Part shown: piece by piece, positions 1 to 64,000 of the stretch
Position numbering within the stretch: position 1 is the stretch's first letter
Layout of the letters: the number at the start of each line of letters is the position of its first letter
Virus record (IMG/VR): IMGVR_UViG_3300013794_000014
Location: 32,001 to 96,000 of that record
Source of the DNA: a virus
Length of the DNA: 64,000 bases
Reading direction: 5' to 3' (one strand)
Position numbers and translations under genes: made by a program
The notes under the pieces: model-generated
Told to the model about the DNA's origin: nothing
The model's database searches: none
What the model saw: only the letters and a program-made list of their open reading frames with translations

Positions 1-153
1 GGACAGTATACATGTATTAACGTACAAGATATTGCAAGTTTTGAATTAAAATATCCACAAAATAAAGCACCTAAAGCATTTGCAATATTTAAACAACTAC
101 TAAGTCAAATTAAAAATGAAAATAAAAATAAAACAACTGAAGAGGTGAAATAA
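1..153 (+). CDS. 3' end of a hypothetical protein (partial)
   Basis: Frame 1 is open from the window start to a TAA at 151-153 that overlaps the histone ATG (TAATG). Confidence 0.55.
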   Translation, partial: GQYTCINVQDIASFELKYPQNKAPKAFAIFKQLLSQIKNENKNKTTEEVK

Positions 154-365
154 TGGAGACAGTTGTCAAAAAATCTGTACTCAAGAAGATGTTACATGAA
201 AAAGAGGCAAACGTTTCTGCAGAAGCACTCGATATGTTAGCAAACGTCATTACGGATATGGCTGAGAAGGTTGTTGCCAATGTAGTAAATGTAGCTAAAC
301 ATGCCGGTAGAAAAACCGTTAAGGCTGAGGATGTTAAACTGATAACCGATATGTTGAAGTTGTAA
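153..365 (+). CDS. Archaeal HMf-type histone (divergent)
   Basis: 70 aa; VS..A..L, AKHAGRKTVKAEDV histone-fold signature; GAGGTG SD upstream. Confidence 0.93.
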   Translation: METVVKKSVLKKMLHEKEANVSAEALDMLANVITDMAEKVVANVVNVAKHAGRKTVKAEDVKLITDMLKL

Positions 366-392
366 ACAAAATAGAATGTTGGAGGTGGTACT

Positions 393-800
393 ATGGAAAT
401 CAAAATTGTACCGATAACAACAGGTAGGATTGGCACTAAGTCCAAGTATCTATCATACTTTACTGAAAGATTTACTGACGATGATATAGAAAATCTAAAA
501 CAGGCACTGTCACAAATTAAGAACAATCCAACGTTAGGAGTAATGATTGACATCAGTGATATCAAAGAGTTTAGTGGAAGGCATAACAAGATTAGTGAGC
601 GTGGTCAGATTACTGAAGATGGACAGACTAAAACGTATGGTACAATTGCAAGAGCATTTGCAACATTTTTGAACTTACATGGAATACGTGGCGTATATTT
701 CGTTATCAGAGAACGCGATGATAAAGTCTATGTAACGATAAAGGATTTGTCATCTCAGAAAGCTACACCAGAAATTATTACACATGCTTCTTCAGAATAA
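393..800 (+). CDS. Hypothetical protein
   Basis: 135-aa ORF with GGAGGTGG SD. Confidence 0.75.
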   Translation: MEIKIVPITTGRIGTKSKYLSYFTERFTDDDIENLKQALSQIKNNPTLGVMIDISDIKEFSGRHNKISERGQITEDGQTKTYGTIARAFATFLNLHGIRGVYFVIRERDDKVYVTIKDLSSQKATPEIITHASSE

Positions 801-831
801 ATAGAACAAAATAAACTAAACTAAACTAACC

Positions 832-870
832 GTTTTACATTTACGTTTACATTTACATTTTTTCATTTTT
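832..870 (+). terminator. Putative archaeal oligo(T)-type terminator
   Basis: T-rich tract (ttttacatttacgtttacatttacattttttcattttt) after the histone operon. Confidence 0.4.
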
Positions 871-884
871 ACTGGTGATTCAAA

Positions 885-1556
885 ATGTCCAAAATGTCTA
901 AAATGTCTACAAAACTGAAAGTCGTAGAAATATTTGAATCTGTACAAGGAGAGGTGCCATTAGGTAAGTATGCGTTATTTATCAGGTTATATGGATGTAA
1001 TAGGCGTTGTGTTTTCTGTGATACGAAATATTCGTGGATGTCAAATACGTATTTTGAAATAGATGTGAAATCTATTCATATTCCAAAGACAATAAACTAT
1101 ATTGTAATTACCGGTGGAGAACCGCTGTTACAGAAAGACGCGTTAGAAGAGTTCGTTAAACAACTGAAATCAAAGAATCCGCACGTTAAAATAGCATTAG
1201 AAACCAATGGTGATATAACAAACTTTAACTGTAATCTATTCGACTTAGTTGTAATTTCACCCAAAGACATGTATACGTTAGAATATTGGTTACGTAGATT
1301 ACAAAACCACCCTAACGTCATACTGAAGGTTATTGATAGGCCTAATGATGAACAGTTATTCAAATACATTTTTAAACTATTAAGACATAAGGTTATTAGC
1401 ATAGAAGACTTACAGAAAATCTATATTATGCCTTTTGGTAGTACACAGAAGCAGATAGACAGAAATTTTAGACAAATACTTAAACGTATTCAGTTATATA
1501 ACCTAAAAGGTGTAAATGTCACATATCGACTACATATTACATTGAAAATAAAATAA
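885..1556 (+). CDS. queE: 7-carboxy-7-deazaguanine synthase (radical SAM)
   Basis: EIFESVQGE, FIRLYGCNRRCVFCDT (CxxxCxxC), ITGGEPL, LETNG, VISPK and RLH motifs. Confidence 0.92.
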   Translation: MSKMSKMSTKLKVVEIFESVQGEVPLGKYALFIRLYGCNRRCVFCDTKYSWMSNTYFEIDVKSIHIPKTINYIVITGGEPLLQKDALEEFVKQLKSKNPHVKIALETNGDITNFNCNLFDLVVISPKDMYTLEYWLRRLQNHPNVILKVIDRPNDEQLFKYIFKLLRHKVISIEDLQKIYIMPFGSTQKQIDRNFRQILKRIQLYNLKGVNVTYRLHITLKIK

Positions 1557-1605
1557 AGTAAGTAAAAGTAAAAGTAAAGTAAGCAAAAGTAAAGAGGTGA
1601 TTAAT

Positions 1606-2475
1606 ATGGTATTGTCAGAAGAACAAGTAAAGAACGTATTAAAACAGTTAGGAATATCAGATAGTCAGGTTACAAAAGAACTAATTGAAGATATACAACT
1701 AAACTGTAAAGACACTATAGATGTTATAGAATACGCTCAAGCGAAAATCTTAAAACAGTTTAAAAAGAAAAGTCAAAGTGGTTCAGGTTCAGGTTCAGAG
1801 ACATTAGAAGGAATTTTGATAGCGTCTTCAGAAGAACCCAGATTTGATGTATTTTTTGACGCTGAATCAAGAAAACCAGTTTCATACAGTGATTATAGGC
1901 ATGTTCAATATTTACCAGATGAAGATTGTTACGTTCTAATTGATTCTGAAGGAAATGCTAAGGCAATAAATATGGTAGAATATTATGTCGGTTACATATT
2001 GACTAACGATGGTAAGGTACTACTATTGAAAAGTTCAAATCCGTTGCCAGTTACACCTCATTATGTCACATTATCAGGTAAAAAATACAAAAACGTGTTT
2101 GTTGTAAATGGTGTTACAGAACAAAGAGAACTTACCGATATCGAATGGGAAAAACTAAATGATTTCATTGATAACGAAACTCTAAATGCATTTGTAAAGT
2201 TACAGAAAGAATGTAGCAGTGAACCTATAGTCTTTATTGGAAGAATTGTGTGGTCTGGTATCGATAGACAAGAAGGCAGAGGTATTCTAGATTACAAAAC
2301 AGCATTTAAAATTGGACATGGAGATTCAGCAATTTCAATTAATGCTTATGGTGTTGCATTGCCAAGAAGTGCTGGAATGTACATAGGACTAATAACTGTT
2401 AGAAAAAAAGTATCAAATGACGGTAGGGTTTTCTGGAACAGAACTATATTACATCCAGTAAAAATACAGAAGTAA
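1606..2475 (+). CDS. Hypothetical protein, possibly ssDNA-binding (RPA/OB-fold-like)
   Basis: GAGGTGA SD then ATG 1606; helical N-terminus, SGSGSG linker, beta-rich body. Function is a guess. Confidence 0.45.
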   Translation: MVLSEEQVKNVLKQLGISDSQVTKELIEDIQLNCKDTIDVIEYAQAKILKQFKKKSQSGSGSGSETLEGILIASSEEPRFDVFFDAESRKPVSYSDYRHVQYLPDEDCYVLIDSEGNAKAINMVEYYVGYILTNDGKVLLLKSSNPLPVTPHYVTLSGKKYKNVFVVNGVTEQRELTDIEWEKLNDFIDNETLNAFVKLQKECSSEPIVFIGRIVWSGIDRQEGRGILDYKTAFKIGHGDSAISINAYGVALPRSAGMYIGLITVRKKVSNDGRVFWNRTILHPVKIQK

Positions 2476-2495
2476 ACAAATAGATAAGTGTAAAA

Positions 2496-2798
2496 TCATT
2501 GTAATTGTAATGCGTGCACATACTTTTCAATTTCTTTGAACTCTTTCGGAATTTCTCTATTCAAGATTTTTAGTTTAACGCTTCTTAAATCAATTTTGTC
2601 ATCTAAATAAAAGACTTTTGTAAAAATAACCCTATTTGTTTTTCTATCACGAACTTTACAACTTACAACATATTTTTGTTTACGCCTATATTCAAACAAT
2701 TTCAAATGTATATTGTAATGGTTATTGAGAATTATAAGTTTATTATTGACTTTTTGATATCTGGCATGTAAACTTACATTAACTATTTTCATTTGCAT
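2496..2798 (-). CDS. Small basic hypothetical protein
   Basis: 100-aa K/R-rich ORF overlapping its upstream partner on the minus strand. Confidence 0.6.
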   Translation of the reverse strand: MQMKIVNVSLHARYQKVNNKLIILNNHYNIHLKLFEYRRKQKYVVSCKVRDRKTNRVIFTKVFYLDDKIDLRSVKLKILNREIPKEFKEIEKYVHALQLQ

Positions 2799-3150
2799 AT
2801 TGCTTCACCATATTTAATATGTCCTCAAATAATTGATTGTACAAGTTTACCATAATATCTTTGTTATCTATACGTTTAAAATATTGCTTTGAGTATATAA
2901 AGTTTTCGTGTAATTGTTTAACGAAATTCCAGAAACATTTTGCTTTTTCTTGACTTAGAACGTATGTCTTTATGCGCCTATTATCCTTATAGACAGTAAC
3001 TGTAACTTTATGTTTATTGTACCATTTATGTATCTTGAGCCGATTTCCTTTTCCACAAATTAGTACAAATGTATATGCGTGTTTACAGTACATGAACTTA
3101 TACTGATGATACTGATGACATTGTTGATACTGTTGTTGTTGTTTAGACAT
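2779..3150 (-). CDS. Small basic hypothetical protein
   Basis: 123 aa; AGGTGAG SD on the minus strand. Confidence 0.7.
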   Translation of the reverse strand: MSKQQQQYQQCHQYHQYKFMYCKHAYTFVLICGKGNRLKIHKWYNKHKVTVTVYKDNRRIKTYVLSQEKAKCFWNFVKQLHENFIYSKQYFKRIDNKDIMVNLYNQLFEDILNMVKQYANENS

Positions 3151-3292
3151 TTACTCACCTTTCTCATGTGTAACATTTAAATATAGGGAACATGTAAATT
3201 GTAATTTGTTAACCAAATAAACTACAACGTCTATAAATACTTTCATACGTAAATGTTATTTAACTGGCTAATGTATTTAAAGGAGTGGTCAC

Positions 3293-3430
3293 ATGACATG
3301 GCACGTCAAGGATACATCAAAACGAATTGTGATACAACTAGAGGTCAAAATAAACGAAGCCACTAATCCAGCCGACGATGAAGTAATCGAATTTGGTGAA
3401 TGGACATTTACGTTATCAGAACTAACATAA
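3293..3430 (+). CDS. Small hypothetical protein (45 aa, MTWHVKDTSKRIV...)
   Basis: Not in the ORF track; AGGAGTGG SD, ATG 3293, TAA 3428-3430, fills the gap before the next gene. Confidence 0.6.
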   Translation: MTWHVKDTSKRIVIQLEVKINEATNPADDEVIEFGEWTFTLSELT

Positions 3431-3458
3431 CATAATATAACACAGAGGTGTTTTACAT

Positions 3459-3926
3459 ATGTCAAAGATTCGTACCTTATCTCAATCATATAATGAAAAA
3501 AAGTCAAATAAGAAGCGTTATATTCAATATCCAACAGCAATCAAAATATCTAACGGTAATGTCGTCATAATTGATAAAGTTGAATACTATAGAAAAACAC
3601 GTAAACTGATACTTTATTACATAGATGATACAGAAGAGTTATTGCATATTGTTGATCTACTACGTAAATACTACCAATATATGGAGATATACAAAAGCAC
3701 GCAAAACCAATCAGCATTAGTACAGGCGTCATCTATTTTGTTAAAACTAAACGAATTAGTTCCTAGCTTCGATATAGTTCAGTTGGAAACACATAGACAA
3801 ACAATAATAGATGAATATAAAGACGAAAATGACTTAGAACGTTTACATTTACAAACGCAACTGGATCCAATATTGATAAAAGCAATATTAGTTCTAGAAG
3901 ACAAAATCAAAATTAAAGTTGAATAA
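3459..3926 (+). CDS. Hypothetical protein
   Basis: 155 aa; GAGGTG SD. Confidence 0.7.
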   Translation: MSKIRTLSQSYNEKKSNKKRYIQYPTAIKISNGNVVIIDKVEYYRKTRKLILYYIDDTEELLHIVDLLRKYYQYMEIYKSTQNQSALVQASSILLKLNELVPSFDIVQLETHRQTIIDEYKDENDLERLHLQTQLDPILIKAILVLEDKIKIKVE

Positions 3927-3974
3927 CGGTAACTGTAACAGTAATAGTAACAGAAACAGTAATGGTGTCCATAT

Positions 3975-5204
3975 ATGCATATGCACACAAGCACATACAT
4001 GTATGTCGGAAAGGCCGACATTAAAATCATAAATACATCACAAACTAACTTTTACTCTTATCCAATACGGATTGAACTAAATGCCGATAACTTCCAATAT
4101 TGGGATTTTTTACAGGAAAACGGAATTGACATTTATTTTACATTGCCTGATGGTACTGAAATACCATTTTGGTGTGAATATTTTGATAAACAGAAGCAAT
4201 ACGCATTATTCTGGGTTAATATTCCTGCTATTCCTGCCGACTCTTTTATCTTTATCCATATGATTTTTGGTAACCCCAAAGAAACTGTTAATAAAAGTGA
4301 TGGTACTAAAGTATTTAAGTTTTTCAAGTTATCATCAAGTGTTGATCTCACAATACCAATATCAACATGTATGTCACAAACAAATGATAATGAACATGGG
4401 ACAAAAATCAGACTAGGATGTTCTTCAAATGATATACAAATTTTGTCAAACGAACAATGTATCATACATATGGAATCTGGTAAATTACTTGAAGTAAACA
4501 GTAATGTTTGTAAAATCGAAAATGAAAGCATTGACAAATTCAAAATTGAAATTGAAATTGGAACGACACCTGATAACATAACTAATACTAATACAAATAC
4601 AAATACAAATACTAATACTAATACTAATACTAACATTCATGTAAAAGGTAACGTTAAATACCTTTATATCAGGGAATTTATACCAGATGAGTCAATGATA
4701 AAAGTACATGTAGAAAACGCCAGTGTAAATGATCCACAGATGTATACTATACCACTTAAATCAACGTTAGTAGTTAAATCTGTTAAACAGTATATTGATA
4801 CGTTTAATATAGGTATAGATATAGAAGCACCTATTACAGAATTGAAGTTACAACGAAAACCAATAATACCTAAAGTTAGGGTATTTGTCAATAGTATAGA
4901 AATACCAGAAGATCAATTTACTGTCGATTACACAAACGGCATAATTCAATTTATAGAACCAATAGGACCAAAAGAAAAAGAACAAATGACAGATACTGTT
5001 ACAGTTACAGTAGTATACTATTACGGTTACTTTGATTTTTTAGAAGGCGTTAAAGTGACTGCATATTACAAAGATACTATCGTTGATCAAGCAATAACAG
5101 ATAAGTTTGGAAAATATCGTTTAATTGTGCCAAGGGGTTACGACATTCATGTAAAAGCAGATAGTGAACCATTATGTTCAATAACACGGTTTAGACTAGA
5201 TTAA
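3975..5204 (+). CDS. DUF2341-like domain virion/tail protein
   Basis: YPIRIEL...DIYFT..DGTEIPFWCE...LFWVNIP...FGNP pattern; TN repeat; Ig-like C-terminus. Confidence 0.7.
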   Translation: MHMHTSTYMYVGKADIKIINTSQTNFYSYPIRIELNADNFQYWDFLQENGIDIYFTLPDGTEIPFWCEYFDKQKQYALFWVNIPAIPADSFIFIHMIFGNPKETVNKSDGTKVFKFFKLSSSVDLTIPISTCMSQTNDNEHGTKIRLGCSSNDIQILSNEQCIIHMESGKLLEVNSNVCKIENESIDKFKIEIEIGTTPDNITNTNTNTNTNTNTNTNTNIHVKGNVKYLYIREFIPDESMIKVHVENASVNDPQMYTIPLKSTLVVKSVKQYIDTFNIGIDIEAPITELKLQRKPIIPKVRVFVNSIEIPEDQFTVDYTNGIIQFIEPIGPKEKEQMTDTVTVTVVYYYGYFDFLEGVKVTAYYKDTIVDQAITDKFGKYRLIVPRGYDIHVKADSEPLCSITRFRLD

Positions 5205-5214
5205 AGTGATAATT

Positions 5215-7143
5215 ATGCCAGTGATGTTATATCCATATTGGGTCGAACAGATAGATGAAGGCGGTAAAATAAACATTTGGACAAAAGTGACTGTACCGGC
5301 TAATAGTACATTATCACTTTACATAGTAAAAGGCAATTCTACAGAACCAGATGGCAACAATGTCTTTGTCTTTTTCGATGATTTTACCGGTACTAATACT
5401 AATACTAATACTAACAATGGACTTGATACTAATAAATGGACATTAGGTGGACATTCGTATGGAACGCCAAATTATACTGTTTCAGATTCATTGTTAAAAT
5501 TGTCATCTAATAGTGTTTGGTCTGTGATACATTCAACATTGACGTTTAGTTCCAATTTCATTGTCGAATGTAAAGCACGCCTTTTAGGAATTGAACAAAG
5601 TACACGTATAATTGGTATAATTGATAGCCAAACATTTGATTCATACAAGTTTTGTTTCAAAGAAGATGGATCACTGAATATTGGTAATTATATTCAAATG
5701 TGGTTTACTGATGGAACACAACATCATATAGATCCGACTTACTATGATGTCAAAAACGATTTCCATAAATACAGGATCATTAAAGGTGAAGATGCAGTTA
5801 TTGGACAAATACTTGACAAATATGAAAATGTAATTGTAGGACATAAGTATACTACAAATAATCCTAATTGGACAACTTTAAATTGGTATATTTATGCGTT
5901 AGTATACGATGACATTGGTATCGAATATGATTACATTTATATAAGGAAGTATACACAACATGAACCGTTTGTTATAACTTATCAGGTAAATAACGATGTA
6001 ATGTATGTTGCTATAACAAATCCAAATAACAATCAATTAACGGATTATCAAGTTGCAATACCTGGAAACGGTTTCATATCAACGCCCAATGAAAGTCTAT
6101 ACATTTTAGACGAAGATGGTTTACAAGCATCTGAATCGTTAGTTGGTGAAGACTTAACGAACTTAGTACAAGTAGATCCACAGATAACGTTTAAAAAGCG
6201 TGTGAAATTATATCTAACTAAGAATCTTCCTGAACAATCAACTGATGTTATTCTTCATATACCGCCACAGTTGAGTACATTCTGGGAGCATCGTGGAAAA
6301 AACTTAGTATTAACAGATAAAAATAACAATGTTTTAAGTTTTAAAATAACAAGTGAAAGCCTCAATGAATTATATGGTATTGTATATGGATTATCAAATT
6401 ATACAATTTACGATACTTTCTATCTTTATTTTGATGATGGTCTTGCTCGAAGTCAATATGGTTTAGTTCCAAAGGCAGAATGTCCATATGATGCTGAATA
6501 TAAGTTAGTACCACGTTTAGAAAGCACAGGAGTTATTTTGAAATTTCCGTTTATGCCGTCACATGAATTTGATCCTGACAATATTTGTATATTTGATAGT
6601 AGTCGTAAATTACGTTACTTATTTGATACATATAACAAGGAATTATTTGTCAAACTACCTTATTTGTTAACAAGTACTGGTTTAACACTGTATATTTATC
6701 CGAAAGATTTGCCTAACGATGATTTAGGGCCATTAGATACCGTAATTTATCCTTGTCAAGTAAAACAGTTACAAATTGAAACAAAACAAGATACATTTAT
6801 AGGTGATATTTTAGCTATAAATGGTATAGTTTACGTGACGTTACAAAAATGGGTTGAAGATAACCCAAAACTCGGAATATTTAGTATTGAAGAAGCACCA
6901 GACGTTATTTCACGCTACGGAAGTTTCGGGAAAATTTATAAGGCTATATTACATATTGCAAATTTATTGGAGTTGAAACGGCTAGAACGCGACTTACAGA
7001 ATGAAACTGTACAAGTTACATGGGACGACGAAAAATTCATTGCAGTTCCAACACAATATAGGAATCAAATGATATTAAGTGGAGATGACAAATATTATCT
7101 AGTGGAAATTGCATTACATAGGGTCAAAGATATTAGGATATAG
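5215..7143 (+). CDS. Multi-DUF2341 tail protein, possibly with a distal-tail-like C-terminus
   Basis: YPYWVE...IWTKV...VFVFFDDF, DYIYIRKY, LTDYQV motifs; lies directly upstream of a hub-like gene. Confidence 0.65.
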   Translation: MPVMLYPYWVEQIDEGGKINIWTKVTVPANSTLSLYIVKGNSTEPDGNNVFVFFDDFTGTNTNTNTNNGLDTNKWTLGGHSYGTPNYTVSDSLLKLSSNSVWSVIHSTLTFSSNFIVECKARLLGIEQSTRIIGIIDSQTFDSYKFCFKEDGSLNIGNYIQMWFTDGTQHHIDPTYYDVKNDFHKYRIIKGEDAVIGQILDKYENVIVGHKYTTNNPNWTTLNWYIYALVYDDIGIEYDYIYIRKYTQHEPFVITYQVNNDVMYVAITNPNNNQLTDYQVAIPGNGFISTPNESLYILDEDGLQASESLVGEDLTNLVQVDPQITFKKRVKLYLTKNLPEQSTDVILHIPPQLSTFWEHRGKNLVLTDKNNNVLSFKITSESLNELYGIVYGLSNYTIYDTFYLYFDDGLARSQYGLVPKAECPYDAEYKLVPRLESTGVILKFPFMPSHEFDPDNICIFDSSRKLRYLFDTYNKELFVKLPYLLTSTGLTLYIYPKDLPNDDLGPLDTVIYPCQVKQLQIETKQDTFIGDILAINGIVYVTLQKWVEDNPKLGIFSIEEAPDVISRYGSFGKIYKAILHIANLLELKRLERDLQNETVQVTWDDEKFIAVPTQYRNQMILSGDDKYYLVEIALHRVKDIRI

Positions 7144-7153
7144 GTGAAACGAA

Positions 7154-7801
7154 ATGTCTAAATGGTATATTTATTTGCCACAGTACAAGGAAAAAATAGA
7201 ACCTGATCATATTACAATGGATTTTCGAGTTAATGCTGTTTCTTCTGCGAATATAACTTTCAGTGAACATTTGATATTGTCGACGTGGTCATGGTTAAAA
7301 GATCATTTTTCCATTGGAGATCCTATACAGGTAAAATATGGAAAACAAATAATATTCAACGGATATGTAAATCAAGTAAGTTGGTCAAAGACGCAAACTT
7401 CATACAGGTTACAGGTAAACGCCTTAGATCCGTTGGGTAAGTTAGTGAATATGCCATTTAGAGGTGGTTTCACTGGTAGACTCAAAGACTTATTGAATAA
7501 CGAAATTTGTAAACCCATTAATATAAATAACCGTATATTGTCAGATTTAATAGTAAATTTACGTTACGATCAAGAAGTCTCAAGATTTGCATTACTAACA
7601 GATGCTTGTACTTATGCACGTGTTTTCACTGACTTAACCAGATTCGGATTCTATTACAACCATCAGTTGAACGCATTATGTGAGTTAAACGACAAGTCTT
7701 TACGTAAAATAGTACAATCAACATCACATACAAACCGCCTTTCAATTAATTTGACAGAAAGTTATATTGTTGCAAATGTGATACAAGTTACGAATTATTA
7801 A
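7154..7801 (+). CDS. Baseplate hub / tail-tip protein (N-terminal-like part)
   Basis: SSANITF...GDPIQV...IFNGYV...VNALDPLGKL pattern typical of phage hub (gpD/gp27-like) proteins. Confidence 0.6.
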   Translation: MSKWYIYLPQYKEKIEPDHITMDFRVNAVSSANITFSEHLILSTWSWLKDHFSIGDPIQVKYGKQIIFNGYVNQVSWSKTQTSYRLQVNALDPLGKLVNMPFRGGFTGRLKDLLNNEICKPININNRILSDLIVNLRYDQEVSRFALLTDACTYARVFTDLTRFGFYYNHQLNALCELNDKSLRKIVQSTSHTNRLSINLTESYIVANVIQVTNY

Positions 7802-7843
7802 TTAACTAACTAACTAGAGTTTTATATATTGGGCGTGATCAGT

Positions 7844-10069
7844 ATGCCAACGTGGCGAGTTTTACCGAAAACTAAAGTGCCGGTACCAGGCTGTCAATTC
7901 GAAGAGTTTTTCCTGTATACAACGTTACCGGATAAGTTTCCAGCTTCAGTTGATGATAGTAGCACTTTATATGATTTAGAACATTATTGTACTAGTAGTA
8001 ATCGTTTTAGAGCAATAGAAGAACCGGTTTACAAACGCTTTATACAGTGGTCTGATAATGTATATGCAGGACCATTGACATATAATCCTGAAACAGGAGA
8101 ATGGAGTTCAGATGTATCAGAAAAACATCCAATTACCGTTTACTATATTATCCGAGAAAATCAAGAGACGGTAAACAAAATACTTCGTTTTGAAGGTGCT
8201 GCTGCAGTTAGTTCTAAAATAGACAAGTACCTGATGTTTGTTTTTGTAAACACTGAAGATCTAAGAAACTATTTAAATGAGATAATACAGGCATATAACA
8301 ATTTACAAAATGCACGTAACAATGTCGTTCGTAATATTGTCGTCATATTGAAAGGAGTAGGGAAGTGGTTAGCTGAATTATTGGATTTAAGTGAAGAAGA
8401 TGGCATACCACCCAAAATACTATATGCATCTGCAAAATATACACCAACATATTTGAAAAATTACGTTTCTGAAAATTGGGATTTAATACCAGATATATGG
8501 AAAGATGATTTAGCATTTGCCAAGTCGTTACCTGACATTGGATCTGAGTACACGTTTGTTGTGGCACAATATTGTAAAATTGAAATAACCTTACGTGAAT
8601 TTACTGAGGATGATATTGACGACTATATAGATGAATCACAATATCCTGAGGTTACAAGAGTCTATATAGATGGATCAGAAGACAGTTACATTGAATACCG
8701 TCGATATGTTGCTGGTAAAGTAGTTGAATTTGGCAATATCAAATGTAACAGTTATGTGGAAGCAGAAATTGTACAACAGAAAGTGCGTGATACAGTAATA
8801 CAACTACGGGCAAAAGCAATAATAAAGTCACGATTTCGCTTCAGTTTGAACAGTGAAGTTGTATGTGACTTAGACGTATACACTACACCTGCGTTTGAAG
8901 TTACCGTTGAATTCCCTTACTGTAGTGCATTCTACTATGTGTGGTATGCTGCAGATGAAGATGCATCACAGTTACCAAGTGGGCCTGAATTTGATCTAGA
9001 TTTACCAGATGCTGACTTAGATTTCTCGATACCAGTATATACATGTTCTATTGAAGGAAAAACGTCTTATTCATGGCGATGTGATGAAAAAGCTGAATTT
9101 GAAGTCGTTGTCAAATATGGTGACGTCAAACTGAGTCCTAGTAGATATACAATTAAAAATGTGGAACTTCTAAATGAAAATGAAAATGAAAGTGAAAATA
9201 TCAGTTATACAATCAACCAATCGAAGTCTAAAATTATATTCGATATACCACATAAAGATACATCTGTTTCATTTAAAGTTAAAATAGTGATAAACAGTAG
9301 TGATAACAACGACATAGAACTTGAAGGATATGGTTATTTTTATGTTTCAGAGTGGTTAGATAGAATTTTGACATGTGAAGTGATTACTGATAAACAATAC
9401 TATGATTATGGATCTACAAATCCAGCTTCAGTACTAGTACGTGTACGAACAGTCAAAGGTCAACCAGTAACTGGACTTAAGATTTCTGATAACTGGAATT
9501 CTACATATATTGATAAAGGTGATGGACTTTACGAAGGTAACATAAATATATCGTCGTTGCCAGTAGGAACATACTCGGTTTATGTAAAAATAGATACAAA
9601 TAATCAATGTTACAAAAATAACCTTTCCGATGAAGAATATACTGAGATATTCTACTATAACCCAGTTACCTATGAAAATCAAGAATTTAAGTTAACTTAC
9701 CCACTAATAGAAAATTTAGAAGTTTACGTCAATGATAAAAAGACGTCCAAATATACTTTTTCCATTAACCAATATGGTGAGGGTATTCTCAAGATTACTC
9801 AGTCGCTTAACGAAAATGACGTTGTAAAGGTAAAGTACAAGGCGTATGCAACCTCTGTAAGTTTCAACATAGGGCGTTCAGAGCCTGTATCATGTACCCG
9901 TGTAGATGAAAAATCTATTACAAAATTTGGTAAAACTCAAATATTGAGAATTCGTATTCCATTTATAAGTAGTCCAGAAGAAGCATGTGAAATAGCTCAA
10001 ACATATTTAGAGTACTTTGCAAAACCATCAAAAATCATAATGACGAGTAACAAATGGGATGGTGATTAG
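7844..10069 (+). CDS. Large tail/baseplate protein with Ig-like domains
   Basis: C-terminal DEKSITKFG...IPFISSPEEACEIAQTYL resembles hub/tail-tip C-terminal segments. Confidence 0.55.
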   Translation: MPTWRVLPKTKVPVPGCQFEEFFLYTTLPDKFPASVDDSSTLYDLEHYCTSSNRFRAIEEPVYKRFIQWSDNVYAGPLTYNPETGEWSSDVSEKHPITVYYIIRENQETVNKILRFEGAAAVSSKIDKYLMFVFVNTEDLRNYLNEIIQAYNNLQNARNNVVRNIVVILKGVGKWLAELLDLSEEDGIPPKILYASAKYTPTYLKNYVSENWDLIPDIWKDDLAFAKSLPDIGSEYTFVVAQYCKIEITLREFTEDDIDDYIDESQYPEVTRVYIDGSEDSYIEYRRYVAGKVVEFGNIKCNSYVEAEIVQQKVRDTVIQLRAKAIIKSRFRFSLNSEVVCDLDVYTTPAFEVTVEFPYCSAFYYVWYAADEDASQLPSGPEFDLDLPDADLDFSIPVYTCSIEGKTSYSWRCDEKAEFEVVVKYGDVKLSPSRYTIKNVELLNENENESENISYTINQSKSKIIFDIPHKDTSVSFKVKIVINSSDNNDIELEGYGYFYVSEWLDRILTCEVITDKQYYDYGSTNPASVLVRVRTVKGQPVTGLKISDNWNSTYIDKGDGLYEGNINISSLPVGTYSVYVKIDTNNQCYKNNLSDEEYTEIFYYNPVTYENQEFKLTYPLIENLEVYVNDKKTSKYTFSINQYGEGILKITQSLNENDVVKVKYKAYATSVSFNIGRSEPVSCTRVDEKSITKFGKTQILRIRIPFISSPEEACEIAQTYLEYFAKPSKIIMTSNKWDGD

Positions 10070-10071
10070 AC

Positions 10072-10410
10072 ATGTTAGGTTTCTTTGTCACTGTCAATAG
10101 TCCAGTGAATCCGATTTTAGTTGCAACAATGCAATGTCGAAATATGCGTATCGAGGTTCAAAACCAGAAAGCTACAGTATTATATGAGCTGTATGATCCG
10201 AACCAACCTGTAGATCAATCTAATATCAGTATTATTTGGCCAACTAAACCAACTTATGAGTTTCAATATGGTAAACTAGATGATGAAATACAGAAATGGT
10301 TAGAGGACTTACGAAAACATCAATTATCTTCAACTACTATTAAAACACAAGTACGTGGTAAGATCAACTATATAACTGGTATACCCGTAGGTTTACCTGA
10401 TAACTGGTAA
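10072..10410 (+). CDS. Hypothetical protein (tail module)
   Basis: 112 aa; GGTGA SD; follows the tail gene directly. Confidence 0.6.
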   Translation: MLGFFVTVNSPVNPILVATMQCRNMRIEVQNQKATVLYELYDPNQPVDQSNISIIWPTKPTYEFQYGKLDDEIQKWLEDLRKHQLSSTTIKTQVRGKINYITGIPVGLPDNW

Positions 10411-10473
10411 CTGGTAGCTGGTAACTGGTAATTAGTAATTAGTAATTAGCAGTTGACAAATGGGGTGATAAAC

Positions 10474-11277
10474 ATGTTAGTATATACACCAATTCCACCA
10501 ATAAACTACATTGAAAAAGTAACAGAAAGAACAAAATCAATTTTTATGTTAGCACAATTATGGTCTATTGAAGAATATCGTAATGCAATTACTAATTCTA
10601 ATTTGAAACTAATTGTACTTGATAATGGTGCTTATGAAGGTGAACTAGTATCAGATAAACGTTTAATTGAAGTTATTGGACAAGTATCTGAGTTACACCC
10701 AAAAGCAAAGATTTATGCCATAATACCAGATGAAATGCAGAATCCAGAAATGACGTTAAAGAGAACTGAAAAGTTTTTACAGTACATAGAAAGTAACGAT
10801 ATAAAGTTACCAAAAAATGTTTCATTATTAGGTGTCATTCAGGTAGATCCAAATGTCAATGAAAAAACTGCAATAATACAAACGTTAGACTTTTCTGGTA
10901 AATTAATTGACTTAACACATGGTTATGGTGTTCATTTAGGCGGTTTTACAATACCAGTATGGTTCTACAGAAAATGGGGTTATCGTGATGTATTCGGTTT
11001 AACTTTACGTTTAGTTTACAATGATCATATGTATATTCACGCCTTGGGTTTAGACGACTTCAATGAACTTAGATACATACAATATGGTTTTGATTCGTTT
11101 GATACGTCTATGCCATTTACGTTAGCATACTACGGTTTACCAATTAAGGAAGTGCCGTTACTTGACAAAAGTACTAAACAACAGTTAGGCATTGATAGAG
11201 TGCCGCTAAAGCATCCAGTTCTCGAAAACTCTTTATACATGAAGAATCTAGAAGAAATATTGAAATTATGTAAGTAA
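10474..11277 (+). CDS. dpdA: DpdA-like / TGT-fold 7-deazaguanine DNA transglycosylase
   Basis: IVLDNGAYE, IIPDE, YIHALG and DSFDTS motifs of the TGT/DpdA TIM barrel; adjacent to folE2 and GAT-queC. Confidence 0.72.
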   Translation: MLVYTPIPPINYIEKVTERTKSIFMLAQLWSIEEYRNAITNSNLKLIVLDNGAYEGELVSDKRLIEVIGQVSELHPKAKIYAIIPDEMQNPEMTLKRTEKFLQYIESNDIKLPKNVSLLGVIQVDPNVNEKTAIIQTLDFSGKLIDLTHGYGVHLGGFTIPVWFYRKWGYRDVFGLTLRLVYNDHMYIHALGLDDFNELRYIQYGFDSFDTSMPFTLAYYGLPIKEVPLLDKSTKQQLGIDRVPLKHPVLENSLYMKNLEEILKLCK

Positions 11278-11302
11278 AGTAACATATATATGTGGTGATC
11301 AA

Positions 11303-12184
11303 ATGAAAGATGTACAAAATAGTCAACCAGAAATACAAATACAGTATGATATACCGCTAGTAGGTATTGAAGACTTGAAGACATATGTACCAATTCATTG
11401 GAAAGATAACAGTTACCATCTACTTTGTACATTTTCAGTATTTGTCAATTTACCCGCTAATCAAAAAGGAATACATATGTCAAGAATACCTGAATCAATC
11501 TATGATGTAGTAAGGAAAATCGTTGGTAAAGAACATACATCATTAGAAGACTTACTAGTACATATTAAGGACAAACTACTTGAAAAACACGATTATGCTA
11601 ATACAGTTCTAATTAGGGTTTCAACGTATTTACCAATTACAGTGAAGACACCAAGAACAAAAAAAGATTCACAAGAAATCATACCAATTGAGATGGTTCT
11701 AGAACATAAAGACAATGAAACCCTTAAAACCCTAATTGTATATGTACTAGGACAAACTGTATGTCCATGTGCTCAAGAACTAACCAAAGAAGAACTTGAT
11801 GTTGAGTTATCTCCAAGTCATAATCAAAGGGGACAAATGACTATTGAATTCAAATGTCCAATTGATTATAACATTACCTTTGAAGAACTCTATGATGTAG
11901 CATGTAAGTCAATGTCGGCGCCAACATATTCACTGTTGAAAAGGCCGGATGAACAATTTGTCGTATTACAATCACATAGTAGGCCAAGGTTCGTCGAAGA
12001 TTGTGTTAGATATGCTAAACACTATATTGAACAATTAATTAGTGAAAAAGGTAACAAAAACAAAGACAAAAACAATAAAAACGTTTCTTACAGAATTAAA
12101 CAAGTCAATTATGAGTCAATACATAAACATAATGCAGTTGCAATTATTGGTGATTTAAGGTTTGGTAATCTAGGACTTCGGTGA
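11303..12184 (+). CDS. folE2: GTP cyclohydrolase FolE2/MptA family
   Basis: KGIHMSR, TVCPC, SHNQRG, LLKRPDE, PRFVEDCVR and ESIHKHNA motifs. Confidence 0.93.
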   Translation: MKDVQNSQPEIQIQYDIPLVGIEDLKTYVPIHWKDNSYHLLCTFSVFVNLPANQKGIHMSRIPESIYDVVRKIVGKEHTSLEDLLVHIKDKLLEKHDYANTVLIRVSTYLPITVKTPRTKKDSQEIIPIEMVLEHKDNETLKTLIVYVLGQTVCPCAQELTKEELDVELSPSHNQRGQMTIEFKCPIDYNITFEELYDVACKSMSAPTYSLLKRPDEQFVVLQSHSRPRFVEDCVRYAKHYIEQLISEKGNKNKDKNNKNVSYRIKQVNYESIHKHNAVAIIGDLRFGNLGLR

Positions 12185-12226
12185 TCTAGGATTTTCGGTG
12201 ATCCAAGATTTTCGGTGATCCAAATG
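12149..12226 (+). repeat. Five degenerate 15-17-nt tandem copies of an SD-containing unit (GGTGATCyArGATTTTC)
   Basis: ggtgatttaaggttt / ggtaatctaggacttc / ggtgatctaggattttc / ggtgatccaagattttc / ggtgatccaaATG. Confidence 0.85.
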
Positions 12227-13141
12227 ACTTCCATTTCTGATTTAAACATTCTTTTTTGTTATAACCAAGAAAAATTAGGTGCAATAAAGCGTGCTCACTG
12301 TTTACAAGAACAATCTCCAAAAGAAGTTGAATTACATTCTGTTCCGGTACAAAAAGTACAAGATATAGACGATGACTTTACACATGTTATTCTTGATAAA
12401 ACTGTTGCTAACACGCCTATCGAGCAAAATTATGAACAGAAACTAGTATTAGCAAATTGCCATAGAGAGCAGTATCAAAACTTAAATGTCAATGAAATGT
12501 TAGTTTATGATTTCAAAATGCCTTATACAGTATGTCGCTACAATTTACAGTATCCATATGAACGACAATACACTTACATTGGACCGTTGGTCAAAAGAGT
12601 ACAAACTAAACCAATTGAAGATAGGGCTGAACGTTTATTTGTCACAAATGGACAACATTACATGTTTGAATTAGCAAAATTTATTGTAGAACATGTAAAC
12701 GACGTCAAATGGATTATAGCGACAAAAACGGAAAAGGAATACGAAATACTAAAAGATACAAATAACTATGGACATGAAGTAGTCTATACAAAAGAGTTAG
12801 AACCTCTACTTGAACGTGCCAAATACGTTGTACATTATGGTTCACATCAGTTGGCGTTAGAATGCATTAGTACAGATCAAGTGCAATTAATTATACCGCC
12901 ACCACATTCAAGGTACTATTATCAACATGCATTCCGTATTAGGGAATTTTTAATTGGTTCATTTGTTTTTGATTTGTTTCATAGGGTACCAATTGAACGT
13001 AAATACCGCATAATAAGAAGAATTCGTTGTAATTATAAGTCATATAGAAGCAATTTACAGAACTATCGTGAAAAGGTAGAAAATAGTAAGGTGGTTACAT
13101 GTACACTGCCCACACTCTTTATACAGAACTCAAAGACTTAA
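12224..13141 (+). CDS. GT-B fold glycosyltransferase-like protein (GT28/GT1 C-terminal-like)
   Basis: YIGPLV...LEPLLERAKYVVHYGSHQLALECISTDQVQLIIP matches the nucleotide-sugar-binding segment of GT-B enzymes. Confidence 0.55.
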   Translation: MTSISDLNILFCYNQEKLGAIKRAHCLQEQSPKEVELHSVPVQKVQDIDDDFTHVILDKTVANTPIEQNYEQKLVLANCHREQYQNLNVNEMLVYDFKMPYTVCRYNLQYPYERQYTYIGPLVKRVQTKPIEDRAERLFVTNGQHYMFELAKFIVEHVNDVKWIIATKTEKEYEILKDTNNYGHEVVYTKELEPLLERAKYVVHYGSHQLALECISTDQVQLIIPPPHSRYYYQHAFRIREFLIGSFVFDLFHRVPIERKYRIIRRIRCNYKSYRSNLQNYREKVENSKVVTCTLPTLFIQNSKT

Positions 13142-13758
13142 AAAACGTTGTCTTAATAGTTTTTGACAATAATGTTGCTCATTTTTACGTTGGTATTAAA
13201 AGTGGATCTAAACTAATGAATGACAAAAACGTTAAAGGTAGAATTTACCTCAGTAATAGTTTAAATGCAACTTTTTGTATCACAGAATTCGATGATTTCT
13301 TAAAATACTTGAAGAACGTTAACGAACCTATCTTTTTTGACAAAGAAAATTTGGTTGTAACTACTCCTAATCGTGAGTTTGAATTTGTTGTCGATGAATT
13401 ACCACCGAAAGAACATTGGCCTACCTTTCCATATATCCAGAAACCAGAGACAATGTATAAAAACCTAAATTTGAAAATTGAGGTTCCTTATGACATAATG
13501 CGGTTTGAAGAAGAAGGAACATTTGTAGTATCATTAATGGGCCATAAAAAACGTATTAATAAAAACAAACATAAATTGTACACAGAAGTGAAGCGTGAAA
13601 CATTAGATAGATTACCACGATTTACATACGATTACTCATTGACGTTAGATTACCTTTATTTGCAATACAAAGAACCGTTAACTGGAAAAGCAAAAATAGA
13701 ATTCTATTTGACAAATGACTTAATGGTAACAGATGACGACATATTCGAGGTGATCTAA
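13099..13758 (+). CDS. Hypothetical protein, possible divergent sliding clamp (PCNA-like)
   Basis: 219 aa, beta-rich; C-terminal LYLQYKEPLTGKAKIEFYL resembles the PCNA C-terminal strand. Weak. Confidence 0.35.
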   Translation: MYTAHTLYTELKDLKNVVLIVFDNNVAHFYVGIKSGSKLMNDKNVKGRIYLSNSLNATFCITEFDDFLKYLKNVNEPIFFDKENLVVTTPNREFEFVVDELPPKEHWPTFPYIQKPETMYKNLNLKIEVPYDIMRFEEEGTFVVSLMGHKKRINKNKHKLYTEVKRETLDRLPRFTYDYSLTLDYLYLQYKEPLTGKAKIEFYLTNDLMVTDDDIFEVI

Positions 13759-14340
13759 ATGGAGTTAATAATAGACTTAAAACGGAAGACATATACTGGT
13801 GACGTCATTGAACCATTATGGGCTTATCAGCAATATGGTATTCAAAGTGACAGTATAGTGGTATTCAGAGGTCCTATGCAAGTAGAATTATCCGACATGA
13901 AAGATTTAGCCGACATTAAAGAAGCAAAACCAATTTATGCTAATGACGCCATTAATTTTATCATAGAGCATTTTGATTATCCAGATATCAGAATTACTTA
14001 TTTGAGACAAAGGTTACTTGTAATGATAGCAAAAGAAGTTCTAGAAGAGTATTCGGGCAAAAGGTTAACAAGAAATGGTGATGACTTATATTACAATAAC
14101 GGTAAACTTTCTGTATCTATTGCGACTAGTAGCATAACATCAGGAAAAATTCACTTGGGTATAAATATCACTAATGAAGGTACGCCTAAGGGTGTAAAAA
14201 CCGCCGCATTAAGTGATTTAGGACTAGTTAACGATGATCAAATTGAAATGATCATGGAAATGATTGGTAAACGGTATAAAACTGAAGTTGAAAAAATTGA
14301 GCAAGACATTAGGAAAACATTGCCGTTACTATCGAGGTGA
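13759..14340 (+). CDS. DUF366 family protein (biotin/lipoate-ligase-like fold)
   Basis: YTG..IEPLWAY, DSIVVFRGPM, FIIEHFD, YLRQRLL, RNGDDLY..GKLSVSIA, KIHLGIN. Confidence 0.85.
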   Translation: MELIIDLKRKTYTGDVIEPLWAYQQYGIQSDSIVVFRGPMQVELSDMKDLADIKEAKPIYANDAINFIIEHFDYPDIRITYLRQRLLVMIAKEVLEEYSGKRLTRNGDDLYYNNGKLSVSIATSSITSGKIHLGINITNEGTPKGVKTAALSDLGLVNDDQIEMIMEMIGKRYKTEVEKIEQDIRKTLPLLSR

Positions 14341-14344
14341 AATA

Positions 14345-15730
14345 ATGTGTGGAATAGGTTTCTATGGTCCAATATTAAACTCAGAAAGAGATAAACTACT
14401 TATTATGGAGTTATTGAAGACGTTGACAAAAAGAGGAAAAGATGGTTATGGTTTCATAGTAATCAGTGAAGATGGTAAGTATATGTTGTATCGCCATCAT
14501 AGTTTAGATCAAGTACTTATGCAATTACATTACACTGAGTTAAGAAAAGGAGATATTGTATTGGTACATAGTAGGGCAAGACCAATAAGTGAACTAATTC
14601 ATGAGGAAGAAAAAGAAAAGGACATTGAACTTTTACAACCTATTGTAAAACATAAAATTGCAGTTGTCTTTAACGGCATAATCGAAAATGATGAAGAGTT
14701 TAGGGAAAATGAAGAAAAATGGGTTGATACGTTTGCCATTTGTAAATACCATTCATTGCCCACATATAAGGACAAAGTTTTAAAAGGCAGTTATTCGTAC
14801 ATTTACGTTGATTTAGATGAACCACAAAAGATACACGCAATTAAAGGAAACCAACCATTATATGCTTACGAAAACGTGTATACTGGACAAATGATACTGT
14901 CGTCTGAACCGATAAAATTTGAAAACTTTTACAGTGTAAAGTTTCCAGTTGCTACAGAAATGGCTTTGACATTTAAAGTACAACAGTACATATTCGGACT
15001 ATTGACGACGTATAAATGTGAATATGAAATGACACCAATAAAAATCCATAATTCAGTGAATACACCAGATCCTGATAAATCAAAAGCGGTTGTCTTATGT
15101 TCTGGTGGACTTGATTCTTGTGTAGTCGCCTACGAAATGGCCAAACAATGTAATCACATCATTTTATTGAATTTTGACTATGGACAACCTGCCAGAAAAC
15201 AAGAATGGAATGCTACATTGAAACTATACGAATACCTACAGAAACAGTTTCCAGAGAAAACGTTCGAAGTTGTTCAATTGAAATTAGACGTGTTAAGTAC
15301 ATTGGCATCAAAGTCAACTGTTTTCAATGAACCTCCTGAAGGTACAAACGCCTTAGAAACCCTTTCAAGATGGATACCCGCAAGAAACTTAGTGTTCCTT
15401 TCATTGGCAGTTAGTTATGCAGAATATTGTGGTGCTGGAAAAATCGCCTATGGTGGAAACCTCGAAGAAGCATGTGTCTTTCCAGATAATACAACAGAAG
15501 CAATTGAAAAGTTCAATGAAGCAGTACAATGGTTTATTGCAAAACCAAAGATACAAATTATATGTCCAACCGCTTATGATATGAAAGTGGATATTGTCAG
15601 AAAAGCAATCGAGTATGGCGTCTATGATATTTCTTGGAGTTGTGATAGAGATGGTGAAACAGAATGTGGGCAATGTGAAGGATGTCTACTGAAACGTAAA
15701 GCACATAGACTTGTCACGTATCACATGTAA
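14345..15730 (+). CDS. queC: GAT-QueC fusion (class II glutamine amidotransferase + 7-cyano-7-deazaguanine synthase)
   Basis: SD GAGGTGA then MCGI (Ntn Cys), RGKDGYG, HSRA, FNGII; SGGLDS PP-loop, FDYGQ, IPARN, FPDN, SWSC...CGQCEGC. Confidence 0.92.
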   Translation: MCGIGFYGPILNSERDKLLIMELLKTLTKRGKDGYGFIVISEDGKYMLYRHHSLDQVLMQLHYTELRKGDIVLVHSRARPISELIHEEEKEKDIELLQPIVKHKIAVVFNGIIENDEEFRENEEKWVDTFAICKYHSLPTYKDKVLKGSYSYIYVDLDEPQKIHAIKGNQPLYAYENVYTGQMILSSEPIKFENFYSVKFPVATEMALTFKVQQYIFGLLTTYKCEYEMTPIKIHNSVNTPDPDKSKAVVLCSGGLDSCVVAYEMAKQCNHIILLNFDYGQPARKQEWNATLKLYEYLQKQFPEKTFEVVQLKLDVLSTLASKSTVFNEPPEGTNALETLSRWIPARNLVFLSLAVSYAEYCGAGKIAYGGNLEEACVFPDNTTEAIEKFNEAVQWFIAKPKIQIICPTAYDMKVDIVRKAIEYGVYDISWSCDRDGETECGQCEGCLLKRKAHRLVTYHM

Positions 15731-16092
15731 TCTTTGTAAACTTTAACTTCAGTTGGTTCAGTTACCTCTATTTCAACTTTTACATAAGGTGCTAAAGTCA
15801 ATACGATGTCGGATTTTTGAACTCTTGTACTATAATGATTGTCAAAAGTAATAACTGTGGTTGGTTCAGTATCATCTGCACTTCCGTCATTGGTTAAGGC
15901 CTGATAGCATTTGACGTAAACTTTCGTATTCGGGTTTCCTTTAGGTAATTGCACGACTAAATATATTGCTTCTGATATAGCGTTAATATAGAATGTTTTT
16001 GTATGTTCAACAATATCATGAAAGACAACTTCTGGTTTTTTACGTGTAGTTGAATATATCCAATGTCCTTTGAAACTCCTAATGAAAGGCAT
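15721..16092 (-). CDS. Hypothetical beta-rich protein
   Basis: 123 aa; AGGTGA SD on the minus strand. Confidence 0.7.
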   Translation of the reverse strand: MPFIRSFKGHWIYSTTRKKPEVVFHDIVEHTKTFYINAISEAIYLVVQLPKGNPNTKVYVKCYQALTNDGSADDTEPTTVITFDNHYSTRVQKSDIVLTLAPYVKVEIEVTEPTEVKVYKDYM

Positions 16093-16183
16093 TGTATCAC
16101 CTATCCTGTCACTTATAATGACATATACGTTAAATCAATTAAATTAAATTTAGAATTGAAGAAGGTAATATAAAGGTGTCAAT

Positions 16184-16396
16184 ATGTATAGGGTGCTGAT
16201 TGTTGGTTCAGAACCAATCAGAGTCAGAATTGATACAGAAGAACAATATTTTGAAATACAGTATAGCGATGTATTTGGTCCTATTAGATTTACATATGAT
16301 GATCCCTATGACATTATAAAAGTAATTGAACAATATACTTCTTTGAGTCAAGAAGATATACAAAGAATACTTGGTGTCTGTTACTATGGATGGTAA
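16184..16396 (+). CDS. Small acidic hypothetical protein
   Basis: 70 aa; AGGTG SD; overlaps the hslU start. Confidence 0.7.
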   Translation: MYRVLIVGSEPIRVRIDTEEQYFEIQYSDVFGPIRFTYDDPYDIIKVIEQYTSLSQEDIQRILGVCYYGW

Positions 16397-17684
16397 GAAC
16401 AAACTTCAGAAAATACAAGACTATTTACGACAGTATATCAAAGGACAAGAGCATGTCATTAAGTTAATTTCTATCTTACTGATTAACAGAGATCGAATTG
16501 AACGTATCAAATCTAAATTTAATTTTGAATCCGATACTAATATCAATGACAATGACAATGATATAGAATATCCCAAAGATGAGTTAGTGCCTCCTAACAT
16601 TATGTTAATTGGGCCGTCTGGATGTGGTAAAACCGAATTAACTAAACGTATTGCAGAAATTAGTGGGCGGTTTTGGTTCAGGATACCATGTACTGTATTG
16701 TCTGCAACTGGATATGTTGGTAAAGACGTAAACGACATATTGAAATATGCAATTGAATCAGCTATACAGAAAATACAAGAACAAAAACGTAAGGAGATAA
16801 TTGAACGGCAACTAGATAAACTATTATTGCGTGCTACTAAACCGCCACTAGTTACTGATACATATGTAAATAGTATTAAGAAATATGTTGAAGTTTATCG
16901 TAAGAATCCAGAACATCCACTGTTAGAAGAATTGTTAGTAGCAACGGTACCTGAACCGCATTACATGTTTAATCAAAAAGGTGAGAAATATACTGCAGGT
17001 ATTTTCTATCAAGAAGTCCGGGATACTGTAAAATCTATAATTGAAAAGTTAATTGAGGGTGAGTTAGCGAAACAACAGGAAAAAATACAAATGGAAGCAA
17101 TTAAACAAGTTGAAAACGGCATAATTATGCTTGATGAAATCGACAAGATTGTTGGAGGACGTCTCGATAACGTTTCAATGTATGGTGTTCAAAGAGAACT
17201 TCTTGCATTAGTTGAAGGATCCACATTTCATACACAATATGGTCCGATTAACACGAAAAACATATTGTTTATTTCAGCAGGAGCATTTCAAGTTGTATCA
17301 CCAGATGAAATGTTACCAGAACTGAGAGGTCGTTTTCCAATACGAATAAAACTTAAACCACTAATGAAAAAAGATTTCGTTGAAATTCTGAAACATTCAA
17401 GACTATCACCATTGAAAAAGTTCCAAACCATAATGAAAGCAGATGGAATTAACGTTACTTTTACAGACGACGCAATTGAGTATCTTGCTGAATATGCTGA
17501 AATGTTAAATCAGAAAGAAGAACAAATTGGTGCAAGACGTCTATGGGAATTATTTGATAAACACCTTATTGACTTGTATTTACTAGAAAAAGATACTGTA
17601 ATCACGAAGGAAATGTTACAAGAATTATTGCCAAGACATAGTAGAAGAAAACAAAAAAGATTTCCATATGAGATGTATATATAG
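16386..17684 (+). CDS. hslU: HslU/ClpY-type AAA+ unfoldase
   Basis: PNIMLIGPSGCGKTE, GYVG pore loop, GIIMLDEIDKI, GVQRELLALVEG, ILFISAGAF, PELRGRFPIR, IGARRL; I-domain-like insert. Confidence 0.92.
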   Translation: MDGKNKLQKIQDYLRQYIKGQEHVIKLISILLINRDRIERIKSKFNFESDTNINDNDNDIEYPKDELVPPNIMLIGPSGCGKTELTKRIAEISGRFWFRIPCTVLSATGYVGKDVNDILKYAIESAIQKIQEQKRKEIIERQLDKLLLRATKPPLVTDTYVNSIKKYVEVYRKNPEHPLLEELLVATVPEPHYMFNQKGEKYTAGIFYQEVRDTVKSIIEKLIEGELAKQQEKIQMEAIKQVENGIIMLDEIDKIVGGRLDNVSMYGVQRELLALVEGSTFHTQYGPINTKNILFISAGAFQVVSPDEMLPELRGRFPIRIKLKPLMKKDFVEILKHSRLSPLKKFQTIMKADGINVTFTDDAIEYLAEYAEMLNQKEEQIGARRLWELFDKHLIDLYLLEKDTVITKEMLQELLPRHSRRKQKRFPYEMYI

Positions 17685-17735
17685 ATGTTCTGATAGATGA
17701 TGAATATAATGTAATAAACAGTTATCGGTGACAAA

Positions 17736-18671
17736 ATGCATGGTAAAATACATCCACATTGGTTTTTACCAATGAATTATTTTCCATGTCAATATTACAT
17801 CAGAGCATATAGTGCTAATTTCACAGAAAATTGGTTTGTAAAATATGAAACAGAATCAAGTACAGTTGTTGACGATGATGGTAACGAAATACCAATGGTA
17901 GTTCCTGTAGAACCTGATAAATATCATAATATTAACAGTAACGAATTAATTGCACTACAGTTCAATGCAAAAACCAAACAGTTTAAATTGATAGAAAAAG
18001 TATATACAACTAACAATTCTAGTAACGAAAATGAATTCATTTATCATCGTGAAAATATTATTAAATGTTATTACCCAGAAGATTTTACAGAGGTAAAAAA
18101 AGTGAAACCAGGACAATATATTGACGGCAGTAATATTGGTGATTTGATTTACGTTGCAACCACGGATGATGGTGCTGCTTGGACTAGTAATTTCTACTAT
18201 GGTACAAAAGAATATATTGGCCGCAGATTCAGACATTATGTAGATGTTAACAAAACTGTAATAACCGGATATGATGCTGAAGGTAGACCAATAACTACAA
18301 CGGTTCGGATTACATATACAAAACCATTTATTGTGTATTTGGATCCACATAAGTTTGCTGAAGAACATTTAGACTTAACAAATCAAGACTATGATTTTGC
18401 TTTAGTTAAATACACTGAGTGGAGTTCATGGCCAAATGCTAAACACCCCGTTTCTGGTAGACATAAAGCTATAATTTCAAAAAGAAACTACTATCCATAT
18501 GGTTGGTTTGAACCTTATCGTGAATACTGGACTCTTTTAAAACGTAAACCAAAAGAAGATAATGAAGATGGTTATGAGCGTATTTGTATGATGGCAAGAA
18601 CAGGGAAAGACACATCATATGGACTTGCTATCAGTGAAATTATCTATTACAAGTTAAATACAAATGAATAG
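17736..18671 (+). CDS. Hypothetical virion-associated protein
   Basis: 311 aa, aromatic and beta-rich; shares DFA(L/V)V and G(L/F)AI C-terminal motifs with the next ORF. Confidence 0.6.
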   Translation: MHGKIHPHWFLPMNYFPCQYYIRAYSANFTENWFVKYETESSTVVDDDGNEIPMVVPVEPDKYHNINSNELIALQFNAKTKQFKLIEKVYTTNNSSNENEFIYHRENIIKCYYPEDFTEVKKVKPGQYIDGSNIGDLIYVATTDDGAAWTSNFYYGTKEYIGRRFRHYVDVNKTVITGYDAEGRPITTTVRITYTKPFIVYLDPHKFAEEHLDLTNQDYDFALVKYTEWSSWPNAKHPVSGRHKAIISKRNYYPYGWFEPYREYWTLLKRKPKEDNEDGYERICMMARTGKDTSYGLAISEIIYYKLNTNE

Positions 18672-18682
18672 GTGATCAAATT

Positions 18683-19492
18683 ATGTTTCTGCATTTACCT
18701 GAAAGAGTTTTTTTTGAAACTGAAATGAAACGTAAGGCATTACAACAGAACGCATACAATTTTGGTTGGACTTGGTATTATACAATTGAATCACAAGATC
18801 ATACGTTACAAGTACATTATACAGGTAATGCGATAACCAGTACAAATTACATAATGTTACAACCAACCAGATTCGATAACAGGTTTGTTAACCTTAACAT
18901 AAAGATTCTAAATGAACCTATATATGACCCAACCGATACACACGTTGTATATAGTTATACACATAAACTTGAGTTAATTTTTGAACAACAGTGTACACAT
19001 GTATATACGTATTATCCACATCCATCACATTTTTGGTATAAAAGGTTTAATTGGAGTGCAGACCATAAAGATGAGTTATGGGTTGATAACGACAAGTTCA
19101 AGTTGAAAATCTTTCCAATGTTAGATAAGTATCCTGGTACAGATGTGCAGCATAACGAATGGAGTGGTTTTTTGGGTATAGGAATGGTTGCTGGAGGTGC
19201 ACCAGCTGTGATACAAATTCCAATGGAAAATTTCATTCTTGATGAGGATGGAAATCCAATGGGCGAATGGGATTTTGCTGTTGTGCGCGGACATTGGCTT
19301 GGTGGCGAAACTATGTTATCATACGGTTCTAGAGATGACATTAAACCTGTATCAATGACTATACCTAAGCGTGAATTTGAAGTTGTTGTTAAACCAGGAG
19401 AATCATTATGGTACAGTAGTTTATCTGGTGGAAGTAGAGGTTTTGCAATAACTTACATTCAGTTTTATCGGTACAATCAAATTCCTGGTTAA
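18683..19492 (+). CDS. Hypothetical virion-associated protein
   Basis: 269 aa; GGTGA SD; apparent paralogue of 17736..18671. Confidence 0.6.
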   Translation: MFLHLPERVFFETEMKRKALQQNAYNFGWTWYYTIESQDHTLQVHYTGNAITSTNYIMLQPTRFDNRFVNLNIKILNEPIYDPTDTHVVYSYTHKLELIFEQQCTHVYTYYPHPSHFWYKRFNWSADHKDELWVDNDKFKLKIFPMLDKYPGTDVQHNEWSGFLGIGMVAGGAPAVIQIPMENFILDEDGNPMGEWDFAVVRGHWLGGETMLSYGSRDDIKPVSMTIPKREFEVVVKPGESLWYSSLSGGSRGFAITYIQFYRYNQIPG

Positions 19493-19503
19493 AGGTGTCA
19501 ACA

Positions 19504-20094
19504 ATGTTATTACGCCTCTTACCTAACGAATATTTTAGTTTAGTGTTTCCAAAAGAACTTGATGAAAATACTAGTCAGTTGGGAAAGTTACAGTTAATAC
19601 GTTATAATAGACAACAAGAACAAGGACAAGAACATGAACAAAAACAAAATCAAGAACAGTATAAATATTATTTCATTAATGAAAGTTATGATAATTTCAC
19701 TGTTAAATTTGTGTTCAATGATGATTCAGTTCTGTATGTACCTGTAGAAGTCTTTTCAAACAGGCATTGGGTAGTTTGTTCACCTTTTGAAGTCCATGTA
19801 CACTCTTTACATGAAAATCCTTCTTTTGGTTTTACACATCATTTAGATGGTCTTTATTGTCATTATAGTACACGTGATTATTTGGTTTTTGAGAACTTAA
19901 ACGTTTATACATATAGATATACGTTTTATGGTGAAGATTGTGTTATAGAACATGTAGACCTGTACAATAACAGTATGTTTATCACAGATCTTACTGACCA
20001 AACTGAAAAGACTTCAATAATTATGAAACCCACTGAAAAGATCATTGTTGTTGTACAAGGAGACTTGTACTTTAAGTCAATGAAATGTTGGTGA
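19504..20094 (+). CDS. Hypothetical protein
   Basis: AGGTG SD; QE-rich repeat insert. Confidence 0.6.
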   Translation: MLLRLLPNEYFSLVFPKELDENTSQLGKLQLIRYNRQQEQGQEHEQKQNQEQYKYYFINESYDNFTVKFVFNDDSVLYVPVEVFSNRHWVVCSPFEVHVHSLHENPSFGFTHHLDGLYCHYSTRDYLVFENLNVYTYRYTFYGEDCVIEHVDLYNNSMFITDLTDQTEKTSIIMKPTEKIIVVVQGDLYFKSMKCW

Positions 20095-20099
20095 CATAA

Positions 20100-21536
20100 A
20101 TGACATTAGACGAGTATGTATATACAGTTTACATTGATAACAAGAAGTTTACTGGATATTTAAGGATACCTGAAACAATACTTACTAAATTTGGAAGGCA
20201 AATAATAGCCTACTTAGAACTCGAAAACGTTTCAGGAATAGAACCTGGAACGAAAAAAGTTGTTATACGTTGGCCTAAAAGTGTATTCCCATACGTCTTA
20301 AATGCTTCAAATGTCATTTTCGAAATAGATGGCCGTTTAGTATTCCAACATAATGTATCTACAAATTCTGAAACGTATACAACAGAACATGCGGTATCAA
20401 TAGACAGTGAGTTTAAGTGTTTGAGAGTATATATCGGATCAGAAGAACAAGATACTACAAAAACTGTTATTGGGTACTTAAATGGAATTCGTGAATTCTT
20501 TACGTACTTATTCCAATTCCCTAAATCTATACGTAATAACGTTGGCGTTTTTGATACAACTACTTTTGATTTCGAATTCTCTAAACCAATGAAAGCCGAC
20601 ACAAGACATTATTTCGATTTATACATTCCCACTACTATATTGTTTGCTAAGCCTTCGCGTGCTGATTTACTGTTACAATCAATTGACATACTGACTATAC
20701 CTTTTGCTTTCTTAAAATGTTACTACGAAAATGAACTGTTGACTGATATGTCTACTAAAGGATCTGTATTTGTTTTTTCATATCCACGTGATTACCGCAT
20801 CATACCATTAGGATCAGTATGTTCTTTTAGTTTCCCAAAATCTTTTTCCGATCTTACAGACTTACTGTATATTTGGATAGTCGTTTCATCACCATCATCG
20901 TCATTATCACCATCAACAGTTACACCATTTCATGTATTGAAATCATTGTATTTAATTCCTGAGTTCATATGGTGTACTGCTCCTATATACGTTTTATCAT
21001 CAATTCATTCTATGGGGTTTTTCGACTTAGACAGTTTTTCGCTTACAATACCGAAAATATATAAAGAAAACCTTAGGTATGCTTCTGAGGTACATACAAT
21101 TGTCAATTTGTTTACAAAATCATTTTATGAAGGTACTAAAGCATCAGAAACTAACACCTTTACATTTACTGTACCGGGATCGCGTGAACATATGATGATT
21201 TTCATGTTTTTCCATACTGTTTTGTTGGACAAGTACTTGTATATCGCTATACCATTAGAAACAAACCTTATATCTACATTATTTTTTAAGGCGTTTAAAA
21301 ATGTAATACCATGTGAGTCAACTACTATTTCCACATATACATATGTAAGATATCATGAGAAGGCAAATGTTGCAAGACCATATTGGTTAAACTTCACGAG
21401 ATGTTATGAACCGAAATTTGAATGGGTTGTTGATTTTGATGTACCACCAGATCTCTTGTTCTTCAACTATGTATCACTTAACGAAGAATTTAACTTAGAT
21501 CTCCTGTTACTTGATCCTGATGCCAAAATCTTCTAA
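20100..21536 (+). CDS. Hypothetical protein
   Basis: 478-aa ORF with GGTGA SD. Confidence 0.65.
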   Translation: MTLDEYVYTVYIDNKKFTGYLRIPETILTKFGRQIIAYLELENVSGIEPGTKKVVIRWPKSVFPYVLNASNVIFEIDGRLVFQHNVSTNSETYTTEHAVSIDSEFKCLRVYIGSEEQDTTKTVIGYLNGIREFFTYLFQFPKSIRNNVGVFDTTTFDFEFSKPMKADTRHYFDLYIPTTILFAKPSRADLLLQSIDILTIPFAFLKCYYENELLTDMSTKGSVFVFSYPRDYRIIPLGSVCSFSFPKSFSDLTDLLYIWIVVSSPSSSLSPSTVTPFHVLKSLYLIPEFIWCTAPIYVLSSIHSMGFFDLDSFSLTIPKIYKENLRYASEVHTIVNLFTKSFYEGTKASETNTFTFTVPGSREHMMIFMFFHTVLLDKYLYIAIPLETNLISTLFFKAFKNVIPCESTTISTYTYVRYHEKANVARPYWLNFTRCYEPKFEWVVDFDVPPDLLFFNYVSLNEEFNLDLLLLDPDAKIF

Positions 21537-21545
21537 GGTGTCTTT

Positions 21546-22100
21546 ATGCTATTAATGTCTATTCATGTTGCTGGTGATGCTCAAACATTGAAACTAGCGG
21601 CCGGGGCAAAAGTAAACGAATATTTAGTTCCATACAAATATAAGGACATACCTATGGTAACACCAGGACATATGTTTAAACTAGAAGGCTATGCTTTATG
21701 TTATGATAACTTAGAAATAACAATAAAGACGAAAGGCCAAGTTGAGTTCTATGTAGATGATGACACATGTCTCATCCAAGATGAATTTGACGATTGTACT
21801 GTACAATTGTCAACTGGTATACACCCAATTACATGTTATATTAAACCTACAGAATATCCTGTCTCATATGAGTTATCACCAAATATATTTGTACTTAACA
21901 ACGGATATATTGAGTTCACAGATCCGAAACCACTAACTACAAAACTTTTAAACTTTAGATTTGTAAATCCAGAAAAACATGTAAGACAAAAATACTATAT
22001 TGGAACAAGAAAATTGAAAACGTATTATTACGATTATAAACATTTAGATGACAAGTATACAGATACAACTGTAGTTATACCTCCAGAAGATGAAAGTTAA
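21546..22100 (+). CDS. Hypothetical protein (possible PA14-like beta-sandwich)
   Basis: FKLEGY...VEFYVDD...VQLSTGIHPI pattern. Confidence 0.5.
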   Translation: MLLMSIHVAGDAQTLKLAAGAKVNEYLVPYKYKDIPMVTPGHMFKLEGYALCYDNLEITIKTKGQVEFYVDDDTCLIQDEFDDCTVQLSTGIHPITCYIKPTEYPVSYELSPNIFVLNNGYIEFTDPKPLTTKLLNFRFVNPEKHVRQKYYIGTRKLKTYYYDYKHLDDKYTDTTVVIPPEDES

Positions 22101-22162
22101 GTAGATGAAAATTAAATAAATGAAAGTTAGGTAATTGTCTAAGTAATAATTAGGTGATCACT

Positions 22163-22612
22163 ATGTACCAGTACCAGTTAAAAGTAAAAGTAAAACGGTT
22201 AACAGAAAACGCAAAATTACCAACTAAAGCATATGAGGGCGATTTAGGCTATGACTTATATTCTATTGAGTCTGTAACTGTTAAACCGAATGAAAAGCCC
22301 ACTTCAATTAGAACTGGTATAGCTATTGAGTTACCTAACAATTATGGGTGTATCATCAAAGACAGATCTAGTTTGGCGTCAGAAGGCTTACATGTCGTTG
22401 CTGGAGTCATTGATAACGGTTATAGAGGAGAAATAATCGTAAAAATGGTTAATTTATCTAATAAACCTATTACGTTAGTAGAGGGCACGAAAATAGCTCA
22501 AATGATCTTGATTCCAGTTGTAAACTGTGATATCATTGAAGTAGAACAGTTGTCTAAGACTGATAGAAACGATAAAGGATTCGGATCTTCAGGACTCTAT
22601 TCCACTAAATAA
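22163..22612 (+). CDS. dut: Trimeric dUTPase
   Basis: GYDLYS, RTGIAI, DRSSL, AGVIDNGYRGEI, KIAQM, RNDKGFGSSG. Confidence 0.95.
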   Translation: MYQYQLKVKVKRLTENAKLPTKAYEGDLGYDLYSIESVTVKPNEKPTSIRTGIAIELPNNYGCIIKDRSSLASEGLHVVAGVIDNGYRGEIIVKMVNLSNKPITLVEGTKIAQMILIPVVNCDIIEVEQLSKTDRNDKGFGSSGLYSTK

Positions 22613-22926
22613 ACTTTACTTGCATTAAGAAAAACAAAATCTTCGATCTTGAAAAGAGTTCCTCTTACATAAAGGATTTTATCTTGTGAAAGCGATTTAT
22701 TAAGTAAGTTTTTGTCAATATGAACGATAAAGTAGTCAGATTCATCTTGTAACGATCTTATTGTCACAGAATAATACTCTTTAACTTTCGATTTAAGTTC
22801 TTTGCGTTTCAACTGTACCCTAGAAACTTTACCTATTACTTCTAGATCAAAAATACATGGCTGACCATTTTCACATGTTCTTGCTATTTCTCTAATTTCC
22901 TTAAAGGTTAATGGTTCAATCTCCAC
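22597..22926 (-). CDS. Single OB-fold protein (SSB/RPA-like)
   Basis: VIGKV...LQDESDYFIV...ILYVRGTL...LNASKV OB-fold pattern; GGAGGTG SD. Confidence 0.6.
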   Translation of the reverse strand: MEIEPLTFKEIREIARTCENGQPCIFDLEVIGKVSRVQLKRKELKSKVKEYYSVTIRSLQDESDYFIVHIDKNLLNKSLSQDKILYVRGTLFKIEDFVFLNASKVYLVE

Positions 22927-22954
22927 GATAACACCTCCTTTAAAGTTCTAATAT

Positions 22955-22995
22955 AACATTAAAAAAGCTAGTACTATATATAGTTTATGATGGGT
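22955..22995. promoter_or_regulatory. Putative bidirectional archaeal promoter (TATA/BRE)
   Basis: Palindromic ACTATATATAGT preceded by an A-rich tract, between divergent genes. Confidence 0.45.
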
Positions 22996-23003
22996 GATTT
23001 CTA

Positions 23004-23585
23004 ATGAAAAAACCGTTATTTATAGCGTTTACGGGGCCTGCATCATCTGGTAAATCAACACTTGTAAAGCATTTAGCAGAAATCTTAAAAGTCAATTATA
23101 ACGTATATGTGGTTAGTGAGGTTGTACGTAGTATCCTGAAACACTGGAACATATCGTTAGATGCGTTACTTGAAAACCCTGATTTATTTTTTGATTTCCA
23201 AGTTAAAAGTTTAACAAAACAGATTTTGCTTGAAGAACGCCTACTGAAAAGTGACTACGACATTGTACTATTCGATAGATCAGTACATGATTACTTTATA
23301 TATGCCGCCCTTGGTTTACCACCCCATAAATTCAATGAATACAAAGATCATTTCAAGGATGTAACAAACAATTACGATCTACTTATTTACTGTGAACATT
23401 TAGGATTTGTCAACGATGGCGTTAGATCCAAAAAATACATTGAACTCGGTGAAATTGGGTTATTCCAAACGCTAGTGAAACCTTACGCAAATTACGTTTT
23501 AAGCGTTGAGCCACATTGGAAGCGTATACATAAAGTATTAGGGTGTATTGCGGGGTGTCTATCCAATGATTCAGAACATAGATAG
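23004..23585 (+). CDS. P-loop nucleoside/nucleotide kinase-like (AAA_28/NadR-type) protein
   Basis: GPASSGKST, LFDRSVHD, DGVR motifs. Confidence 0.75.
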   Translation: MKKPLFIAFTGPASSGKSTLVKHLAEILKVNYNVYVVSEVVRSILKHWNISLDALLENPDLFFDFQVKSLTKQILLEERLLKSDYDIVLFDRSVHDYFIYAALGLPPHKFNEYKDHFKDVTNNYDLLIYCEHLGFVNDGVRSKKYIELGEIGLFQTLVKPYANYVLSVEPHWKRIHKVLGCIAGCLSNDSEHR

Positions 23586-24984
23586 AGCAAAAGAACATAT
23601 TGAAAAAGTGATAAAAAGTAAAGGAAATATAAAGGTTGTAACGCATTGGGATGTAGATGGACTTACGTCATTTACCATACTGAAACGCCTATTTGATCAT
23701 TTAGAGGCCGACTACCATATCGAATATGTACCGGTACTTAATGATGAAACAATAATAGATTTAGAACTAAACGACTATGATACTGTTTTGTTTGCTGATC
23801 TAGGTAGTTCATCATTACACTTTATCAATGAAGAAGTAAAAGACAAGACTGTTATTGTACTTGATCACCACTATCCAGAAAACGTCAATAGTCTGAATTT
23901 CAAATTGATTCATGTAAACCCGAATTTATGTGGCTATACTGGTGATTCATCTGCTTGTGGAGCAACCCTTAGTTACCTATTAGCAAGAGAATTTGGACTT
24001 ACTGAATTAGCCAAATATGCTCTAATTGGTGCTATAGGTGATGCTCAATCTTCAAATAGTGGCTACTTAGAAGACTTCAATACAGTACCCATAACTGATA
24101 TGGCCAATGAAGTCGTTGTTAAATCAGCTTTACAAGTTTACGGTAAGTTTTCAAGACCATTGATATTGTCACTAAAGTACTCATCAAACATCTTTTCAAA
24201 CTTCAGTGAATCTGATAACAATATATTGGCGTTTTTCTACAAAATCAAAAATGATACTGGAATTGATTTGCCATATCATAAACCTTATTGTTACTTGACG
24301 TTAAAACAAGTACAAGTATTAGCTGACTATTTATTTCGTTACATGAAACGGTTTATACCAAAAGAATTCCATAAGTATATTCATTGGTGTTTGTTTGGTA
24401 AGTCGTATCACATTAACGTTGATACAGAACAAATAGTCAAAAGTCCTTGGACTTATGATTTTGAAGAAATCCCATCGTTTCTGAACGCTTCAATACGTGT
24501 AAAACAACATGACTTAGTTATCAAATATTTGTTAAATGGACAAAATGAAAAAACCCTATTAAGTAATTACCGCAAGTATAAACAAAAATTGTCAAAAGCA
24601 ATTAGAAACTTTGAAGATATTTGTACTTATGATCAATTGACAAATATCCAGTATTATATTGCTTACTATGATAACAGTGAAATTGAACCGACTATGTCTG
24701 GTGTATTGGCTGGAATGTTATATGCAAAACCTGAATTTGACTATACAAAACCAAATGTCGGTATCGTTGAATTTGAAGACGGATGGAAAGTTTCGATAAG
24801 GGGTTCAAAGTTATTGCAATTTACAGATTTCCATGCAGGACAAATACTTATGGAACTTTCAAAACGCTATGGTGGTTCTGCAGGTGGACATAAGTTGGCA
24901 GCAGGAGCAATGCTTCCTTATGATGTCGACCTAGACGCTTATTTACAAGATCTGAATAAGTTATGTACATATAATGTAAGGTGA
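23566..24984 (+). CDS. recJ: Archaeal RecJ-like DHH nuclease (GAN/Cdc45 family)
   Basis: HWDVDG, FADLGS, LDHH, AIGD, SIRG, AGGHKLAAGA (DHH + DHHA1). Confidence 0.85.
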   Translation: MIQNIDRAKEHIEKVIKSKGNIKVVTHWDVDGLTSFTILKRLFDHLEADYHIEYVPVLNDETIIDLELNDYDTVLFADLGSSSLHFINEEVKDKTVIVLDHHYPENVNSLNFKLIHVNPNLCGYTGDSSACGATLSYLLAREFGLTELAKYALIGAIGDAQSSNSGYLEDFNTVPITDMANEVVVKSALQVYGKFSRPLILSLKYSSNIFSNFSESDNNILAFFYKIKNDTGIDLPYHKPYCYLTLKQVQVLADYLFRYMKRFIPKEFHKYIHWCLFGKSYHINVDTEQIVKSPWTYDFEEIPSFLNASIRVKQHDLVIKYLLNGQNEKTLLSNYRKYKQKLSKAIRNFEDICTYDQLTNIQYYIAYYDNSEIEPTMSGVLAGMLYAKPEFDYTKPNVGIVEFEDGWKVSIRGSKLLQFTDFHAGQILMELSKRYGGSAGGHKLAAGAMLPYDVDLDAYLQDLNKLCTYNVR

Positions 24985-24989
24985 TGTTT

Positions 24990-25337
24990 ATGCCTACAGT
25001 TGTTATTGATAGAGTGCGATTACCAGTAATTGAAGGTACATCTGATTTAAAGGAACGAGAAATCGCCTATGATGAAAAGTCTAAAAAACTAGTATTCAAA
25101 ATAGGTAATGAAGTAAAATACATTCCATTTGAAGATACGATTGTAAAAGATTTATTTGAACAATTGAAAAAGTATATTCAGGAACATTCTTTACCAATTC
25201 CTGTTATTCAAAAGGTACAAGACTTAGAAAAACAAAAAAACCCAATTAATGGACAAATATGTTATTGTGAAAGAACAGGTACAGTGTATATTTACATTGA
25301 TGATACATGGTGGCAACTAATACAAGCCAAAAAGTGA
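24990..25337 (+). CDS. Small tail-fibre-associated protein
   Basis: NPINGQICY...VYIYIDDTW fibre-type motif. Confidence 0.55.
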   Translation: MPTVVIDRVRLPVIEGTSDLKEREIAYDEKSKKLVFKIGNEVKYIPFEDTIVKDLFEQLKKYIQEHSLPIPVIQKVQDLEKQKNPINGQICYCERTGTVYIYIDDTWWQLIQAKK

Positions 25338-25341
25338 TAGT

Positions 25342-26874
25342 ATGTCAAATAACAATGACAAAGACAATGATAAGGTTATTGTAAGATACACGTTATTTTC
25401 AGTACTTGGTGATTACTTAAGAAATGTAACTTCAGAATCTTCGTTAGTCAATGAACGTGAACTAGTAATCGTTGATAAAACTGGACTGGGTATAATAGTT
25501 GGAAACAAACGCCACGAAATACACGATCCTGAGAAAATGGATATAAGTAGACTGTTACAACGTATTATACAAGAATACCAGTTATATCCAGTGTTATCTA
25601 TTGGTAAACCAAATAATGGTAACAAACAAGGCTATGGACATATGTACATAAGTGAAAACAAAAGACGTGTTATGTTAACGTATAACAATCAGAATATTGT
25701 CATAGGTGAATTGGCGTTACCAATACTAAAGGCTGATGGTAACTATTTATCCAAATCTAGATGGGAAATACAAGGTACGTATAAAGTTGAAAAGGATGGA
25801 GTAATCTTACAATCGGGTTATGCCAAATTCAACGACGATAAGCTTGATATCGATGACAAAACCCTAGAAATTAAGTTTCAAAACGTTGATGCTAAAACTA
25901 CTAGAAACATTACGATACTGAAAATCGGGTCAATTGAATTGAAGTACAGAACTGGTTACATTGACTTATATGTGGATGGAACTTACAAACGTACACTTAT
26001 AGGACTAGACACAAAAAAACGTTTTTTGAAAAAGAACAGAAACAAAAAACGTGATAATGATTATATTTCAAGTACAACACTAACTAAAGGACAGATATTG
26101 AAGGTTGTATACAAGGGAAAAAGTCAATCTGATCATCCTGTCAATTTAGAGGATCTTATTAACGATTTCGATTATAACCAATTTGAACGTGCTGCTAACG
26201 TAACTGAGATACATCTTTATGAAAATGATGATAGTGATAATTACACAAACACGCTATTTACATGTATCATGAAAGTTGACAGAATGCAACGAGTAAAATT
26301 CGGTATTAGTGGTGATGATGACTTTGGGTATGCTATCTACAGTCTTGAAGATCCAGAAACGTATATTAAGGCTTATCGTAAAAAACCAAATAATCAAATA
26401 ACATGTATTAAACAAATGTTTTTAAAGCCTGGATACTATTTAGTATGTGCATGGGTCAAGGAATTCAAGGGTACTTGTAGACTAACCTTATTTTGGAAAG
26501 GTGAAAATGACAGTAAATGGAAAGTATTTGGATGTAGTTCTGAACAAACTACAATTACAATTGGTGATAAACAGTATGAGGTTGGAAGTCCAGGTACACT
26601 CTATGCTTGGAATGTACAACAAACAGAATGTATGTGTAAAGAGTTCATAGAAAGTGCCAACATAGATCTCAGTAATCCTATCCAACTAGAAGAAACTAAA
26701 CCTGTTATCTTGTCTTTATGTTTTGATGATGGATATTTGACTACCATTAAATCCGATTCATATACAATATCTATCAACGACAATATAACAATAGATTCAA
26801 ACATAACCTTACAAATAGGTGAATCAAATAAGTCTATTAACTTAAAATACTACGATATTGTACTAAGACCATAG
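25342..26874 (+). CDS. Tail adhesin with PA14-like domain
   Basis: FGISGDDD...LKPGYY...LFWK PA14-like core; module shared with 32203..34440. Confidence 0.6.
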   Translation: MSNNNDKDNDKVIVRYTLFSVLGDYLRNVTSESSLVNERELVIVDKTGLGIIVGNKRHEIHDPEKMDISRLLQRIIQEYQLYPVLSIGKPNNGNKQGYGHMYISENKRRVMLTYNNQNIVIGELALPILKADGNYLSKSRWEIQGTYKVEKDGVILQSGYAKFNDDKLDIDDKTLEIKFQNVDAKTTRNITILKIGSIELKYRTGYIDLYVDGTYKRTLIGLDTKKRFLKKNRNKKRDNDYISSTTLTKGQILKVVYKGKSQSDHPVNLEDLINDFDYNQFERAANVTEIHLYENDDSDNYTNTLFTCIMKVDRMQRVKFGISGDDDFGYAIYSLEDPETYIKAYRKKPNNQITCIKQMFLKPGYYLVCAWVKEFKGTCRLTLFWKGENDSKWKVFGCSSEQTTITIGDKQYEVGSPGTLYAWNVQQTECMCKEFIESANIDLSNPIQLEETKPVILSLCFDDGYLTTIKSDSYTISINDNITIDSNITLQIGESNKSINLKYYDIVLRP

Positions 26875-26886
26875 AGGTGAACTTTC

Positions 26887-27267
26887 ATGACATATAAGAA
26901 ATTGGCTTCAGTAAAGGTGACGTCTACAACTCAATCAGGTATTCCAGCTCTAGTATATCAAGTTCCTGAAAACAAAGAAGTAATCATAAGTAAGGTGTAC
27001 ATACATAATTTGCAAGGTAATACAGATATACGCGCACATGTATTTTTCGTTGATCCAAGTAATTCTAACGAATATGACGCCAATAACAATACAATCAATG
27101 AAGAATCAACAAGAGCATTTGACATTTTGATTCCAAGTCTTGATACAGCAATATTCGGTAGTGGTGTTACGTTGGCAAATAAACAAAGTATTTACGTCAG
27201 ATCAATTGGAGGTGATGCTGTAGTCCACGTCTTTGGGAAGATTGTTGATAAACAACCACCGATTTAA
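26887..27267 (+). CDS. Small virion structural protein
   Basis: VYQVP...IISKVYIHN...IYVRS...VHVFG jelly-roll pattern common next to fibre genes. Confidence 0.55.
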   Translation: MTYKKLASVKVTSTTQSGIPALVYQVPENKEVIISKVYIHNLQGNTDIRAHVFFVDPSNSNEYDANNNTINEESTRAFDILIPSLDTAIFGSGVTLANKQSIYVRSIGGDAVVHVFGKIVDKQPPI

Positions 27268-27279
27268 AGGTGTCTTTTT

Positions 27280-28149
27280 ATGAGTGTACTATCACTGCTT
27301 AGTTATCTGAAGATAAAAAATGCATATCCTGTACATGTTGGTGTTGATCCACCCGATAGCACAAGTTACATTTGGTTAGATGTTAAAGACGGTACTTTCA
27401 AGCACTACATCGACGGTAAATGGGTATCAATTGACGTTGGATCAGATGTTGTAATTTCAAAAGATCCACCAGTAGATACACAAAAACTTTGGTTAGATTT
27501 GAATACGAGACAACTAAAGTATTTTAACGGTAGTACTTGGACTGCAATCGAAGACAAATTCGGTTTAGTTGTCAGTAAAACCGTACCTAGTGATTTAACA
27601 AAATTATGGTTTAATCCGGATACAGGTAAACTGAAATACTATAATGGACAAGAATGGGTATCAGTAGACGTTGATACTATCAAAGGTGTAACAATTGACA
27701 ATAGTTTGAACTCAAACAGTCTATGGACATCTGACAAAATTGTAGATCAGTTGAGTAAAAAGGCTGATATACAACATATACATAGTATTTCTGACATAAT
27801 AGATTATGTACCTATTGTCCATATTAGTAATACTGAACCTACTAATACAAATGTATTATGGTTTGATACAACATCCAATCTATTGAAATATTTTGATTCA
27901 GATACAAATTCATGGGAACCTATATCAGGTGATACGAATGTCATTATTTCTGAAATGCCACCTAATGATACTTCAAGACTTTGGTTTGATACGGTAAATA
28001 AAACGTTAAACTACTATAACGGAAAAGATTGGGTTCCTATCGCTGGATCTAATACGAGCACTGATACTAATACTGGCACTGATATTGAATCAAACACAAT
28101 TGATACAGAACCACTAGAAACTTTCGCTTTCTTTACAGGACTATTGTAA
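27280..28149 (+). CDS. Tail fibre protein with five P-x-D-xxx-LWF/LD repeats
   Basis: PPDSTSYIWLD, PPVDTQKLWLD, VPSDLTKLWFN, EPTNTNVLWFD, PPNDTSRLWFD; KADIQHIHSISDI (HxH) fibre motif. Confidence 0.7.
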   Translation: MSVLSLLSYLKIKNAYPVHVGVDPPDSTSYIWLDVKDGTFKHYIDGKWVSIDVGSDVVISKDPPVDTQKLWLDLNTRQLKYFNGSTWTAIEDKFGLVVSKTVPSDLTKLWFNPDTGKLKYYNGQEWVSVDVDTIKGVTIDNSLNSNSLWTSDKIVDQLSKKADIQHIHSISDIIDYVPIVHISNTEPTNTNVLWFDTTSNLLKYFDSDTNSWEPISGDTNVIISEMPPNDTSRLWFDTVNKTLNYYNGKDWVPIAGSNTSTDTNTGTDIESNTIDTEPLETFAFFTGLL

Positions 28150-28170
28150 AACTAAATTGAGGTGTTCTAA

Positions 28171-28536
28171 ATGAAAATTGTAACTAAAAACCTTATTGAT
28201 GTAAATGGTTCTATTGCTACAGATGAAAACGGAAATGTTGTTATTGTAGTACCCCCAATGGATGAAAACGGCTTTCATATTGTAAGGGTTGATGTATCTG
28301 GACTTAAAGACGTTACTACTGCTTCTGCAATCGTTTACATCGAAGATAGAAGTGATGATATAGCAAGGATACAAGAAATTACAAGTCGTGCTCTAGAAAT
28401 CAAAGCTAGACTGACTGATACTGAAAATCCACCTTCAGAAACAGAAAAAGGTATACTTTATGCTGAATTAGCTGAATTGAATAAGCAACTCAAAATGATT
28501 GACTCGAATATGAACATATATGAACTAATTGGATAA
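28171..28536 (+). CDS. Putative fibre chaperone/assembly protein
   Basis: Follows a fibre gene; C-terminal coiled coil paralogous to 35864..36211. Confidence 0.5.
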   Translation: MKIVTKNLIDVNGSIATDENGNVVIVVPPMDENGFHIVRVDVSGLKDVTTASAIVYIEDRSDDIARIQEITSRALEIKARLTDTENPPSETEKGILYAELAELNKQLKMIDSNMNIYELIG

Positions 28537-28547
28537 AGGTGATCTAA

Positions 28548-28667
28548 ATGAGTCTATATGAACAGGTTAAAGAACTTAAAAAACAAGGTTTAACACCAAA
28601 AGAGATTGCTAAACAATTAGGTTATCCATTATGGTTGATTAAAGCCTTATACGACTTAATACCTTAA
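28548..28667 (+). CDS. 39-aa helix-turn-helix protein (MSLYEQVKELKKQGLTPKEIAKQLGYP...)
   Basis: Not in the ORF track; AGGTGA SD; GLTPKEIAKQLG HTH signature. Confidence 0.7.
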   Translation: MSLYEQVKELKKQGLTPKEIAKQLGYPLWLIKALYDLIP

Positions 28668-28689
28668 CCAAGTTAAACTTTAGAACTTA

Positions 28690-28731
28690 ATCTTTGCCTT
28701 TACCTTTAACTTTTACTTTTACCTCTTTTTA
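28690..28731 (+). terminator. Putative T-rich terminator
   Basis: ctttgcctttacctttaacttttacttttacctctttttt-like tract after the HTH gene. Confidence 0.35.
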
Positions 28732-28743
28732 TGGTGATCTGTT

Positions 28744-29595
28744 ATGAAGTTCTATCATAGTAGACGTTTTCCAAAAATTGTCATAGATGGACATTTGACT
28801 GATACATTGAAAATATCAGAAGACTTCAAATACACGATTCATGGTGATACTTTACGACTTTATAGCGTTAGGGTAAAATGGCATCATGATCCCAGTCCAT
28901 ATCGACACGTCTTAACCATCTACTCTGAATTTGATGATGTAAATGGTTATCAAGTTGACTTATGTGACTTTTACAGAAAAACTGACTTAAATACACGTAA
29001 TGATATTTACGTTTTTGATATCAAAGGAAATCAGTTAGAACATTACATTTACAATGGACTTTGGATTAAAACACCCTTACAGAAAGGAGAAAACCTAGTT
29101 TTCATCTACTATGGATCGGGAACTGAGAATACAGGTAACCCCAATAACGTTTTTGAATTATACGAACATAATATTGGTACAAACTCATATGTAAGTCAAA
29201 AGACATTTAGATGTAACATACAGTTAACAGTGAAAGCAAATGTACAGCAAGACGAATCCATGTTCATTGGACTAACTGATAGTAACAATAGTACTTCTAT
29301 CGGTTATCAGTATGATACTTCAGTTGGTTTCGTTGCATTTGTCAAATACATGAACACATATGTTAGAAGTGAATCTTTATCCTTGAATACTGAACAACAA
29401 TATGAATTTACAATACAGTTAACAGAATCTCAAGCCAAGTTTTATGTCAATGGAAATCACGTCTTTACTCATTACGTAAATGTCGAATCTGATCTTTATG
29501 TCAAATGTAACGCTGTAAATGTAGACTATTTGTATGTCAGTAAGTATAGGGAACCAGAACCAACAGTTGTTAACGCCTTAAGACAAACAAAATAA
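28744..29595 (+). CDS. DUF2341-like/lectin-like tail protein
   Basis: GYQV...DIYVFD...LWIK...IYYG...VDYLYVSKY pattern. Confidence 0.6.
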   Translation: MKFYHSRRFPKIVIDGHLTDTLKISEDFKYTIHGDTLRLYSVRVKWHHDPSPYRHVLTIYSEFDDVNGYQVDLCDFYRKTDLNTRNDIYVFDIKGNQLEHYIYNGLWIKTPLQKGENLVFIYYGSGTENTGNPNNVFELYEHNIGTNSYVSQKTFRCNIQLTVKANVQQDESMFIGLTDSNNSTSIGYQYDTSVGFVAFVKYMNTYVRSESLSLNTEQQYEFTIQLTESQAKFYVNGNHVFTHYVNVESDLYVKCNAVNVDYLYVSKYREPEPTVVNALRQTK

Positions 29596-29608
29596 TGGTG
29601 ATCTTCAT

Positions 29609-30844
29609 ATGCCTATTATTGTCAATGGCAAAAAGACAAATGAAATACATTTCAAATATGGTGCATATGTAGACTACAATGAACCAGTTCCTACATTGAA
29701 GTATGGTAATAGGCCTGGTACAGTTGTTATACGTAAAGGTAAACCAAAAGACTACATTGAATTTGATAGTAATAATGGTGGTTATTGGAAGTACTATTTC
29801 AGTATACCTGTATTTGGTACAGATTATCTCAATGAACCAGTTCAATACAAAATTGAGTTTACAGAAAGTTCAGTTAATGTGTGGTCAAATGATTTGCAAA
29901 GCATACTAGCTACACGTTCTATAGTGAACTTCTGGGATGAAGCAACTAAAGCAAATATCAGAGTTTTCGATGAAAATTACCAACAGAAGTACTTCTGGAT
30001 TGAAAAGTTTGATCCAGTCAACAAACATGCTATAATTTGGGTTTCAATTGAACCAGGACAAAAAGAAGTAAACATTGCATATGGAAATGACAGTTGCTTT
30101 GAAAGTGGATATAATGTTCCAAGTAAATGTTTTAGGAGAGTAATTGATGGGCTAGTCGGATGTTGGCATTTTGATGAAGGACAAGATAATACTGTCTATG
30201 ATTCATCTGGCTATAATAGACATGGAACTATTAATAATGTTACTTGGACTGATGCTGGATACTATGGTAAAGCGTTATACTTCAACGATGGTGAGGTTGT
30301 AATTGAAAACTCAGAAAATATGGATGGATATGAACAATTAACAGTTATTTCTCGTATATATCCTACACAAAGTTCATCGCAAGCTATTGTATTTAACAAA
30401 GAAGTGTGTTATGAGTTGGCATTGATAAATTTGAATATATGTTGGGCAGTATGTAATAGTATATTTTGGGAGTGGATATCAACTGGATATACTGTAAAAC
30501 TTAATAAATGGTATTTTATTGCATGGGTTTATGAAAGTGCAAATTCAATAAAGACATATGTTGGTGATGAAAATAGTAATATGTCATTACATACTGGTTC
30601 TTATGGTAGTGGAAACATATCAACGTCGAATCGTAAACTTAAAATTGGAAATCGGTATATTGCTAATTGTCCATTTAAAGGTATCATAGACGAAGTTATG
30701 ATCTTCAATAAAGCATTAACTAATGAAGAAATTCAAGACTTATACAATAATCATGGAATAGGAGGACATGATGGTAAATGTTACGTAAGAAAAATTATTG
30801 AACAAGATCTCCAATTCGGAACCATTTCCATTAATGAATTCTAA
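29609..30844 (+). CDS. DUF2341 + LamG (concanavalin A-like) receptor-binding protein
   Basis: YFWIEKFD...IIWV...IAYGN then GLVGCWHFDEG...WYFIA...FKGIIDEVMIFNKAL. Confidence 0.75.
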   Translation: MPIIVNGKKTNEIHFKYGAYVDYNEPVPTLKYGNRPGTVVIRKGKPKDYIEFDSNNGGYWKYYFSIPVFGTDYLNEPVQYKIEFTESSVNVWSNDLQSILATRSIVNFWDEATKANIRVFDENYQQKYFWIEKFDPVNKHAIIWVSIEPGQKEVNIAYGNDSCFESGYNVPSKCFRRVIDGLVGCWHFDEGQDNTVYDSSGYNRHGTINNVTWTDAGYYGKALYFNDGEVVIENSENMDGYEQLTVISRIYPTQSSSQAIVFNKEVCYELALINLNICWAVCNSIFWEWISTGYTVKLNKWYFIAWVYESANSIKTYVGDENSNMSLHTGSYGSGNISTSNRKLKIGNRYIANCPFKGIIDEVMIFNKALTNEEIQDLYNNHGIGGHDGKCYVRKIIEQDLQFGTISINEF

Positions 30845-30855
30845 AGGTGTCTACT

Positions 30856-32190
30856 ATGTCTATGAATAACTGGATCAAAATCATATTGCCTAATGGTGTT
30901 GAAAGGTATGTTAGAAAAATCGAATTTGGACATGGGTTTCAAGTCACTGAAGACAAATATGGTATTAACGTATCAAACATAAACTATGAAGGTGGTATTG
31001 ACTACGAATTTGCAAAAAACATTTTTGATATTACAAAATATGAATGGAAGTCTGTAGTACCTAACGACAAATGGAATAACGCTATAGTTTATGCTGTACA
31101 TAATAAGTCAAGTGAAGAAACCGTCACATTTGTTTTACATCTTAATACAATTTGGCCAATAACAAACGGATCAATGAAACCTGATCTTTCTGATGTACTT
31201 GTTATCAATGAAGACGGTGAAATTCTTTCTTGGTACTATAGTGGAGACAATGCTTTTGGTGAATTTGATATTGTAGTAACAGATAACATACCACAAAACG
31301 GAATCAAGAACTATTTCATTGTATTCGGGAATTCAAAATGTTTAGGTGTATTCAAGAAACCACAAAACGCCAGTATAGTCAAATTACCATTTAATTTAGA
31401 TAGTTACCGTAAATACAGTATTTATCCGTTATCAAATCAAGATATTAGGTTGAATTGGACTACTGATGGTAACAACGGTTACATAGACGTTTCATCACTT
31501 TCAGATGGTTCATTATTTGTCGTTGAACTTGACAACTTAAATGGAACTACAATGTCAGAGTTTGAATTTGATGTGACAAATGCCGTTGATGTTGAAAAGA
31601 TCCAATGGCTCAAACCAGAACCACAAATAACAGAAAACGTAAAAACTTACATAGTTAGGAATCAGTTTCTTTCAGATTGGCCGTACTATTGGTGTTTTGA
31701 CGTAACCAATGAAGATACACAAAATCCACTAGAAGGCCCTATCTGTATTGAATTTGACTCTACTGAATTGATATCAAAAGGTATAATGAAACCTAACGCA
31801 AATGACTTAAGGGTTGCTATTGTTGATCAATATGGAAATCCAATACGGTTCCTAGACTACTATGTAGAACACGTTACAATTGGAACAGATAAAACCAGAG
31901 TTTGGACTGAATTGTACATATCACCAAGTTCAACAATTAGATTGGCATTATTGTTTGATAACCCATATGTTTTCAGTGAATCTGATGGTAACAAAGTTAT
32001 GTTTAAGTTTTTCGATGAATTTATTGTCAAGTATTTACAACCAAATATATTTGTAGAAACCCTTGAAGATGGAACATATAGAGTAACAATTCATAATCCT
32101 TATGAAAAGCGAATATTTTACCCAATTAAGCTACCAATAAAAGCACCTAATGAATTAACTGGTTATGAAATTGTTCCAGAATCAGAGTAA
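30856..32190 (+). CDS. Tandem DUF2341-like tail protein
   Basis: Two MKPD/NxxDxxV...YY...FGN/FDN modules. Confidence 0.65.
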   Translation: MSMNNWIKIILPNGVERYVRKIEFGHGFQVTEDKYGINVSNINYEGGIDYEFAKNIFDITKYEWKSVVPNDKWNNAIVYAVHNKSSEETVTFVLHLNTIWPITNGSMKPDLSDVLVINEDGEILSWYYSGDNAFGEFDIVVTDNIPQNGIKNYFIVFGNSKCLGVFKKPQNASIVKLPFNLDSYRKYSIYPLSNQDIRLNWTTDGNNGYIDVSSLSDGSLFVVELDNLNGTTMSEFEFDVTNAVDVEKIQWLKPEPQITENVKTYIVRNQFLSDWPYYWCFDVTNEDTQNPLEGPICIEFDSTELISKGIMKPNANDLRVAIVDQYGNPIRFLDYYVEHVTIGTDKTRVWTELYISPSSTIRLALLFDNPYVFSESDGNKVMFKFFDEFIVKYLQPNIFVETLEDGTYRVTIHNPYEKRIFYPIKLPIKAPNELTGYEIVPESE

Positions 32191-32202
32191 AGGTGATATC
32201 AA

Positions 32203-34440
32203 ATGTCTTTGCCTTATTGGATTACTGGTACTGAAACTGAAAAATACATATGGACTAGGGTTACTATACCTGCAGGAAAACATGCAATACTGTATATCCG
32301 TAAAAAAGAAGGGTATAGTCCTATAGAACCTAAGAGAGTAATTAATGGCCTAGTTGGATGTTGGCATTTTGACGAAGGACAAGGTAATGTTGTTTATGAT
32401 AGTTCAGGTTATGGTAATAATGTTACATTATATGGTACATATGAATGGGTTACAGATAATGGAAATACTTGTATTTACTTTTCTAATGGATATGGTTTGA
32501 CACAAAATTCTATAACATTAGGAGATGATCCATTTACGTTTATAGTAAAAGTCAAGTACCCAAATGATGCAAGTATTAGTAGTAATACTGCTGTAATAAG
32601 TAATTATTCTGGATATTATACACATAAATATGCAGGTATTCATGTATATAGTGGATTGAAACTTCGGTTCTGTATTAGACATTATGATGATTCTAGTAGT
32701 AGGGCATATATTATGTCTGACATAATAAACAAAAACCAATGGTATTTTGTTGTTGGTAAAAGGGATACTACCAAGATATATCTATACTTAAATGGTGAAC
32801 TTGTTGGTACAAAATCATGTACACATGTTAGAGATGTAGATAATAACAGATCTATTGCAATAGGAGGTGGACATTATGGCAGAAATATTAAATGTTATGT
32901 AGGCTATGCAATGATCTTCAACAAAGCATTAACAGAAGAAGAAATACAAGATTTATACAATAATTATGGTATTGGAGATTGTGATGGTAAGTGTTATGTA
33001 TTTGATAAAACCTTTGTAAGTCGTATTGTAGACAATGTAATCCAAATTCAAAATATAAAACAGACCGATTCAAATACATGGAAAATAGTCTTGTATAATC
33101 CAACTAATGAAGATATAATAGATGGTACAATCAAAATTCCTGGAAATGACATTGTAACCAGTATTAATGAAAGTCTTGAAATTGTACAAAGAAGTGTTTT
33201 CGGTTACTGGATTGATTCAAATCTCAATATATGGGTATTACCATCTATCAAACCAGGACAATCTATCACATTTACAATAAAACCAAACAATGAATGTTTC
33301 CCTGAATCTTGGATATTTGACTATCTGAAAACATCAATAGATCCAAATAAATGGTTTGTTAACTGTAACTTCATACCAGATATTGATGGTATAACAATAA
33401 CAAAAGGTTATATCGAAGCAAATATAGATGTTACTGGACAAATAGTAGACTTAGTATTTGATCTGAATTGGCCATATAGACATGTACCAATACTGAAAAT
33501 CGGAAACAAAATCTTAGTCAAATACAATAATGGACAACTAGACTTCTACTTACATTATGATGTTGATCCTAATACACCTACATTTACGTATAAACTACTA
33601 GATTTGGAAAATACATTGTACATAAGGACACTAGATGGGAATAAACCCTTAAAACCAGGTATATTGAAACTTAGGTACAAAGGTAAATCAGGACATCCAT
33701 CAAATCATGAAGGATTTATCAACGACTATGATTACTCTACATTACACATAAAAGAAGTTGTCAATAGTATTTACCATCCAAGATCATGGGCATATGACTG
33801 CCAAAACGAACTTTACACTTGTATTCTAGATATATGGAATCAATGTAATGTAAACTTTGGTATTGATGGTGATGATGCTGTAGAATACGAAATCATCAAC
33901 CTACATAACCCAAATGAAAGGATAATAAAGGGTTGGTATGGTGGACATGGATTCAGAGGTAGTCCTCAAGCAATATCAAACGTTACCTTAAAACCCGGTA
34001 AATACCTAGTTATTGTAAGACAAGAAGAGGACTATGGTAGCGAAGGTGTAATCTTCTACTGGAAATACCAAAATGAACCTGAATGGCATGTTTTCAGTGT
34101 AGACAATGCTCCAGGATACGTCTATACATGGATTCCAACAGATGATAAAGCAAAAACCCGTGAATTCATTGAATATGCTAGAGTTGACTTAGAAAACCCA
34201 GAAATAGTAACAAGAATCCCAAGAACAGAATCAATTTGTAGACTCATATTTGACTTTACATCTGGACTAGACATTTATGTTAACGATGTACACGTATATT
34301 CACAACTAGAACCTTACAATGACTTAAACGGTATTGTTCTTGGACATCCAGACAACGGAACAACTTACACCAAATACTACAACATTAAAGTGTATCCAAA
34401 ACTACAATATAGTGTAAACCCAATACTTAGAAATTTTTAA
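32203..34440 (+). CDS. DUF2341 + LamG + PA14-like adhesin
   Basis: GLVGCWHFDEG...MIFNKALTEEEI LamG domain; FGIDGDDA PA14-like domain. Confidence 0.72.
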   Translation: MSLPYWITGTETEKYIWTRVTIPAGKHAILYIRKKEGYSPIEPKRVINGLVGCWHFDEGQGNVVYDSSGYGNNVTLYGTYEWVTDNGNTCIYFSNGYGLTQNSITLGDDPFTFIVKVKYPNDASISSNTAVISNYSGYYTHKYAGIHVYSGLKLRFCIRHYDDSSSRAYIMSDIINKNQWYFVVGKRDTTKIYLYLNGELVGTKSCTHVRDVDNNRSIAIGGGHYGRNIKCYVGYAMIFNKALTEEEIQDLYNNYGIGDCDGKCYVFDKTFVSRIVDNVIQIQNIKQTDSNTWKIVLYNPTNEDIIDGTIKIPGNDIVTSINESLEIVQRSVFGYWIDSNLNIWVLPSIKPGQSITFTIKPNNECFPESWIFDYLKTSIDPNKWFVNCNFIPDIDGITITKGYIEANIDVTGQIVDLVFDLNWPYRHVPILKIGNKILVKYNNGQLDFYLHYDVDPNTPTFTYKLLDLENTLYIRTLDGNKPLKPGILKLRYKGKSGHPSNHEGFINDYDYSTLHIKEVVNSIYHPRSWAYDCQNELYTCILDIWNQCNVNFGIDGDDAVEYEIINLHNPNERIIKGWYGGHGFRGSPQAISNVTLKPGKYLVIVRQEEDYGSEGVIFYWKYQNEPEWHVFSVDNAPGYVYTWIPTDDKAKTREFIEYARVDLENPEIVTRIPRTESICRLIFDFTSGLDIYVNDVHVYSQLEPYNDLNGIVLGHPDNGTTYTKYYNIKVYPKLQYSVNPILRNF

Positions 34441-34453
34441 GTAGTGATCTACT

Positions 34454-35833
34454 ATGAATCTACTTTCACTTTTAAGTTATTGGAAACGTAATGGTATATC
34501 AGATATACAGTTTAGTTCAGAACCTCCTAAAGATCCTACTGTATTATGGTTTGACACTAAAGAAAAAACGTTAAAATACTATGAACACGGAACTTGGAAA
34601 CCTATTAAACAAGAATTTATTGTGTATTCAGATACAGAACCAAAGGATACAACCGTTATTTGGTATAACACTACTAAACAATGTTTCTGTATATATTCTC
34701 CAAAAGATCATAAATGGAAAATGTTACAATTGCAATCTATGGGACATACAACTTTCGACAATAACATAAATGGAACTTGGAAATATTACATTTCTATTGA
34801 ACTAGATACAGTACCTAAAGAAGATATCCAATACAGGATTGAGTTTACAAGTAAATGTACTAATGTTTGGTCAAATGATTTGAAACGAATTCTTGTAACT
34901 GGACCAATTGGCAATTTTTGGCAACAAGTTCATGAATATGATTTAAGGGTTTTTGATGAATACAATCAACAAAATTACTTTTGGATTGAGAAATTTAGTA
35001 GAGAACAGAAACATGCTATTATTTGGGTAAAATTACATGTAGGTCAAAGACAAATAAATATCGCTTATGGAAATAAAGATTGTAATGAAAGCGTATATCA
35101 TGATGCACATAAAGTTTTCACAAGAACAATAGATGGATTAGTTGGATGTTGGTGTTTCAATGAAGGACAAGGGAATACTGTCTATGATTCATCTGGTTAC
35201 GATAATCGTGGTACAATACATGGTGCTACTTGGACTGATGATGGATACTATGGTAAAGCATTATACTTTGATGGAAACGATTATATACGAATACCTAATT
35301 CAAAGAGTTTACAAGTTGATAGAGATTTGACTGTTTTAGTACGTTTCTTTCCTAAAGATGTGAAAAGAGGTAGACAAGGTTTAGTTTTCAAACATTACAA
35401 TAACGAATATGAAGTCATAATGGAACCCACAGGTAATGTATCATTTTACCATGGAGATGGTTATTGGGAAGAAATACAGGAACCACCACATAGTGTCATA
35501 CAAAACCAATGGAATTTTGTAGCAATAACAAGAACTATAACTAACAGGACTATTAAATTCTATCTAAATGGACAGTATAAAGGATCTGACAAGTTTACAA
35601 AAATGCCAAGAAAAAGTAATTATGATGTGTATATTGGAACTCGTGCATATCGTTGGTACTATTTCTACGGTTTAATTGATGAAGTCATGATCTTCAATAA
35701 AGCGTTATCAGATACAGAAATCAATGACTTGTATCAGTATCATGGGATAGGTGGTTATGACGGTAAGTGTTACGTAAGAAAGGTCATTGACAAAAATCTC
35801 CGATTTAGGAAGATATCTATCAAAGAGTTCTGA
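34454..35833 (+). CDS. Tail fibre with LWFD repeats + DUF2341 + LamG
   Basis: N-terminus like 27280 (LSLLSY, PPKDPTVLWFD); GLVGCWCFNEG...IDEVMIFNKAL. Confidence 0.75.
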   Translation: MNLLSLLSYWKRNGISDIQFSSEPPKDPTVLWFDTKEKTLKYYEHGTWKPIKQEFIVYSDTEPKDTTVIWYNTTKQCFCIYSPKDHKWKMLQLQSMGHTTFDNNINGTWKYYISIELDTVPKEDIQYRIEFTSKCTNVWSNDLKRILVTGPIGNFWQQVHEYDLRVFDEYNQQNYFWIEKFSREQKHAIIWVKLHVGQRQINIAYGNKDCNESVYHDAHKVFTRTIDGLVGCWCFNEGQGNTVYDSSGYDNRGTIHGATWTDDGYYGKALYFDGNDYIRIPNSKSLQVDRDLTVLVRFFPKDVKRGRQGLVFKHYNNEYEVIMEPTGNVSFYHGDGYWEEIQEPPHSVIQNQWNFVAITRTITNRTIKFYLNGQYKGSDKFTKMPRKSNYDVYIGTRAYRWYYFYGLIDEVMIFNKALSDTEINDLYQYHGIGGYDGKCYVRKVIDKNLRFRKISIKEF

Positions 35834-35863
35834 TATCGATCAAAGAATTTTAAAGGTGATCTA

Positions 35864-36211
35864 ATGGAACTGAAAAGTACTCAAATAACAAATGAAAATC
35901 TAGTACAGAATATACTTAATGCTATATCTCCATATTTAGAACAACTTTCTGAAAATGTCGATGAACTAATAGGTATCAAAATTGATTTTAAGGAACAAAC
36001 AGTTTACATTTTGTATTTTGATTACACAGAAGAAAGACAACGTCTACAAGAAATTGTTTCACAGGCATTAATCATTAAAGAACAGTTACAACATGAAACT
36101 GATGTTATTAAAGTTGCAGTCCTTCAAGGCAGATTAACTGAACTTGCTAAAGAGTATGACAAACTCAAGGAAATACTAAACCTCGACCTAGAACTTTACG
36201 ACTTAATCTAA
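35864..36211 (+). CDS. Putative fibre chaperone/assembly protein
   Basis: RLQEIVSQALIIKEQL...LTELAKE...LYDLI parallels 28171..28536. Confidence 0.5.
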   Translation: MELKSTQITNENLVQNILNAISPYLEQLSENVDELIGIKIDFKEQTVYILYFDYTEERQRLQEIVSQALIIKEQLQHETDVIKVAVLQGRLTELAKEYDKLKEILNLDLELYDLI

Positions 36212-36218
36212 AATTGAG

Positions 36219-36719
36219 GTGGTATTATGTAGTAGTAATATGTTTGACAAAATCAACTTGTATCTACTTGAGCAATTAGAAGACTTATTGACATGCTATA
36301 GTTTTGAATTAACATCTCATTATTTCGACTTACAGTATCATGCTGATTTGAAAGTAACAAATAGTAATGGTAATGGTAACGATAACAATAACAATGACGA
36401 TAACAATATTGAATATTGGCTTATGCGTTTTAGACGTCTACCATATCGTGATTTCACTTTAAGAACCAAATCAAAATGGTTTCCATCTGAATTTGAAAAG
36501 ATCTACAATGGTAGTACAATCAGTAACCGTTACTTACATCTAGTAGTTGACAATAAGTATCAAGTCAAAGAAGTATTCGTGATCAATATTAAACGTCTAA
36601 GCAAAATGAAACAGTTTCTACAATACGTTTACAAGTATCAAAATAAACGTGATTTCGTCTACATAACTCCAAATCAACTATTTGAAAACGGTTTACTTGA
36701 CTATTACATAAAGTTGTAA
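36219..36719 (+). CDS. Hypothetical protein (possible degenerate PD-(D/E)xK-like fold)
   Basis: D...ADL...RFR...DFTLR...EFEKI; start uncertain. Confidence 0.45.
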   Translation: MVLCSSNMFDKINLYLLEQLEDLLTCYSFELTSHYFDLQYHADLKVTNSNGNGNDNNNNDDNNIEYWLMRFRRLPYRDFTLRTKSKWFPSEFEKIYNGSTISNRYLHLVVDNKYQVKEVFVINIKRLSKMKQFLQYVYKYQNKRDFVYITPNQLFENGLLDYYIKL

Positions 36720-36740
36720 AACTGTAAGGAGGTGAACAAT

Positions 36741-37631
36741 ATGTCAGTAGGATGGAAGTCAATAGCAGAAGTAAACACTAAAGAAAAAGATACAGCCGTA
36801 AGTAAAGAATTTAGAACGTTAATTTCAGATGATACTCTTTGTAGAGGTTTCTCAGGTACTGGTAAAACTTGGACTACAATCGCTAAGGCGTTGTACACAG
36901 CAAAACTTTATTCAGATGAAATCCCAATATTCGTTCTTGATACAGAAAACGTATTAGGTAAAGTACAGTATAACGCTAACTGGAATACTGCATTAGCAAA
37001 AACAATAGGTGTAAACAAAGAAGTACAATCACTTATTGACTTAAGTAAAGAAGTTGGAGCACAAATATTCATTTCAGAGTTCAATGAAAAAGTTGGTTCA
37101 GAGAAAGTCTATGATACAGTTGTAGAAACCCTTCAAATGTTAAGACAACTACCAAAGATAGTAAAAGAACAAGGATACAAATATGGAATCTTGATAATTG
37201 ACTCATTAACCGACATTTACAAGTTAACATCAATGGCAGTAGTACAAAACAGATTAGGTGGTTCAATAGACGAAATTGAAATGGTTATGGATAACGTAGC
37301 CCAAATACAAGACTGGAACAAAGTATCAAACCTTATGTATGACTCCATAGTAACGTTAACAATGAACAGTAAAATACTCACCCTAATGACAATGAAAGAA
37401 AAGGAAAATCAACAAGGAGAACCAACATTACAAGGATACAAAGACATGCCATATTACTGTGATACTTACATAAGGTGTTTTGTAGGACAAGGATTAGTTG
37501 GTGGGAAAGTAGTTAAAAAGAGAAAATATGAAATCAGAAAGACATGGGGTTTGACTGGTGATTCATGGCCAACTATTGATGCCGACTTCATGAAACTAAT
37601 TGGTATTATACTTGGAAAAGTCAAAGTATAA
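36741..37631 (+). CDS. RecA-superfamily / Sak4-like (AAA_24) ATPase
   Basis: GFSGTGKT Walker A, VLDTE, LIIDSLT Walker B. Confidence 0.7.
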   Translation: MSVGWKSIAEVNTKEKDTAVSKEFRTLISDDTLCRGFSGTGKTWTTIAKALYTAKLYSDEIPIFVLDTENVLGKVQYNANWNTALAKTIGVNKEVQSLIDLSKEVGAQIFISEFNEKVGSEKVYDTVVETLQMLRQLPKIVKEQGYKYGILIIDSLTDIYKLTSMAVVQNRLGGSIDEIEMVMDNVAQIQDWNKVSNLMYDSIVTLTMNSKILTLMTMKEKENQQGEPTLQGYKDMPYYCDTYIRCFVGQGLVGGKVVKKRKYEIRKTWGLTGDSWPTIDADFMKLIGIILGKVKV

Positions 37632-37748
37632 CTTCTTTCTTTTACGTTTTACATTATCTTTTTTCTTGTTATCATTGTTTATTTGCTGTAGTTGTAGTCG
37701 TGGTAACCCCAAATACTTAGCTAACTTAGGATCATAGAAACGTTTCAT
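37596..37748 (-). CDS. Small basic hypothetical protein (50 aa, MKRFYDPKLAKYLG...)
   Basis: Not in the ORF track; GTGA SD directly after the stop of 37760..38356. Confidence 0.4.
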   Translation of the reverse strand: MKRFYDPKLAKYLGLPRLQLQQINNDNKKKDNVKRKRKKLYFDFSKYNTN

Positions 37749-37759
37749 AATTGATCACG

Positions 37760-38356
37760 TTATTGTACCGTTGACTTGTACTTAGATAACTGTATGTATA
37801 GTCTGAATATCATCCTTGCTTTGTTTTCAAGATCGTCTTTGAGTTTAGCCAAGTTTGCCAATTCTGTATCAATGATATGTTGTTGTGCTTCTGTATCATT
37901 CATGTTTTCTTGTGTCTTAACATAATCAATGTAATCTGCAATTAGTTTTGGTATATCACCAACAATCATGTAAGTATTCATAAGTGGTTTCAAAGTAATA
38001 TGTTCATTAGTTGGATCAATTACATATGTTTCAGTTTCGATGTTCAAATTAGATGTACATATGGTTGTAAATAAATCACAGAGGACATTTAGTTTCGTTT
38101 CATCGTAGGTTTTATCCAATACATTAGTTTGTGGTATGGATATGTTTATATTGTCAACAGATATAACGTAATTACCAGAACCATCATCTGTTAACGTTAC
38201 ATTTGAAAATAGTAACCCATCATATGTATATAAGTTGTCTTCAATTTTGATCATATAACGTGTATTTAGTAATCTGTCAATAAGTTTACCTTCAGTTTCA
38301 TCAAGATACTTGTCATCTATTTGAACAGTAATAACACCATTTGAAAGTGAAATCAT
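37760..38356 (-). CDS. Hypothetical protein
   Basis: 198 aa; GAGGTGA SD on the minus strand at about 38362-38369. Confidence 0.7.
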   Translation of the reverse strand: MISLSNGVITVQIDDKYLDETEGKLIDRLLNTRYMIKIEDNLYTYDGLLFSNVTLTDDGSGNYVISVDNINISIPQTNVLDKTYDETKLNVLCDLFTTICTSNLNIETETYVIDPTNEHITLKPLMNTYMIVGDIPKLIADYIDYVKTQENMNDTEAQQHIIDTELANLAKLKDDLENKARMIFRLYIQLSKYKSTVQ

Positions 38357-39329
38357 GTCTGATCACCTCACGTTAACTGACGCTTTCGAAATACTTTTAC
38401 GAATATACGAATCACATATGTATTATGTTCAACATGAACTATTTGAAGAGGTTTGTGTTCCATACTTATGTGGTCCTCCAGGTACAGGAAAGACATCATT
38501 GACAAGAACAGTTGCAAAACATTTACAGTTACCATATAGTCGCCTTGATATGTCACTTTTCGAATACTATGAATTGAAGGGTTTACTGTATGTTGACGAC
38601 AAAAACTGGACTACAAAAATCATTGAGTTAGACGTCATACCGACTCATAAATGTGTTCTATGTATCGATGAAATTAATTCCGCAGACTATTCATTGCAAA
38701 AAGTTTTAGCAGGACTTATCTATGAACGCCAAATTGTAAACAGACGTCTACATAATGAAACGTTCATAATTTGTTGTGGTAATCCTCAAGATACTGTAGA
38801 AGGTATGTATGACTTACTTGGACATTTGAAAGATCGTCTTATTGAGTTGCCAGTACAACCTACGTTTGACGAATTACTTGTTAGAATTGCAAAACTTAGT
38901 AAGGTTGCATATACGGTTTATAGTCAAAACTATGAACTTGTAAAACGCTATTTTATGCAACATAAGTCAATGAGGCCATTTACAGCCGCTACATACGCTA
39001 TTGAACAATACTTGAAAACAAAAGACAAATATTGGTTTGAACTGATTAGGCGTCTAATTCCAATCGCCAATGATATGGTTTTTGAACAATATCAGAAACC
39101 AAAAAATAGGGTTGAAATCAATAGCGTACATGATGTCATATCCATCATCCTTAACATAGATCAATGGACAAAAGATGAATTAGCAAAACTTGAAATTGAC
39201 AATAATCTTTTGTTTACTGCTCAACGATATTGCCAAACGTTTGATCTACTTGACAAATGGAAAACGTTTCTACTAAAACTTGATGAAAAGAAAAGAGAAC
39301 AATTAGCAAGGTGGTTGGTTGATGTTTGA
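38355..39329 (+). CDS. MoxR-like AAA+ ATPase
   Basis: GPPGTGKT, LCIDEIN, ICCGNP, LKDRL. Confidence 0.8.
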   Translation: MSDHLTLTDAFEILLRIYESHMYYVQHELFEEVCVPYLCGPPGTGKTSLTRTVAKHLQLPYSRLDMSLFEYYELKGLLYVDDKNWTTKIIELDVIPTHKCVLCIDEINSADYSLQKVLAGLIYERQIVNRRLHNETFIICCGNPQDTVEGMYDLLGHLKDRLIELPVQPTFDELLVRIAKLSKVAYTVYSQNYELVKRYFMQHKSMRPFTAATYAIEQYLKTKDKYWFELIRRLIPIANDMVFEQYQKPKNRVEINSVHDVISIILNIDQWTKDELAKLEIDNNLLFTAQRYCQTFDLLDKWKTFLLKLDEKKREQLARWLVDV

Positions 39330-40167
39330 CATCTTCACCCTTATTGATCAATCAGACTTAAATTTCCATGATAAGGCGTCATTGAAAGTTCTGTATAGAC
39401 AACATGAACGTATACTGAAAAATATGCCCCTAGAAACCCAATTACATGAACTAATACACTACTATAGAGGTGATCATTTTGTAAAACGTAATTGTGTACA
39501 TTGTTACATTCATAATTTGATTGCTGATTATCAGGTTGAAAAGTTTATTGATGAACATTGGCCAACACTTGATAGAAGTCCACAATTGAACCGTCTATCA
39601 GATCAACTGCATCAATTGAAGTTAACTGGTGAATATCGTGACTTATTACATTGGGACTGTAAACAATGTCCATTTAAGCAACTTGAAAGTGAAGGGCCAA
39701 AACACATAACATCAATGTCTTACAGATGTACAAGGTTACGTTATATGCTTGAAAGACTAATTAGACAAATAATGCCAAAGATCTATGTTGGAGTAACCCA
39801 TAGACATTATGTATCAATGCAAAAAAGAACAAAAACGATATTACCAGTAAAACGTTACAGAAAAGATGAACTGAATATCATAGTAGATACATCGACTTCA
39901 ATACCGTTAGTAATTGTTCAAACGGTTATTGAAACAGTATGGCCATTTACATATGAACCCAACATCAACTTATACGGTTTTAGTGATATCTGTTACAATC
40001 TAACTAAGGATAGTATTAGGTACAAAGATGTTACTCGTTTTAGACCAGTTTACGAATTAACTAAAGACAGTAAGTATAATATCGTGATTACAGATTTACT
40101 ATTTGATGATTTTGATTTACCATTACCAAAGAATTACAAAGTTCTTGAAGTAGGTAAGGTGATATAA
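39322..40167 (+). CDS. HExxH metallopeptidase-like + VWA domain protein (DUF2201-like partner of MoxR)
   Basis: HELIH, N..AD; IIVDTSTS MIDAS, IVITD. Confidence 0.7.
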   Translation: MFDIFTLIDQSDLNFHDKASLKVLYRQHERILKNMPLETQLHELIHYYRGDHFVKRNCVHCYIHNLIADYQVEKFIDEHWPTLDRSPQLNRLSDQLHQLKLTGEYRDLLHWDCKQCPFKQLESEGPKHITSMSYRCTRLRYMLERLIRQIMPKIYVGVTHRHYVSMQKRTKTILPVKRYRKDELNIIVDTSTSIPLVIVQTVIETVWPFTYEPNINLYGFSDICYNLTKDSIRYKDVTRFRPVYELTKDSKYNIVITDLLFDDFDLPLPKNYKVLEVGKVI

Positions 40168-41540
40168 TGGATATTAGTAAAGTCTATGACGTCTTAGAAG
40201 GTAAAGTCGGTATAGTCAACTCAAGAAACGCCATTAACCTTATTTGTAGTAGTATTGGTGGACATTTTTTGAACCTCTATAATCTGAAGGTACAAAACGT
40301 AATGGAGAAAGCACCAATACAGAAACAAGGATCAGTGATATCTCTAAGAAACCATTTGTTGTTCATTAGGCCTTCGGGTTTCGGTAAATCTTTGTTACTC
40401 AGGACAGCAGAATATATGTTGCCTGAAGAAATGAGAAGAGAAAACCAACTAATGACGGATATTACAGATACAGACACAGATACAGGCGATACTGAAGGAA
40501 ATGCATTGAAAATCAACTATAATGATAATGCCGGAAAAATAGTAAGGTATACTACAACAATAACAGAAGCAGGAGCGGTTGGTACATATCAAGAAGGTAA
40601 AGTGAAACCAGGATACTTCTATGAATGTCGTCAAGGATTTGTCTTAGTTGAAGAATTCTCAGCAATACTTAGTATGTTTAAGGCAACGCATTCATCAACC
40701 TTTCAACAAATACTGTTAACTGCTTTAGATTCTGGTAAAGTAAACAAACGGTTAGCTGCCGGTTCATTGGACTATGAAACACAAATGACGCTAATGGCGG
40801 GAATACAACCGGCAGTAGTAGACATTGAAGCCGGAGCTGGACTATGGAGGCGTTTTGCAATTGAACTGTTTATACCAACTATGAAGATCATTGAAAATAC
40901 AAAGCGTGCTTCAATTGAATCGTGGGATACTGAAAAGTCTCAAAAAGCGTTTGATGCATTATCAGAAATCTCAGAGTATATTTACGAGACGTTGTATTCG
41001 GGAGTGTATCACTTCAAAGGAATTACAATTACAGACGAATTCAAAGAGTTCCTAATGAAACTGAAGATATCAGCCGCACTAATTGATCATTACGTAAAGT
41101 TAGCAGCTGGATACCATTACTTTTTCGGAAATATAGAAGAAGAACATGTAGTCGTTGACATCGATAAACATTTGAGGGCGATGATTGTATCAGATTACGT
41201 TTCAAGGAAACTTATGTTATTCAATATGGCGTCATTAATTGTCATAATGTCATTGAAACAAATGTTACAAGACGGTTACAACGAAAACCACATAACGTTA
41301 CTTGATTTATTCGATTATGTATGGCACTATCAAATGAGTGAAGGTGAATTGCGATCTGTAGTCAAATTGTTACTAGACGTTGGACTACTAAGGAAGACAT
41401 CCTCCGTTACGGATCAATCCCAGTATTATCAAATAGTTGATTCACGATACTTAAATAAACTATGTAATTATACAGAATTGTTACAAGAAATATGTGCAAA
41501 AGGTGAGTTAACATATGATTCCAATTACGAACATTTATAA
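40167..41540 (+). CDS. mcm: MCM-like AAA+ helicase lacking the N-terminal domain
   Basis: HLLFIRPSGFGKSLLL, TEAGAVG, GFVLVEEF, LLTALDSGKV, LWRRF; C-terminal winged-helix-like tail. Confidence 0.7.
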   Translation: MDISKVYDVLEGKVGIVNSRNAINLICSSIGGHFLNLYNLKVQNVMEKAPIQKQGSVISLRNHLLFIRPSGFGKSLLLRTAEYMLPEEMRRENQLMTDITDTDTDTGDTEGNALKINYNDNAGKIVRYTTTITEAGAVGTYQEGKVKPGYFYECRQGFVLVEEFSAILSMFKATHSSTFQQILLTALDSGKVNKRLAAGSLDYETQMTLMAGIQPAVVDIEAGAGLWRRFAIELFIPTMKIIENTKRASIESWDTEKSQKAFDALSEISEYIYETLYSGVYHFKGITITDEFKEFLMKLKISAALIDHYVKLAAGYHYFFGNIEEEHVVVDIDKHLRAMIVSDYVSRKLMLFNMASLIVIMSLKQMLQDGYNENHITLLDLFDYVWHYQMSEGELRSVVKLLLDVGLLRKTSSVTDQSQYYQIVDSRYLNKLCNYTELLQEICAKGELTYDSNYEHL

Positions 41541-41793
41541 GCGTCTTTTAGCGTATACTTTAATCACTAATAAATTTCCTTTACAATGTGCAGAATCTAT
41601 ATGGTATTTGGTTCAACTCAGTGAGTTACCTATTTCTCTACATTATACAGATGATGGGTTCATTGAGTGCCGCCTAGTAACATATAATGTACATAAAAAA
41701 CGAGTTAAAGAATACAAAAACTTACAGCCAAGAAATGCACGTGAAGAACAAATAGTTTCAACATTTTTGCAAATGATAATGTCTGTACAGTGA
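41515..41793 (+). CDS. Hypothetical protein
   Basis: 92 aa; AGGTGA SD. Confidence 0.6.
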   Translation: MIPITNIYKRLLAYTLITNKFPLQCAESIWYLVQLSELPISLHYTDDGFIECRLVTYNVHKKRVKEYKNLQPRNAREEQIVSTFLQMIMSVQ

Positions 41794-41797
41794 TAAC

Positions 41798-42322
41798 ATG
41801 AGTCATCTTATCAATATGTTTACATGTGGGTCATATTTAGTTTCAAGAGATTGTATAAAAGTCATAGACGTGAAATTCACTGATTATGATATACAGTTAA
41901 TTTTAGATTTCATTTATCTGTTACCTATGCACGCCTATATTTTTGAGACTATATGGCTACTAGAGGCATTAACACAGTGGTTATTTGGGCTTCCGAAAAC
42001 AGAGAATGTAGTCAACACACCCAATCGAACACGTCACGACAATATGGTTGTCCTTTATGATGTTGCCAACGAATTCCCAAAATATAAGACACATAAGTAC
42101 AATATACATTTTTTAGTAGATTCTGATGATACATGTAGGAAATACTATGAACATGCTTTAAAAACAAGTTACACTGAATATAAGCGTCTTAAATCAAGTA
42201 CTACTAGACAAACATTAGACGTTTACTGTATAATCGCTAGAGAACCACAGTTTACAGTTTACTATCCTACTGAAAAAACAATACCAAGTAAATACAGAAT
42301 TGATTTTGGTGATACTAAATGA
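41798..42322 (+). CDS. Hypothetical protein
   Basis: 174 aa; translationally coupled to dcd. Confidence 0.6.
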   Translation: MSHLINMFTCGSYLVSRDCIKVIDVKFTDYDIQLILDFIYLLPMHAYIFETIWLLEALTQWLFGLPKTENVVNTPNRTRHDNMVVLYDVANEFPKYKTHKYNIHFLVDSDDTCRKYYEHALKTSYTEYKRLKSSTTRQTLDVYCIIAREPQFTVYYPTEKTIPSKYRIDFGDTK

Positions 42323-42987
42323 TTCTCGTTGATCATGAAATTAAAAAGGCAATTGAATCAGGTGAAATAGTCATTGATCCATTTGACGAAAACAACGTTG
42401 GTCCTACGTCTTATGATGTAACATTATCTCCACATTTTACCGTTTATACAAATCAGGTTTTTAATTTACAATCTGAGCCTGAATATGAATCATTGAAAAT
42501 AAAGGAAAATGAGTGTATTATTCTAATTCCGCCATTTTATGAAGCTCTTTACGATGATAGCCAAGAACTATTGTTTTTCAGAGTAAAAGGACAAATTGAT
42601 GTGCCACTAGATCCTGAACAGGTTAATTTGGCAAATATAGATGGTGACTATGCAATTTTTACATCAGTATTAGCAAGTACAAACGAATATATTAAATTAC
42701 CAGAACATATTAGTGCCGAATATACAGGTAGAAGCAGTTTAGGCCGTATCTATTTACAGTCACATCAAACTGCAGGCTGGATTGATGCTGGATTTGAAGG
42801 AACGATAACATTAGAGTTGATTGCTTTAGAATGTCCTGTTGTCTTATATCCATATACAAAAATTGGACAAATTATTTTCCATAGACATAATAAATGTAGT
42901 GTTCCGTACTGTAAACGTAAAACATCAAAGTATAATAAACAAGTAGGTGCAGTACCATCGCGAATATATTTAGATTTCAGAGACTAA
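42319..42987 (+). CDS. dcd: dCTP deaminase (Methanocaldococcus-like, possibly bifunctional dCTP deaminase/dUTPase)
   Basis: GPTSYDVTL, GRSSLGR, SHQTAGWIDAGFEGTITLE, IGQIIF, RKTSKY. Confidence 0.93.
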   Translation: MILVDHEIKKAIESGEIVIDPFDENNVGPTSYDVTLSPHFTVYTNQVFNLQSEPEYESLKIKENECIILIPPFYEALYDDSQELLFFRVKGQIDVPLDPEQVNLANIDGDYAIFTSVLASTNEYIKLPEHISAEYTGRSSLGRIYLQSHQTAGWIDAGFEGTITLELIALECPVVLYPYTKIGQIIFHRHNKCSVPYCKRKTSKYNKQVGAVPSRIYLDFRD

Positions 42988-43015
42988 TGTATATACACGT
43001 ATTGAGGTTGGTACT

Positions 43016-43621
43016 ATGAGTATTACACGTATAAAAATGAAAAAATTAGATTGGTTAAAACATAAAGATGTAATTCAGGATATGGCAATTCTGGAAGTTG
43101 ATGGTTCAGTGAACAAAAATCCTGGACATTTTGGTATTGTTGGTGTATATAATCCTTCTGATCAAACAATAACAGCGTACAAATATAAAGGTAATCGACT
43201 AACTAACCAACTACTAGAAATGCTAGCAATATACCACGGATTAGAAACATTTCAGTTGTTACATGAACGTAATAATGAACATAATAATGAACATGAGTAC
43301 AGTGAACATGAATATAGGTATGAACGTAAATGTGCAATCGTTTCTGATAGTTTAACGACAATAAACATTTTAGTAGGAATTCAAAATGTACGTAACCCAC
43401 GTCTTGTACATTTAAAACAATTAATTGAACAAAAAATTGACAGTATGTCTATTGACAATATGTTTACCGACATTTACTTAGTATATAGACGTGGGCATAC
43501 TAGACACGATTACGTTGGCAAATATATTACAAACCTAGTTAAATATTACAATAGGACAAACAATGAGCCTGATATCGAGTATGGTTTACTACAGTCATTA
43601 ATAGAACAGTTACAGTGGTGA
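43016..43621 (+). CDS. rnhA: Ribonuclease HI-like protein
   Basis: EVDGS..NPG, TNQLLEMLAI, IVSDS catalytic D/E/D pattern. Confidence 0.75.
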   Translation: MSITRIKMKKLDWLKHKDVIQDMAILEVDGSVNKNPGHFGIVGVYNPSDQTITAYKYKGNRLTNQLLEMLAIYHGLETFQLLHERNNEHNNEHEYSEHEYRYERKCAIVSDSLTTINILVGIQNVRNPRLVHLKQLIEQKIDSMSIDNMFTDIYLVYRRGHTRHDYVGKYITNLVKYYNRTNNEPDIEYGLLQSLIEQLQW

Positions 43622-43626
43622 TATTA

Positions 43627-44130
43627 ATGTACCCATATGTATATGTAATTAGTAAGCCGGCATTTGAAGTATTGACAAAAAATGGACAAGACTTATCCGT
43701 ATTAGAAGCAAATAATTTTGATTATGAAATTGTACATAAAAACGATTTAACAGAAAAGTTATTTGGCCATGTAGTAGTAATACAATCACATATATTTGAA
43801 GTCTTTGAGGCAGAAGGAAAACTTACACTTGATGATATTATTGTTGCTGATCCAACCGTTAAAGAGATTCCTGGACATAAAGAGATTACATTAATGCTTA
43901 ACGAATCATTCAAGATCATTGATATACCATTTGAATATACATTAAAGGTGTTTATACCTGAAAATGTTGAATTAAAGCCAAAACGGTTCGAATATGTTTA
44001 CAATAATATACCGTTAGCGTTTAGTTATGCAGTTCTGTTATACAAAACGGCACAAACGTACTTTGAAGAGTCAGATACAAATGAAGTAGTGTTACTAAAA
44101 GTAAAAAGGGATACATATGGTCAAAGTTAG
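43627..44130 (+). CDS. Hypothetical protein coupled to the RNA polymerase genes
   Basis: GGTGA SD; overlaps the start of the DxDGD ORF. Confidence 0.6.
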   Translation: MYPYVYVISKPAFEVLTKNGQDLSVLEANNFDYEIVHKNDLTEKLFGHVVVIQSHIFEVFEAEGKLTLDDIIVADPTVKEIPGHKEITLMLNESFKIIDIPFEYTLKVFIPENVELKPKRFEYVYNNIPLAFSYAVLLYKTAQTYFEESDTNEVVLLKVKRDTYGQS

Positions 44131-45010
44131 ATTACAAATTCCAGGATTCTACGGAGTTTTAACACAACATTTTGATAATCCAGATATCGTTTACTTGCCT
44201 TCTTATACTTCTAACATCTTTTCAACAGGACAAACGGTTTTTGTAACACGCTATCCAGACGTTGACAAAAATGCCATATTACCATTAAAAGTCCAATTTC
44301 ATGAATATCCGGTTGTTAGTATTCACATCAGTAAGTTACCATACTTAGATGCTGATATCGATGGAGATTGTGTAGCGGTTTGGTTTGGTGACAATAATTG
44401 GGAAATTGACGACATTGAAGAAAAACCCTTTGAACCATTGAAATCACTGAATTTTAGTGATATTAAGAAACGTATCAAGAAAATTTCTGAATCTATGTTA
44501 ATGGATTTATTAAATCTTAAACTCGATTTTAATCAGTATATAGAAGACGTACAATTTCGGTTTCATGTCATTGACAAAGTCCCCATGTTAACTGGCACAT
44601 TGTTTAAGCGTTTTGCTCTACAACATTATGGTTTATTCTTCTACGATTTAAAAGATAACATTAGATTTGTACTAAATGCAGAATGGAAATATGAACCGTC
44701 AAATGCATTCTTTCAAACAACAAAAAACTATGATATTTGGATAAGAGCAATACAAATAATTTGTAATCGACTAAACAATATATGTCTTAAGTTCAAACAT
44801 CCAGTTAATTCCATTGATGATTTACGTAAGGTTTTGTCATTCTTGAAAGCATGTAATATTGATACAAAATGGTTTGAAAACGAATTTGGTGTTTCACATG
44901 ATCCCAGATATACGTCAATTGAGGAGTTTACTTTCTGGTTCACTAAAGACATTGAAAAAGACGCCTTCGAAGTCTTTAAAACAGGAATCAAAACGTCTAA
45001 CAATGGTTAG
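44117..45010 (+). CDS. Minimal RNA polymerase beta'-like catalytic DPBB subunit
   Basis: VFVTRYP...VVSIHISKLPYLDADIDGDCVAV aligns with beta'/Rpo1 LNRxP...LHP...YNADFDGDxMxV. Confidence 0.82.
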   Translation: MVKVRLQIPGFYGVLTQHFDNPDIVYLPSYTSNIFSTGQTVFVTRYPDVDKNAILPLKVQFHEYPVVSIHISKLPYLDADIDGDCVAVWFGDNNWEIDDIEEKPFEPLKSLNFSDIKKRIKKISESMLMDLLNLKLDFNQYIEDVQFRFHVIDKVPMLTGTLFKRFALQHYGLFFYDLKDNIRFVLNAEWKYEPSNAFFQTTKNYDIWIRAIQIICNRLNNICLKFKHPVNSIDDLRKVLSFLKACNIDTKWFENEFGVSHDPRYTSIEEFTFWFTKDIEKDAFEVFKTGIKTSNNG

Positions 45011-45767
45011 ACCCATTACACATATTGCCACTTCACCCTATAGACAGTTCATTGGACTTAAATGTGTAGAAGGATCTATAAGTCAAGACTATTCAATGTC
45101 AAAATATGTATTGGCAAAACCAGAATGGCCACATGTATGGTTTATCGGTGGTTTAAAAGTTAGAGGTGTCAATCTGATAACGGCTATTTGTGATCATCCA
45201 TATGTTCAAAATGATGCTTTTGTACTTACTAACCATAAGCCAATTGAAATCATTGATACATCTAATGAGACGTCATTCATGTTAGGTGTAGGAGACAAGA
45301 TTGGAAACCTACATGGACAAAAAGGTGTAATTAACAATGTCTTTGACAAAAACCGTTTTGAAATTATTCCGGAAACAATTGTCAGTGATATTTGGGAAAC
45401 AAAAGCAACTACATTTAAGTATGTCGACTGTCTAATGTCTTTGACATCTGTCATTGAAAGAGGTGCATTTGGACAATTTGTAGAGTGTTCATATTCATAC
45501 GGTAAACCAATTGACGTTGAGATTGACGTACCATTTCAACCACTACAAACGGGTTACATTTATGACAACGAACTAGATGAATACTATATGGCAATATTTG
45601 GTATCTGTCATTATGTTATCATTGATAAATTTGCCAAAGATATGCAAACAGGTAAAGTGTCAATTGACTATTTTGGACTATGTAACATATTGGCAAGAAA
45701 ACGCTATGATTTACTGAAACATTACTTGAACTTAGGTGACATTGATGTCGACGTTAACAAAAGATGA
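45003..45767 (+). CDS. Minimal RNA polymerase beta-like DPBB subunit
   Basis: GVNLITAI...QNDAFVL, LGVGDKIGNLHGQKGVI, DCLMSLTSVIERGAFGQFVE, IFGICHY match beta/Rpo2 conserved regions; ATG 45003 overlaps the upstream gene. Confidence 0.85.
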   Translation: MVRPITHIATSPYRQFIGLKCVEGSISQDYSMSKYVLAKPEWPHVWFIGGLKVRGVNLITAICDHPYVQNDAFVLTNHKPIEIIDTSNETSFMLGVGDKIGNLHGQKGVINNVFDKNRFEIIPETIVSDIWETKATTFKYVDCLMSLTSVIERGAFGQFVECSYSYGKPIDVEIDVPFQPLQTGYIYDNELDEYYMAIFGICHYVIIDKFAKDMQTGKVSIDYFGLCNILARKRYDLLKHYLNLGDIDVDVNKR

Positions 45768-46407
45768 AATAAGAATGTTAATAATGGAAGAACCTAAACT
45801 ACTTCTGAAAACTGGTAAGGTATTGAATACATGGCGTCTAATTATGGGACAAAGTATAATCCCTACATTTCATATCAAATACATGGAAGCAATAACAAAT
45901 AGCGGTGAATATGTAACGCTTTACGACTTTGAAGGATTAACAGGTTATGATGAAGATGGCACACCTTACGATATAACAGATATATCAAGAATTGTTGACA
46001 TTGATGTCCATATATACTTTGAACGTAGTTATCTGTCAAATTTATCCGCCATTGAAGATGTAGTCTATTATCCACCTGAAAGTCGTTATGTGACATTAGC
46101 GTACTTAATGGATATTGAAACTGAACCACTGTATATCAATTCTTTACCAATGTTTGATCATACAAAAATTAAGTATAATTTTCGTGGAAATTTAGTTATT
46201 GGTATTGACAATTATCCAAAAATATTGCAAAAAATCAATTATATGGGTTGTAATTTGAATCCAGACTATAATGGCATGGTTAGATTTGCTTACGAAGTTG
46301 AAGTACCTTATACAATGTTTTACAACAGAAAAGTCCATAATGAGTTAGTTGATATAATACCAGGAGTTCCATTGGTTCAACATACATTAACGGTTACTCT
46401 TGTATAA
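45745..46407 (+). CDS. Hypothetical protein, possible beta' N-terminal/clamp fragment
   Basis: LTKDEIR, VHIYFERS...AIEDVVYY, INSLPMF weakly echo beta' regions A/B. Confidence 0.4.
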   Translation: MSTLTKDEIRMLIMEEPKLLLKTGKVLNTWRLIMGQSIIPTFHIKYMEAITNSGEYVTLYDFEGLTGYDEDGTPYDITDISRIVDIDVHIYFERSYLSNLSAIEDVVYYPPESRYVTLAYLMDIETEPLYINSLPMFDHTKIKYNFRGNLVIGIDNYPKILQKINYMGCNLNPDYNGMVRFAYEVEVPYTMFYNRKVHNELVDIIPGVPLVQHTLTVTLV

Positions 46408-46851
46408 GTCTTCTTCACATCCTAGAACTTTACAAATGTAATTGACAAACTTTTTAACGGGCTTAAAATAATAAAATTGTGTATGTTTTAATTTCCGTAA
46501 ATCGTAAAGTACAATGGTTGTCAGTAATGTTATTCCTGCATAATCAGCTAAATATTCAAAATTTGGTAATCCAATGTATGTTCCAATTGCACATAATGTC
46601 GAATATAACATCCAGAATACAACAGACCAACCTATCCAACGAACAGTCGCCTTTATTGCACTTTTAATGAAATGTTCACGCTCATATGGCAACGGAACTG
46701 GAGCAGAATTTAAGTAAATTAAGAAATCAATAAACAGGCCTAAAACTACAAGTATGGTGGCAAAGATAAGTATATTGACATCGAGAAATTTTACAATGAG
46801 CGCAAGTGCCAAGGGGACTTTTATACCATTAAGGAGATTAAGTAGACACAT
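46387..46851 (-). CDS. Integral membrane protein (3-4 TM; holin-like candidate)
   Basis: Several long hydrophobic segments and a basic C-terminus; AGGTGA SD. Confidence 0.6.
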   Translation of the reverse strand: MCLLNLLNGIKVPLALALIVKFLDVNILIFATILVVLGLFIDFLIYLNSAPVPLPYEREHFIKSAIKATVRWIGWSVVFWMLYSTLCAIGTYIGLPNFEYLADYAGITLLTTIVLYDLRKLKHTQFYYFKPVKKFVNYICKVLGCEEDLYKSNR

Positions 46852-46863
46852 GGTGATTCACCT

Positions 46864-47469
46864 ATGATACTATATCAATGTAGTAAATGTGCAAAGACGT
46901 TTGCGGCTACAAATCCTAAACATTGTCCATACTGCCAATATCAACACCTCCAAATTTTATCACATTACAGAGTACAGGTATTTAATACATCAGATGTTAA
47001 ATCGAAACGTGACAAGTACTCTGTATCATTTGATATTCAAGTGGATTCTAGTGATCCAGGAAAAACAATTCCGGAGATACTATGTAACATATTGAAGTTG
47101 CCATCTATATCAATTCGTCATGTTATTGATAACCCATATGTGAGTCGAATCAAACGCTGCCATAAGACAACAAAGCGAGTCACCTATGAATATCCTGTTA
47201 CCGTTGAATTACGTGTTTATTCACCACAACGAGCATATGTACTGTTAGATTCTGAAGACAAAGAAGCGTTCAGTTATCTTGTATCTCAGTATAAACAACA
47301 TGGATGGAAGGTACTAGATTTACGTCATTCTAAAGTATCGTTTATTAGAATTGTTAGGCGGTTCTTAAATACATTTATAGTACCACGACTTAAAAATGAC
47401 GTCGTCCGTAAAGACATTTTATGCCTCATAACAGATGATGGTGATTCTTCTGACAACGATAGTTGTTGA
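46864..47469 (+). CDS. Zn-ribbon protein with an Rpo12/RpoP-like N-terminus
   Basis: MILYQCSKCAKTF...HCPYCQYQHL (YxCxxC...CPYC). Confidence 0.5.
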   Translation: MILYQCSKCAKTFAATNPKHCPYCQYQHLQILSHYRVQVFNTSDVKSKRDKYSVSFDIQVDSSDPGKTIPEILCNILKLPSISIRHVIDNPYVSRIKRCHKTTKRVTYEYPVTVELRVYSPQRAYVLLDSEDKEAFSYLVSQYKQHGWKVLDLRHSKVSFIRIVRRFLNTFIVPRLKNDVVRKDILCLITDDGDSSDNDSC

Positions 47470-48049
47470 TTCTAGAGAAAAAAAATTAATTGAAAAGGTA
47501 CATCAACGACTCAGAAAGAAAAACATCGAACATATTGATGTGGAAGTTAGAGCTCTAGATGCTGGCGACTTCCTAATAACGTTAGATGACGGCACTAAAT
47601 ACTTATTTGAACGAAAAACGCTTAATGATTTTCAGAACTCTATTTTAAGTAAACGTCTGTGGAATCAACTGTATAAGTTACAAAATAAACTGATTAATGG
47701 TGATGTCGACAAAATTGGTTTAGCTGTCACTAATTTTTACTTTAATAAACATACAAAACCCAACGTCATATATGGTGCTCTAGGATCAATATACAGACGT
47801 TTTAGTATGGACGTACTATTTTTCAAAACTAATACGCAATTCTTAGATTTCATATTCAAAATAGGGAGTAAACCAAAAGCACAAATGGACGTTAAACCAG
47901 AATACTTGTTACAGCCACTACTTGGTTCTATTGACAATATTAAAAACGTTGATATCATTGTAAAGACGTCAAAGAAAAAACATAAGCGTAAAGAAAGAAC
48001 TGTAGAGACAAAACATTTCCCAATAAACATTAGGTACATAAAAGAGTAA
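47435..48049 (+). CDS. ERCC4/XPF-family structure-specific nuclease
   Basis: IVVDSRE, LDAGDFLI, FERKTLNDF. Confidence 0.88.
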   Translation: MMVILLTTIVVDSREKKLIEKVHQRLRKKNIEHIDVEVRALDAGDFLITLDDGTKYLFERKTLNDFQNSILSKRLWNQLYKLQNKLINGDVDKIGLAVTNFYFNKHTKPNVIYGALGSIYRRFSMDVLFFKTNTQFLDFIFKIGSKPKAQMDVKPEYLLQPLLGSIDNIKNVDIIVKTSKKKHKRKERTVETKHFPINIRYIKE

Positions 48050-48059
48050 AAGAGTAATG

Positions 48060-48111
48060 GAATAAACAAATAAATAAACGAATAAATAAACGAATAAACA
48101 AATAAACGAAC
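48060..48111 (+). repeat. Intergenic tandem repeat (AATAAAC/AATAAACG units)
   Basis: aataaacaaataaataaacgaataaataaacgaataaacaaataaacgaac. Confidence 0.75.
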
Positions 48112-48123
48112 AGGTGATTTCTA

Positions 48124-49947
48124 ATGTTTTCAACCGATACTTTCATTGACATATTGTTTCAACCCTATGACAAAGAAAATGCAAACCTTATTGATGCTAA
48201 CATAACAAAGGAAATACTTGTAACCGGGCATGTTGAAAAAGAACTATTCTTGAAACATTTTTTACCGAAATACTGTGAAAAAGGTGAAGAAGTTGCTAAA
48301 GCACATATTGACGGTTTCATACATCTACATGACTTGAATTATGCATTGACAAGGGCAAATTGTCTTCAACACCCTATCGATTTAGTATTCAAATACGGTT
48401 TAAAAGCACTTTCATGTGTTAGTAATCCAGCAAGACGTCTCGGTTCCGCCCTTAGCCATGCAGTTAACGCCATTGCAATTAGTCAAGGACATTTATGTGG
48501 TGGACAGGCAATCAGTCTGTTTAACGTCTTGTTAGCACCCTATGCACATGGACTATCATACGATGAAATTAAGCAACAAGTTCAAAGTTTCATTTATCAA
48601 TTGAACCAAATTAATCCAAGTAGAGGTTTTCAAAGTGCATTTTCATCCATAAACTGCGAATATCACATACCTAAGTTTATTGCTAACGAAACTATCGAAT
48701 ATGGGCCTCAAAAAGGTAATTGTTTTGGTGACTTTGAAGAAGAAAGCCGACTACTACTAAAAGCCATTATTGAAGTATTACTGGAAAAGGATGCTGAAGG
48801 CAAACCACATTTGTTTCCGAATACAATAACGGTTATTAGGGATAATGTAGATCCAGACGATGAACTATTACAACTTGTCATACGTTGTAACTTAGAAACC
48901 AATAACACATATTACCTAAATATGGTTCAGTATGGTAAGAATTTAGCAAATGCTATGGGTTGTAGAACTTGGCTTGATGATACGTTTACCGGTAACTATC
49001 TATTAGATTCAATGGGTTGTGGAAACTTCGAATATGGTACAATAAACCTACCAAGAGTAGCACTATTACATTTGCAAACAGGTAAACCTATTGAAGAACT
49101 ACTTAGAGAAGCTGTAGAACTGATTTTCAGAGGTTTACTTGTAAGACGTCAAATCATTTGGAGCCGCTTTCTATCTAACGAATATCCATTTTATACTGCT
49201 TACTATGAAGAAAGTCGTGGTTATTACTATAACATCCCATACACTACAATGTCCATTGGTTTTGTCGGTATGTATGAATTCCTGAAAATCTTACAATGGG
49301 ATACAAAAGAACGTATCAAAGTCTATGAAGTGTTAACACAAACGCTTAATGAACTAAAACAGAAAACATATGAAGAAATTGCCGAAGAATTGGGTGTACA
49401 GTACAAATCACCAGTAGAAGAATACACAAGAACAAGTTTGATAGCAACTCCAGCTGAAGGTTGTGCACACCGCCTAAGAATGAAAGACAATGAAATATTT
49501 GGACGTAAAATGTTAACACGCTTAGTTGGTAACGATTATCCATACTATGTAAACAGTGATCATTGGCCTGAATGGATACAAACTCACGTCATGAAGAAAA
49601 TCAAGTATGAAGAACTTGGACATATGTATTGCAATGGTGGTAACATATCACATTTATGGCTTACTGATTCGGTTGATACTATTGACTATAATCATTTGGC
49701 AAAATTTGTCATTAGTACATGTCATAAGACAAAACTAAGATACTTTTCATTTAATCCAGTAATTGTCTATTGTAAAGAATGTAAGAAAACGTATATTGGT
49801 AGTCAATACGAAGTTAACTGTAAATTCTGTGGCCAACCTGATATAACGTTTTATTCAAAAGTAACTGGATATGTCAGTGAAACGAAGCGTTGGAATCCTG
49901 GAAAGAAAGCCGAACTAAAGAATCGTAGAAGTGTACTACTTGACTAA
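48124..49947 (+). CDS. nrdD: Anaerobic (class III) ribonucleoside-triphosphate reductase
   Basis: IHLHDL, GGQA, LFPN, MGCRT, TINLPR, SIGFVG, TPAEG, GGNISH, CxxC..CxxCG, KVTGY glycyl-radical loop; no ATP cone. Confidence 0.93.
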   Translation: MFSTDTFIDILFQPYDKENANLIDANITKEILVTGHVEKELFLKHFLPKYCEKGEEVAKAHIDGFIHLHDLNYALTRANCLQHPIDLVFKYGLKALSCVSNPARRLGSALSHAVNAIAISQGHLCGGQAISLFNVLLAPYAHGLSYDEIKQQVQSFIYQLNQINPSRGFQSAFSSINCEYHIPKFIANETIEYGPQKGNCFGDFEEESRLLLKAIIEVLLEKDAEGKPHLFPNTITVIRDNVDPDDELLQLVIRCNLETNNTYYLNMVQYGKNLANAMGCRTWLDDTFTGNYLLDSMGCGNFEYGTINLPRVALLHLQTGKPIEELLREAVELIFRGLLVRRQIIWSRFLSNEYPFYTAYYEESRGYYYNIPYTTMSIGFVGMYEFLKILQWDTKERIKVYEVLTQTLNELKQKTYEEIAEELGVQYKSPVEEYTRTSLIATPAEGCAHRLRMKDNEIFGRKMLTRLVGNDYPYYVNSDHWPEWIQTHVMKKIKYEELGHMYCNGGNISHLWLTDSVDTIDYNHLAKFVISTCHKTKLRYFSFNPVIVYCKECKKTYIGSQYEVNCKFCGQPDITFYSKVTGYVSETKRWNPGKKAELKNRRSVLLD

Positions 49948-49956
49948 GGTGTTACA

Positions 49957-50535
49957 ATGTCTATAATGTCCATAGTGTCCACAACGTCTACATTGTCTAA
50001 GTGGTTAATGGAGCCGAATTTACGCTTCAATTTTCCACATAACCACATTTCTTTTGTACTATATTATCCTAAATGTAATTGTAACTGTTTTTACTGTAAC
50101 TTAAAAAAAGTTTTTATTGGTTGTATACCATTTGACTGGAACAGTCTGGAGCTATCATTACCTTTCATTGATTGTATAGTTGTTAGTGGTGGAGAACCAT
50201 TATTGGCATTTCACGACATATTGACATTCCAAGAATTTGCAAGACAACATGACTTATGGTTCTATGTCTATACAAACGGTTTCAATGCTTCCAAAATAAG
50301 CCAATTACTTGATAACTATGAAAAAACGATAATTGTCATTGATGTAAAAGGGAGTACAATTGAACAAATTAATGAAACAACAAGATCAAATCTAGGTGAA
50401 CAGATAATACAAACATATAAAGCATTTTGTAATCACGATAGAGTTGTATTCAGAGTCAACGAATACGTAAATGAATATGTAAAACCTTTAGATTTCAAAA
50501 ATGTAGAAAAGTACAAAATAGTAGAGGTGAGGTGA
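49957..50535 (+). CDS. nrdG: Radical SAM activase for NrdD
   Basis: CNCNCFYCN, SGGEPL, YTNG, DVKG; adjacent to nrdD. Confidence 0.82.
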   Translation: MSIMSIVSTTSTLSKWLMEPNLRFNFPHNHISFVLYYPKCNCNCFYCNLKKVFIGCIPFDWNSLELSLPFIDCIVVSGGEPLLAFHDILTFQEFARQHDLWFYVYTNGFNASKISQLLDNYEKTIIVIDVKGSTIEQINETTRSNLGEQIIQTYKAFCNHDRVVFRVNEYVNEYVKPLDFKNVEKYKIVEVR

Positions 50536-50539
50536 AATA

Positions 50540-51268
50540 ATGCCATATTTGTTAGCCGATACACACGTTGAAACCAATGAACAATATCAAATACTTGTCA
50601 ATTGGATACATAGGTTAGCAGAAGATGATGACGTCATATTACTTGGCGACATAATGGATTTTACCAAAATACCTTACATGAAACTTGAATATATGGTTAA
50701 TGATTTTGATCATCCGCATATCTATTACGTCTATGGTAACCACGACATTATTGCAAAAGAACTTGGTTTCAAATGTTATGGTAGACTAAAATATGATGGC
50801 ATACTTTTTGAACATGGACATAGATTTGAGGCGTTATTGAGATCAACTGGATTCACAACACCAAATGAATACAATGAACTCTATGAACGTCTCTGCTATG
50901 AACTAAACACTATTGGTATCTTGACTAAAATCAGTTGGCATATTTGGAACTTTATTACACATTGGAAGCGTAACTTACATAAAGCAGAAATGTCCAAAGA
51001 ATTATTTGAGTTAACAACTAAAATTGGAAATGTTGTCTTAGGACATACTCATTATGAAATGTATTCAAAGACAAGAAGGGTGTTGTTCTGTGATGATGCA
51101 AGAATCCCAGATTTACCAATTTCTGGAAGAACAACTTCAAAGAATAAACCAGTGGGGTATTTCTTACGAACGGATACCTTTGACGTGGAAAGATTTGAAC
51201 TCAATCCCAGAGCAGATATACGTCCTGCACTTAACGCCAAAAGAAATTGTCTATACAACCGATCCTAA
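50540..51268 (+). CDS. Calcineurin-like metallophosphoesterase
   Basis: ADTH, LGDIMD, GNHD, EHGH, GHTH. Confidence 0.88.
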   Translation: MPYLLADTHVETNEQYQILVNWIHRLAEDDDVILLGDIMDFTKIPYMKLEYMVNDFDHPHIYYVYGNHDIIAKELGFKCYGRLKYDGILFEHGHRFEALLRSTGFTTPNEYNELYERLCYELNTIGILTKISWHIWNFITHWKRNLHKAEMSKELFELTTKIGNVVLGHTHYEMYSKTRRVLFCDDARIPDLPISGRTTSKNKPVGYFLRTDTFDVERFELNPRADIRPALNAKRNCLYNRS

Positions 51269-51710
51269 TTTGAAAAAACTATATAATGCTACAGTAACGA
51301 AAACTGAAGATGAAATCACTGTAAACATAATATGGCTTAAATGCTTATATATTGATGACGTCAAAGTATGGTCAAATATCGTGTTCGCTTACAAGTGTTT
51401 AAAGTTTAATTCTAATTGGGCACAAAAAACCAATTTACTTGTCGACTCAATGTTATTGACAATAACATGTACTAAAAACAATGAAGTTACAATTGAACCA
51501 CACGTAATGAATGTAGTAAAACCGCGACTTTCTAAAAGACCGACGAGTAAACTAATGATAAAAGAAGTATCAAAGATCTATAAGCAACTGAAACGGTTAC
51601 AAAATGAAATAGCTGAAAGAGGAGAGGTATTTGTAACGTCTTGGGGTATTCCATTGAACGAAACCGAATTAACTGAAATAATGCGGTTATTGGAGAAAGT
51701 AAAAAGGTGA
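51054..51710 (+). CDS. Hypothetical protein (true start probably downstream)
   Basis: Fills the gap before rfc; the long overlap with the phosphoesterase makes the listed start doubtful. Confidence 0.5.
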   Translation: MKCIQRQEGCCSVMMQESQIYQFLEEQLQRINQWGISYERIPLTWKDLNSIPEQIYVLHLTPKEIVYTTDPNLKKLYNATVTKTEDEITVNIIWLKCLYIDDVKVWSNIVFAYKCLKFNSNWAQKTNLLVDSMLLTITCTKNNEVTIEPHVMNVVKPRLSKRPTSKLMIKEVSKIYKQLKRLQNEIAERGEVFVTSWGIPLNETELTEIMRLLEKVKR

Positions 51711-51716
51711 TAGTTG

Positions 51717-52724
51717 ATGTCTAATCTGTTAACTAAGTATAAACCTAAAACGTTAGATGAATTACCGTTACCAGATAATACTATAAGAACGTTGAAAAAT
51801 ATATTGGAGTTCAAAGGTGGAGTTTACATATTTCATTCACCGCCAGGTACAGGTAAATCAACTGCATGTGACATTATTAGAAAAGAAGCGATCAAGAAAC
51901 TAGGATCAGCAAACATATTGTTAATAAACGGTTCAATGGAAAATACTGTAGACGTAATTGTAAACAAAATACAGCCGTTTGTAAGTAAAGCCCCAAGGCG
52001 TCTTGTAATCATTGAAGAAGCCGACAAAATGACTAAAGAAACTGGTAAAGGTAAAGGAGCACAAGAAGCATTGAAAGATTTGACAACTAGAACAATACAT
52101 AAAGTAACATGGATTTTTGTCACTAACCATTTAGAAGACATTATATTGCCTTTACGTGATAGAGCAATTATCATTGAATTTAAACCTGATGAATTCAAAA
52201 TATTAGAGATCTTAAAGCGTATAAACGCAAAAGAACACTTAGGCTATTCTATTGAAAAACTGAAATCTATAGTTAAAACAACATATCCGTCGATCCGAAA
52301 TGCAATATTGAAACTGGAAGGCGTTGAAATTCGACAGTTCGATGAAGCCCAATTAATGAAGGACTTAAAACGCCTCGTTGAAGACAGTATACATCCCAAA
52401 GTATTCTGTGAAAAATATAAAAGCGTCAATATACGAACAATTATTCATTATTTGACCGATATTGGATATCAGTACTTCGATCCTGACATTTATACACGCC
52501 TCTTACTTATATCAAGTTTTATCAGTGATATAAAAGATGAACAATTGGCATATGTAACATTTGCATATTTAGTCAATCAGATGAATAAAGAACATTGGCA
52601 ACTAATTATCGATGAAATTTGTGCTACGACTATATCGATTAAGTCAATATCAGCACGATTTTACCAGAAATTACAGGAATTTAACTCAAAGAAAAATAAA
52701 GTGAAAAAACCGAAAGGTGATTAA
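51717..52724 (+). CDS. rfc: Clamp loader, RFC small-subunit-like
   Basis: KYKPKTLDE, SPPGTGKST, INGS, IIEEADKMT, AQEALK, PLRDRA. Confidence 0.88.
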   Translation: MSNLLTKYKPKTLDELPLPDNTIRTLKNILEFKGGVYIFHSPPGTGKSTACDIIRKEAIKKLGSANILLINGSMENTVDVIVNKIQPFVSKAPRRLVIIEEADKMTKETGKGKGAQEALKDLTTRTIHKVTWIFVTNHLEDIILPLRDRAIIIEFKPDEFKILEILKRINAKEHLGYSIEKLKSIVKTTYPSIRNAILKLEGVEIRQFDEAQLMKDLKRLVEDSIHPKVFCEKYKSVNIRTIIHYLTDIGYQYFDPDIYTRLLLISSFISDIKDEQLAYVTFAYLVNQMNKEHWQLIIDEICATTISIKSISARFYQKLQEFNSKKNKVKKPKGD

Positions 52725-54186
52725 ATTGATTTCATTCCCATCAAAGTTCCGGGATTTAGTGCGTTTTCCTCTAGATATTTTAGACACATTCAAAAGTTAT
52801 TTTGCAACCCTCAGACATTATCCGTTAATTCAAAAATTAGTACCTAAATCAGAAAAACAGTTTAAAAACCGTTATTACGAAATGAGTTACTATATTGATC
52901 ATGATCCAGCTGTGTACGGTTCTTTGAAGTTCATAGCACTAACTGTTTCTGATGCGTATAAGCCACTGGGACATGAAATACAGAAAGAAGTCAGAGACAT
53001 TGTATTCAACCTAATGGCTTTTGGTGATGTCATCGTTTCAAACAAGGGAACTATGTTACCATTATTCGAACTCTCTATCGTTGATGATAAAAAAAGAATA
53101 GGTAATTTTAACCCAGATCCAGTTATAACCGATGCCAAATATTACATTCTCAATGAAATGGAAGGAAATAAACGAAAAGTATATACAGACAATGACGTTA
53201 TTCATCTGTCGTTATTTCCACAAGGTCATATGATCAAAGACATTTACGAGAGATGGACTTATGGCATCTATGGACGTGCACCAATGTTATCTCTACTGAA
53301 GTTATTGGCGTGGAAAGATAAACTAATTGATGACGACATAATGATCAAGGATCGTATGATACCAAGAGAAGTTCATAAGTTAAAAATTGATATACCACGA
53401 ACGTTGTTAGCTAATAGACAAGCAAATAAACAATCACATCAAGAATTATTGGACATATATGATCAGTATGTGAAATCATTGCTTGATCAATATAGAAGTG
53501 CAATATCACAGACGGAACCAGGAGAGCACTATGTTATTACAGAAGATGTTGAAATTGACATTTTAGAACCGAAAATCAATTATTCAACACCTAACGACTT
53601 ATTGGATCAATTGACACAGTATATCATAGGAGTATTCAATGTACCGTTATCAGCCGTACTAGGAATATCGAAGTCTTCGTATGCAGCAGAATTAGCAGTA
53701 GCATCATATTATACAGTACAAGCAAATGCTTTAGTTGGCTTAGTCAATGAATACCTAAAAGTCAGATATCCAAATTTAGAAGAACGTCTTGATAGCGTCA
53801 ATGTTGTCCTAGACATATGGAAAGATAGTATTTATAAGCGTGTAGTACTCCTTACTCAAGCGGGTGTAATCACAAGAAATGAAGCAAGAGAAATGATCGG
53901 CTTAGAACCAATTGAAGGTTTAGATGACTTAATCATAATTGAACAAATTGATGGTAGAAAGATTGCTGCAATTGGACGTGAAGGAACTGTAAAACAGGAA
54001 CCTGGAACACCTTTAGCAACTGAAAAACGTGATGAAAAAGACGAGTACAATAGACTTGAAACAAACAGAATTCAAAGGTTATTGAAGAAAGGAGGTGGAC
54101 AAAATGAAACAAATAAAACAGGTGAAACAAACGAAACAAACGAAACAAATGAAACAAACGGTAACGGCAGTATTTCCAAAAGGTAA
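52717..54186 (+). CDS. Portal protein
   Basis: DPAVYGSL, VIHL...IYGRAPM, VFNVPLSAVLG, GVITRNEAREMIGLEPIEG portal motifs. Confidence 0.8.
   Translation: MIKLISFPSKFRDLVRFPLDILDTFKSYFATLRHYPLIQKLVPKSEKQFKNRYYEMSYYIDHDPAVYGSLKFIALTVSDAYKPLGHEIQKEVRDIVFNLMAFGDVIVSNKGTMLPLFELSIVDDKKRIGNFNPDPVITDAKYYILNEMEGNKRKVYTDNDVIHLSLFPQGHMIKDIYERWTYGIYGRAPMLSLLKLLAWKDKLIDDDIMIKDRMIPREVHKLKIDIPRTLLANRQANKQSHQELLDIYDQYVKSLLDQYRSAISQTEPGEHYVITEDVEIDILEPKINYSTPNDLLDQLTQYIIGVFNVPLSAVLGISKSSYAAELAVASYYTVQANALVGLVNEYLKVRYPNLEERLDSVNVVLDIWKDSIYKRVVLLTQAGVITRNEAREMIGLEPIEGLDDLIIIEQIDGRKIAAIGREGTVKQEPGTPLATEKRDEKDEYNRLETNRIQRLLKKGGGQNETNKTGETNETNETNETNGNGSISKR
54104..54162 (+). repeat. 9-nt tandem repeat (GAAACAAAY) within the portal/polB overlap
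   Basis: Reads ETN repeats in the portal frame and KQT/KQM repeats in the PolB frame. Confidence 0.8.
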
Positions 54187-56848
54187 GGATCTTTATTTGA
54201 CGTTTAGGCGTGAAGATGGTTCTGTCTACAACATTTTGTATCAAAACTTTAAACCATATTTTTATGCAACTGATGATAATCTAGGGCCCATTGCCAAAAA
54301 GTCTGTACTTATGTATATTGAAGCAGATCATCCAGGAAAAGTACCAGAAATGAAAGAACAATTTAAGTGTGCCTATGAAGCAAATGTTCCCTATGATATG
54401 CGTTTCTTAATTGATAAAGGAGATTTCCTCATTGAGCCGTCTATAAAATGGAACGTTACATGGATTGACATTGAAGCACGTATTGAAGGAAAGTCAATTG
54501 AGGAAATCAGAACAGGACAAACCGATATTACTGTAATAACAAAACTTGATTCTTTGTTTAATCGTCTAGTTTGTTTTACAACCGTTGAACACGATAAGGA
54601 ACAACTTGAAAAATACTTGAAATATACTGTTAATCTTGCAATAGCTAAATCTATGATTAAAAAACTATCGAATGATACACATAAGGCGGTTAATGGATTA
54701 TCATTAGAAGATGTTGATACACTTGAAAACGACAACGACATTATTGAGTTTGTCAAAAATTACTGTGGAATAGATGATGACACTAAGGTGCAAAGTGCAT
54801 TACAATCTGCCAAAGAACTATTGAAACCAATACTCAATTTACAGATTGATATAAGGGTGTATGATAACGAAAAAGAAATGTTACAAGCGTTTTCTGAAGA
54901 CTTAATCAAATATCAACCAGACATATTGACAGGATGGAATGTACATTTTGACTATGGCGTCATTTATTATCGAATGAAACATTACAATATGCTTAGACGT
55001 CTATGTCCAGAGTTTCGAGGACAATATGATGGAAAAGTCTATAAACCGGCACCTAAAATCAATGAGGTACAATTATCGGGCGGTAAAACGGTATATAGAT
55101 ACCATACCCCTGGATACTACGTAATTGACTATTTAGAAGTTTATCAGAAACGTAGATTCAAAGTTGAAAAGTCGTATACGTTGGACTACATAACAAGAGC
55201 ATGGGATATTGAAATACCAAAGTTTAGACATGGTTACAGTAACCTAGATGAGTTGTTAGCAAATGATCCAACTTTATATGTCTACTACAATATAATTGAC
55301 GTATTATCTTTGTACTTACTTGAACATAAAACCAATTATATGGATATTACAATAAGCGTCTGTAATTTCACTAAATGTCCAATGTCATATTGTACATCAC
55401 AAAGAATGTTAGTTGATGCTGCATTAATTGGATGGCTAAATAAACGTGGTTTAGTACGAATAACAAAGAAACAGAGACAAGATGTCAACTATGAAGGTGC
55501 TTATGTATATGCCGATACTGGATTTCATAAGGGTTGGATTGCTGATGCTGATTTCACATCACTGTATCCATCCATTATTCGTACTTGTAACATATCACCA
55601 GAAACATATGTTGGAACACTTGAACAATTGAATATAGACAAACAACACGCCTTACAGAAATACATAGTGTGTCCAAATGATGCATGTTTCAAGAAGAAAT
55701 CACAACAACCAGGAATACTACCAACTATACTTGATGAATTGTTTACAAACAGAAAGAAAGCAAAGAAACAAGCAAAAGAATATTTGAACAAATACAAAGA
55801 AACAGGAGACATCAAGTATTATGAGTTATTCAAACAGTATGACAACTTACAGTTTACATTGAAAATTCTATTGAATTCCTTCTATGGTGTATTTGGTGAT
55901 GCTGGATATGACTTATGTACACCAGAAATAGCAGGAGCAATTACAGCTACAGGTAGATTCCTTATCAAATTTGCAAAACGTAAGTTGGAAGAAAAGGGTT
56001 TCAAGGTCATTTACATTGATACAGATTCCAACTATGTGATGTTAAGACCAGTACAAGGACAAACTATTGAAGAACAAATTTGTGGACAAATCGAAGAACA
56101 GATTTGTAAATGCATTGAACAAATATTGGAAATCTATGAGTACATTAATAGTCAGTGGGACGAACTAGTGAAAAAAGAACTAGGTGTTGATACTGAACAT
56201 TATTTCGAAATGAAAAGTGAACTATTAGCAAAAAACATGATTGTCAGTAAGAAGAAACGTTATGCAATTGCTTTAGTACTATCTGAAGCACAATTAGACG
56301 TTCTTAAGGAACTTTATCCTGATAAAGACAAGATGATTGAGTATTTGAAGTCAATATCGTTAGAACCATCTATTGAGGTTAAAGGACTTGAAGTTGTTAG
56401 ATCAGATGTTTCAGATATTGTAGTCGAAGAAATGCAAAAAATGCTTGAAGACTTATTACTTGAAAGAAAAACCCCAAGTCAATTGAGAAGAGAAATCCAA
56501 GAACTATTTGTCAAAATAAGACGTTTAGCATCAAAAGATTTGAACAAAATTGCAATACCTGTAAGATTGAACTCATGGGTTGATAAGAACGGTAAACCAA
56601 TAACAAACGCTAAAGCGTTAGCAATCAAAGAGTACAATGAAAAACATCCAGATAACCCAATTATTCTAGGTGAAAAATGTCTTATGGTTTATACGAAAGA
56701 TACAATAGGTGCTAAAGTCTGGAAAATAGGTGAAAAACCAACTGTTAAACCTTATGAGATTGATTGGAAGAAAATGTTTAAGGCGTTACTGGAAAAGAAA
56801 GCAGAAGTTTGGTATGATTTACTTTCCATTTCTAAGAATCAAAACTAA
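54104..56848 (+). CDS. polB: Family B DNA polymerase
   Basis: DIE (ExoI), GWNVHFD (ExoII), YNIID (ExoIII), DFTSLYPSII, KILLNSFYG, YIDTDS, KKRY, KGLE; GGAGGTGG SD before ATG 54104. Confidence 0.96.
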   Translation: MKQIKQVKQTKQTKQMKQTVTAVFPKGKDLYLTFRREDGSVYNILYQNFKPYFYATDDNLGPIAKKSVLMYIEADHPGKVPEMKEQFKCAYEANVPYDMRFLIDKGDFLIEPSIKWNVTWIDIEARIEGKSIEEIRTGQTDITVITKLDSLFNRLVCFTTVEHDKEQLEKYLKYTVNLAIAKSMIKKLSNDTHKAVNGLSLEDVDTLENDNDIIEFVKNYCGIDDDTKVQSALQSAKELLKPILNLQIDIRVYDNEKEMLQAFSEDLIKYQPDILTGWNVHFDYGVIYYRMKHYNMLRRLCPEFRGQYDGKVYKPAPKINEVQLSGGKTVYRYHTPGYYVIDYLEVYQKRRFKVEKSYTLDYITRAWDIEIPKFRHGYSNLDELLANDPTLYVYYNIIDVLSLYLLEHKTNYMDITISVCNFTKCPMSYCTSQRMLVDAALIGWLNKRGLVRITKKQRQDVNYEGAYVYADTGFHKGWIADADFTSLYPSIIRTCNISPETYVGTLEQLNIDKQHALQKYIVCPNDACFKKKSQQPGILPTILDELFTNRKKAKKQAKEYLNKYKETGDIKYYELFKQYDNLQFTLKILLNSFYGVFGDAGYDLCTPEIAGAITATGRFLIKFAKRKLEEKGFKVIYIDTDSNYVMLRPVQGQTIEEQICGQIEEQICKCIEQILEIYEYINSQWDELVKKELGVDTEHYFEMKSELLAKNMIVSKKKRYAIALVLSEAQLDVLKELYPDKDKMIEYLKSISLEPSIEVKGLEVVRSDVSDIVVEEMQKMLEDLLLERKTPSQLRREIQELFVKIRRLASKDLNKIAIPVRLNSWVDKNGKPITNAKALAIKEYNEKHPDNPIILGEKCLMVYTKDTIGAKVWKIGEKPTVKPYEIDWKKMFKALLEKKAEVWYDLLSISKNQN

Positions 56849-56858
56849 AGTAAATTAA

Positions 56859-59800
56859 TTAAATCTGCCATATGTATGGTTGTACAGATGAAATCTGTGA
56901 AACTACGTTTGAAACAATTGAACTTACTGATGAAATAATATTCATCTGTTGAGTATTGAGCGCTGTCAAAGTAGTGGACGTGTGCATTGCCATCGTTTGT
57001 TTCAAATTATTCTCTAAACTTTGAAATCCCTGTGTAATTGAATTGGTTAATGCATTGAGACTACTTTCAAGTTTTGTTGCCAACGTATTTATCGAATCTG
57101 ATATTAACTGTCCTACAGCCTTAATAGCCTGTATCTGTTTATTCATTTGTCGTATAATAGATATCGTTGAATTTTGTATTTTCGTTACAATTGCACCCGC
57201 TGTTGAAGTGATTTCGTTTTTGATTTCAACCAATTTCTGTCCTAAGGTTGTTGTATTTTGACTTATAGCATTAGTTATCTGTACTGTATTTTCACTTAGT
57301 TTTGTAATTACTGATTCGGATTTTTGCCTTAATACATTGTATATTTGTGATAACAACTGAGTGGTTGGCTGTTTCTTCTGCTCATATTTCTGTTTATCTT
57401 GTTGTTGAGTTTGTTGTACATTATCTTGTGTTGTAGTTTGTGACTTGTCCTTATTCTGTAATTCTGTTTTAATTACATTTATGTCTACTACCATTTTCTT
57501 ATATTCCTCTAAGTAGTTAGTTTCTATTTCCTCTAGTTTTGTAATTAGTTTATCTTCAGTTTCAGATTGTTGTACTAATCCAGATAACAAGTTTGCAAGA
57601 AGCTCAATTAATACACCACCACCACCAAAAATCGGTTGTGATATAATTGATGATGATTCTTCTTCAGTTTCTGTCACATTCGTTGGTATACTTTGTTCCG
57701 ATGTACTTTGTTCTATTGCCTGTATATCCTTATAATACCGATAAGTGTCCCAACCAAGTAATGCTGCATCAATTGCAACTGAAGCTGCAGTACCAACAAC
57801 CGGTACATTAGCAACAATTCCAGAGGCTAGTTCACCAAGTGCACCTATCCAATCTCCTTCTTGCCATCTCTGATATGCAAAAATACCACTCGTTACTGTA
57901 CTAACAATTGGTATTTTCTTGAGTATACTCTTACCAGCAGCTTTTGCCGCTTGTTTTGCAGCCTGTTTTGTTGTAACGTGTGAATAAATACTTGTTCCAA
58001 GTGAAATTATATCTGATATTATATTGCCCTGGTGATATTCGTGTAGTTCCTGTACATCTTGCGGTGTTACAGCTACAGTTTCGTCTGTTGGAGATGATGG
58101 TTGTGACGTTGGATCAAATTCTAATCCTAATGATGGTGCCACAGGAATAAGTACTGGTGCTACTATCTTACCATAACGTGTCTTAAGTAATGTTCTAAAC
58201 CACCTGTTATCTGTAAGTGATCCTGCTGCTTTTGTAATAGATTCTGGTACCTGAATTTTAGGAAGTCGTATGTCTTCAAGGAAACTTTTCACCTTCCCTA
58301 TAATTCCTTTACCTTTACCTTTCTTCTTACCGCCACCTTTACCCTTACCTTTTCCTTCATCGTCATCATCCTCATCGCCCCAACCAAAGATTTTACCTAA
58401 TGCCCACTCAGCTGTTGGTTCAAGGGCCGCATAAAGCCCGTAGAGTATTCCAGATTGCCAATCACCCGATGCAAACGAATACAACGATGTAGCTGCTGCT
58501 CCAAGAGCTGATAATTTAGCACTTGTTGAAAAGAACTTTTTAAGTGCTTTTTTAATACTACCTGTTTTCTTATATTCGGTATATGCAGCTTTACCACCAC
58601 CAATTGTAGAAACAATACCAGTAGCCTGAGCTACCCTATTTATATTCTGTGAAGTTTCCATTTTACGTTTATTTTCTTTTATACGATTAACTATTTCTTC
58701 TGTGTTATCTACATTCCATTCATCTTGCCAATGTTCCACGTATGATTCAAATGTTTGTGTATCAACCACTCTAATGTTACCACTTTCATCAGCATATACA
58801 ATTATGTTCTCTTTCTTGTAAGCTGGTTCTCCCCATGGTGTTACAATTTTTTCTGCACCTGCTGTTACATTAGCTAAAAACGTATATGGATCAGCACCAA
58901 TTTGTTCAGCATATGTGTAAATGTCCATCCCTAAATCGCTTGGTAACAAGTAATCGTATTTAACCTTAGGTGTTTCAGCAAATGGTGATACAGCTGTACC
59001 TGCTATTGCACCAACAATTGCATTGACTATTGCAGACTTAATACCCTTTCCGATACCATATTGGAACCCTATTGCTGCAGCATTAATTGTCGGCCCTAAA
59101 TTAATACCTGTATCTTCATAAACTTCCTTAATCCACTGGTCAAGTGAATGTTGAATCTTATCGCCAAACAACGAGTTGAGTATTAGTTGTATTAGATTAC
59201 CTTGCGGTGTGTAACCCAATGTTGATTCTACAGCATGTCCATATAAACCTAAGCGTGTATATTCGTTAAACCTGACAAAGTCACTTAAACTTAAAGTAGC
59301 CTGTCCATATTTGAATAGATATCTAAATGGTGCTGAATCGGCAATTTTTCCTAATTGTGGTATATACTTACTTAGATCGTTTAATACTGTTCCAAAGGCC
59401 GTTGGAACCGTTACCATGTAGTCTAATGTATTTAAGGATTGTTCCCAACCAAACTTTGGCATGTTATATCCGAATATTGGTTGCTCAGGAAGTGGCCTCC
59501 AACCAATTGTATGTCCTAATATCTCGTTGATAGTAACCATCCATGCAGTTCCTCTATACATATGTGGAGCATACTTACGTAATATCGGGAATTTCTCATA
59601 AAATGACTCTTCTAACATGTTTTCGTATGCAACTATTCTTACAAATGTTCTACCGGGATAAAATGGTTTATTCATAGATGCATCAACTTGTTTCCGATAT
59701 CGTTCTATGAGTTCATTGTTATCAGTAGTGAGCGGTAAACCAAATCTTTCAACTCCAACTGTATCTGAGGTACCAAACATTGTACGCATTTCATATTCAA

Positions 59801-62800
59801 TAGGTAAATACCAATGTTTACTAAATACAGAGGTATCAACAGGTGTTTCTCGTGCAATTTTGTTGTATTTCTCTAATGTTGATTCAATATCATGTACAAT
59901 TTGTGTTTTCACCTGTACATCTGGGCCTTCTACTTTAATCTGTTTAACAATTTCTTGTAACTTCTGTAGTTCGATAACGGCATCATGAATACTCATTTTA
60001 CCTTCTTCAACTGCAATTTTAATTTCATCTAACGCTAAAACAACCTTATCTAAGTCATTTAGGTTCGTTGTCGTTGTTCTATCTGTTCCTAATTCTGATT
60101 CAGGTACAAATCTGTTTTCTATGGATGTACCATCTATGAACCTACTTTCAGTACCAATTTCAGGAATACCAAATGCGTGATACTTGAAAACATCAATTAT
60201 TGTACGTATTTTAGTAAATATAGATGTCTTAGCTGGTTCATTGTCAACTAACGTGGATTTAATACCTTGATCTGGCCTTTCTTCAATAGTACTAATGTCT
60301 ACACTTTGAAGTTCAGGCCCACCCTGTGTCGTTGATTTTTCTGGTGTAGTTACTTCTGGGAAATACTTTCTAACGATACTGTCGTTTGTTGGCACTGTCT
60401 GTGGTCCCCAGAAGCTAAGTAAGTCAACAATAGATGTAAGTAACAGTAAGTTTGGTAGGTATTGTAAAACGGATGACGTAATTGCTGATACATTGTCTAC
60501 AAGATTAATGAAATGTTGTTTTGTATCAACTTGCAGATCAACTGTCACTACTGATGCTGATTCTGATTCTTGTGTTAACATATTTTGTGGTTGTGGTTGT
60601 ATTGGTGTTGATGTCGACGTATTTTGCATCTGCTGTAACTGTGATTGTAACTGTGGTATGAGATTTGTCAATAATCCAACGAAGGCAGAAATACCAATGA
60701 TTGCACCAGTAAATGCAACTGCATGTATAGGTGAAATTACACCTCTTTTTGATCTAATATAATCTTCAAATGCATCTCTATGAATACTCTTATAGTATTC
60801 ATGTACAAATGACGGTTTTTGATGTATATACCGTTTTTCTAATTGTTGTAAATAGTTAAACATATGTGCTAAATTCTCATCATTATGTTGTTTTCTAAAT
60901 GTACGCTTTGTAATCCTATCGTAGTAACTAGTAGGGAATGCTTTATGATTAGAGTGTGTTGGTATCTCAGGTAATGTACGTACTCTTCTCCTCTTTTTAC
61001 TCGTTTTATTTAACTCTATATTTCCGTTTTTAATATGGACTGTCGTTCCAGTAAGGTTACTTAATGCTATGATTGCGCTCTGAACTGCTTTTGTAAACCT
61101 TTGCAAACTAATACGTGAACGTGATGTCGTCTTAGTATGCAACGTAACGGCCCATACTGCCTGCATAATACCCGTTACTAATGATCCTAACGTGATTCCT
61201 AGTGCTGTGAGCAAATTCATTATACTGAATATCCCTTCGAACATTTGTAATCCTGCTCCAAATGCTGCACCTCTTGCAGTATCTATTACCATACTAGTAG
61301 CTGATTCAACTGCTTCTTTACCTAAAGGAGTTTGTAGTACTTGTTCTCCTAATTTTGTTAAATGCTGTGTACGTTCGTCTTCTGTAATTTCAAATGAAGC
61401 TTGTAATGCGTTTATCATCATCTCTGTTTGTTTAACAATTTCATTGATACGGTATGTATATGATGTACCCATTATATGTGCAACCGTAACAGAATCTGGT
61501 AATTCTTGCAAGTTCTTTACCAATAATGTCGGTTCCTCTTTTTCTTTGATCATTGCCTGTATTGTCTTACTTAACGCTCCAAAGTCAATTTTCAGTCCAA
61601 GTACCTTAGTAACAGATAGCAGTAAACTATAAATTGCTGATAATATATCTGCAATTAATCCTAACTTTCCAATAATTCTATCAGCCGCTGATGCAACTAA
61701 TGGTGATTCATATCCATATTTGATATCAACTAACGTTCTTAAGTAAGCTGATGCAGTAGACCACGCTAAATATCCTGCCCATTTTTGTTTTGCCGTCTCG
61801 TCTTCACCTGGAGCTGCTGCTACAATTTTATTGAATGCTGTTTGTGCTGTCTGTAACGTTTGTTGTGTAGGTTGTGGTACTGACGTTAGGCGTCCCACTA
61901 GCGTTTGTTCTTGCTTTCCAGTTAGTACATCGACAAATTCACTTGGACTTTGATAATACGTCGCAACCTCCATTAATGCTGCAAATTCCTTCAATGAAAG
62001 ACTTGATACAGCTTTTAAGTAACTCATACCTCCTACTGGATGTAATACGTGGTAACTTGGCATTGAAGCTAATCGTACACCAATTGCTCTAGCATATGCA
62101 TAAGCGTTTGTTGGTACTTCACCGAAAATCTGATCAAGTTTCTTTTCTACTGCTTGTTCTGTTCTTCCACCCATATCACGAACACTTTGAATTGACCACA
62201 TTGACCACATCATACCTAAAGCAGACATTAGAGAGCCTACCAATGTATGAGCAAGCATTTGAACGCCACTATGTATATGTTTCAAAAACTCCGTTGCGAA
62301 CGTTGCAGTAGCATATATGTCGGCCCATTTCTCAGAAACGCCTGCATCAAGTAATTGTTGCCTTGTTTGTTTTTTAATAACCTGTAATTTATGAACAACA
62401 TCTGCACCAGGACGCTGTGCCAGCTGAGATCCAATTTGTGCACGTGCTTCCTGTACAAGTTCATTTACACGCTCAGACATCACTTCTGCTTGTTTATTTA
62501 TCTGTTCACTCGTTTTACTAAACTGTTTTTGTGCTTCTTGTAAACGTCTAGTTAATTCTGGTATCTCATCCTTCATATTACTAATAGTCTTATTCAATGC
62601 ATTAAAGTCTGCTATAATCTCACTTAAAGCATCACCTACTGAGGTTATTCTTGGTTCATTGAAGAATGGTAAATTTTGTTTAAGCGTTTCTGCAATCTCT
62701 TCTTTTGGTATTCCTAAATGCTTATGTAGTAGGTCAATGACGTCATAAATCGCCATACCTTCTGATATTTTTTCAACGTCAAATGGTACACCTACGTCTT

Positions 62801-64000
62801 CTGAAATTTTACTTACAACTTTACGTACTCGATCTACTTGTTGCCCTGTAATAACCCAGTTTCGTGATTCATAGACAAGTGCTTTTCGATAAATCTCATC
62901 AGCAACAGATCGTCCAAATGCTTTTTGTAACGCCTCTTTAATCGTTAAGTTTTTTCTTGTGCCATACCGTTCTTGTAGCTCCGAAATTATATCTTGCGCA
63001 TATGAACCTGCTGTCTTTAACTTAAGTCTTGTCTTAATAACGTCTTGAATTTCTGCTTTTTGCATATGTTCACGTATTACGTTGTAAAATGCAGGACCCA
63101 ACGCTTCATGTAAGAATAATGCACGAGTTAAAACCCTTTCTTGCTGTGACAATCTTGGTACTGCTAAATTTTTAGTGCCAGGAATCTCTTTCAAATCTTC
63201 TGGGTATAACATTGCAAACAAAGATAATAGTGAGTTACCGGTATTTTGTTGTTGTAGATATTCTAAATAACGTGGTATATTTGTCTGTCGTATTGTGTCT
63301 TGAAGCATTCCTAAGACTAAGTTGGTTGAAACGTGTCTCATACGTTGATTTAACCCTTCTATAATTGCTGCATGGAATGGTGCTAATTCTGGCCCAAACT
63401 GAATAAACGCATCAAGTGTTCTTGATTTCATAATTAAGTTCATTCTGTATAATTGGTTCAATAAATCCATTGTTGTCTGTACTTGCTGTAACTGTTCAAT
63501 TGCTGCTTTAGTAAAGTCAAATGAACTTAAGGCACCAGTTGTAATAGTAATAGTACGATGTTGCATCAACGGCACTGTTAATTCAACACCTTGTAATGCA
63601 TGTGCTAAATGTACACTTTTATTTGCCAAATTACCTAAATCTTTTGCAACATCATGTATACTTCTACTTGAACGGCTTGCAATTTCACCTAGTCCTTGAA
63701 TTACATCAGATAGAACAACTATATTGTCTGCAGCAATTCCAACTGCAAGTCTCAATGATTCCCTGACATTTTCGTTTGTAATGAACTCGAACGCTTTTCG
63801 TATATCTTTATCTTTTATATGCGGTATTAACTGTTCGAGGTGTGTAATATTCTTTACGTCTTCAATACCAAATTGTCTAGCTAAATGTGAAATTAAAATA
63901 CCTTCTGCAATAGTTTTCTGATTTGCAGGTAAGTTTTCGAGTACTCCAATTATAGCGGCATAAGTTGTTAAGTTTTCAAGGAAACCACCTTTACCTTCTT
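56859..64000 (-). CDS. Giant tape-measure-like / internal virion protein (5' partial, >2,370 aa)
   Basis: The frame stays open beyond 63755 to the window end. Long helical A/Q/G-rich protein with hydrophobic segments and a GKSILKKIPIV...GDWIGALGELASG motif seen in tape-measure-type proteins. Confidence 0.7.
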   Translation of the reverse strand, partial: EGKGGFLENLTTYAAIIGVLENLPANQKTIAEGILISHLARQFGIEDVKNITHLEQLIPHIKDKDIRKAFEFITNENVRESLRLAVGIAADNIVVLSDVIQGLGEIASRSSRSIHDVAKDLGNLANKSVHLAHALQGVELTVPLMQHRTITITTGALSSFDFTKAAIEQLQQVQTTMDLLNQLYRMNLIMKSRTLDAFIQFGPELAPFHAAIIEGLNQRMRHVSTNLVLGMLQDTIRQTNIPRYLEYLQQQNTGNSLLSLFAMLYPEDLKEIPGTKNLAVPRLSQQERVLTRALFLHEALGPAFYNVIREHMQKAEIQDVIKTRLKLKTAGSYAQDIISELQERYGTRKNLTIKEALQKAFGRSVADEIYRKALVYESRNWVITGQQVDRVRKVVSKISEDVGVPFDVEKISEGMAIYDVIDLLHKHLGIPKEEIAETLKQNLPFFNEPRITSVGDALSEIIADFNALNKTISNMKDEIPELTRRLQEAQKQFSKTSEQINKQAEVMSERVNELVQEARAQIGSQLAQRPGADVVHKLQVIKKQTRQQLLDAGVSEKWADIYATATFATEFLKHIHSGVQMLAHTLVGSLMSALGMMWSMWSIQSVRDMGGRTEQAVEKKLDQIFGEVPTNAYAYARAIGVRLASMPSYHVLHPVGGMSYLKAVSSLSLKEFAALMEVATYYQSPSEFVDVLTGKQEQTLVGRLTSVPQPTQQTLQTAQTAFNKIVAAAPGEDETAKQKWAGYLAWSTASAYLRTLVDIKYGYESPLVASAADRIIGKLGLIADILSAIYSLLLSVTKVLGLKIDFGALSKTIQAMIKEKEEPTLLVKNLQELPDSVTVAHIMGTSYTYRINEIVKQTEMMINALQASFEITEDERTQHLTKLGEQVLQTPLGKEAVESATSMVIDTARGAAFGAGLQMFEGIFSIMNLLTALGITLGSLVTGIMQAVWAVTLHTKTTSRSRISLQRFTKAVQSAIIALSNLTGTTVHIKNGNIELNKTSKKRRRVRTLPEIPTHSNHKAFPTSYYDRITKRTFRKQHNDENLAHMFNYLQQLEKRYIHQKPSFVHEYYKSIHRDAFEDYIRSKRGVISPIHAVAFTGAIIGISAFVGLLTNLIPQLQSQLQQMQNTSTSTPIQPQPQNMLTQESESASVVTVDLQVDTKQHFINLVDNVSAITSSVLQYLPNLLLLTSIVDLLSFWGPQTVPTNDSIVRKYFPEVTTPEKSTTQGGPELQSVDISTIEERPDQGIKSTLVDNEPAKTSIFTKIRTIIDVFKYHAFGIPEIGTESRFIDGTSIENRFVPESELGTDRTTTTNLNDLDKVVLALDEIKIAVEEGKMSIHDAVIELQKLQEIVKQIKVEGPDVQVKTQIVHDIESTLEKYNKIARETPVDTSVFSKHWYLPIEYEMRTMFGTSDTVGVERFGLPLTTDNNELIERYRKQVDASMNKPFYPGRTFVRIVAYENMLEESFYEKFPILRKYAPHMYRGTAWMVTINEILGHTIGWRPLPEQPIFGYNMPKFGWEQSLNTLDYMVTVPTAFGTVLNDLSKYIPQLGKIADSAPFRYLFKYGQATLSLSDFVRFNEYTRLGLYGHAVESTLGYTPQGNLIQLILNSLFGDKIQHSLDQWIKEVYEDTGINLGPTINAAAIGFQYGIGKGIKSAIVNAIVGAIAGTAVSPFAETPKVKYDYLLPSDLGMDIYTYAEQIGADPYTFLANVTAGAEKIVTPWGEPAYKKENIIVYADESGNIRVVDTQTFESYVEHWQDEWNVDNTEEIVNRIKENKRKMETSQNINRVAQATGIVSTIGGGKAAYTEYKKTGSIKKALKKFFSTSAKLSALGAAATSLYSFASGDWQSGILYGLYAALEPTAEWALGKIFGWGDEDDDDEGKGKGKGGGKKKGKGKGIIGKVKSFLEDIRLPKIQVPESITKAAGSLTDNRWFRTLLKTRYGKIVAPVLIPVAPSLGLEFDPTSQPSSPTDETVAVTPQDVQELHEYHQGNIISDIISLGTSIYSHVTTKQAAKQAAKAAGKSILKKIPIVSTVTSGIFAYQRWQEGDWIGALGELASGIVANVPVVGTAASVAIDAALLGWDTYRYYKDIQAIEQSTSEQSIPTNVTETEEESSSIISQPIFGGGGVLIELLANLLSGLVQQSETEDKLITKLEEIETNYLEEYKKMVVDINVIKTELQNKDKSQTTTQDNVQQTQQQDKQKYEQKKQPTTQLLSQIYNVLRQKSESVITKLSENTVQITNAISQNTTTLGQKLVEIKNEITSTAGAIVTKIQNSTISIIRQMNKQIQAIKAVGQLISDSINTLATKLESSLNALTNSITQGFQSLENNLKQTMAMHTSTTLTALNTQQMNIISSVSSIVSNVVSQISSVQPYIWQI

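Follow-up and report, generated by a model that had tools for sequence, protein, structure and literature searches.

A predicted 7-deazaguanine DNA-modification operon of variant form, with a candidate DpdA3-type transglycosylase, in a virus probably infecting Methanococci

We analysed a 64,000-nucleotide stretch (the window) of the 141-kb genome of a virus of hydrothermal vent origin whose host is probably a member of the Methanococci. The contiguous, coupled run of six genes described in the initial annotation at window positions 10474–15730 was confirmed, with all six ORFs present on the plus strand as a compact co-directional series encoding, in order, a DpdA-type transglycosylase (orfA), an MptA/FolE2 cyclohydrolase, a GT-B homologue (orfC), orfD, a DUF366 protein and Gat-QueC (Table 1). 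The gene starts are preceded by GGTGAT-type ribosome sites, and the successive intergenic gaps are 25, 39, −43 (the overlap of orfC with orfD), 0 and 4 nt. Almost every gene of the viral genome is co-directional and densely packed, so adjacency alone weighs little. A queE gene had been placed upstream of the run, and a QueE-like radical SAM gene does lie there. It had also been noted that queD is absent from the window and might be supplied by the host; the absence is correct, but host supply is needless as the virus has its own copy.

Table 1. Positions of the operon genes and of the associated preQ0-synthesis genes (window coordinates, except for QueD).
Feature	Position	Strand	Basis
QueE-like radical SAM enzyme, 7-carboxy-7-deazaguanine synthase candidate	885–1556	+	PF04055 and NCBIfam QueE models
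orfA, DpdA3-type DNA guanine transglycosylase candidate, 267 aa	10474–11277	+	fold and profile methods
mptA/folE2, MptA/FolE2-type GTP cyclohydrolase	11303–12184	+	PF02649, TIGR00294
orfC, divergent GT-B glycosyltransferase homologue, shortened N-terminal domain	12224–13141	+	profile methods
orfD, 219 aa, clade-specific conserved protein, no family match	13099–13758	+	five homologues
DUF366 protein, probable preQ0-synthesis accessory	13759–14340	+	PF04017, PDB 2DDZ
gat-queC, class-II glutamine amidotransferase fused to QueC	14345–15730	+	PF06508, 9g Gat-QueC match
QueD, ~2.2 kb before window	G000 29243–29821		Pfam PTPS

The earlier folE2 and GAT-queC calls were both borne out by family models. 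The viral MptA matched PF02649 (E 8e-66, 222.6 bits against a cut-off of 25) and, at 228 bits, exceeded the cut-off of 220 for the MptA model TIGR00294, with 40–46% identity to its Methanococci homologues. The known product of MptA is a cyclic phosphate, unlike the H2NTP used by bacterial QueD. The viral QueD scored above the cut-off of Pfam PTPS (85.7 bits), its best NCBIfam match (72.5 bits) falling under the trusted cut-off, and the QueE-like protein matched PF04055 (E 7.5e-11), with its best five NCBIfam matches all to QueE models (E 4e-21 to 1e-12, best 75.7 bits) and all under trusted cut-offs. Gat-QueC matched PF06508 (QueC; E 1e-40) and phrog_10428 (E 4e-48), and also the Gat-QueC of phage 9g (E 6e-33, 27% identity) with 99% of the length covered. 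Its N-terminal half is a class-II amidotransferase that starts with MCGIG, the Cys directly following the initiator Met, and that matched GATase_7 at E 1e-4, under the cut-off of that family; the SGGLDS loop and the four zinc cysteines C433, C441, C444 and C447 are kept.

The orfA protein had no direct match in the Pfam, NCBIfam or PHROG models, and Pfam TGT matched neither it nor anything else in the viral genome. PF20314 (DUF6610), the DpdA4 type, likewise had no match at E ≤ 10 in the whole genome, nor in orfA. Despite the lack of a direct family match, the original description of orfA as dpdA-like held up with fold and profile methods. Its AF2 model is a TIM barrel (pLDDT 84.7), and the four best structural matches among 48,161 PDB representatives all belong to the TGT superfamily, namely TGT (3unt, Z 14.1), DpdA (7ui4, Z 13.8), Cap10 (Z 13.7) and ArcTGT (Z 13.3), although these Z-scores exceed those of unrelated TIM barrels by just ~1. 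The best Foldseek matches of the model were also TGT, and rank 2 in BFVD was a 259-aa phiST protein with the locus tag CGPG_00065, which is the DpdA3 of phiST (PMC10516641, 2023). Comparison with hhalign joined the orfA profile (A1) to a second profile, A4 (Prob 99.95, E 2.6e-38), and A4 to CGPG_00065 (Prob 99.7, E 1.1e-26), so that the strong link is transitive, with A1 against phiST DpdA3 directly giving Prob 58% and E 1e-4. Both A1 and A4 show LDNGAYE, PD and S-x-D-S without variation, and these motifs, putative counterparts of the TGT catalytic aspartates, align with phiST. In 26 of 34 related viral (IMG/VR) loci with the same DpdA type, queC, queD, queE or folE2 lies within 10 kb, and the DpdA3-type gene adjoins a DNA polymerase in related viral loci. 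The fold, the profile links to phiST and the que neighbours point to orfA as a candidate DpdA3-type enzyme rather than DpdA4, the type named for archaeal viruses (PMC10516641). This candidate assignment for the DpdA-like protein of an archaeal virus is one of the new points here, the others concerning DUF366 and orfC.

A role of the cluster in RNA or small-molecule metabolism instead of DNA, with the virus boosting the supply of archaeosine for tRNA or making a deazapurine metabolite, seems to us very improbable. Archaeosine is used in tRNA in the host lineage, and MptA, DUF366 and the GT-B protein all have host counterparts. However, orfA appears to belong to the phage DpdA3 lineage and not with ArcTGT or bacterial TGT, whose extra domains it lacks at 267 aa, there is no Pfam TGT match across the viral genome, and Gat-QueC is of the phage 9g type.

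Comparison with characterised systems suggests that the locus is overall a known kind of system in variant form. Like phiST DpdA3 (CGPG_00065; PMC10516641), to which it is linked by profiles, orfA is a short (~260 aa) TGT-fold protein with LDNGA and S-x-D-S motifs, and its gene type likewise occurs together with FolE/QueD/QueE-type genes and close to replication genes. It differs from the DpdA3 systems of that study in its archaeal host, in an MptA-type cyclohydrolase instead of FolE, in the addition of DUF366, orfC and orfD, in the weakness of the direct similarity between orfA and phiST, and in its last enzyme, which is Gat-QueC and not DpdL, QueC* or QueF/DpdN; with Gat-QueC in that position, dG+ is the predicted base. 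The two-domain Gat-QueC and the predicted dG+ product are shared with phage 9g and the nonagviruses (FolE, QueD, QueE, Gat-QueC, DpdA1; dG+), of which 9g has ~25% of its G replaced (PMC10516641), whereas the inserting enzyme is DpdA3-like here and DpdA1 in 9g, and no DUF366 or glycosyltransferase is known in the 9g group. The halovirus HVTV-1 (DpdA4/DUF6610, dPreQ1) is also a tailed archaeal virus with deazaguanine modification of its DNA, a modification that is predicted from genes in our virus, but the DpdA subfamily and the end product differ, PF20314 being absent from the genome analysed here.

The DUF366 protein was correctly assigned to its family from the outset, as PF04017 matched at E 8e-71 (237.8 bits against a cut-off of 29.9) over positions 1–183 of 184 and PDB 2DDZ at E 1e-35. 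Like the protein in that structure, PH0223 of Pyrococcus horikoshii, it is a full-length member of the family, although its gene lies 4 nt upstream of gat-queC and in a virus. Its fold is presumably biotin/lipoate-ligase-like. No published function for DUF366 was found, and the name was absent as a whole word from the literature searched. The initial annotation had considered it a possible extra decorating enzyme, a role that did not stand, as DUF366 is found instead among queC, queE and queD in Methanosarcina, Methanobacterium, Hydrothermarchaeales, Jordarchaeum and one bacterium. Half of the cellular loci (12 of 24) have que genes beside DUF366, comprising all 11 archaeal loci outside the Methanococci and one of 11 bacterial loci, the other 10 having none. 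The order is queC-DUF366-queE-queD in seven loci of Methanosarcinales, DUF366-queD-queE in two of Methanobacteriaceae and queE-mptA-DUF366-queD in Hydrothermarchaeales, whereas in Jordarchaeum a radical-SAM-like gene (28.5 bits, under the Pfam cut-off) is followed by DUF366 and then queD, and a rumen bacterium has a QueC-DUF366 pair. In the Methanococci there are no que genes beside DUF366, which was found in 36 of 39 genomes, and the viral protein falls in one clade with the Methanococci copies (support 96/94). Because of its que neighbours across lineages, its near-universal presence in Methanococci and the grouping of the viral copy there, DUF366 is probably an accessory of base (preQ0) synthesis and not a decoration enzyme.

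For orfC, no direct match was found in Pfam (E ≤ 10), NCBIfam or PHROG models, but the GT-B-like character proposed for it was recovered by profile methods. A profile search found six relatives (E 2e-8 to 5e-4), all with PF04101 (Glyco_tran_28_C) and PF13528, and hhalign of the orfC profile (A2) against A5 aligned residues 88–247 (Prob 99.4, E 8.5e-22). orfC shares the C-terminal nucleotide-sugar-binding Rossmann domain of its GT-B relatives, with a beta-alpha-beta AF2 secondary structure at residues 136–215, and it keeps their linker and donor-domain signature in the invariant His208, Glu213, Pro225 and Gln234. Linker and C-terminal domain are homologous to those of MurG/GT28-like GT-B proteins of the archaeal MJ1255 kind (PF04101 and PF13528), from which orfC differs in escaping direct detection by Pfam models and in its N-terminal domain, which has just ~87 residues before the linker and is without the GxGH loop of relatives P0023–P0026. 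No similarity of orfC to T4 beta-glucosyltransferase was found. The homologue in Methanococci is a single ~390-aa GT-B protein, present in 39 of 40 genomes, in which its gene is unlinked to mptA, DUF366 or any que gene. By homology, orfC is a cut-down relative of this core Methanococci protein, and its action on DNA is only a candidate activity.

No family match was found for orfD, which has five homologues with 58–81% identity, and its overlap with orfC suggests expression coupled to that of the transferase. Homologues of orfA, orfC and orfD all occur on contigs of sizes 11603 and 11418, those of orfC and orfD both occur on contigs of sizes 10381, 2577, 2441 and 2394, and contigs from an independent vent study connect the end of mptA to the start of orfC and span the orfC/orfD junction. 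This synteny was seen among close relatives of the virus only, and neither an orfC relative nor any other recurrent glycosyltransferase was found in the more distant viruses, at the 34 loci that share this DpdA type. Co-occurrence with dpdA across viral genomes, a check proposed in the initial annotation, holds for orfC among close relatives but not in the distant loci. Together, orfC and orfD form a pair confined to this virus clade, and their position in the operon, translational coupling and conservation fit a pathway role and a bystander role equally.

It is possible but unlikely that orfC moves a sugar from a nucleotide sugar to the side chain of the deazaguanine within DNA, or to the free base, perhaps with orfD providing the acceptor-binding half missing from its short N-domain. 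The retained donor-domain signature, the location of orfC between mptA and DUF366/gat-queC, its overlap with orfD, and the shared contigs and vent junctions all speak for such a role, which, if true, would give a glycosylated purine in the DNA of a methanogen virus, a base not yet described. However, G+ and preQ0 have no hydroxyl group, and an amidine N-glycoside is, to our knowledge, without precedent. Other points against sugar decoration are the missing counterparts in the 34 loci, the low weight of adjacency in a packed co-directional genome with synteny confined to close relatives, the missing GxGH loop and the dissimilarity to the T4 enzyme.

That orfC is instead a neighbour with another target has, in our judgement, slightly less than an even chance of being correct. 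Such a target could be a glycoconjugate of the host or virion, in which case mimicry of, or competition with, the core Methanococci enzyme of origin is a candidate role. Other candidates are a pterin formed as a by-product by MptA and, should the thymidylate-synthase-family protein of the virus be a dUMP hydroxymethylase, a hydroxymethyl-pyrimidine in DNA. Consistent with another target, the Methanococci counterpart is unlinked to the modification genes, pterin glycosides occur in cyanobacteria and Sulfolobus, and the thymidylate-synthase-family gene retains the Asn of dUMP-type enzymes, although that gene is ~28 kb away and may be a plain thymidylate synthase.

A doubtful alternative is that orfD has no part in base chemistry and serves the family B DNA polymerase of the virus as a divergent sliding clamp; the operon would then combine replication with modification genes, like other DpdA3-type loci. 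The virus encodes PolB and no recognisable PCNA or gp45 was found in its genome, and DpdA3-type genes of related viruses adjoin a DNA polymerase. Three sequence signals lean the same way, but all are below significance: atlas neighbours of orfD include a cluster with gp45-slide_C in 10% of its members, one homologue out of six gives E 0.056 with phrog_223 ("DNA polymerase processivity factor"), and hhalign paired orfD 33–76 with gp45 23–69 (E 0.12, Prob 0.5%). The coupling to the transferase suggested by the overlap with orfC also stands against a clamp.

As a whole, the observed gene identities, homology links and neighbourhoods, from which we infer each chemical step and the DNA modification itself, are fairly probably best explained by a 7-deazaguanine that the virus makes for its own DNA, with DUF366 in the base module and orfC and orfD more likely acting elsewhere. 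With a DpdA-family enzyme and Gat-QueC both in the run, its initial description as a viral 7-deazaguanine DNA-modification operon with dG+ or dPreQ0 as the baseline product remains sensible, and the predicted product is dG+ (or dPreQ0), the base itself being most likely archaeosine. In this pathway, MptA would open GTP, the viral QueD would make CPH4 and the QueE-like radical SAM enzyme CDG, after which Gat-QueC, with DUF366 helping the QueC/QueE step, would make preQ0 and then the amidine G+. The DpdA3-type transglycosylase would then swap guanine for this base in double-stranded viral DNA, giving dG+ (or dPreQ0) after replication, likely as a shield against host restriction. DUF366 would have been acquired from the Methanococci host lineage, and orfC would derive, in shortened form, from a core GT-B glycosyltransferase of the host. 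With a DpdA3-type enzyme as the predicted inserter, occupancy of the base in the viral DNA may be high.

Modification of DNA with deazaguanines is a major viral route of restriction evasion, and to our knowledge few archaeal viruses have been checked for it. The mechanism best supported by our analyses of this virus is an exchange of G for dG+ (or dPreQ0) after replication, each chemical step of which we infer: MptA, QueD, QueE and DUF366, with Gat-QueC, would make the base, and a DpdA3-type enzyme would insert it. The contiguous, coupled run of dpdA-like, folE2, GT-B-like, unknown, DUF366 and gat-queC genes described in the initial annotation was borne out as six co-directional ORFs separated by 25, 39, -43, 0 and 4 nt. 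The viral Gat-QueC, whose Met-Cys start is as in class-II amidotransferases, aligns with the Gat-QueC of phage 9g over 99% of its length (E 6e-33). QueD, which had been expected outside the window and possibly elsewhere in the genome, is indeed present there, having been overlooked on first reading. Therefore, with QueD, the QueE-like protein and the operon genes in one genome, the whole route from GTP appears to be virus-encoded. A guanylate-kinase-like gene lies two genes past queD and could supply the GTP pool for the pathway. The spacer immediately 5' of the dpdA3 ribosome site is filled by six tandem heptamers.

Features of the virus genome and of related or compared loci (W, window; G000, whole virus genome; L-numbers, individual loci)
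Feature	Location	Detail
Six-ORF operon	W 10474-15730	
mptA/folE2 cyclohydrolase	operon	PF02649 E 8e-66; TIGR00294 228 bits vs cut-off 220
DUF366 gene	operon	PF04017 E 8e-71; PDB 2DDZ E 1e-35
gat-queC	operon	Met-Cys start, SGGLDS loop, four zinc cysteines
QueE-like radical SAM gene	W 885-1556	
queD	G000 29243-29821	~2.2 kb before window, same genome
Guanylate-kinase-like gene	G000 30188-30697 (L001:2416-2925)	TIGR03263 E 3e-12
Thymidylate-synthase-family gene	G000 15408-16055 (L098:909-1556)	215 aa
Family B DNA polymerase	W 54095-56848	PF00136 E 1e-39
Tandem heptamers	W 10411-10452	GGTAACT / GGTAGCT / GGTAATT
Repeated unit, mptA-orfC spacer	W 12185-12223	GATTTTCGGTGATCC
mptA-orfC spacer joints in relatives	12147>12235, 12151>12222, 12154>12242	second vent study
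Methanosarcinales DUF366 loci		queC-DUF366-queE-queD
Methanobacteriaceae DUF366 loci		DUF366-queD-queE
Hydrothermarchaeales DUF366 locus		queE-mptA-DUF366-queD
Jordarchaeum DUF366 locus		radical-SAM-like gene (28.5 bits, slightly under Pfam cut-off), DUF366, queD
Rumen bacterium DUF366 locus		QueC-DUF366
Microcystis phage MaAM05 record	MW495066.1 106489-126938 (L003)	SecDF, glyS, mtgA, fabI, FliM, OmpA around DUF366 gene

As judged from profile comparisons and a structural model, orfA is a putative enzyme of the DpdA3 type, linked to the DpdA3 of Cellulophaga phage phiST through a family of IMG/VR proteins. Searches of Pfam, NCBIfam and PDB sequences with orfA found no match and PHROG gave none of use, and PF01702 and PF20314 had zero matches across the whole virus genome. 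Its AlphaFold model, with seven metagenomic homologues in the input, is a confident TIM barrel (pLDDT 84.7), for which ranks 1-4 among 48,161 PDB representatives were bacterial TGT, the DNA preQ0 insertase DpdA, Cap10 and archaeosine TGT (Z 14.1-13.3), with QTRT2 at rank 6 and generic TIM barrels close behind. In a viral structure library, rank 2 was a 259-aa protein of phiST, followed by several phage 'queuine tRNA-ribosyltransferases'. A single-protein search with orfA among viral contigs gave no match; an alignment-based search identified 34 IMG/VR contigs encoding orfA-related proteins (24-35% identical), and a metagenome search with the orfA clade alignment returned just two distant loci. 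One of the IMG/VR relatives matched phiST by tblastn, and the gene beneath the match is CGPG_00065, named DpdA3 by Cui et al. (PMC10516641). Profile comparison connected the window clade to the IMG/VR family (E 2.6e-38) and that family to phiST DpdA3 (E 1.1e-26), and the LDNGAYE, PD and S-x-D-S motifs are invariant in the window clade and in the IMG/VR family.

In 26 of the 34 IMG/VR contigs, the gene of the orfA relative has queC, queD, queE or folE2 no more than 10 kb away, and recurrent neighbours are QueC, QueE, FolE, QueD, DNA polymerase A or B, a DUF3987 protein and AAA_24. Members of this Pfam-orphan DpdA3-type family are ~250 aa long and are typically encoded directly upstream of a DNA polymerase, near FolE/FolE2, QueC, QueD and QueE; in 23 loci this polymerase is a PolA whose N-terminal domain is UDG-like and in seven it is a PolB, and the PolB/FolE2 subgroup may represent archaeal viruses. 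According to the DpdA-subfamily paper (PMC10516641), DpdA4 is the archaeal-virus type and DpdA3 the type allowing complete G replacement; its main text has no word beginning 'Methano' and no methanogen virus is among its cases. DpdA3, a phage-type lineage linked in bacteria to complete G replacement, would now also be found in an archaeal virus, and its pairing with Gat-QueC predicts heavily archaeosine-substituted DNA.

The initial annotation had considered DUF366 an extra enzyme that could decorate the base, a role against which its gene neighbourhoods speak. Our genome search identified 24 cellular DUF366 loci, and que genes adjoin DUF366 in all 11 archaeal loci outside Methanococci. Among Methanococci, DUF366 is present in 36 of 39 genomes, away from que genes, and the viral protein shares 50-62% identity and a common clade (support 96/94) with those copies. 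On these comparisons DUF366 is most probably a component of base synthesis, and the findings suggest that it supplies a helper so far missing from the preQ0 route, which is generally regarded as fully known. A virus-borne DUF366 beside Gat-QueC represents an independent line of evidence on this orphan family. DUF366, COG2029 and PF04017 were unmentioned as whole words in our literature search, and DUF366 was unmentioned in a 2026 survey of QueC neighbourhoods. A single-protein search with DUF366 among viral contigs gave no match, and the INPHARED collection contained no true phage record with the family; the sole record labelled as phage that has it, Microcystis phage MaAM05, was set aside because the DNA around its DUF366 gene looks bacterial. 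At two bacterial loci a HEAT-repeat protein is encoded immediately 5' of DUF366 (L027) or of QueC-DUF366 (L019).

Direct searches with orfC (Pfam, NCBIfam, PHROG and PDB sequences) gave no family match, and its AlphaFold model was poor (pLDDT 43) with the exception of a Rossmann-like stretch. When 1.8 billion proteins were searched with a profile built from eight homologues, six outside relatives emerged, all carrying Glyco_tran_28_C and Glyco_trans_1_3, and a profile-profile comparison (Prob 99.4%, E 8.5e-22) aligned residues 88-247, taking in the PYTIC linker, GPL and the H-x-x-x-x-E donor helix. These matches, with which language-model neighbours in the GT-B clan agree, uphold the earlier GT-B-like label, and by its profile orfC is a GT-B homologue with an N-terminal domain of just ~87 residues that lacks the GxGH loop. 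It showed no significant similarity to T4 beta-glucosyltransferase, and its alignment found no match in viral contigs. In 39 of 40 Methanococci genomes the same profile matches a single protein of ~390 aa. This protein is the apparent source of orfC, which therefore resembles a shortened version of a core host enzyme. The ~390-aa protein, a GT28/MJ1255-type glycosyltransferase, is single-copy and near-universal in Methanococci.

It is unlikely that orfC adds a sugar to the deazaguanine base. Its place in the operon would favour such a role, but gene neighbourhood is weak evidence in so tightly packed a genome, and the base offers no hydroxyl. Our literature search linked no glycosyltransferase to deazaguanine DNA. 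Possible alternative targets of orfC are a pterin, a glycoconjugate or a hydroxymethyl-pyrimidine. The virus does encode a protein of the thymidylate synthase family, which by sequence is compatible with either thymidylate synthase or dUMP hydroxymethylase. In it the catalytic Pro-Cys is retained, as is the Asn found in dUMP-type enzymes (RSQD..FPSN).

For orfA, orfC and orfD alike, homologues (52-61% identity) were found on contigs of identical sizes, 11603 and 11418 bp, their linkage being inferred from equal sizes only, and those of orfC and orfD have four further contig sizes in common. Three contigs of a second vent study connect the mptA end to the orfC start through a different spacer, and one spans the orfC/orfD junction. 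Therefore, the orfC/orfD insert appears to be a stable feature of the clade. The 34 more distant DpdA3-type viral loci lack it, and tblastn with six GT28-type orfC relatives gave no match there. With dpdA3, orfC, orfD and gat-queC, this clade offers a compact four-gene test bed for the existence of sugar-bearing deazaguanines. The unit carrying the ribosome site occurs two to three times in the mptA-orfC spacer, and the letters of this spacer differ in relatives from the second vent study.

The 219-aa orfD protein has homologues at clade level only and no direct family or PDB sequence match. Three sliding-clamp signals were obtained for it, all sub-threshold, and comparisons with T4 gp45 and T7 gp2.5 gave nothing significant. 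The virus encodes a family B DNA polymerase, and Pfam detected no PCNA or gp45-type clamp anywhere in its genome.

The virus record (141,059 bp, with the window as its bases 32001-96000) has direct terminal repeats, a G+C content of ~33% and nearly every gene on a single strand, preceded by ribosome sites of GGTGAT type. Near-identical DNA is present in a hydrothermal-vent metagenome, and the second vent study contains relatives with 80-95% nucleotide identity. Genome-wide, depletion is seen for the four-base palindromes CGCG (observed/expected 0.41), GCGC (0.64), CATG (0.66) and AGCT (0.69) and not for GATC (0.96) or GGCC (0.93), a signal too weak for inference.

Follow-up and report, generated by a model that had tools for sequence, protein, structure and literature searches.

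HslUV and the proteasome are taken to be two separate systems that exist in parallel. The bacterial unfoldase HslU (ClpY; TIGR00390; PDB entries 1G3I, 1E94, 5JI3 and 6PXK) has a fold with an insertion domain, the I domain, in its large AAA+ subdomain, and in HslUV structures its C-termini are on the side that faces the peptidase, opposite to the I domains. In archaea the PAN of the Methanococcales (TIGR01242) is a hexameric AAA+ unfoldase of another kind, a classical AAA protein with a coiled-coil/OB N-domain and a flexible tail that ends in the HbYX motif, a motif that cellular HslU has been stated not to have (PMC11475706). Archaeal PAN, CDC48 and AMA represent three different HbYX-bearing AAA families, and all of them bind and activate the 20S proteasome; seven-residue HbYX tail peptides are sufficient, and AAA proteins that lack the motif have no such activity (PMC3493965). 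It is the HbYX tail that governs the docking of the hexameric ATPases on the heptameric alpha ring in archaea. CDC48 and AMA (Forouzan et al. 2012, PMC3493965) are the precedent for HbYX as a portable module by which ATPases from more than one AAA family can cap the archaeal 20S, though both are cellular proteins of the classical AAA type, whereas the protein considered here is virus-encoded and derived from HslU.

Jumbo bacteriophages also encode HslU homologues that have no HslV gene next to them, for instance gp116 of Erwinia phage RAY and the hslU product of Klebsiella phage phiKp_32. They end in ...TLVNN and ...LLESV, neither of which is an HslV-docking tail or an HbYX tail, and the bacteria that they infect have no 20S proteasome. 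To our knowledge there is no known pairing of HslU, a member of another AAA+ clade than PAN, CDC48 and AMA, with the 20S, and we found no report in the literature of an HslU with HbYX nor of an archaeal virus that encodes a proteasome cap.

The gene that is the subject here is in virus record IMGVR_UViG_3300013794_000014, which is 141,059 bp long. The window analyzed is a stretch of 64,000 nucleotides corresponding to bases 32001-96000 of that record; positions below are those of the window and all of the features described are on its plus strand. The encoded protein is HslU-derived by descent, and is without the docking tail of functional HslU and without an HslV partner. With a probability of roughly 0.55, we consider that it is a bacteria-derived HslU that has been re-tailed and would dock on the 20S proteasome of the host as a virus-supplied cap.

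The viral HslU homologue

The gene (16386..17684) has its ATG at 16386 and its stop codon, TAG, at 17682-17684, with an open reading frame between them that specifies 432 amino acids (protein P0001). The best match of the product, by sequence and by fold, is HslU. In a phmmer comparison with solved structures HslU was matched with an E value of 1e-57 and ClpX with just 1e-22, and TIGR00390 (hslU) is the top NCBIfam model, with a score of 240.4 bits that is under the equivalog cut-off of 362.45 bits. With the PAN model, TIGR01242, the score is 20.3 bits where the cut-off is 500, which puts the protein outside the PAN/Rpt family. An AF2 model built with 50 homologues (pLDDT 86.6, pTM 0.81) has the HslU fold of large and small AAA+ subdomains with an I-domain insertion, and when this model was used as a Foldseek query at least the top 48 matches were HslU/ClpY, with E values down to 5e-30 and TM scores of 0.6-0.8. 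Identity to bacterial HslU is 30-37% over approximately 90% of the length, and to the jumbo-phage proteins 25-35%.

The full HslU motif set that had been read from the sequence in a preliminary description is intact, and like bacterial HslU the viral protein has Walker A and B, GYVG, an arginine finger and sensor 2. In a 50-sequence alignment, G76, P77, G79, G81, K82 and T83 of the Walker A motif or P-loop, GPSGCGKT (residues 76-83; 16611..16634), are invariant, as are G109, Y110 and G112 of the pore-1 loop GYVG (residues 109-112; 16710..16721), which aligns to the HslU pore loop, and D250 and E251 of the Walker B motif IIMLDE (residues 246-251; 17121..17138). The RGRFP arginine, which is the arginine finger, and the GARRL sensor, sensor 2, are likewise invariant across the 50 aligned HslU sequences. 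Since the ATPase, pore, arginine and sensor motifs are all invariant in this set, the viral motor is expected to be active.

The departures from bacterial HslU are elsewhere in the protein. The I-domain-like insertion (about residues 117-243; 16734..17114) is shorter than bacterial I domains and not alignable with them; it is modeled with confidence as long helices and a beta hairpin at 183-214, and is constrained within the viral clade. An acidic insert of approximately 20 residues is present in the N-terminal region at 40-62, and the tail, of the form [M/L]-Y-x, is that discussed below. In a tree made by a quick method the viral clade is on a long stem of its own outside all of the bacterial HslU sampled, and so the donor lineage cannot be named. 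The best match outside the clade, P0244, was set aside as an ordinary enterobacterial-type HslU that adjoins HslV and whose score is inflated by an internal duplication.

The C-terminal tail

The C-terminus of the viral protein is 3-12 residues longer than that of bacterial HslU. Its last part, residues 419-432 (17640..17681), is a basic linker followed by P-Y-E-M-Y-I and is predicted to be flexible or disordered (AF2 pLDDT below 50), as a docking tail would be. The protein terminates ...KRFPYEMYI and its gene closes on gag atg tat ata tag, in agreement with the earlier reading of a ...RFPYEMYI terminus followed by stop; the terminal tripeptide, M-Y-I (atg tat ata; 17673..17681), with tag directly after it, is the HbYX motif.

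Eight further distinct relatives, 62-99% identical to the viral protein, were found in a database of 5.8 billion proteins, and beyond them identity falls to the approximately 35% seen with bacterial HslU. The endings in the clade are PYEMYI (two sequences), PQIMYI, PYELYR, SYMYI, PHVMYR, SHIMYC, PYNMYI and PIEMYI. All eight of the relatives have [M/L]-Y-[I/R/C]: the residue at position -3 is M or L, Tyr431 is invariant and the last residue is I, R or C, while the 15-25 residues of linker ahead of the terminal motif vary in length and sequence among clade members. A constrained hydrophobic residue, a constrained tyrosine and a free last residue match, at the level of sequence, the HbYX definition, and the conservation among viral homologues that had been proposed as a check on the motif is thus seen in every one of them. 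The preliminary description had also entertained the thought that MYI could be a truncated YIL; this is rejected because the last residue is free and because the residue before the tyrosine is always M or L, as against R, Q or K in bacteria.

Among bacterial homologues 108 of 111 end in [YF]IL, which bears out the ...R(F/Y)IL given earlier as the normal tail of HslU, and none of the 111 has a penultimate tyrosine. Nor is a penultimate tyrosine present in any of the next 149 HslU-family representatives (50% clustering), so that approximately 260 non-clade proteins of the family in total, the bacterial ones included, were compared; most of them end aromatic-aliphatic-aliphatic, typically [YF]IL. 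Among the HslU-family proteins compared, the HbYX tail is specific to the viral clade. A scan of IMG/VR with the clade profile matched only an unrelated ClpX-like gene whose product ends in ...NLKEAS.

An Hb-Y-x ending is present in 4 of the 139 ORFs of the viral genome, where 2.15% would be expected by composition, and the reported frequency of HbYX endings is about 0.7% among bacterial proteins and 1.9% among viral ones (PMC11475706); many of the proteins that carry one are not proteasome binders (PMC3493965). On these frequencies a lone HbYX ending is not significant, and the signal is that the whole clade has kept it. The clade is small, and when 1.84 billion representatives were searched exhaustively with a profile the whole of it fell into one cluster at 50% identity; with eight distinct sequences in that one cluster, the conservation therefore spans limited divergence.

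The virus and its probable host

The viral genome has 92-bp direct terminal repeats at its ends and a completeness rating of 100%. By gene content (terminase, tail tube, minor tail protein) it is that of a tailed virus, but one far removed from the phages known so far. PHROG matches were almost absent among the structural genes tested. Its GC content is 32% and its ribonucleotide reductase is the anaerobic NrdD. A giant RNAP-like ORF is also present. That ORF and the low GC suggested a crAss-like phage of Bacteroidota, an assignment rejected in view of the strong ribosome-binding sites described next, the Methanococcales-like genes and the near-absence of PHROG matches.

The ribosome-binding sites are of the form GGTGAT(C), the dominant motif 5-10 nt before viral start codons, and presumably fit the 3′ end of archaeal 16S rRNA. 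The TyrRS of the virus is of the archaeal type (NF006330, E 9e-113), with 60-65% identity to its counterparts in Methanothermococcus okinawensis, other Methanothermococcus spp. and Methanocaldococcus spp., and approximately 50% to those of Methanobacteriaceae, and the viral thymidylate synthase is of the methanogen type (TIGR03283, 1e-50). A DUF366 gene just upstream of the HslU locus has 65-70% DNA identity in many of 40 Methanococcales genomes, and 34 of the 40 have some DNA match. The archaeal host that had been assumed at the outset is backed by the Methanococcales-like TyrRS, the DUF366 gene and other gene similarity, and on this similarity the host is most likely a heat-loving methanogen of the order Methanococcales. 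A DNA search of positions 1-20000 of the window against the 40 genomes yielded no CRISPR or provirus link, the matches being gene-level similarity and a few near-matches of 29-31 nt, two of which were inspected and are outside repeat arrays; with no such link in the 20 kb searched, the host is therefore one that we infer rather than one that was shown. At 141 kb the virus enlarges the very small set known for Methanococcales.

Proteolysis in the Methanococcales

All 40 of the Methanococcales genomes have PAN. A search of them with the viral HslU profile gave no HslU-like gene, the sole match being a generic AAA protein at 42 bits, and HslV was above cut-off in none of the 40. The complete viral genome has no match to PF00227, the proteasome/HslV family, at E≤1, nor to TIGR03692 (HslV) or PF00574 (ClpP) at E≤10. 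The absence of HslV first noted for the 64-kb window accordingly holds there, and the search for hslV in the full genome that was suggested at that time, now done over 141,059 bp, found none. Unlike the situation with bacterial HslUV, HslV is missing from both the virus and the host lineage.

What the host lineage does have is a 20S proteasome. Exactly one alpha and one beta subunit gene were found in each of the five Methanococcales genomes checked, and the gate and pocket residues (Y9, D10, P18, G20 and K67) show no variation among the alpha subunits compared. The C-termini of PAN from 30 genomes are ...P-x-H-L-x-V-L-Y-R in 19, ...L-N-V-M-Y-G and similar in 9, and ...L-H-V-M-Y-A in 2. Set beside these the viral tails are nearly the same, ...HVMYA, ...NVMYG and ...EVLYR from PAN comparing with ...HVMYR, ...YELYR and ...YEMYI from the viral clade, and for some of the viral endings the agreement with host PAN extends past the last three residues, as with viral H-V-M-Y-R and host H-V-M-Y-A. 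The remainder of the two proteins is of unrelated AAA+ clades, that of the virus being of the HslU/ClpX type with an I domain. By putative function the viral protein resembles PAN, CDC48 and AMA, to which it is unrelated by descent and which are HbYX-tailed proteasomal ATPases of a class that also takes in Rpt and Mpa.

A complex of two alpha subunits from Methanothermococcus sp. Ax23 with viral residues 322-432 was predicted with an ipSAE of 0.43, the best control having 0.09, a result graded as weak support that we count neither for nor against binding. The mark was reached by 58 of 80 solved complexes and by 2 of 110 mismatches, but values of 0.60 or less were given by only 7 of those 80 and by both of the mismatched pairs that passed. 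At least 90% of the contacts are common to the runs, and the partner has a pLDDT of at least 73.

A possible proteasome cap

The reading to which we gave a probability above would be as follows. A lineage of large tailed viruses that infect Methanococcales took up a bacterial HslU, which would still form an active hexameric AAA+ unfoldase but has had its HslV-docking tail ...S-R-[Y/F]-I-L exchanged for a longer and flexible one with the ending P-x-x-[M/L]-Y-x. In the ATP-bound state these tails would enter the pockets between host 20S alpha subunits with opening of the gate, and the GYVG pore loops would then thread unfolded substrates into the 20S core. Selection of the substrates may fall to the clade-specific I domain, perhaps together with the small protein encoded by the overlapping upstream ORF; the substrates could be host defense or regulatory proteins or else viral proteins whose removal needs to be timed. 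Binding to the 20S, gate opening and translocation by the viral HslU, and also what is degraded, are steps that we infer. With a tag of the host PAN type in place of the HslU docking tail, putatively for binding, the virus probably drives the host 20S with its own motor.

Two features of geometry bear on such docking. As the C-termini of HslU face the peptidase, a re-tailed HslU would sit correctly oriented on the 20S. The preliminary description had cautioned that a hexamer on the 20S faces a heptameric ring, a symmetry different from that of HslV docking, and this caveat is moot because PAN, itself a hexamer, docks on the same heptameric ring.

Alternative explanations

The serious rival is that the protein is a stand-alone unfoldase or chaperone with no peptidase, which might remodel host or viral complexes or aid virion assembly at high temperature, its tail serving for packing at the hexamer interface or for contact with a viral partner. 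The orphan HslU-like genes of jumbo bacteriophages, with their lack of a docking tail, indicate that viral HslU homologues can function peptidase-free, and it is textbook knowledge that bacterial HslU has chaperone activity alone. An HbYX ending is, moreover, no proof of proteasome binding (PMC3493965). What such a role leaves unexplained is the presence, at the extreme C-terminus of every clade member and behind a variable disordered linker, of the PAN-type [M/L]-Y-x, an ending that no other HslU relative has, and we consider it unlikely, if well short of negligible. If the tails do reach the alpha ring, the protein could still be mainly a competitor or decoy that displaces PAN, and so blocks or reprograms host proteolysis with no feeding of substrates. 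Tails so similar to those of PAN would compete for the same pockets, and the body of an HslU may not fit ring-to-ring on the 20S; yet constraint is kept on all residues of the pore loop, Walker B, arginine finger and sensor, and a passive plug would have no need of them, making this improbable.

Docking may instead be on a virus-encoded peptidase that escaped recognition, for instance a prohead protease or a highly diverged Ntn-hydrolase ring whose gene is in another part of the genome. The majority of viral ORFs are without family assignment and a divergent partner could hide among them, but the proteasome/HslV and ClpP profiles found nothing even at the permissive E values given above, the genes adjoining the viral HslU are not conserved peptidase-like proteins, and the tail mimics that of the host PAN, so that we regard a hidden peptidase as quite improbable. 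That HslU is otherwise bacterial (and organellar), with all of the nearest cellular homologues being bacterial, raises the thought that the virus is a bacteriophage and its protein an ordinary HslU that uses the HslV of its host. Several archaeal, Methanococcales-like genes and the GGTGAT(C) ribosome-binding sites speak against this, as does the missing HslV-docking [YF]IL tail, and it can hardly be credited.

Significance

Whether the re-tailed HslU is to be taken as the work of archaeal viruses that turned an acquired bacterial protein into a 20S cap by mimicry of the PAN tail, and so as both the first archaeal-virus proteasomal ATPase and the first natural HslU-20S hybrid, is in our estimation an even bet. 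If true, it would be the first sign of archaeal viruses commandeering host proteolysis with a motor of their own, and the docking tail alone would decide which self-compartmentalizing protease an AAA+ motor drives, the tail then being an exchangeable adaptor between the HslUV and proteasome systems. There would also be practical interest in a compact, probably thermostable and orthogonal unfoldase for the well-studied 20S of the M. jannaschii type.

The overlapping ORF

The start of the HslU gene is overlapped by 11 nt by an acidic ORF of 70 amino acids (16184..16396) that is translationally coupled to it. Its product has no match in Pfam or PHROG and none by Foldseek at E≤0.001; the best VIA-align Z, 5.2, is to a designed protein, and the atlas score is 0.75. 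AF2 models it with a pLDDT of 92 as a small domain of four strands and two helices, and three related contigs have kept the ORF in this place, where it again overlaps the start of the HslU gene.

HbYX tails in the probable host lineage and orphan HslU-like proteins of bacteriophages

Among the AAA proteins read in a metagenome-assembled genome of Methanothermococcus okinawensis, the proteasome-activating nucleotidase PAN appears to be the only one with a C-terminal hydrophobic-Tyr-X (HbYX) tail; the CDC48 homologue there ends in ...SDKNT and is without the motif. Orphan HslU-like genes are also carried by jumbo bacteriophages, and in those of Klebsiella phage phiKp_32 and Erwinia phage RAY the [YF]IL tail with which bacterial HslU docks to HslV has been lost and HbYX is absent; their products probably work without a peptidase.

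Genomic setting

Directly upstream of the HslU-derived gene, at window 10453-15730, is a 7-deazaguanine DNA-modification cluster consisting of folE2 (PF02649), a DUF366 gene (E 8e-71) that has 65-70% DNA identity to Methanococcales genes, and a fusion of a glutamine amidotransferase with QueC, while QueD and a radical-SAM gene are elsewhere in the viral genome, apart from this cluster. NrdD, a ribonucleotide reductase of the anaerobic type (E 7e-116), is encoded in the window too, and is the one gene with a determined place in a group given for window 48124-49947 and 52717-56848. The rest of the group comes as families from a pooled Pfam tally of the window ORFs, which adds a family B DNA polymerase, dUTPase/dCTP deaminase-like genes, an ERCC4 nuclease and a DHH phosphoesterase.

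Upstream of the window, at genome 6775-7701, the virus has an archaeal-type tyrosyl-tRNA synthetase gene, which is an unusual auxiliary gene in an archaeal virus. Its product is 60-65% identical to the Methanothermococcus and Methanocaldococcus enzymes and is the best host marker among those found. Other host-like metabolic genes outside the window specify a methanogen-type thymidylate synthase, a type I 3-dehydroquinate dehydratase, guanylate kinase, an ATP-dependent DNA ligase, a V4R-domain protein and a DUF2201 VWA/metallopeptidase pair. One tRNA-Arg(GCG) gene is also outside the window, at genome 28358-28435.

At least six large ORFs on the plus strand, at window 3975-7143 and 29609-35833, have DUF2341 and/or LamG-like (Laminin_G_3) domains and may represent a diversified family of adhesins or receptor-binding proteins; they are located away from the main structural block. 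The structural block itself starts with a single ORF of 6956 amino acids on the minus strand, which occupies window 56859-64000 and continues to genome 109729.

Ribosome-binding sites

Genome-wide, GGTGAT(C) predominates among the motifs that lie 5-10 nt ahead of start codons, with examples at window 13740-13758, 18665-18682 and 35845-35863. It is an extended archaeal-style Shine-Dalgarno sequence, recognition of which helps gene calling in this virus, and a match of at least four bases to an anti-Shine-Dalgarno-like sequence precedes some 73% of ORFs compared with 38% at random positions.

Follow-up and report, generated by a model that had tools for sequence, protein, structure and literature searches.

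We analysed a 64,000-nt window of the viral record IMGVR_UViG_3300013794_000014 (record positions 32,001–96,000; all coordinates below are positions in this window unless stated otherwise). It belongs to the complete 141-kb genome of a tailed virus from a hydrothermal vent metagenome and has a G+C content of 32–34% over most of its length. On the plus strand, the genes X (43615–44130, 171 aa), ORF1 (44117–45010, 297 aa), ORF2 (45003–45767, 254 aa) and Y (45745–46407, 220 aa) follow one another with overlapping ends. X overlaps the start of ORF1 by 14 nt, ORF1 and ORF2 share 8 nt (ATGGTTAG), and Y, a conserved gene missed by the original prediction, shares its first 23 nt with the end of ORF2 and is translationally coupled, its ATG being preceded by an AGGTGA Shine-Dalgarno sequence. 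X, ORF1, ORF2 and Y would be made as one overlapping, translationally coupled cassette. Two conserved neighbours on the same strand directly precede it: a dCTP deaminase-like (DCD) gene (42319–42987), with PF22769 DCD detected on the syntenic genes in the related loci L017 and L008, and an RNase H-like gene (43016–43621; Pfam RNase_H, E = 3e-4; PHROG 531). Genes for an ERCC4 nuclease, NrdD/NrdG, an unassigned AAA ATPase and a family-B DNA polymerase (PolB) come later.

ORF1, the β′-like subunit, agrees with its original description, T-R45-Y-P47 and D78-A-D80-I-D82-G-D84 both being present. The double-psi β-barrel expected for it was predicted by structural modelling at residues 6–100 (44132–44416), with RNAP largest subunits as the best matches. 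ORF1 would thereby supply barrel A of a two-barrel active site, including the R-x-P motif (R45-Y46-P47, 44249–44257, equivalent of Rpb1 R446-x-P448) and the DxDxD magnesium-binding loop (44348–44368, equivalent of NADFDGD). The R45-to-D80 spacing of 35 residues is the same in E. coli β′ (R425, D460) and likewise in yeast Rpb1 (R446, D481; numbering from PMC2919709). Pfam Rpb1_2 matched residues 36–91 at the right motif with 15.8 bits, below the gathering cut-off of 25.3, and the ORF1 family profile searched against PDB sequences aligned residues 35–88 to residues 404–457 of the Pol V largest subunit (E = 3e-5). Alignment of 8 sequences showed D80, D82, G83 and D84 to be invariant; Y46 and P47 are also invariant, and position 45 is R, with K in one close homologue. 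Only 44 residues lie ahead of R45, and the invariant G10-x-Y12-G13-V14-L15 might, judged by eye, be the end of switch 2.

The helical region that follows barrel A in ORF1 probably contains a bridge helix and a trigger-loop-like element. The candidate bridge helix, a long helix at residues 145–170 (44549–44626), is helical in the single-chain model at low pLDDT. When co-folded with ORF2 it made contacts to the partner every 3–4 residues (145–146, 148–149, 163–164, 167–168 and 171), and D153, P156, L158, G160, F163 and K164 are invariant in the homologue alignment. The candidate trigger-loop His motif (44786–44809) is formed by L224, K227, H228, P229 and N231, all of them invariant columns of the same alignment, and its K227-H228-P229 is taken by us, on inspection by eye, to resemble the M-R-T-F-H motif of β′. 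Neither assignment had a significant sequence or structure match, and the C-terminal two-thirds of the protein matched nothing. The dN/dS ratio of ORF1, measured against L017, was 0.14.

ORF2, the β-like subunit, has the extent and signatures first ascribed to it, running from an ATG at 45003 to 45767 and containing N70-D71 and G97-D-K99...H104-G-Q-K107-G108. The open frame reaches back to a TTG at 44859, but 4 of 6 homologues have a start equivalent to 45003. G55-x-N57...A61...N70-D71-A72 (45165–45236) marks the first strands of barrel B, D71 being the equivalent of Rpb2 D837 and E. coli β D814, and G97-D-K99-I-G-N-L-H104-G-Q-K107-G108 (45291–45326) holds the two NTP/nucleic-acid-binding lysines (K-x7-K). 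ORF2 would supply barrel B with the second-metal Asp and both lysines, the flap/wall insert being almost entirely deleted. Among the five β motifs originally read in order, an ungapped shuffle test against E. coli β upheld the GDK..HGQKG block, aligned to β residues 1059–1078 (z = 7.3), and the collinear PE.P....GL block (z = 3.6); the remaining ones are plausible by eye and not individually significant. HGQKG is likewise found in the second-largest subunits of archaea and eukaryotes, and E. coli β has HGNKG at this site. Pfam Rpb2_6 matched residues 93–127 at the right motif (16.1 bits, below the gathering cut-off of 23.4), and PHROG 3295 "RNA polymerase beta subunit" was matched at E = 1e-5. 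A HMMER search of PDB sequences with the ORF2 family profile aligned residues 90–132 to Thermus β 820–862 (E = 0.0034), with 35 of the 37 chains listed for the profile being RNAP second-largest subunits. In the protein atlas, ORF2 lies nearest to viral Rpb2_6 clusters (scores 0.88–0.90), which we treat as a lead only. G55, A61 and D71 are invariant, as are D71, K99 and K107 across 9 sequences; the flanks of ORF2 matched nothing. Its dN/dS of 0.08 is near that of NrdD (0.075). The single-chain AlphaFold2 model of ORF2 had a mean pLDDT of 33.7, compared with 92 when co-folded with ORF1; since ORF2 did not fold alone, the assignment of barrel B rests on the motifs and the co-fold.

Taken together, ORF1 and ORF2 hold all eight residues listed as invariant in two-barrel RNAPs (PMC2919709): R45, P47, D80, D82 and D84 in ORF1 and D71, K99 and K107 in ORF2. 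The catalytic Asp and Lys residues, whose conservation had been proposed as a check, are unchanged in every homologue, even one at 30–40% identity. Co-folding of ORF1 with ORF2 from our own shallow alignments (8 rows each) gave an ipSAE of 0.92, a score that may partly reflect memory of solved β/β′ complexes, compared with 0.00 for the best of 3 controls; of solved complexes, 58 of 80 attained this mark, and of mismatched pairs 2 of 110. Three runs shared at least 93% of the contacts, with pLDDT values of at least 92 for the partner and 88–89 for the other chain, and residues 79–83 of ORF1 contacted residues 69–72, 96–99 and 107–111 of ORF2. An ORF1–ORF2 interface is thus predicted with confidence and clean controls, with the DxDxD loop facing the β-like Asp and Lys residues, and the two chains are predicted to pack barrel to barrel into one active site. 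None of the computational findings named beforehand as speaking against the original prediction was obtained.

The pair totals 551 residues (about 64 kDa), has no recognisable clamp, lobe, protrusion, flap, jaw or dock, and is the smallest cell-type RNA polymerase of this kind that was found. Its earlier portrayal as a near-bare core with the inserts removed agrees with the D71-to-K99 spacing, which is 28 residues compared with 251 in E. coli β. Local alignment of the pair to E. coli β and β′ with cheap gaps scored no better than shuffles, and the method was discarded.

The sole distant relative was found on a contig of 207 kb from a Methanococcus maripaludis assembly, where the genes follow in the same order. 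The original call for syntenic homologues in viral metagenomes was answered by a vent-metagenome relative, which shares with the M. maripaludis-labelled contig the order DCD, RNase H, X, β′, β, Y; the link of the cassette to DCD and RNase H extends to the distant relative, where the RNase H-like gene is fused to DCD. The family is otherwise sparse: tblastn of ORF1 and ORF2 against 50,697 GenBank phage records gave no match, scans of genome contigs and metagenome contigs with the β-like alignment pattern found nothing, the same pattern in IMG/VR detected one locus that is the same element as the NCBI contig, and phmmer, run exhaustively with ORF1 over 1.84 billion representatives, returned two clusters only. 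The "provirus" boundary given for the relative in IMG/VR is doubtful, the 10 kb outside it still being viral-looking. Y shares 32% identity with the syntenic gene of the distant relative (E = 4e-19), with 56 invariant columns in its alignment and a dN/dS of 0.17, and from this conservation and its coupling it probably serves as a third subunit or specificity factor. X, with 49% identity to L017, only 14% to the distant relative and a dN/dS of 0.34, is conserved in position only, which makes it a weak accessory-subunit candidate. Neither X nor Y matched anything in Pfam, PHROGs, PDB or Atlas, and Y showed no similarity to the giant protein described below.

The designation of the element as an archaeal virus is supported indirectly by the M. 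maripaludis-labelled distant relative, the vent source and the G+C content. The hosts are probably methanogenic archaea, and a member of Methanococcales is most likely, on the basis of one labelled assembly, habitat and G+C. A host search with TerL returned only metagenome proteins, and an NrdD scan over species genomes gave no match. The stretch is present in four DNA runs, all from one hydrothermal-vent sample that is possibly the source of the DNA; no RNA sequencing runs containing it were listed.

The pair is accompanied by two further two-barrel polymerases in the same genome, both missed by the original prediction. One is fused to a 6956-aa tape-measure protein encoded on the minus strand, of which the C-terminal 2380 aa (56859–64000) lie in the window and carry the tape-measure signature PHROG 167 and, close to the C-terminal end, a peptidase. 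The two-barrel polymerase domain is N-terminal and falls past the window end (genome 105–109.7 kb), with Pfam Rpb1_2 matched above cut-off at residues 229–399 (33.6 bits) and NLDYDGD at 390. This tape-measure/Rpb1_2 protein is kept in the relative and, by analogy, is the probable virion polymerase opening the transcription cascade. A crAss-like phage had been considered for the giant minus-strand ORF and was dropped, as the C-terminal tape-measure signature is of the P23-45 type. The other is a β′/β pair of 459 and 376 aa, conserved in both lineages.

These three sets form a size series within one genome (giant and fused, medium and split, mini and split), and all run β′-then-β, a shared order that hints at a common origin. 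In profile–profile comparisons of the mini β′ with the medium and giant β′, and of ORF2 with the medium β, the right motifs were aligned at E = 0.026–0.049 with a probability below 2%; no match emerged between ORF2 and residues 1–1500 of the giant (E = 0.68), whose β-like block (about residues 1650–1930) lay outside this query. From such weak links, the three sets may share an ancestor. Because two larger relatives with the same gene order are present in the genome, we judge reduction likelier than an ancestral relic as the origin of the ORF1/ORF2 pair, the link between the sets being weak.

The presence of the other two-barrel polymerases makes the pair one member of a set, for which the Thermus phage P23-45 is a precedent. 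There, a tape-measure-fused virion RNAP (gp96) and a non-virion RNAP (gp64), held to stem from one duplication, were shown experimentally to run early transcription (PMC10770324). Like the present virus, P23-45 is long-tailed and has a two-barrel RNAP fused N-terminally to a giant tape-measure protein, which counts 5002 aa in the phage and 6956 here. It likewise has a separate small non-virion two-barrel RNAP, and it is the best functional model for the whole arrangement. However, gp64 and gp96 are single chains, whereas here the enzyme is split into two genes with the β′-like barrel first, and P23-45 has two sets and a bacterial host compared with three sets here. Single-chain two-barrel enzymes, among them YonO, QDE-1 and phi14:2 gp66, generally have the β-like barrel first. 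The gp96 structure gave no usable sequence or fold match to ORF1 (Foldseek rank 50, rmsd 25.6 Å), and since the motifs of the pair are of the cellular type (NADFDGD-like, HGQKG), they point to the other of the two clades described in PMC10770324.

Jumbo phages of the phiKZ and AR9/PBS2 type resemble the present virus in having β/β′ homologues on separate genes, without α or ω, and virion and non-virion enzymes in one genome (PMC7598289). Their RNAPs comprise four or five subunits with most β/β′ domains kept, the PBS2 polypeptides being 48–80 kDa (PMC2919709), whereas the core here consists of 297 and 254 aa. With cellular RNAP the pair shares the eight invariant residues, the R-to-D spacing of 35 and the distribution over two separate polypeptides. 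It differs in that each cellular large subunit exceeds 1000 aa, the gene order is opposite and an α/ω platform is present, while here β′ comes first and no platform accompanies the pair; the flap/wall insert of about 250 residues in the cellular barrel B is here reduced to 28. YonO of the Bacillus SPbeta prophage, QDE-1 and the crAss-like phi14:2 gp66 are likewise strongly reduced enzymes of mobile elements, with little beyond the active-site residues, and YonO is an active DNA-dependent RNAP despite its minimal make-up (PMC5467207). Each of those enzymes consists of one chain of roughly 100 kDa or above, in contrast to the two-chain pair of about 64 kDa, which is closer in sequence to the cellular type. 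As for archaeal viruses, the original statement that they depend on host RNAP accords with papers up to 2021, according to which none of the archaeal viruses known has an RNAP gene of its own (10.1101/2021.07.29.453957; PMC5569661), but is softened by an RNAP A gene in magrovirus "group D" elements (PMC5434244).

The enzyme carries no virion-protein fusion and lies in a block of nucleotide-metabolism and replication genes, and we therefore read it as a non-virion polymerase. From sequence, modelling and analogy combined, ORF1 and ORF2 are rather probably the catalytic subunits of a drastically reduced two-barrel RNAP that would transcribe later genes of a virus of Methanococcales. The pair would be made after infection to serve this later class of genes, in a cascade that, by analogy with P23-45, would be opened by the tape-measure-fused polymerase and would also involve the 459- and 376-aa pair. 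When 44 intergenic gaps were searched for enriched 9-mers as possible promoters, only an AT-rich ATATTTAAATA-like word in 4–5 gaps and the ribosome-binding word AAAGGTGAT emerged, and no promoter motif in these gaps could be tied to any of the polymerases.

The position beside RNase H in the replication block would suit equally well an active two-barrel RNAP serving replication priming or origin activation, making RNA primers or R-loops for PolB to be removed by the adjacent RNase H. The complete 141-kb genome gave no match to DNA_primase_S, Prim-Pol or Toprim_2, whereas control genomes did, and the two other polymerases could cover transcription. Nevertheless, we consider this role unlikely: genes of non-virion phage RNAPs usually lie among early or middle replication genes, so the position does not discriminate, the virus could use the host primase, and Pfam could miss a primase that has diverged, several large ORFs of the block being without assignment. 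To our knowledge, no two-barrel RNAP acts as a dedicated replicative primase, which also counts against priming. The small size of the pair raises the question of whether it works by itself. Dependence on host RNAP subunits or initiation factors, or pairing with parts of the other viral polymerases, would be in keeping with 551 residues devoid of recognisable clamp, lobe, protrusion, flap or jaw, and with the absence of an encoded α/Rpo3-11-like or ω/Rpo6-like assembly subunit: RNA_pol_L (α/Rpo3–Rpo11) and RNA_pol_Rpb6 (ω/Rpo6) had no match in the complete genome and matched in 14 of 14 control genomes. No TFB-like gene was found in the genome. Such dependence is nonetheless highly improbable in our assessment, as jumbo-phage RNAPs, YonO and P23-45 gp64/gp96 work without α/ω homologues (PMC7598289, PMC5467207, PMC10770324), both catalytic halves are present and are predicted to co-fold on their own with high confidence, and the surfaces by which cellular β and β′ bind small subunits appear, from the size of the chains, to be largely deleted here.

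A still different chemistry or template is conceivable, given that RdRPs and a DNA polymerase also belong to the two-barrel superfamily (PMC9508822, PMC7708050). No match was obtained for the last two-thirds of ORF1 or for the ORF2 flanks, which leaves template and substrate choice unreadable from the sequence. That the pair is an RdRP like QDE-1, a DNA polymerase like PolD DP2 or a decaying inactive paralogue nevertheless has very little probability. The best structural and profile matches are large subunits of DNA-dependent RNAPs rather than QDE-1 or DP2, and in its GDK..HGQKG and NADFDGD-type motifs the pair likewise follows cellular RNAPs; a family-B DNA polymerase is already encoded in the genome, and the retention of the eight invariant residues together with dN/dS values of 0.08–0.14 argues against decay.

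Transcription of later viral genes by a reduced RNAP is thus the reading we prefer. Only tentatively do we extend it to a self-sufficient DNA-dependent RNAP formed by ORF1 and ORF2, perhaps with Y, which would be the smallest two-barrel transcriptase known and one of three polymerases making a tailed virus of Methanococcales independent of the host enzyme, the first archaeal virus to run its own transcription. Methanococcus maripaludis is genetically tractable, and with a relative in a sequenced isolate of this organism the question is open to bench test.

The active-site region common to cellular RNAPs is about 500 residues long and is located mainly on two subunits, each larger than 1000 aa (PMC2919709). 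Should the ORF1/ORF2 enzyme be active, essentially this region by itself would suffice, in chains of 297 and 254 aa and in a virus group said in papers up to 2021 to make no polymerase of its own. It would then offer a tractable minimal system for two-barrel catalysis, for the holding of DNA without a clamp and for the need for flap, lobes and jaw. If, moreover, the three polymerases of this virus descend from one another, they would form a series, found in nature, of a universal enzyme losing domains and splitting into separate chains.

The beta'-like subunit ORF1 (44117-45010, plus strand, 297 aa) and the beta-like subunit ORF2 (from the ATG at 45003 to 45767, plus strand, 254 aa) are encoded by overlapping frames of an IMG/VR virus record of 141,059 bp, which carries a 92-bp direct repeat at its ends and of which the window is bases 32001-96000. 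The open frame of ORF2 extends upstream to a TTG at 44859, and four of six close homologues begin at the equivalent of 45003. Every motif quoted in the original prediction, which had read the two ORFs as a miniature split two-barrel RNA polymerase (RNAP), was present in the translations, with T-R45-Y-P47 and D78-A-D80-I-D82-G-D84 in ORF1, and N70-D71 and G97-D-K99...H104-G-Q-K107-G108 in ORF2. Eight residues are invariant in all two-barrel RNAPs, namely R446, P448 and D479/481/483 of Rpb1 and D837, K979 and K987 of Rpb2 (Ruprich-Robert and Thuriaux, PMC2919709). Their equivalents are R45, P47, D80, D82 and D84 of ORF1 and D71, K99 and K107 of ORF2, all kept family-wide apart from a lone R45K change in one homologue. 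The 35-residue spacing between R45 and D80 is identical to that of R425-D460 in E. coli beta' and of R446-D481 in yeast. In contrast, D71 and K99 of ORF2 are only 28 residues apart, a distance that is 251 residues in E. coli beta, 57 in a distant relative from an assembly labelled Methanococcus maripaludis and 164 in a giant protein also encoded by this genome. The short spacing relative to E. coli beta indicated that the flap/wall insert inside barrel B was almost wholly lost, which best backs the earlier view of the pair as a bare catalytic core.

Pfam assigned ORF1 aa 36-91 to RNA_pol_Rpb1_2 and ORF2 aa 93-127 to RNA_pol_Rpb2_6, both below the gathering score, and ORF2 also matched the PHROG 'RNA polymerase beta subunit' (1e-5). 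The ORF1-family profile aligned to residues 404-457 of the Pol V largest subunit (E 3e-5), and the ORF2-family profile to Thermus beta 820-862 (E 0.0034), in a match list consisting nearly entirely of second-largest RNAP subunits. Among the beta motifs proposed for ORF2, the GDK..HGQKG window (z 7.3 over shuffles against E. coli beta) and a PE.P....GL block collinear with E. coli beta (z 3.6) stood out from shuffled sequence, whereas the others were not individually significant.

The AlphaFold2 model of ORF1 was confident in the N-terminal barrel only (pLDDT 71-88, aa 11-90). Its top Foldseek matches were the Pol IV/V, ASFV and bacterial largest subunits, and these RNAP largest subunits ranked above other double-psi barrels, the p97 N domain for instance. 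ORF2 on its own gave no usable model (pLDDT 34). Co-folding of ORF1 and ORF2 from their two family alignments gave an ipSAE of 0.92 in all three runs, compared to 0.00 for the best of three controls, on a mark attained in calibration by 58 of 80 solved complexes, as against 2 of 110 mismatched pairs. At least 93% of the contacts were common to the runs, with a pLDDT of at least 92 for the partner and 88-89 for the other chain. The predicted interface juxtaposes the Mg loop of ORF1 (79-83) with ORF2 69-72, 96-99 and 107-111, which carry the Asp and the two Lys, and the catalytic groups are therefore predicted to face one cleft, as had been expected for DxDGD and the two lysines. ORF1 helix 145-170 contacts ORF2 every 3-4 residues in a bridge-helix-like fashion. 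Because beta/beta' complexes are abundantly solved, the co-fold shows likeness and may partly reflect the model's memory of such structures. On these models, ORF1 and ORF2 are confidently predicted to form a heterodimer with one composite active site.

The pair lies in a cassette between X, a 171-aa ORF directly upstream of ORF1, and Y, a 220-aa ORF after ORF2, with overlaps of 14, 8 and 23 nt between the four genes. The window, a relative contig from a vent metagenome (L017) and the M. maripaludis-labelled contig share the order dCTP deaminase, RNase H, X, beta', beta, Y. Compared with L017, for which dS was saturated and the values are accordingly rough, dN/dS was 0.14 for ORF1, 0.08 for ORF2, 0.17 for Y, 0.34 for X and 0.075 for NrdD. 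X kept its position between the window and the relatives, but not its sequence. Y, which probably starts at the ATG at 45745, preceded by an AGGTGA Shine-Dalgarno sequence, is 32% identical to the Y protein of the distant relative (E 4e-19, 56 invariant columns), a conservation depth equal to that of the catalytic subunits, and had no family match in Pfam, PHROGs, PDB or Atlas. We infer that Y is likely a third subunit or specificity factor.

The ORF1/ORF2 family was very small. Exhaustive phmmer against 1.84 billion representatives gave only two clusters, and word-based searches returned close variants, six to eight in number and 68-98% identical, which were all metagenomic. The distant relative (30% identity for beta' and 40% for beta) lies on a 207-kb contig of GCA_013761045.1, deposited as M. 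maripaludis. Its beta-like protein bears the automatic UniProt name 'DNA-directed RNA polymerase', and the NCBI name 'DsrC/TusE family' of its beta'-like protein looks like a misannotation. The sole IMG/VR match encodes X and Y proteins identical to those of the distant relative, and its beta'- and beta-like proteins equal the relative's in identity to the window, which identifies it as the same element. IMG/VR trimmed this contig (JACDUH010000003.1) to a 175-kb 'provirus', a doubtful boundary; the 10 kb beyond it is still virus-like (ERCC4, AAA, radical SAM and many unknowns), and an episomal rather than an integrated jumbo virus may thus make up the entire contig.

The virus of the window is head-tailed, with a recognisable large terminase and minor tail protein, and its genome also encodes a family-B DNA polymerase, a RecJ-like protein, an ERCC4 nuclease, NrdD, an ATP-dependent ligase, AAA ATPases, a GAT-QueC protein and an HslU-like ATPase. 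The GAT-QueC protein, a glutamine amidotransferase-QueC fusion (window 14264-15730, plus strand; QueC E 1e-40), suggests a 7-deazaguanine DNA modification pathway, and the HslU/ClpX-like AAA+ ATPase lies at window 16371-17684, plus strand (AAA_2 E 4e-21, PHROG 4339 E 1e-68). Five large proteins with DUF2341 and/or Laminin_G_3 (concanavalin-like) domains probably act in receptor binding or as fibres; their genes (window 5206-7143 and 29609-35833) lie on the plus strand, apart from the tail block of the minus strand. Of 44 intergenic gaps across the genome, 4-5 contain the AT-rich, near-palindromic word (C)AATATTTAAATA (for example, window 590-884 and 3151-3458), compared to about 0.4 expected. 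The word may be a TATA-like box of archaeal type or a promoter for a viral polymerase, and the gaps are likewise enriched for the ribosome-binding words AAAGGTGAT. The sole tRNA gene is a tRNA-Arg with anticodon GCG (genome ~28358-28435).

Two further polymerase sets were present in the genome. The giant protein of 6956 aa (genome 88859-109729, minus strand; its last 2380 aa in the window at 56859-64000) matched Pfam Rpb1_2 at aa 229-399 with a score that exceeds the gathering threshold, and has NLDYDGD at aa 390. This beta'-like barrel is followed at about aa 1650-1930 by the beta-like motifs FNIEDA, K-x7-K in PKWTLPAGQKG, and PIDVIYSN, and tape-measure and peptidase signatures lie close to the C-terminus; its counterpart in the M. 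maripaludis-labelled element has 5750 aa. The tail would be extraordinarily long if its length scales with the tape measure as in P23-45 (5002 aa). The third set, lacking Pfam detection and conserved in the relative as a 500+362-aa pair, consists of a 459-aa beta'-like protein (genome 131636-133015, plus strand; GRHP...GDFDGD) and a 376-aa beta-like protein (genome 133012-134142, plus strand; GSKIQNIFLQK). Profile-profile links among the three sets aligned the correct motifs and were weak (E 0.026-0.049). The beta'-like barrel comes first in all three, the reverse of cellular operons and of known single-chain enzymes.

The host is likely archaeal. The distant relative sits in an isolate assembly labelled M. 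maripaludis, DNA of the window was present in hydrothermal vent metagenome runs, and G+C across most of the window is 32-34%, a value typical of Methanococcales. Several of the virus's genes, ERCC4 and the ATP-dependent ligase among them, belong to kinds common in archaea. A TerL search and an NrdD scan of species genomes found no named provirus.

Computation shows that the mini pair of ORF1 and ORF2 has an RNAP-type barrel A and every one of the invariant residues, evolves under purifying selection and lies in conserved synteny. Its function as a transcriptase is the reading we favour, with somewhat better than even confidence. The two subunits would polymerise NTPs on DNA, with ORF1 helix 145-170 as the putative bridge helix, K227-H228 in a trigger-loop-like element and Y as a subunit of the enzyme; the example of Thermus phage P23-45 suggests that this would be a non-virion transcriptase. 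The main rival, to which we give a much smaller chance, is that the pair serves replication priming. No primase domain (DNA_primase_S, Prim-Pol or Toprim_2) was detectable in the complete 141-kb genome, which encodes a family-B DNA polymerase, a ligase and an RNase H, and the cassette has a conserved position beside RNase H; both points favour priming. The probability that remains after transcription and priming is shared by reliance on host parts and a different chemistry.

Cellular large subunits exceed 1000 aa each. ORF1 and ORF2 together comprise 551 aa (an estimated 64 kDa or so), compared to about 100 kDa in one chain for YonO (PMC5467207), residues 327-1124 for the shortest active fragment of P23-45 gp96 (PMC10770324) and four polypeptides of 48-80 kDa for the PBS2-type enzyme (PMC2919709). 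The pair is smaller than every published two-barrel RNAP compared and is the smallest found. No archaeal virus with its own RNAP is known according to two papers (10.1101/2021.07.29.453957; PMC5569661), the nearest exception found being an RNAP A gene carried by the magrovirus 'group D' elements, whose nature is uncertain (PMC5434244). In the literature, of which coverage was incomplete, we found neither the ORF1/ORF2 family nor the M. maripaludis element described, nor any split two-barrel enzyme with beta' first. The pair is of the known two-barrel class and stands apart by its small size, its split and reversed order, its conserved partner Y and its membership of a three-polymerase set in a probable archaeal virus. 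The genome holds three polymerases, while alpha-, omega- and TFB-like genes were not found in it, which makes a largely host-independent transcription cascade in this virus plausible.
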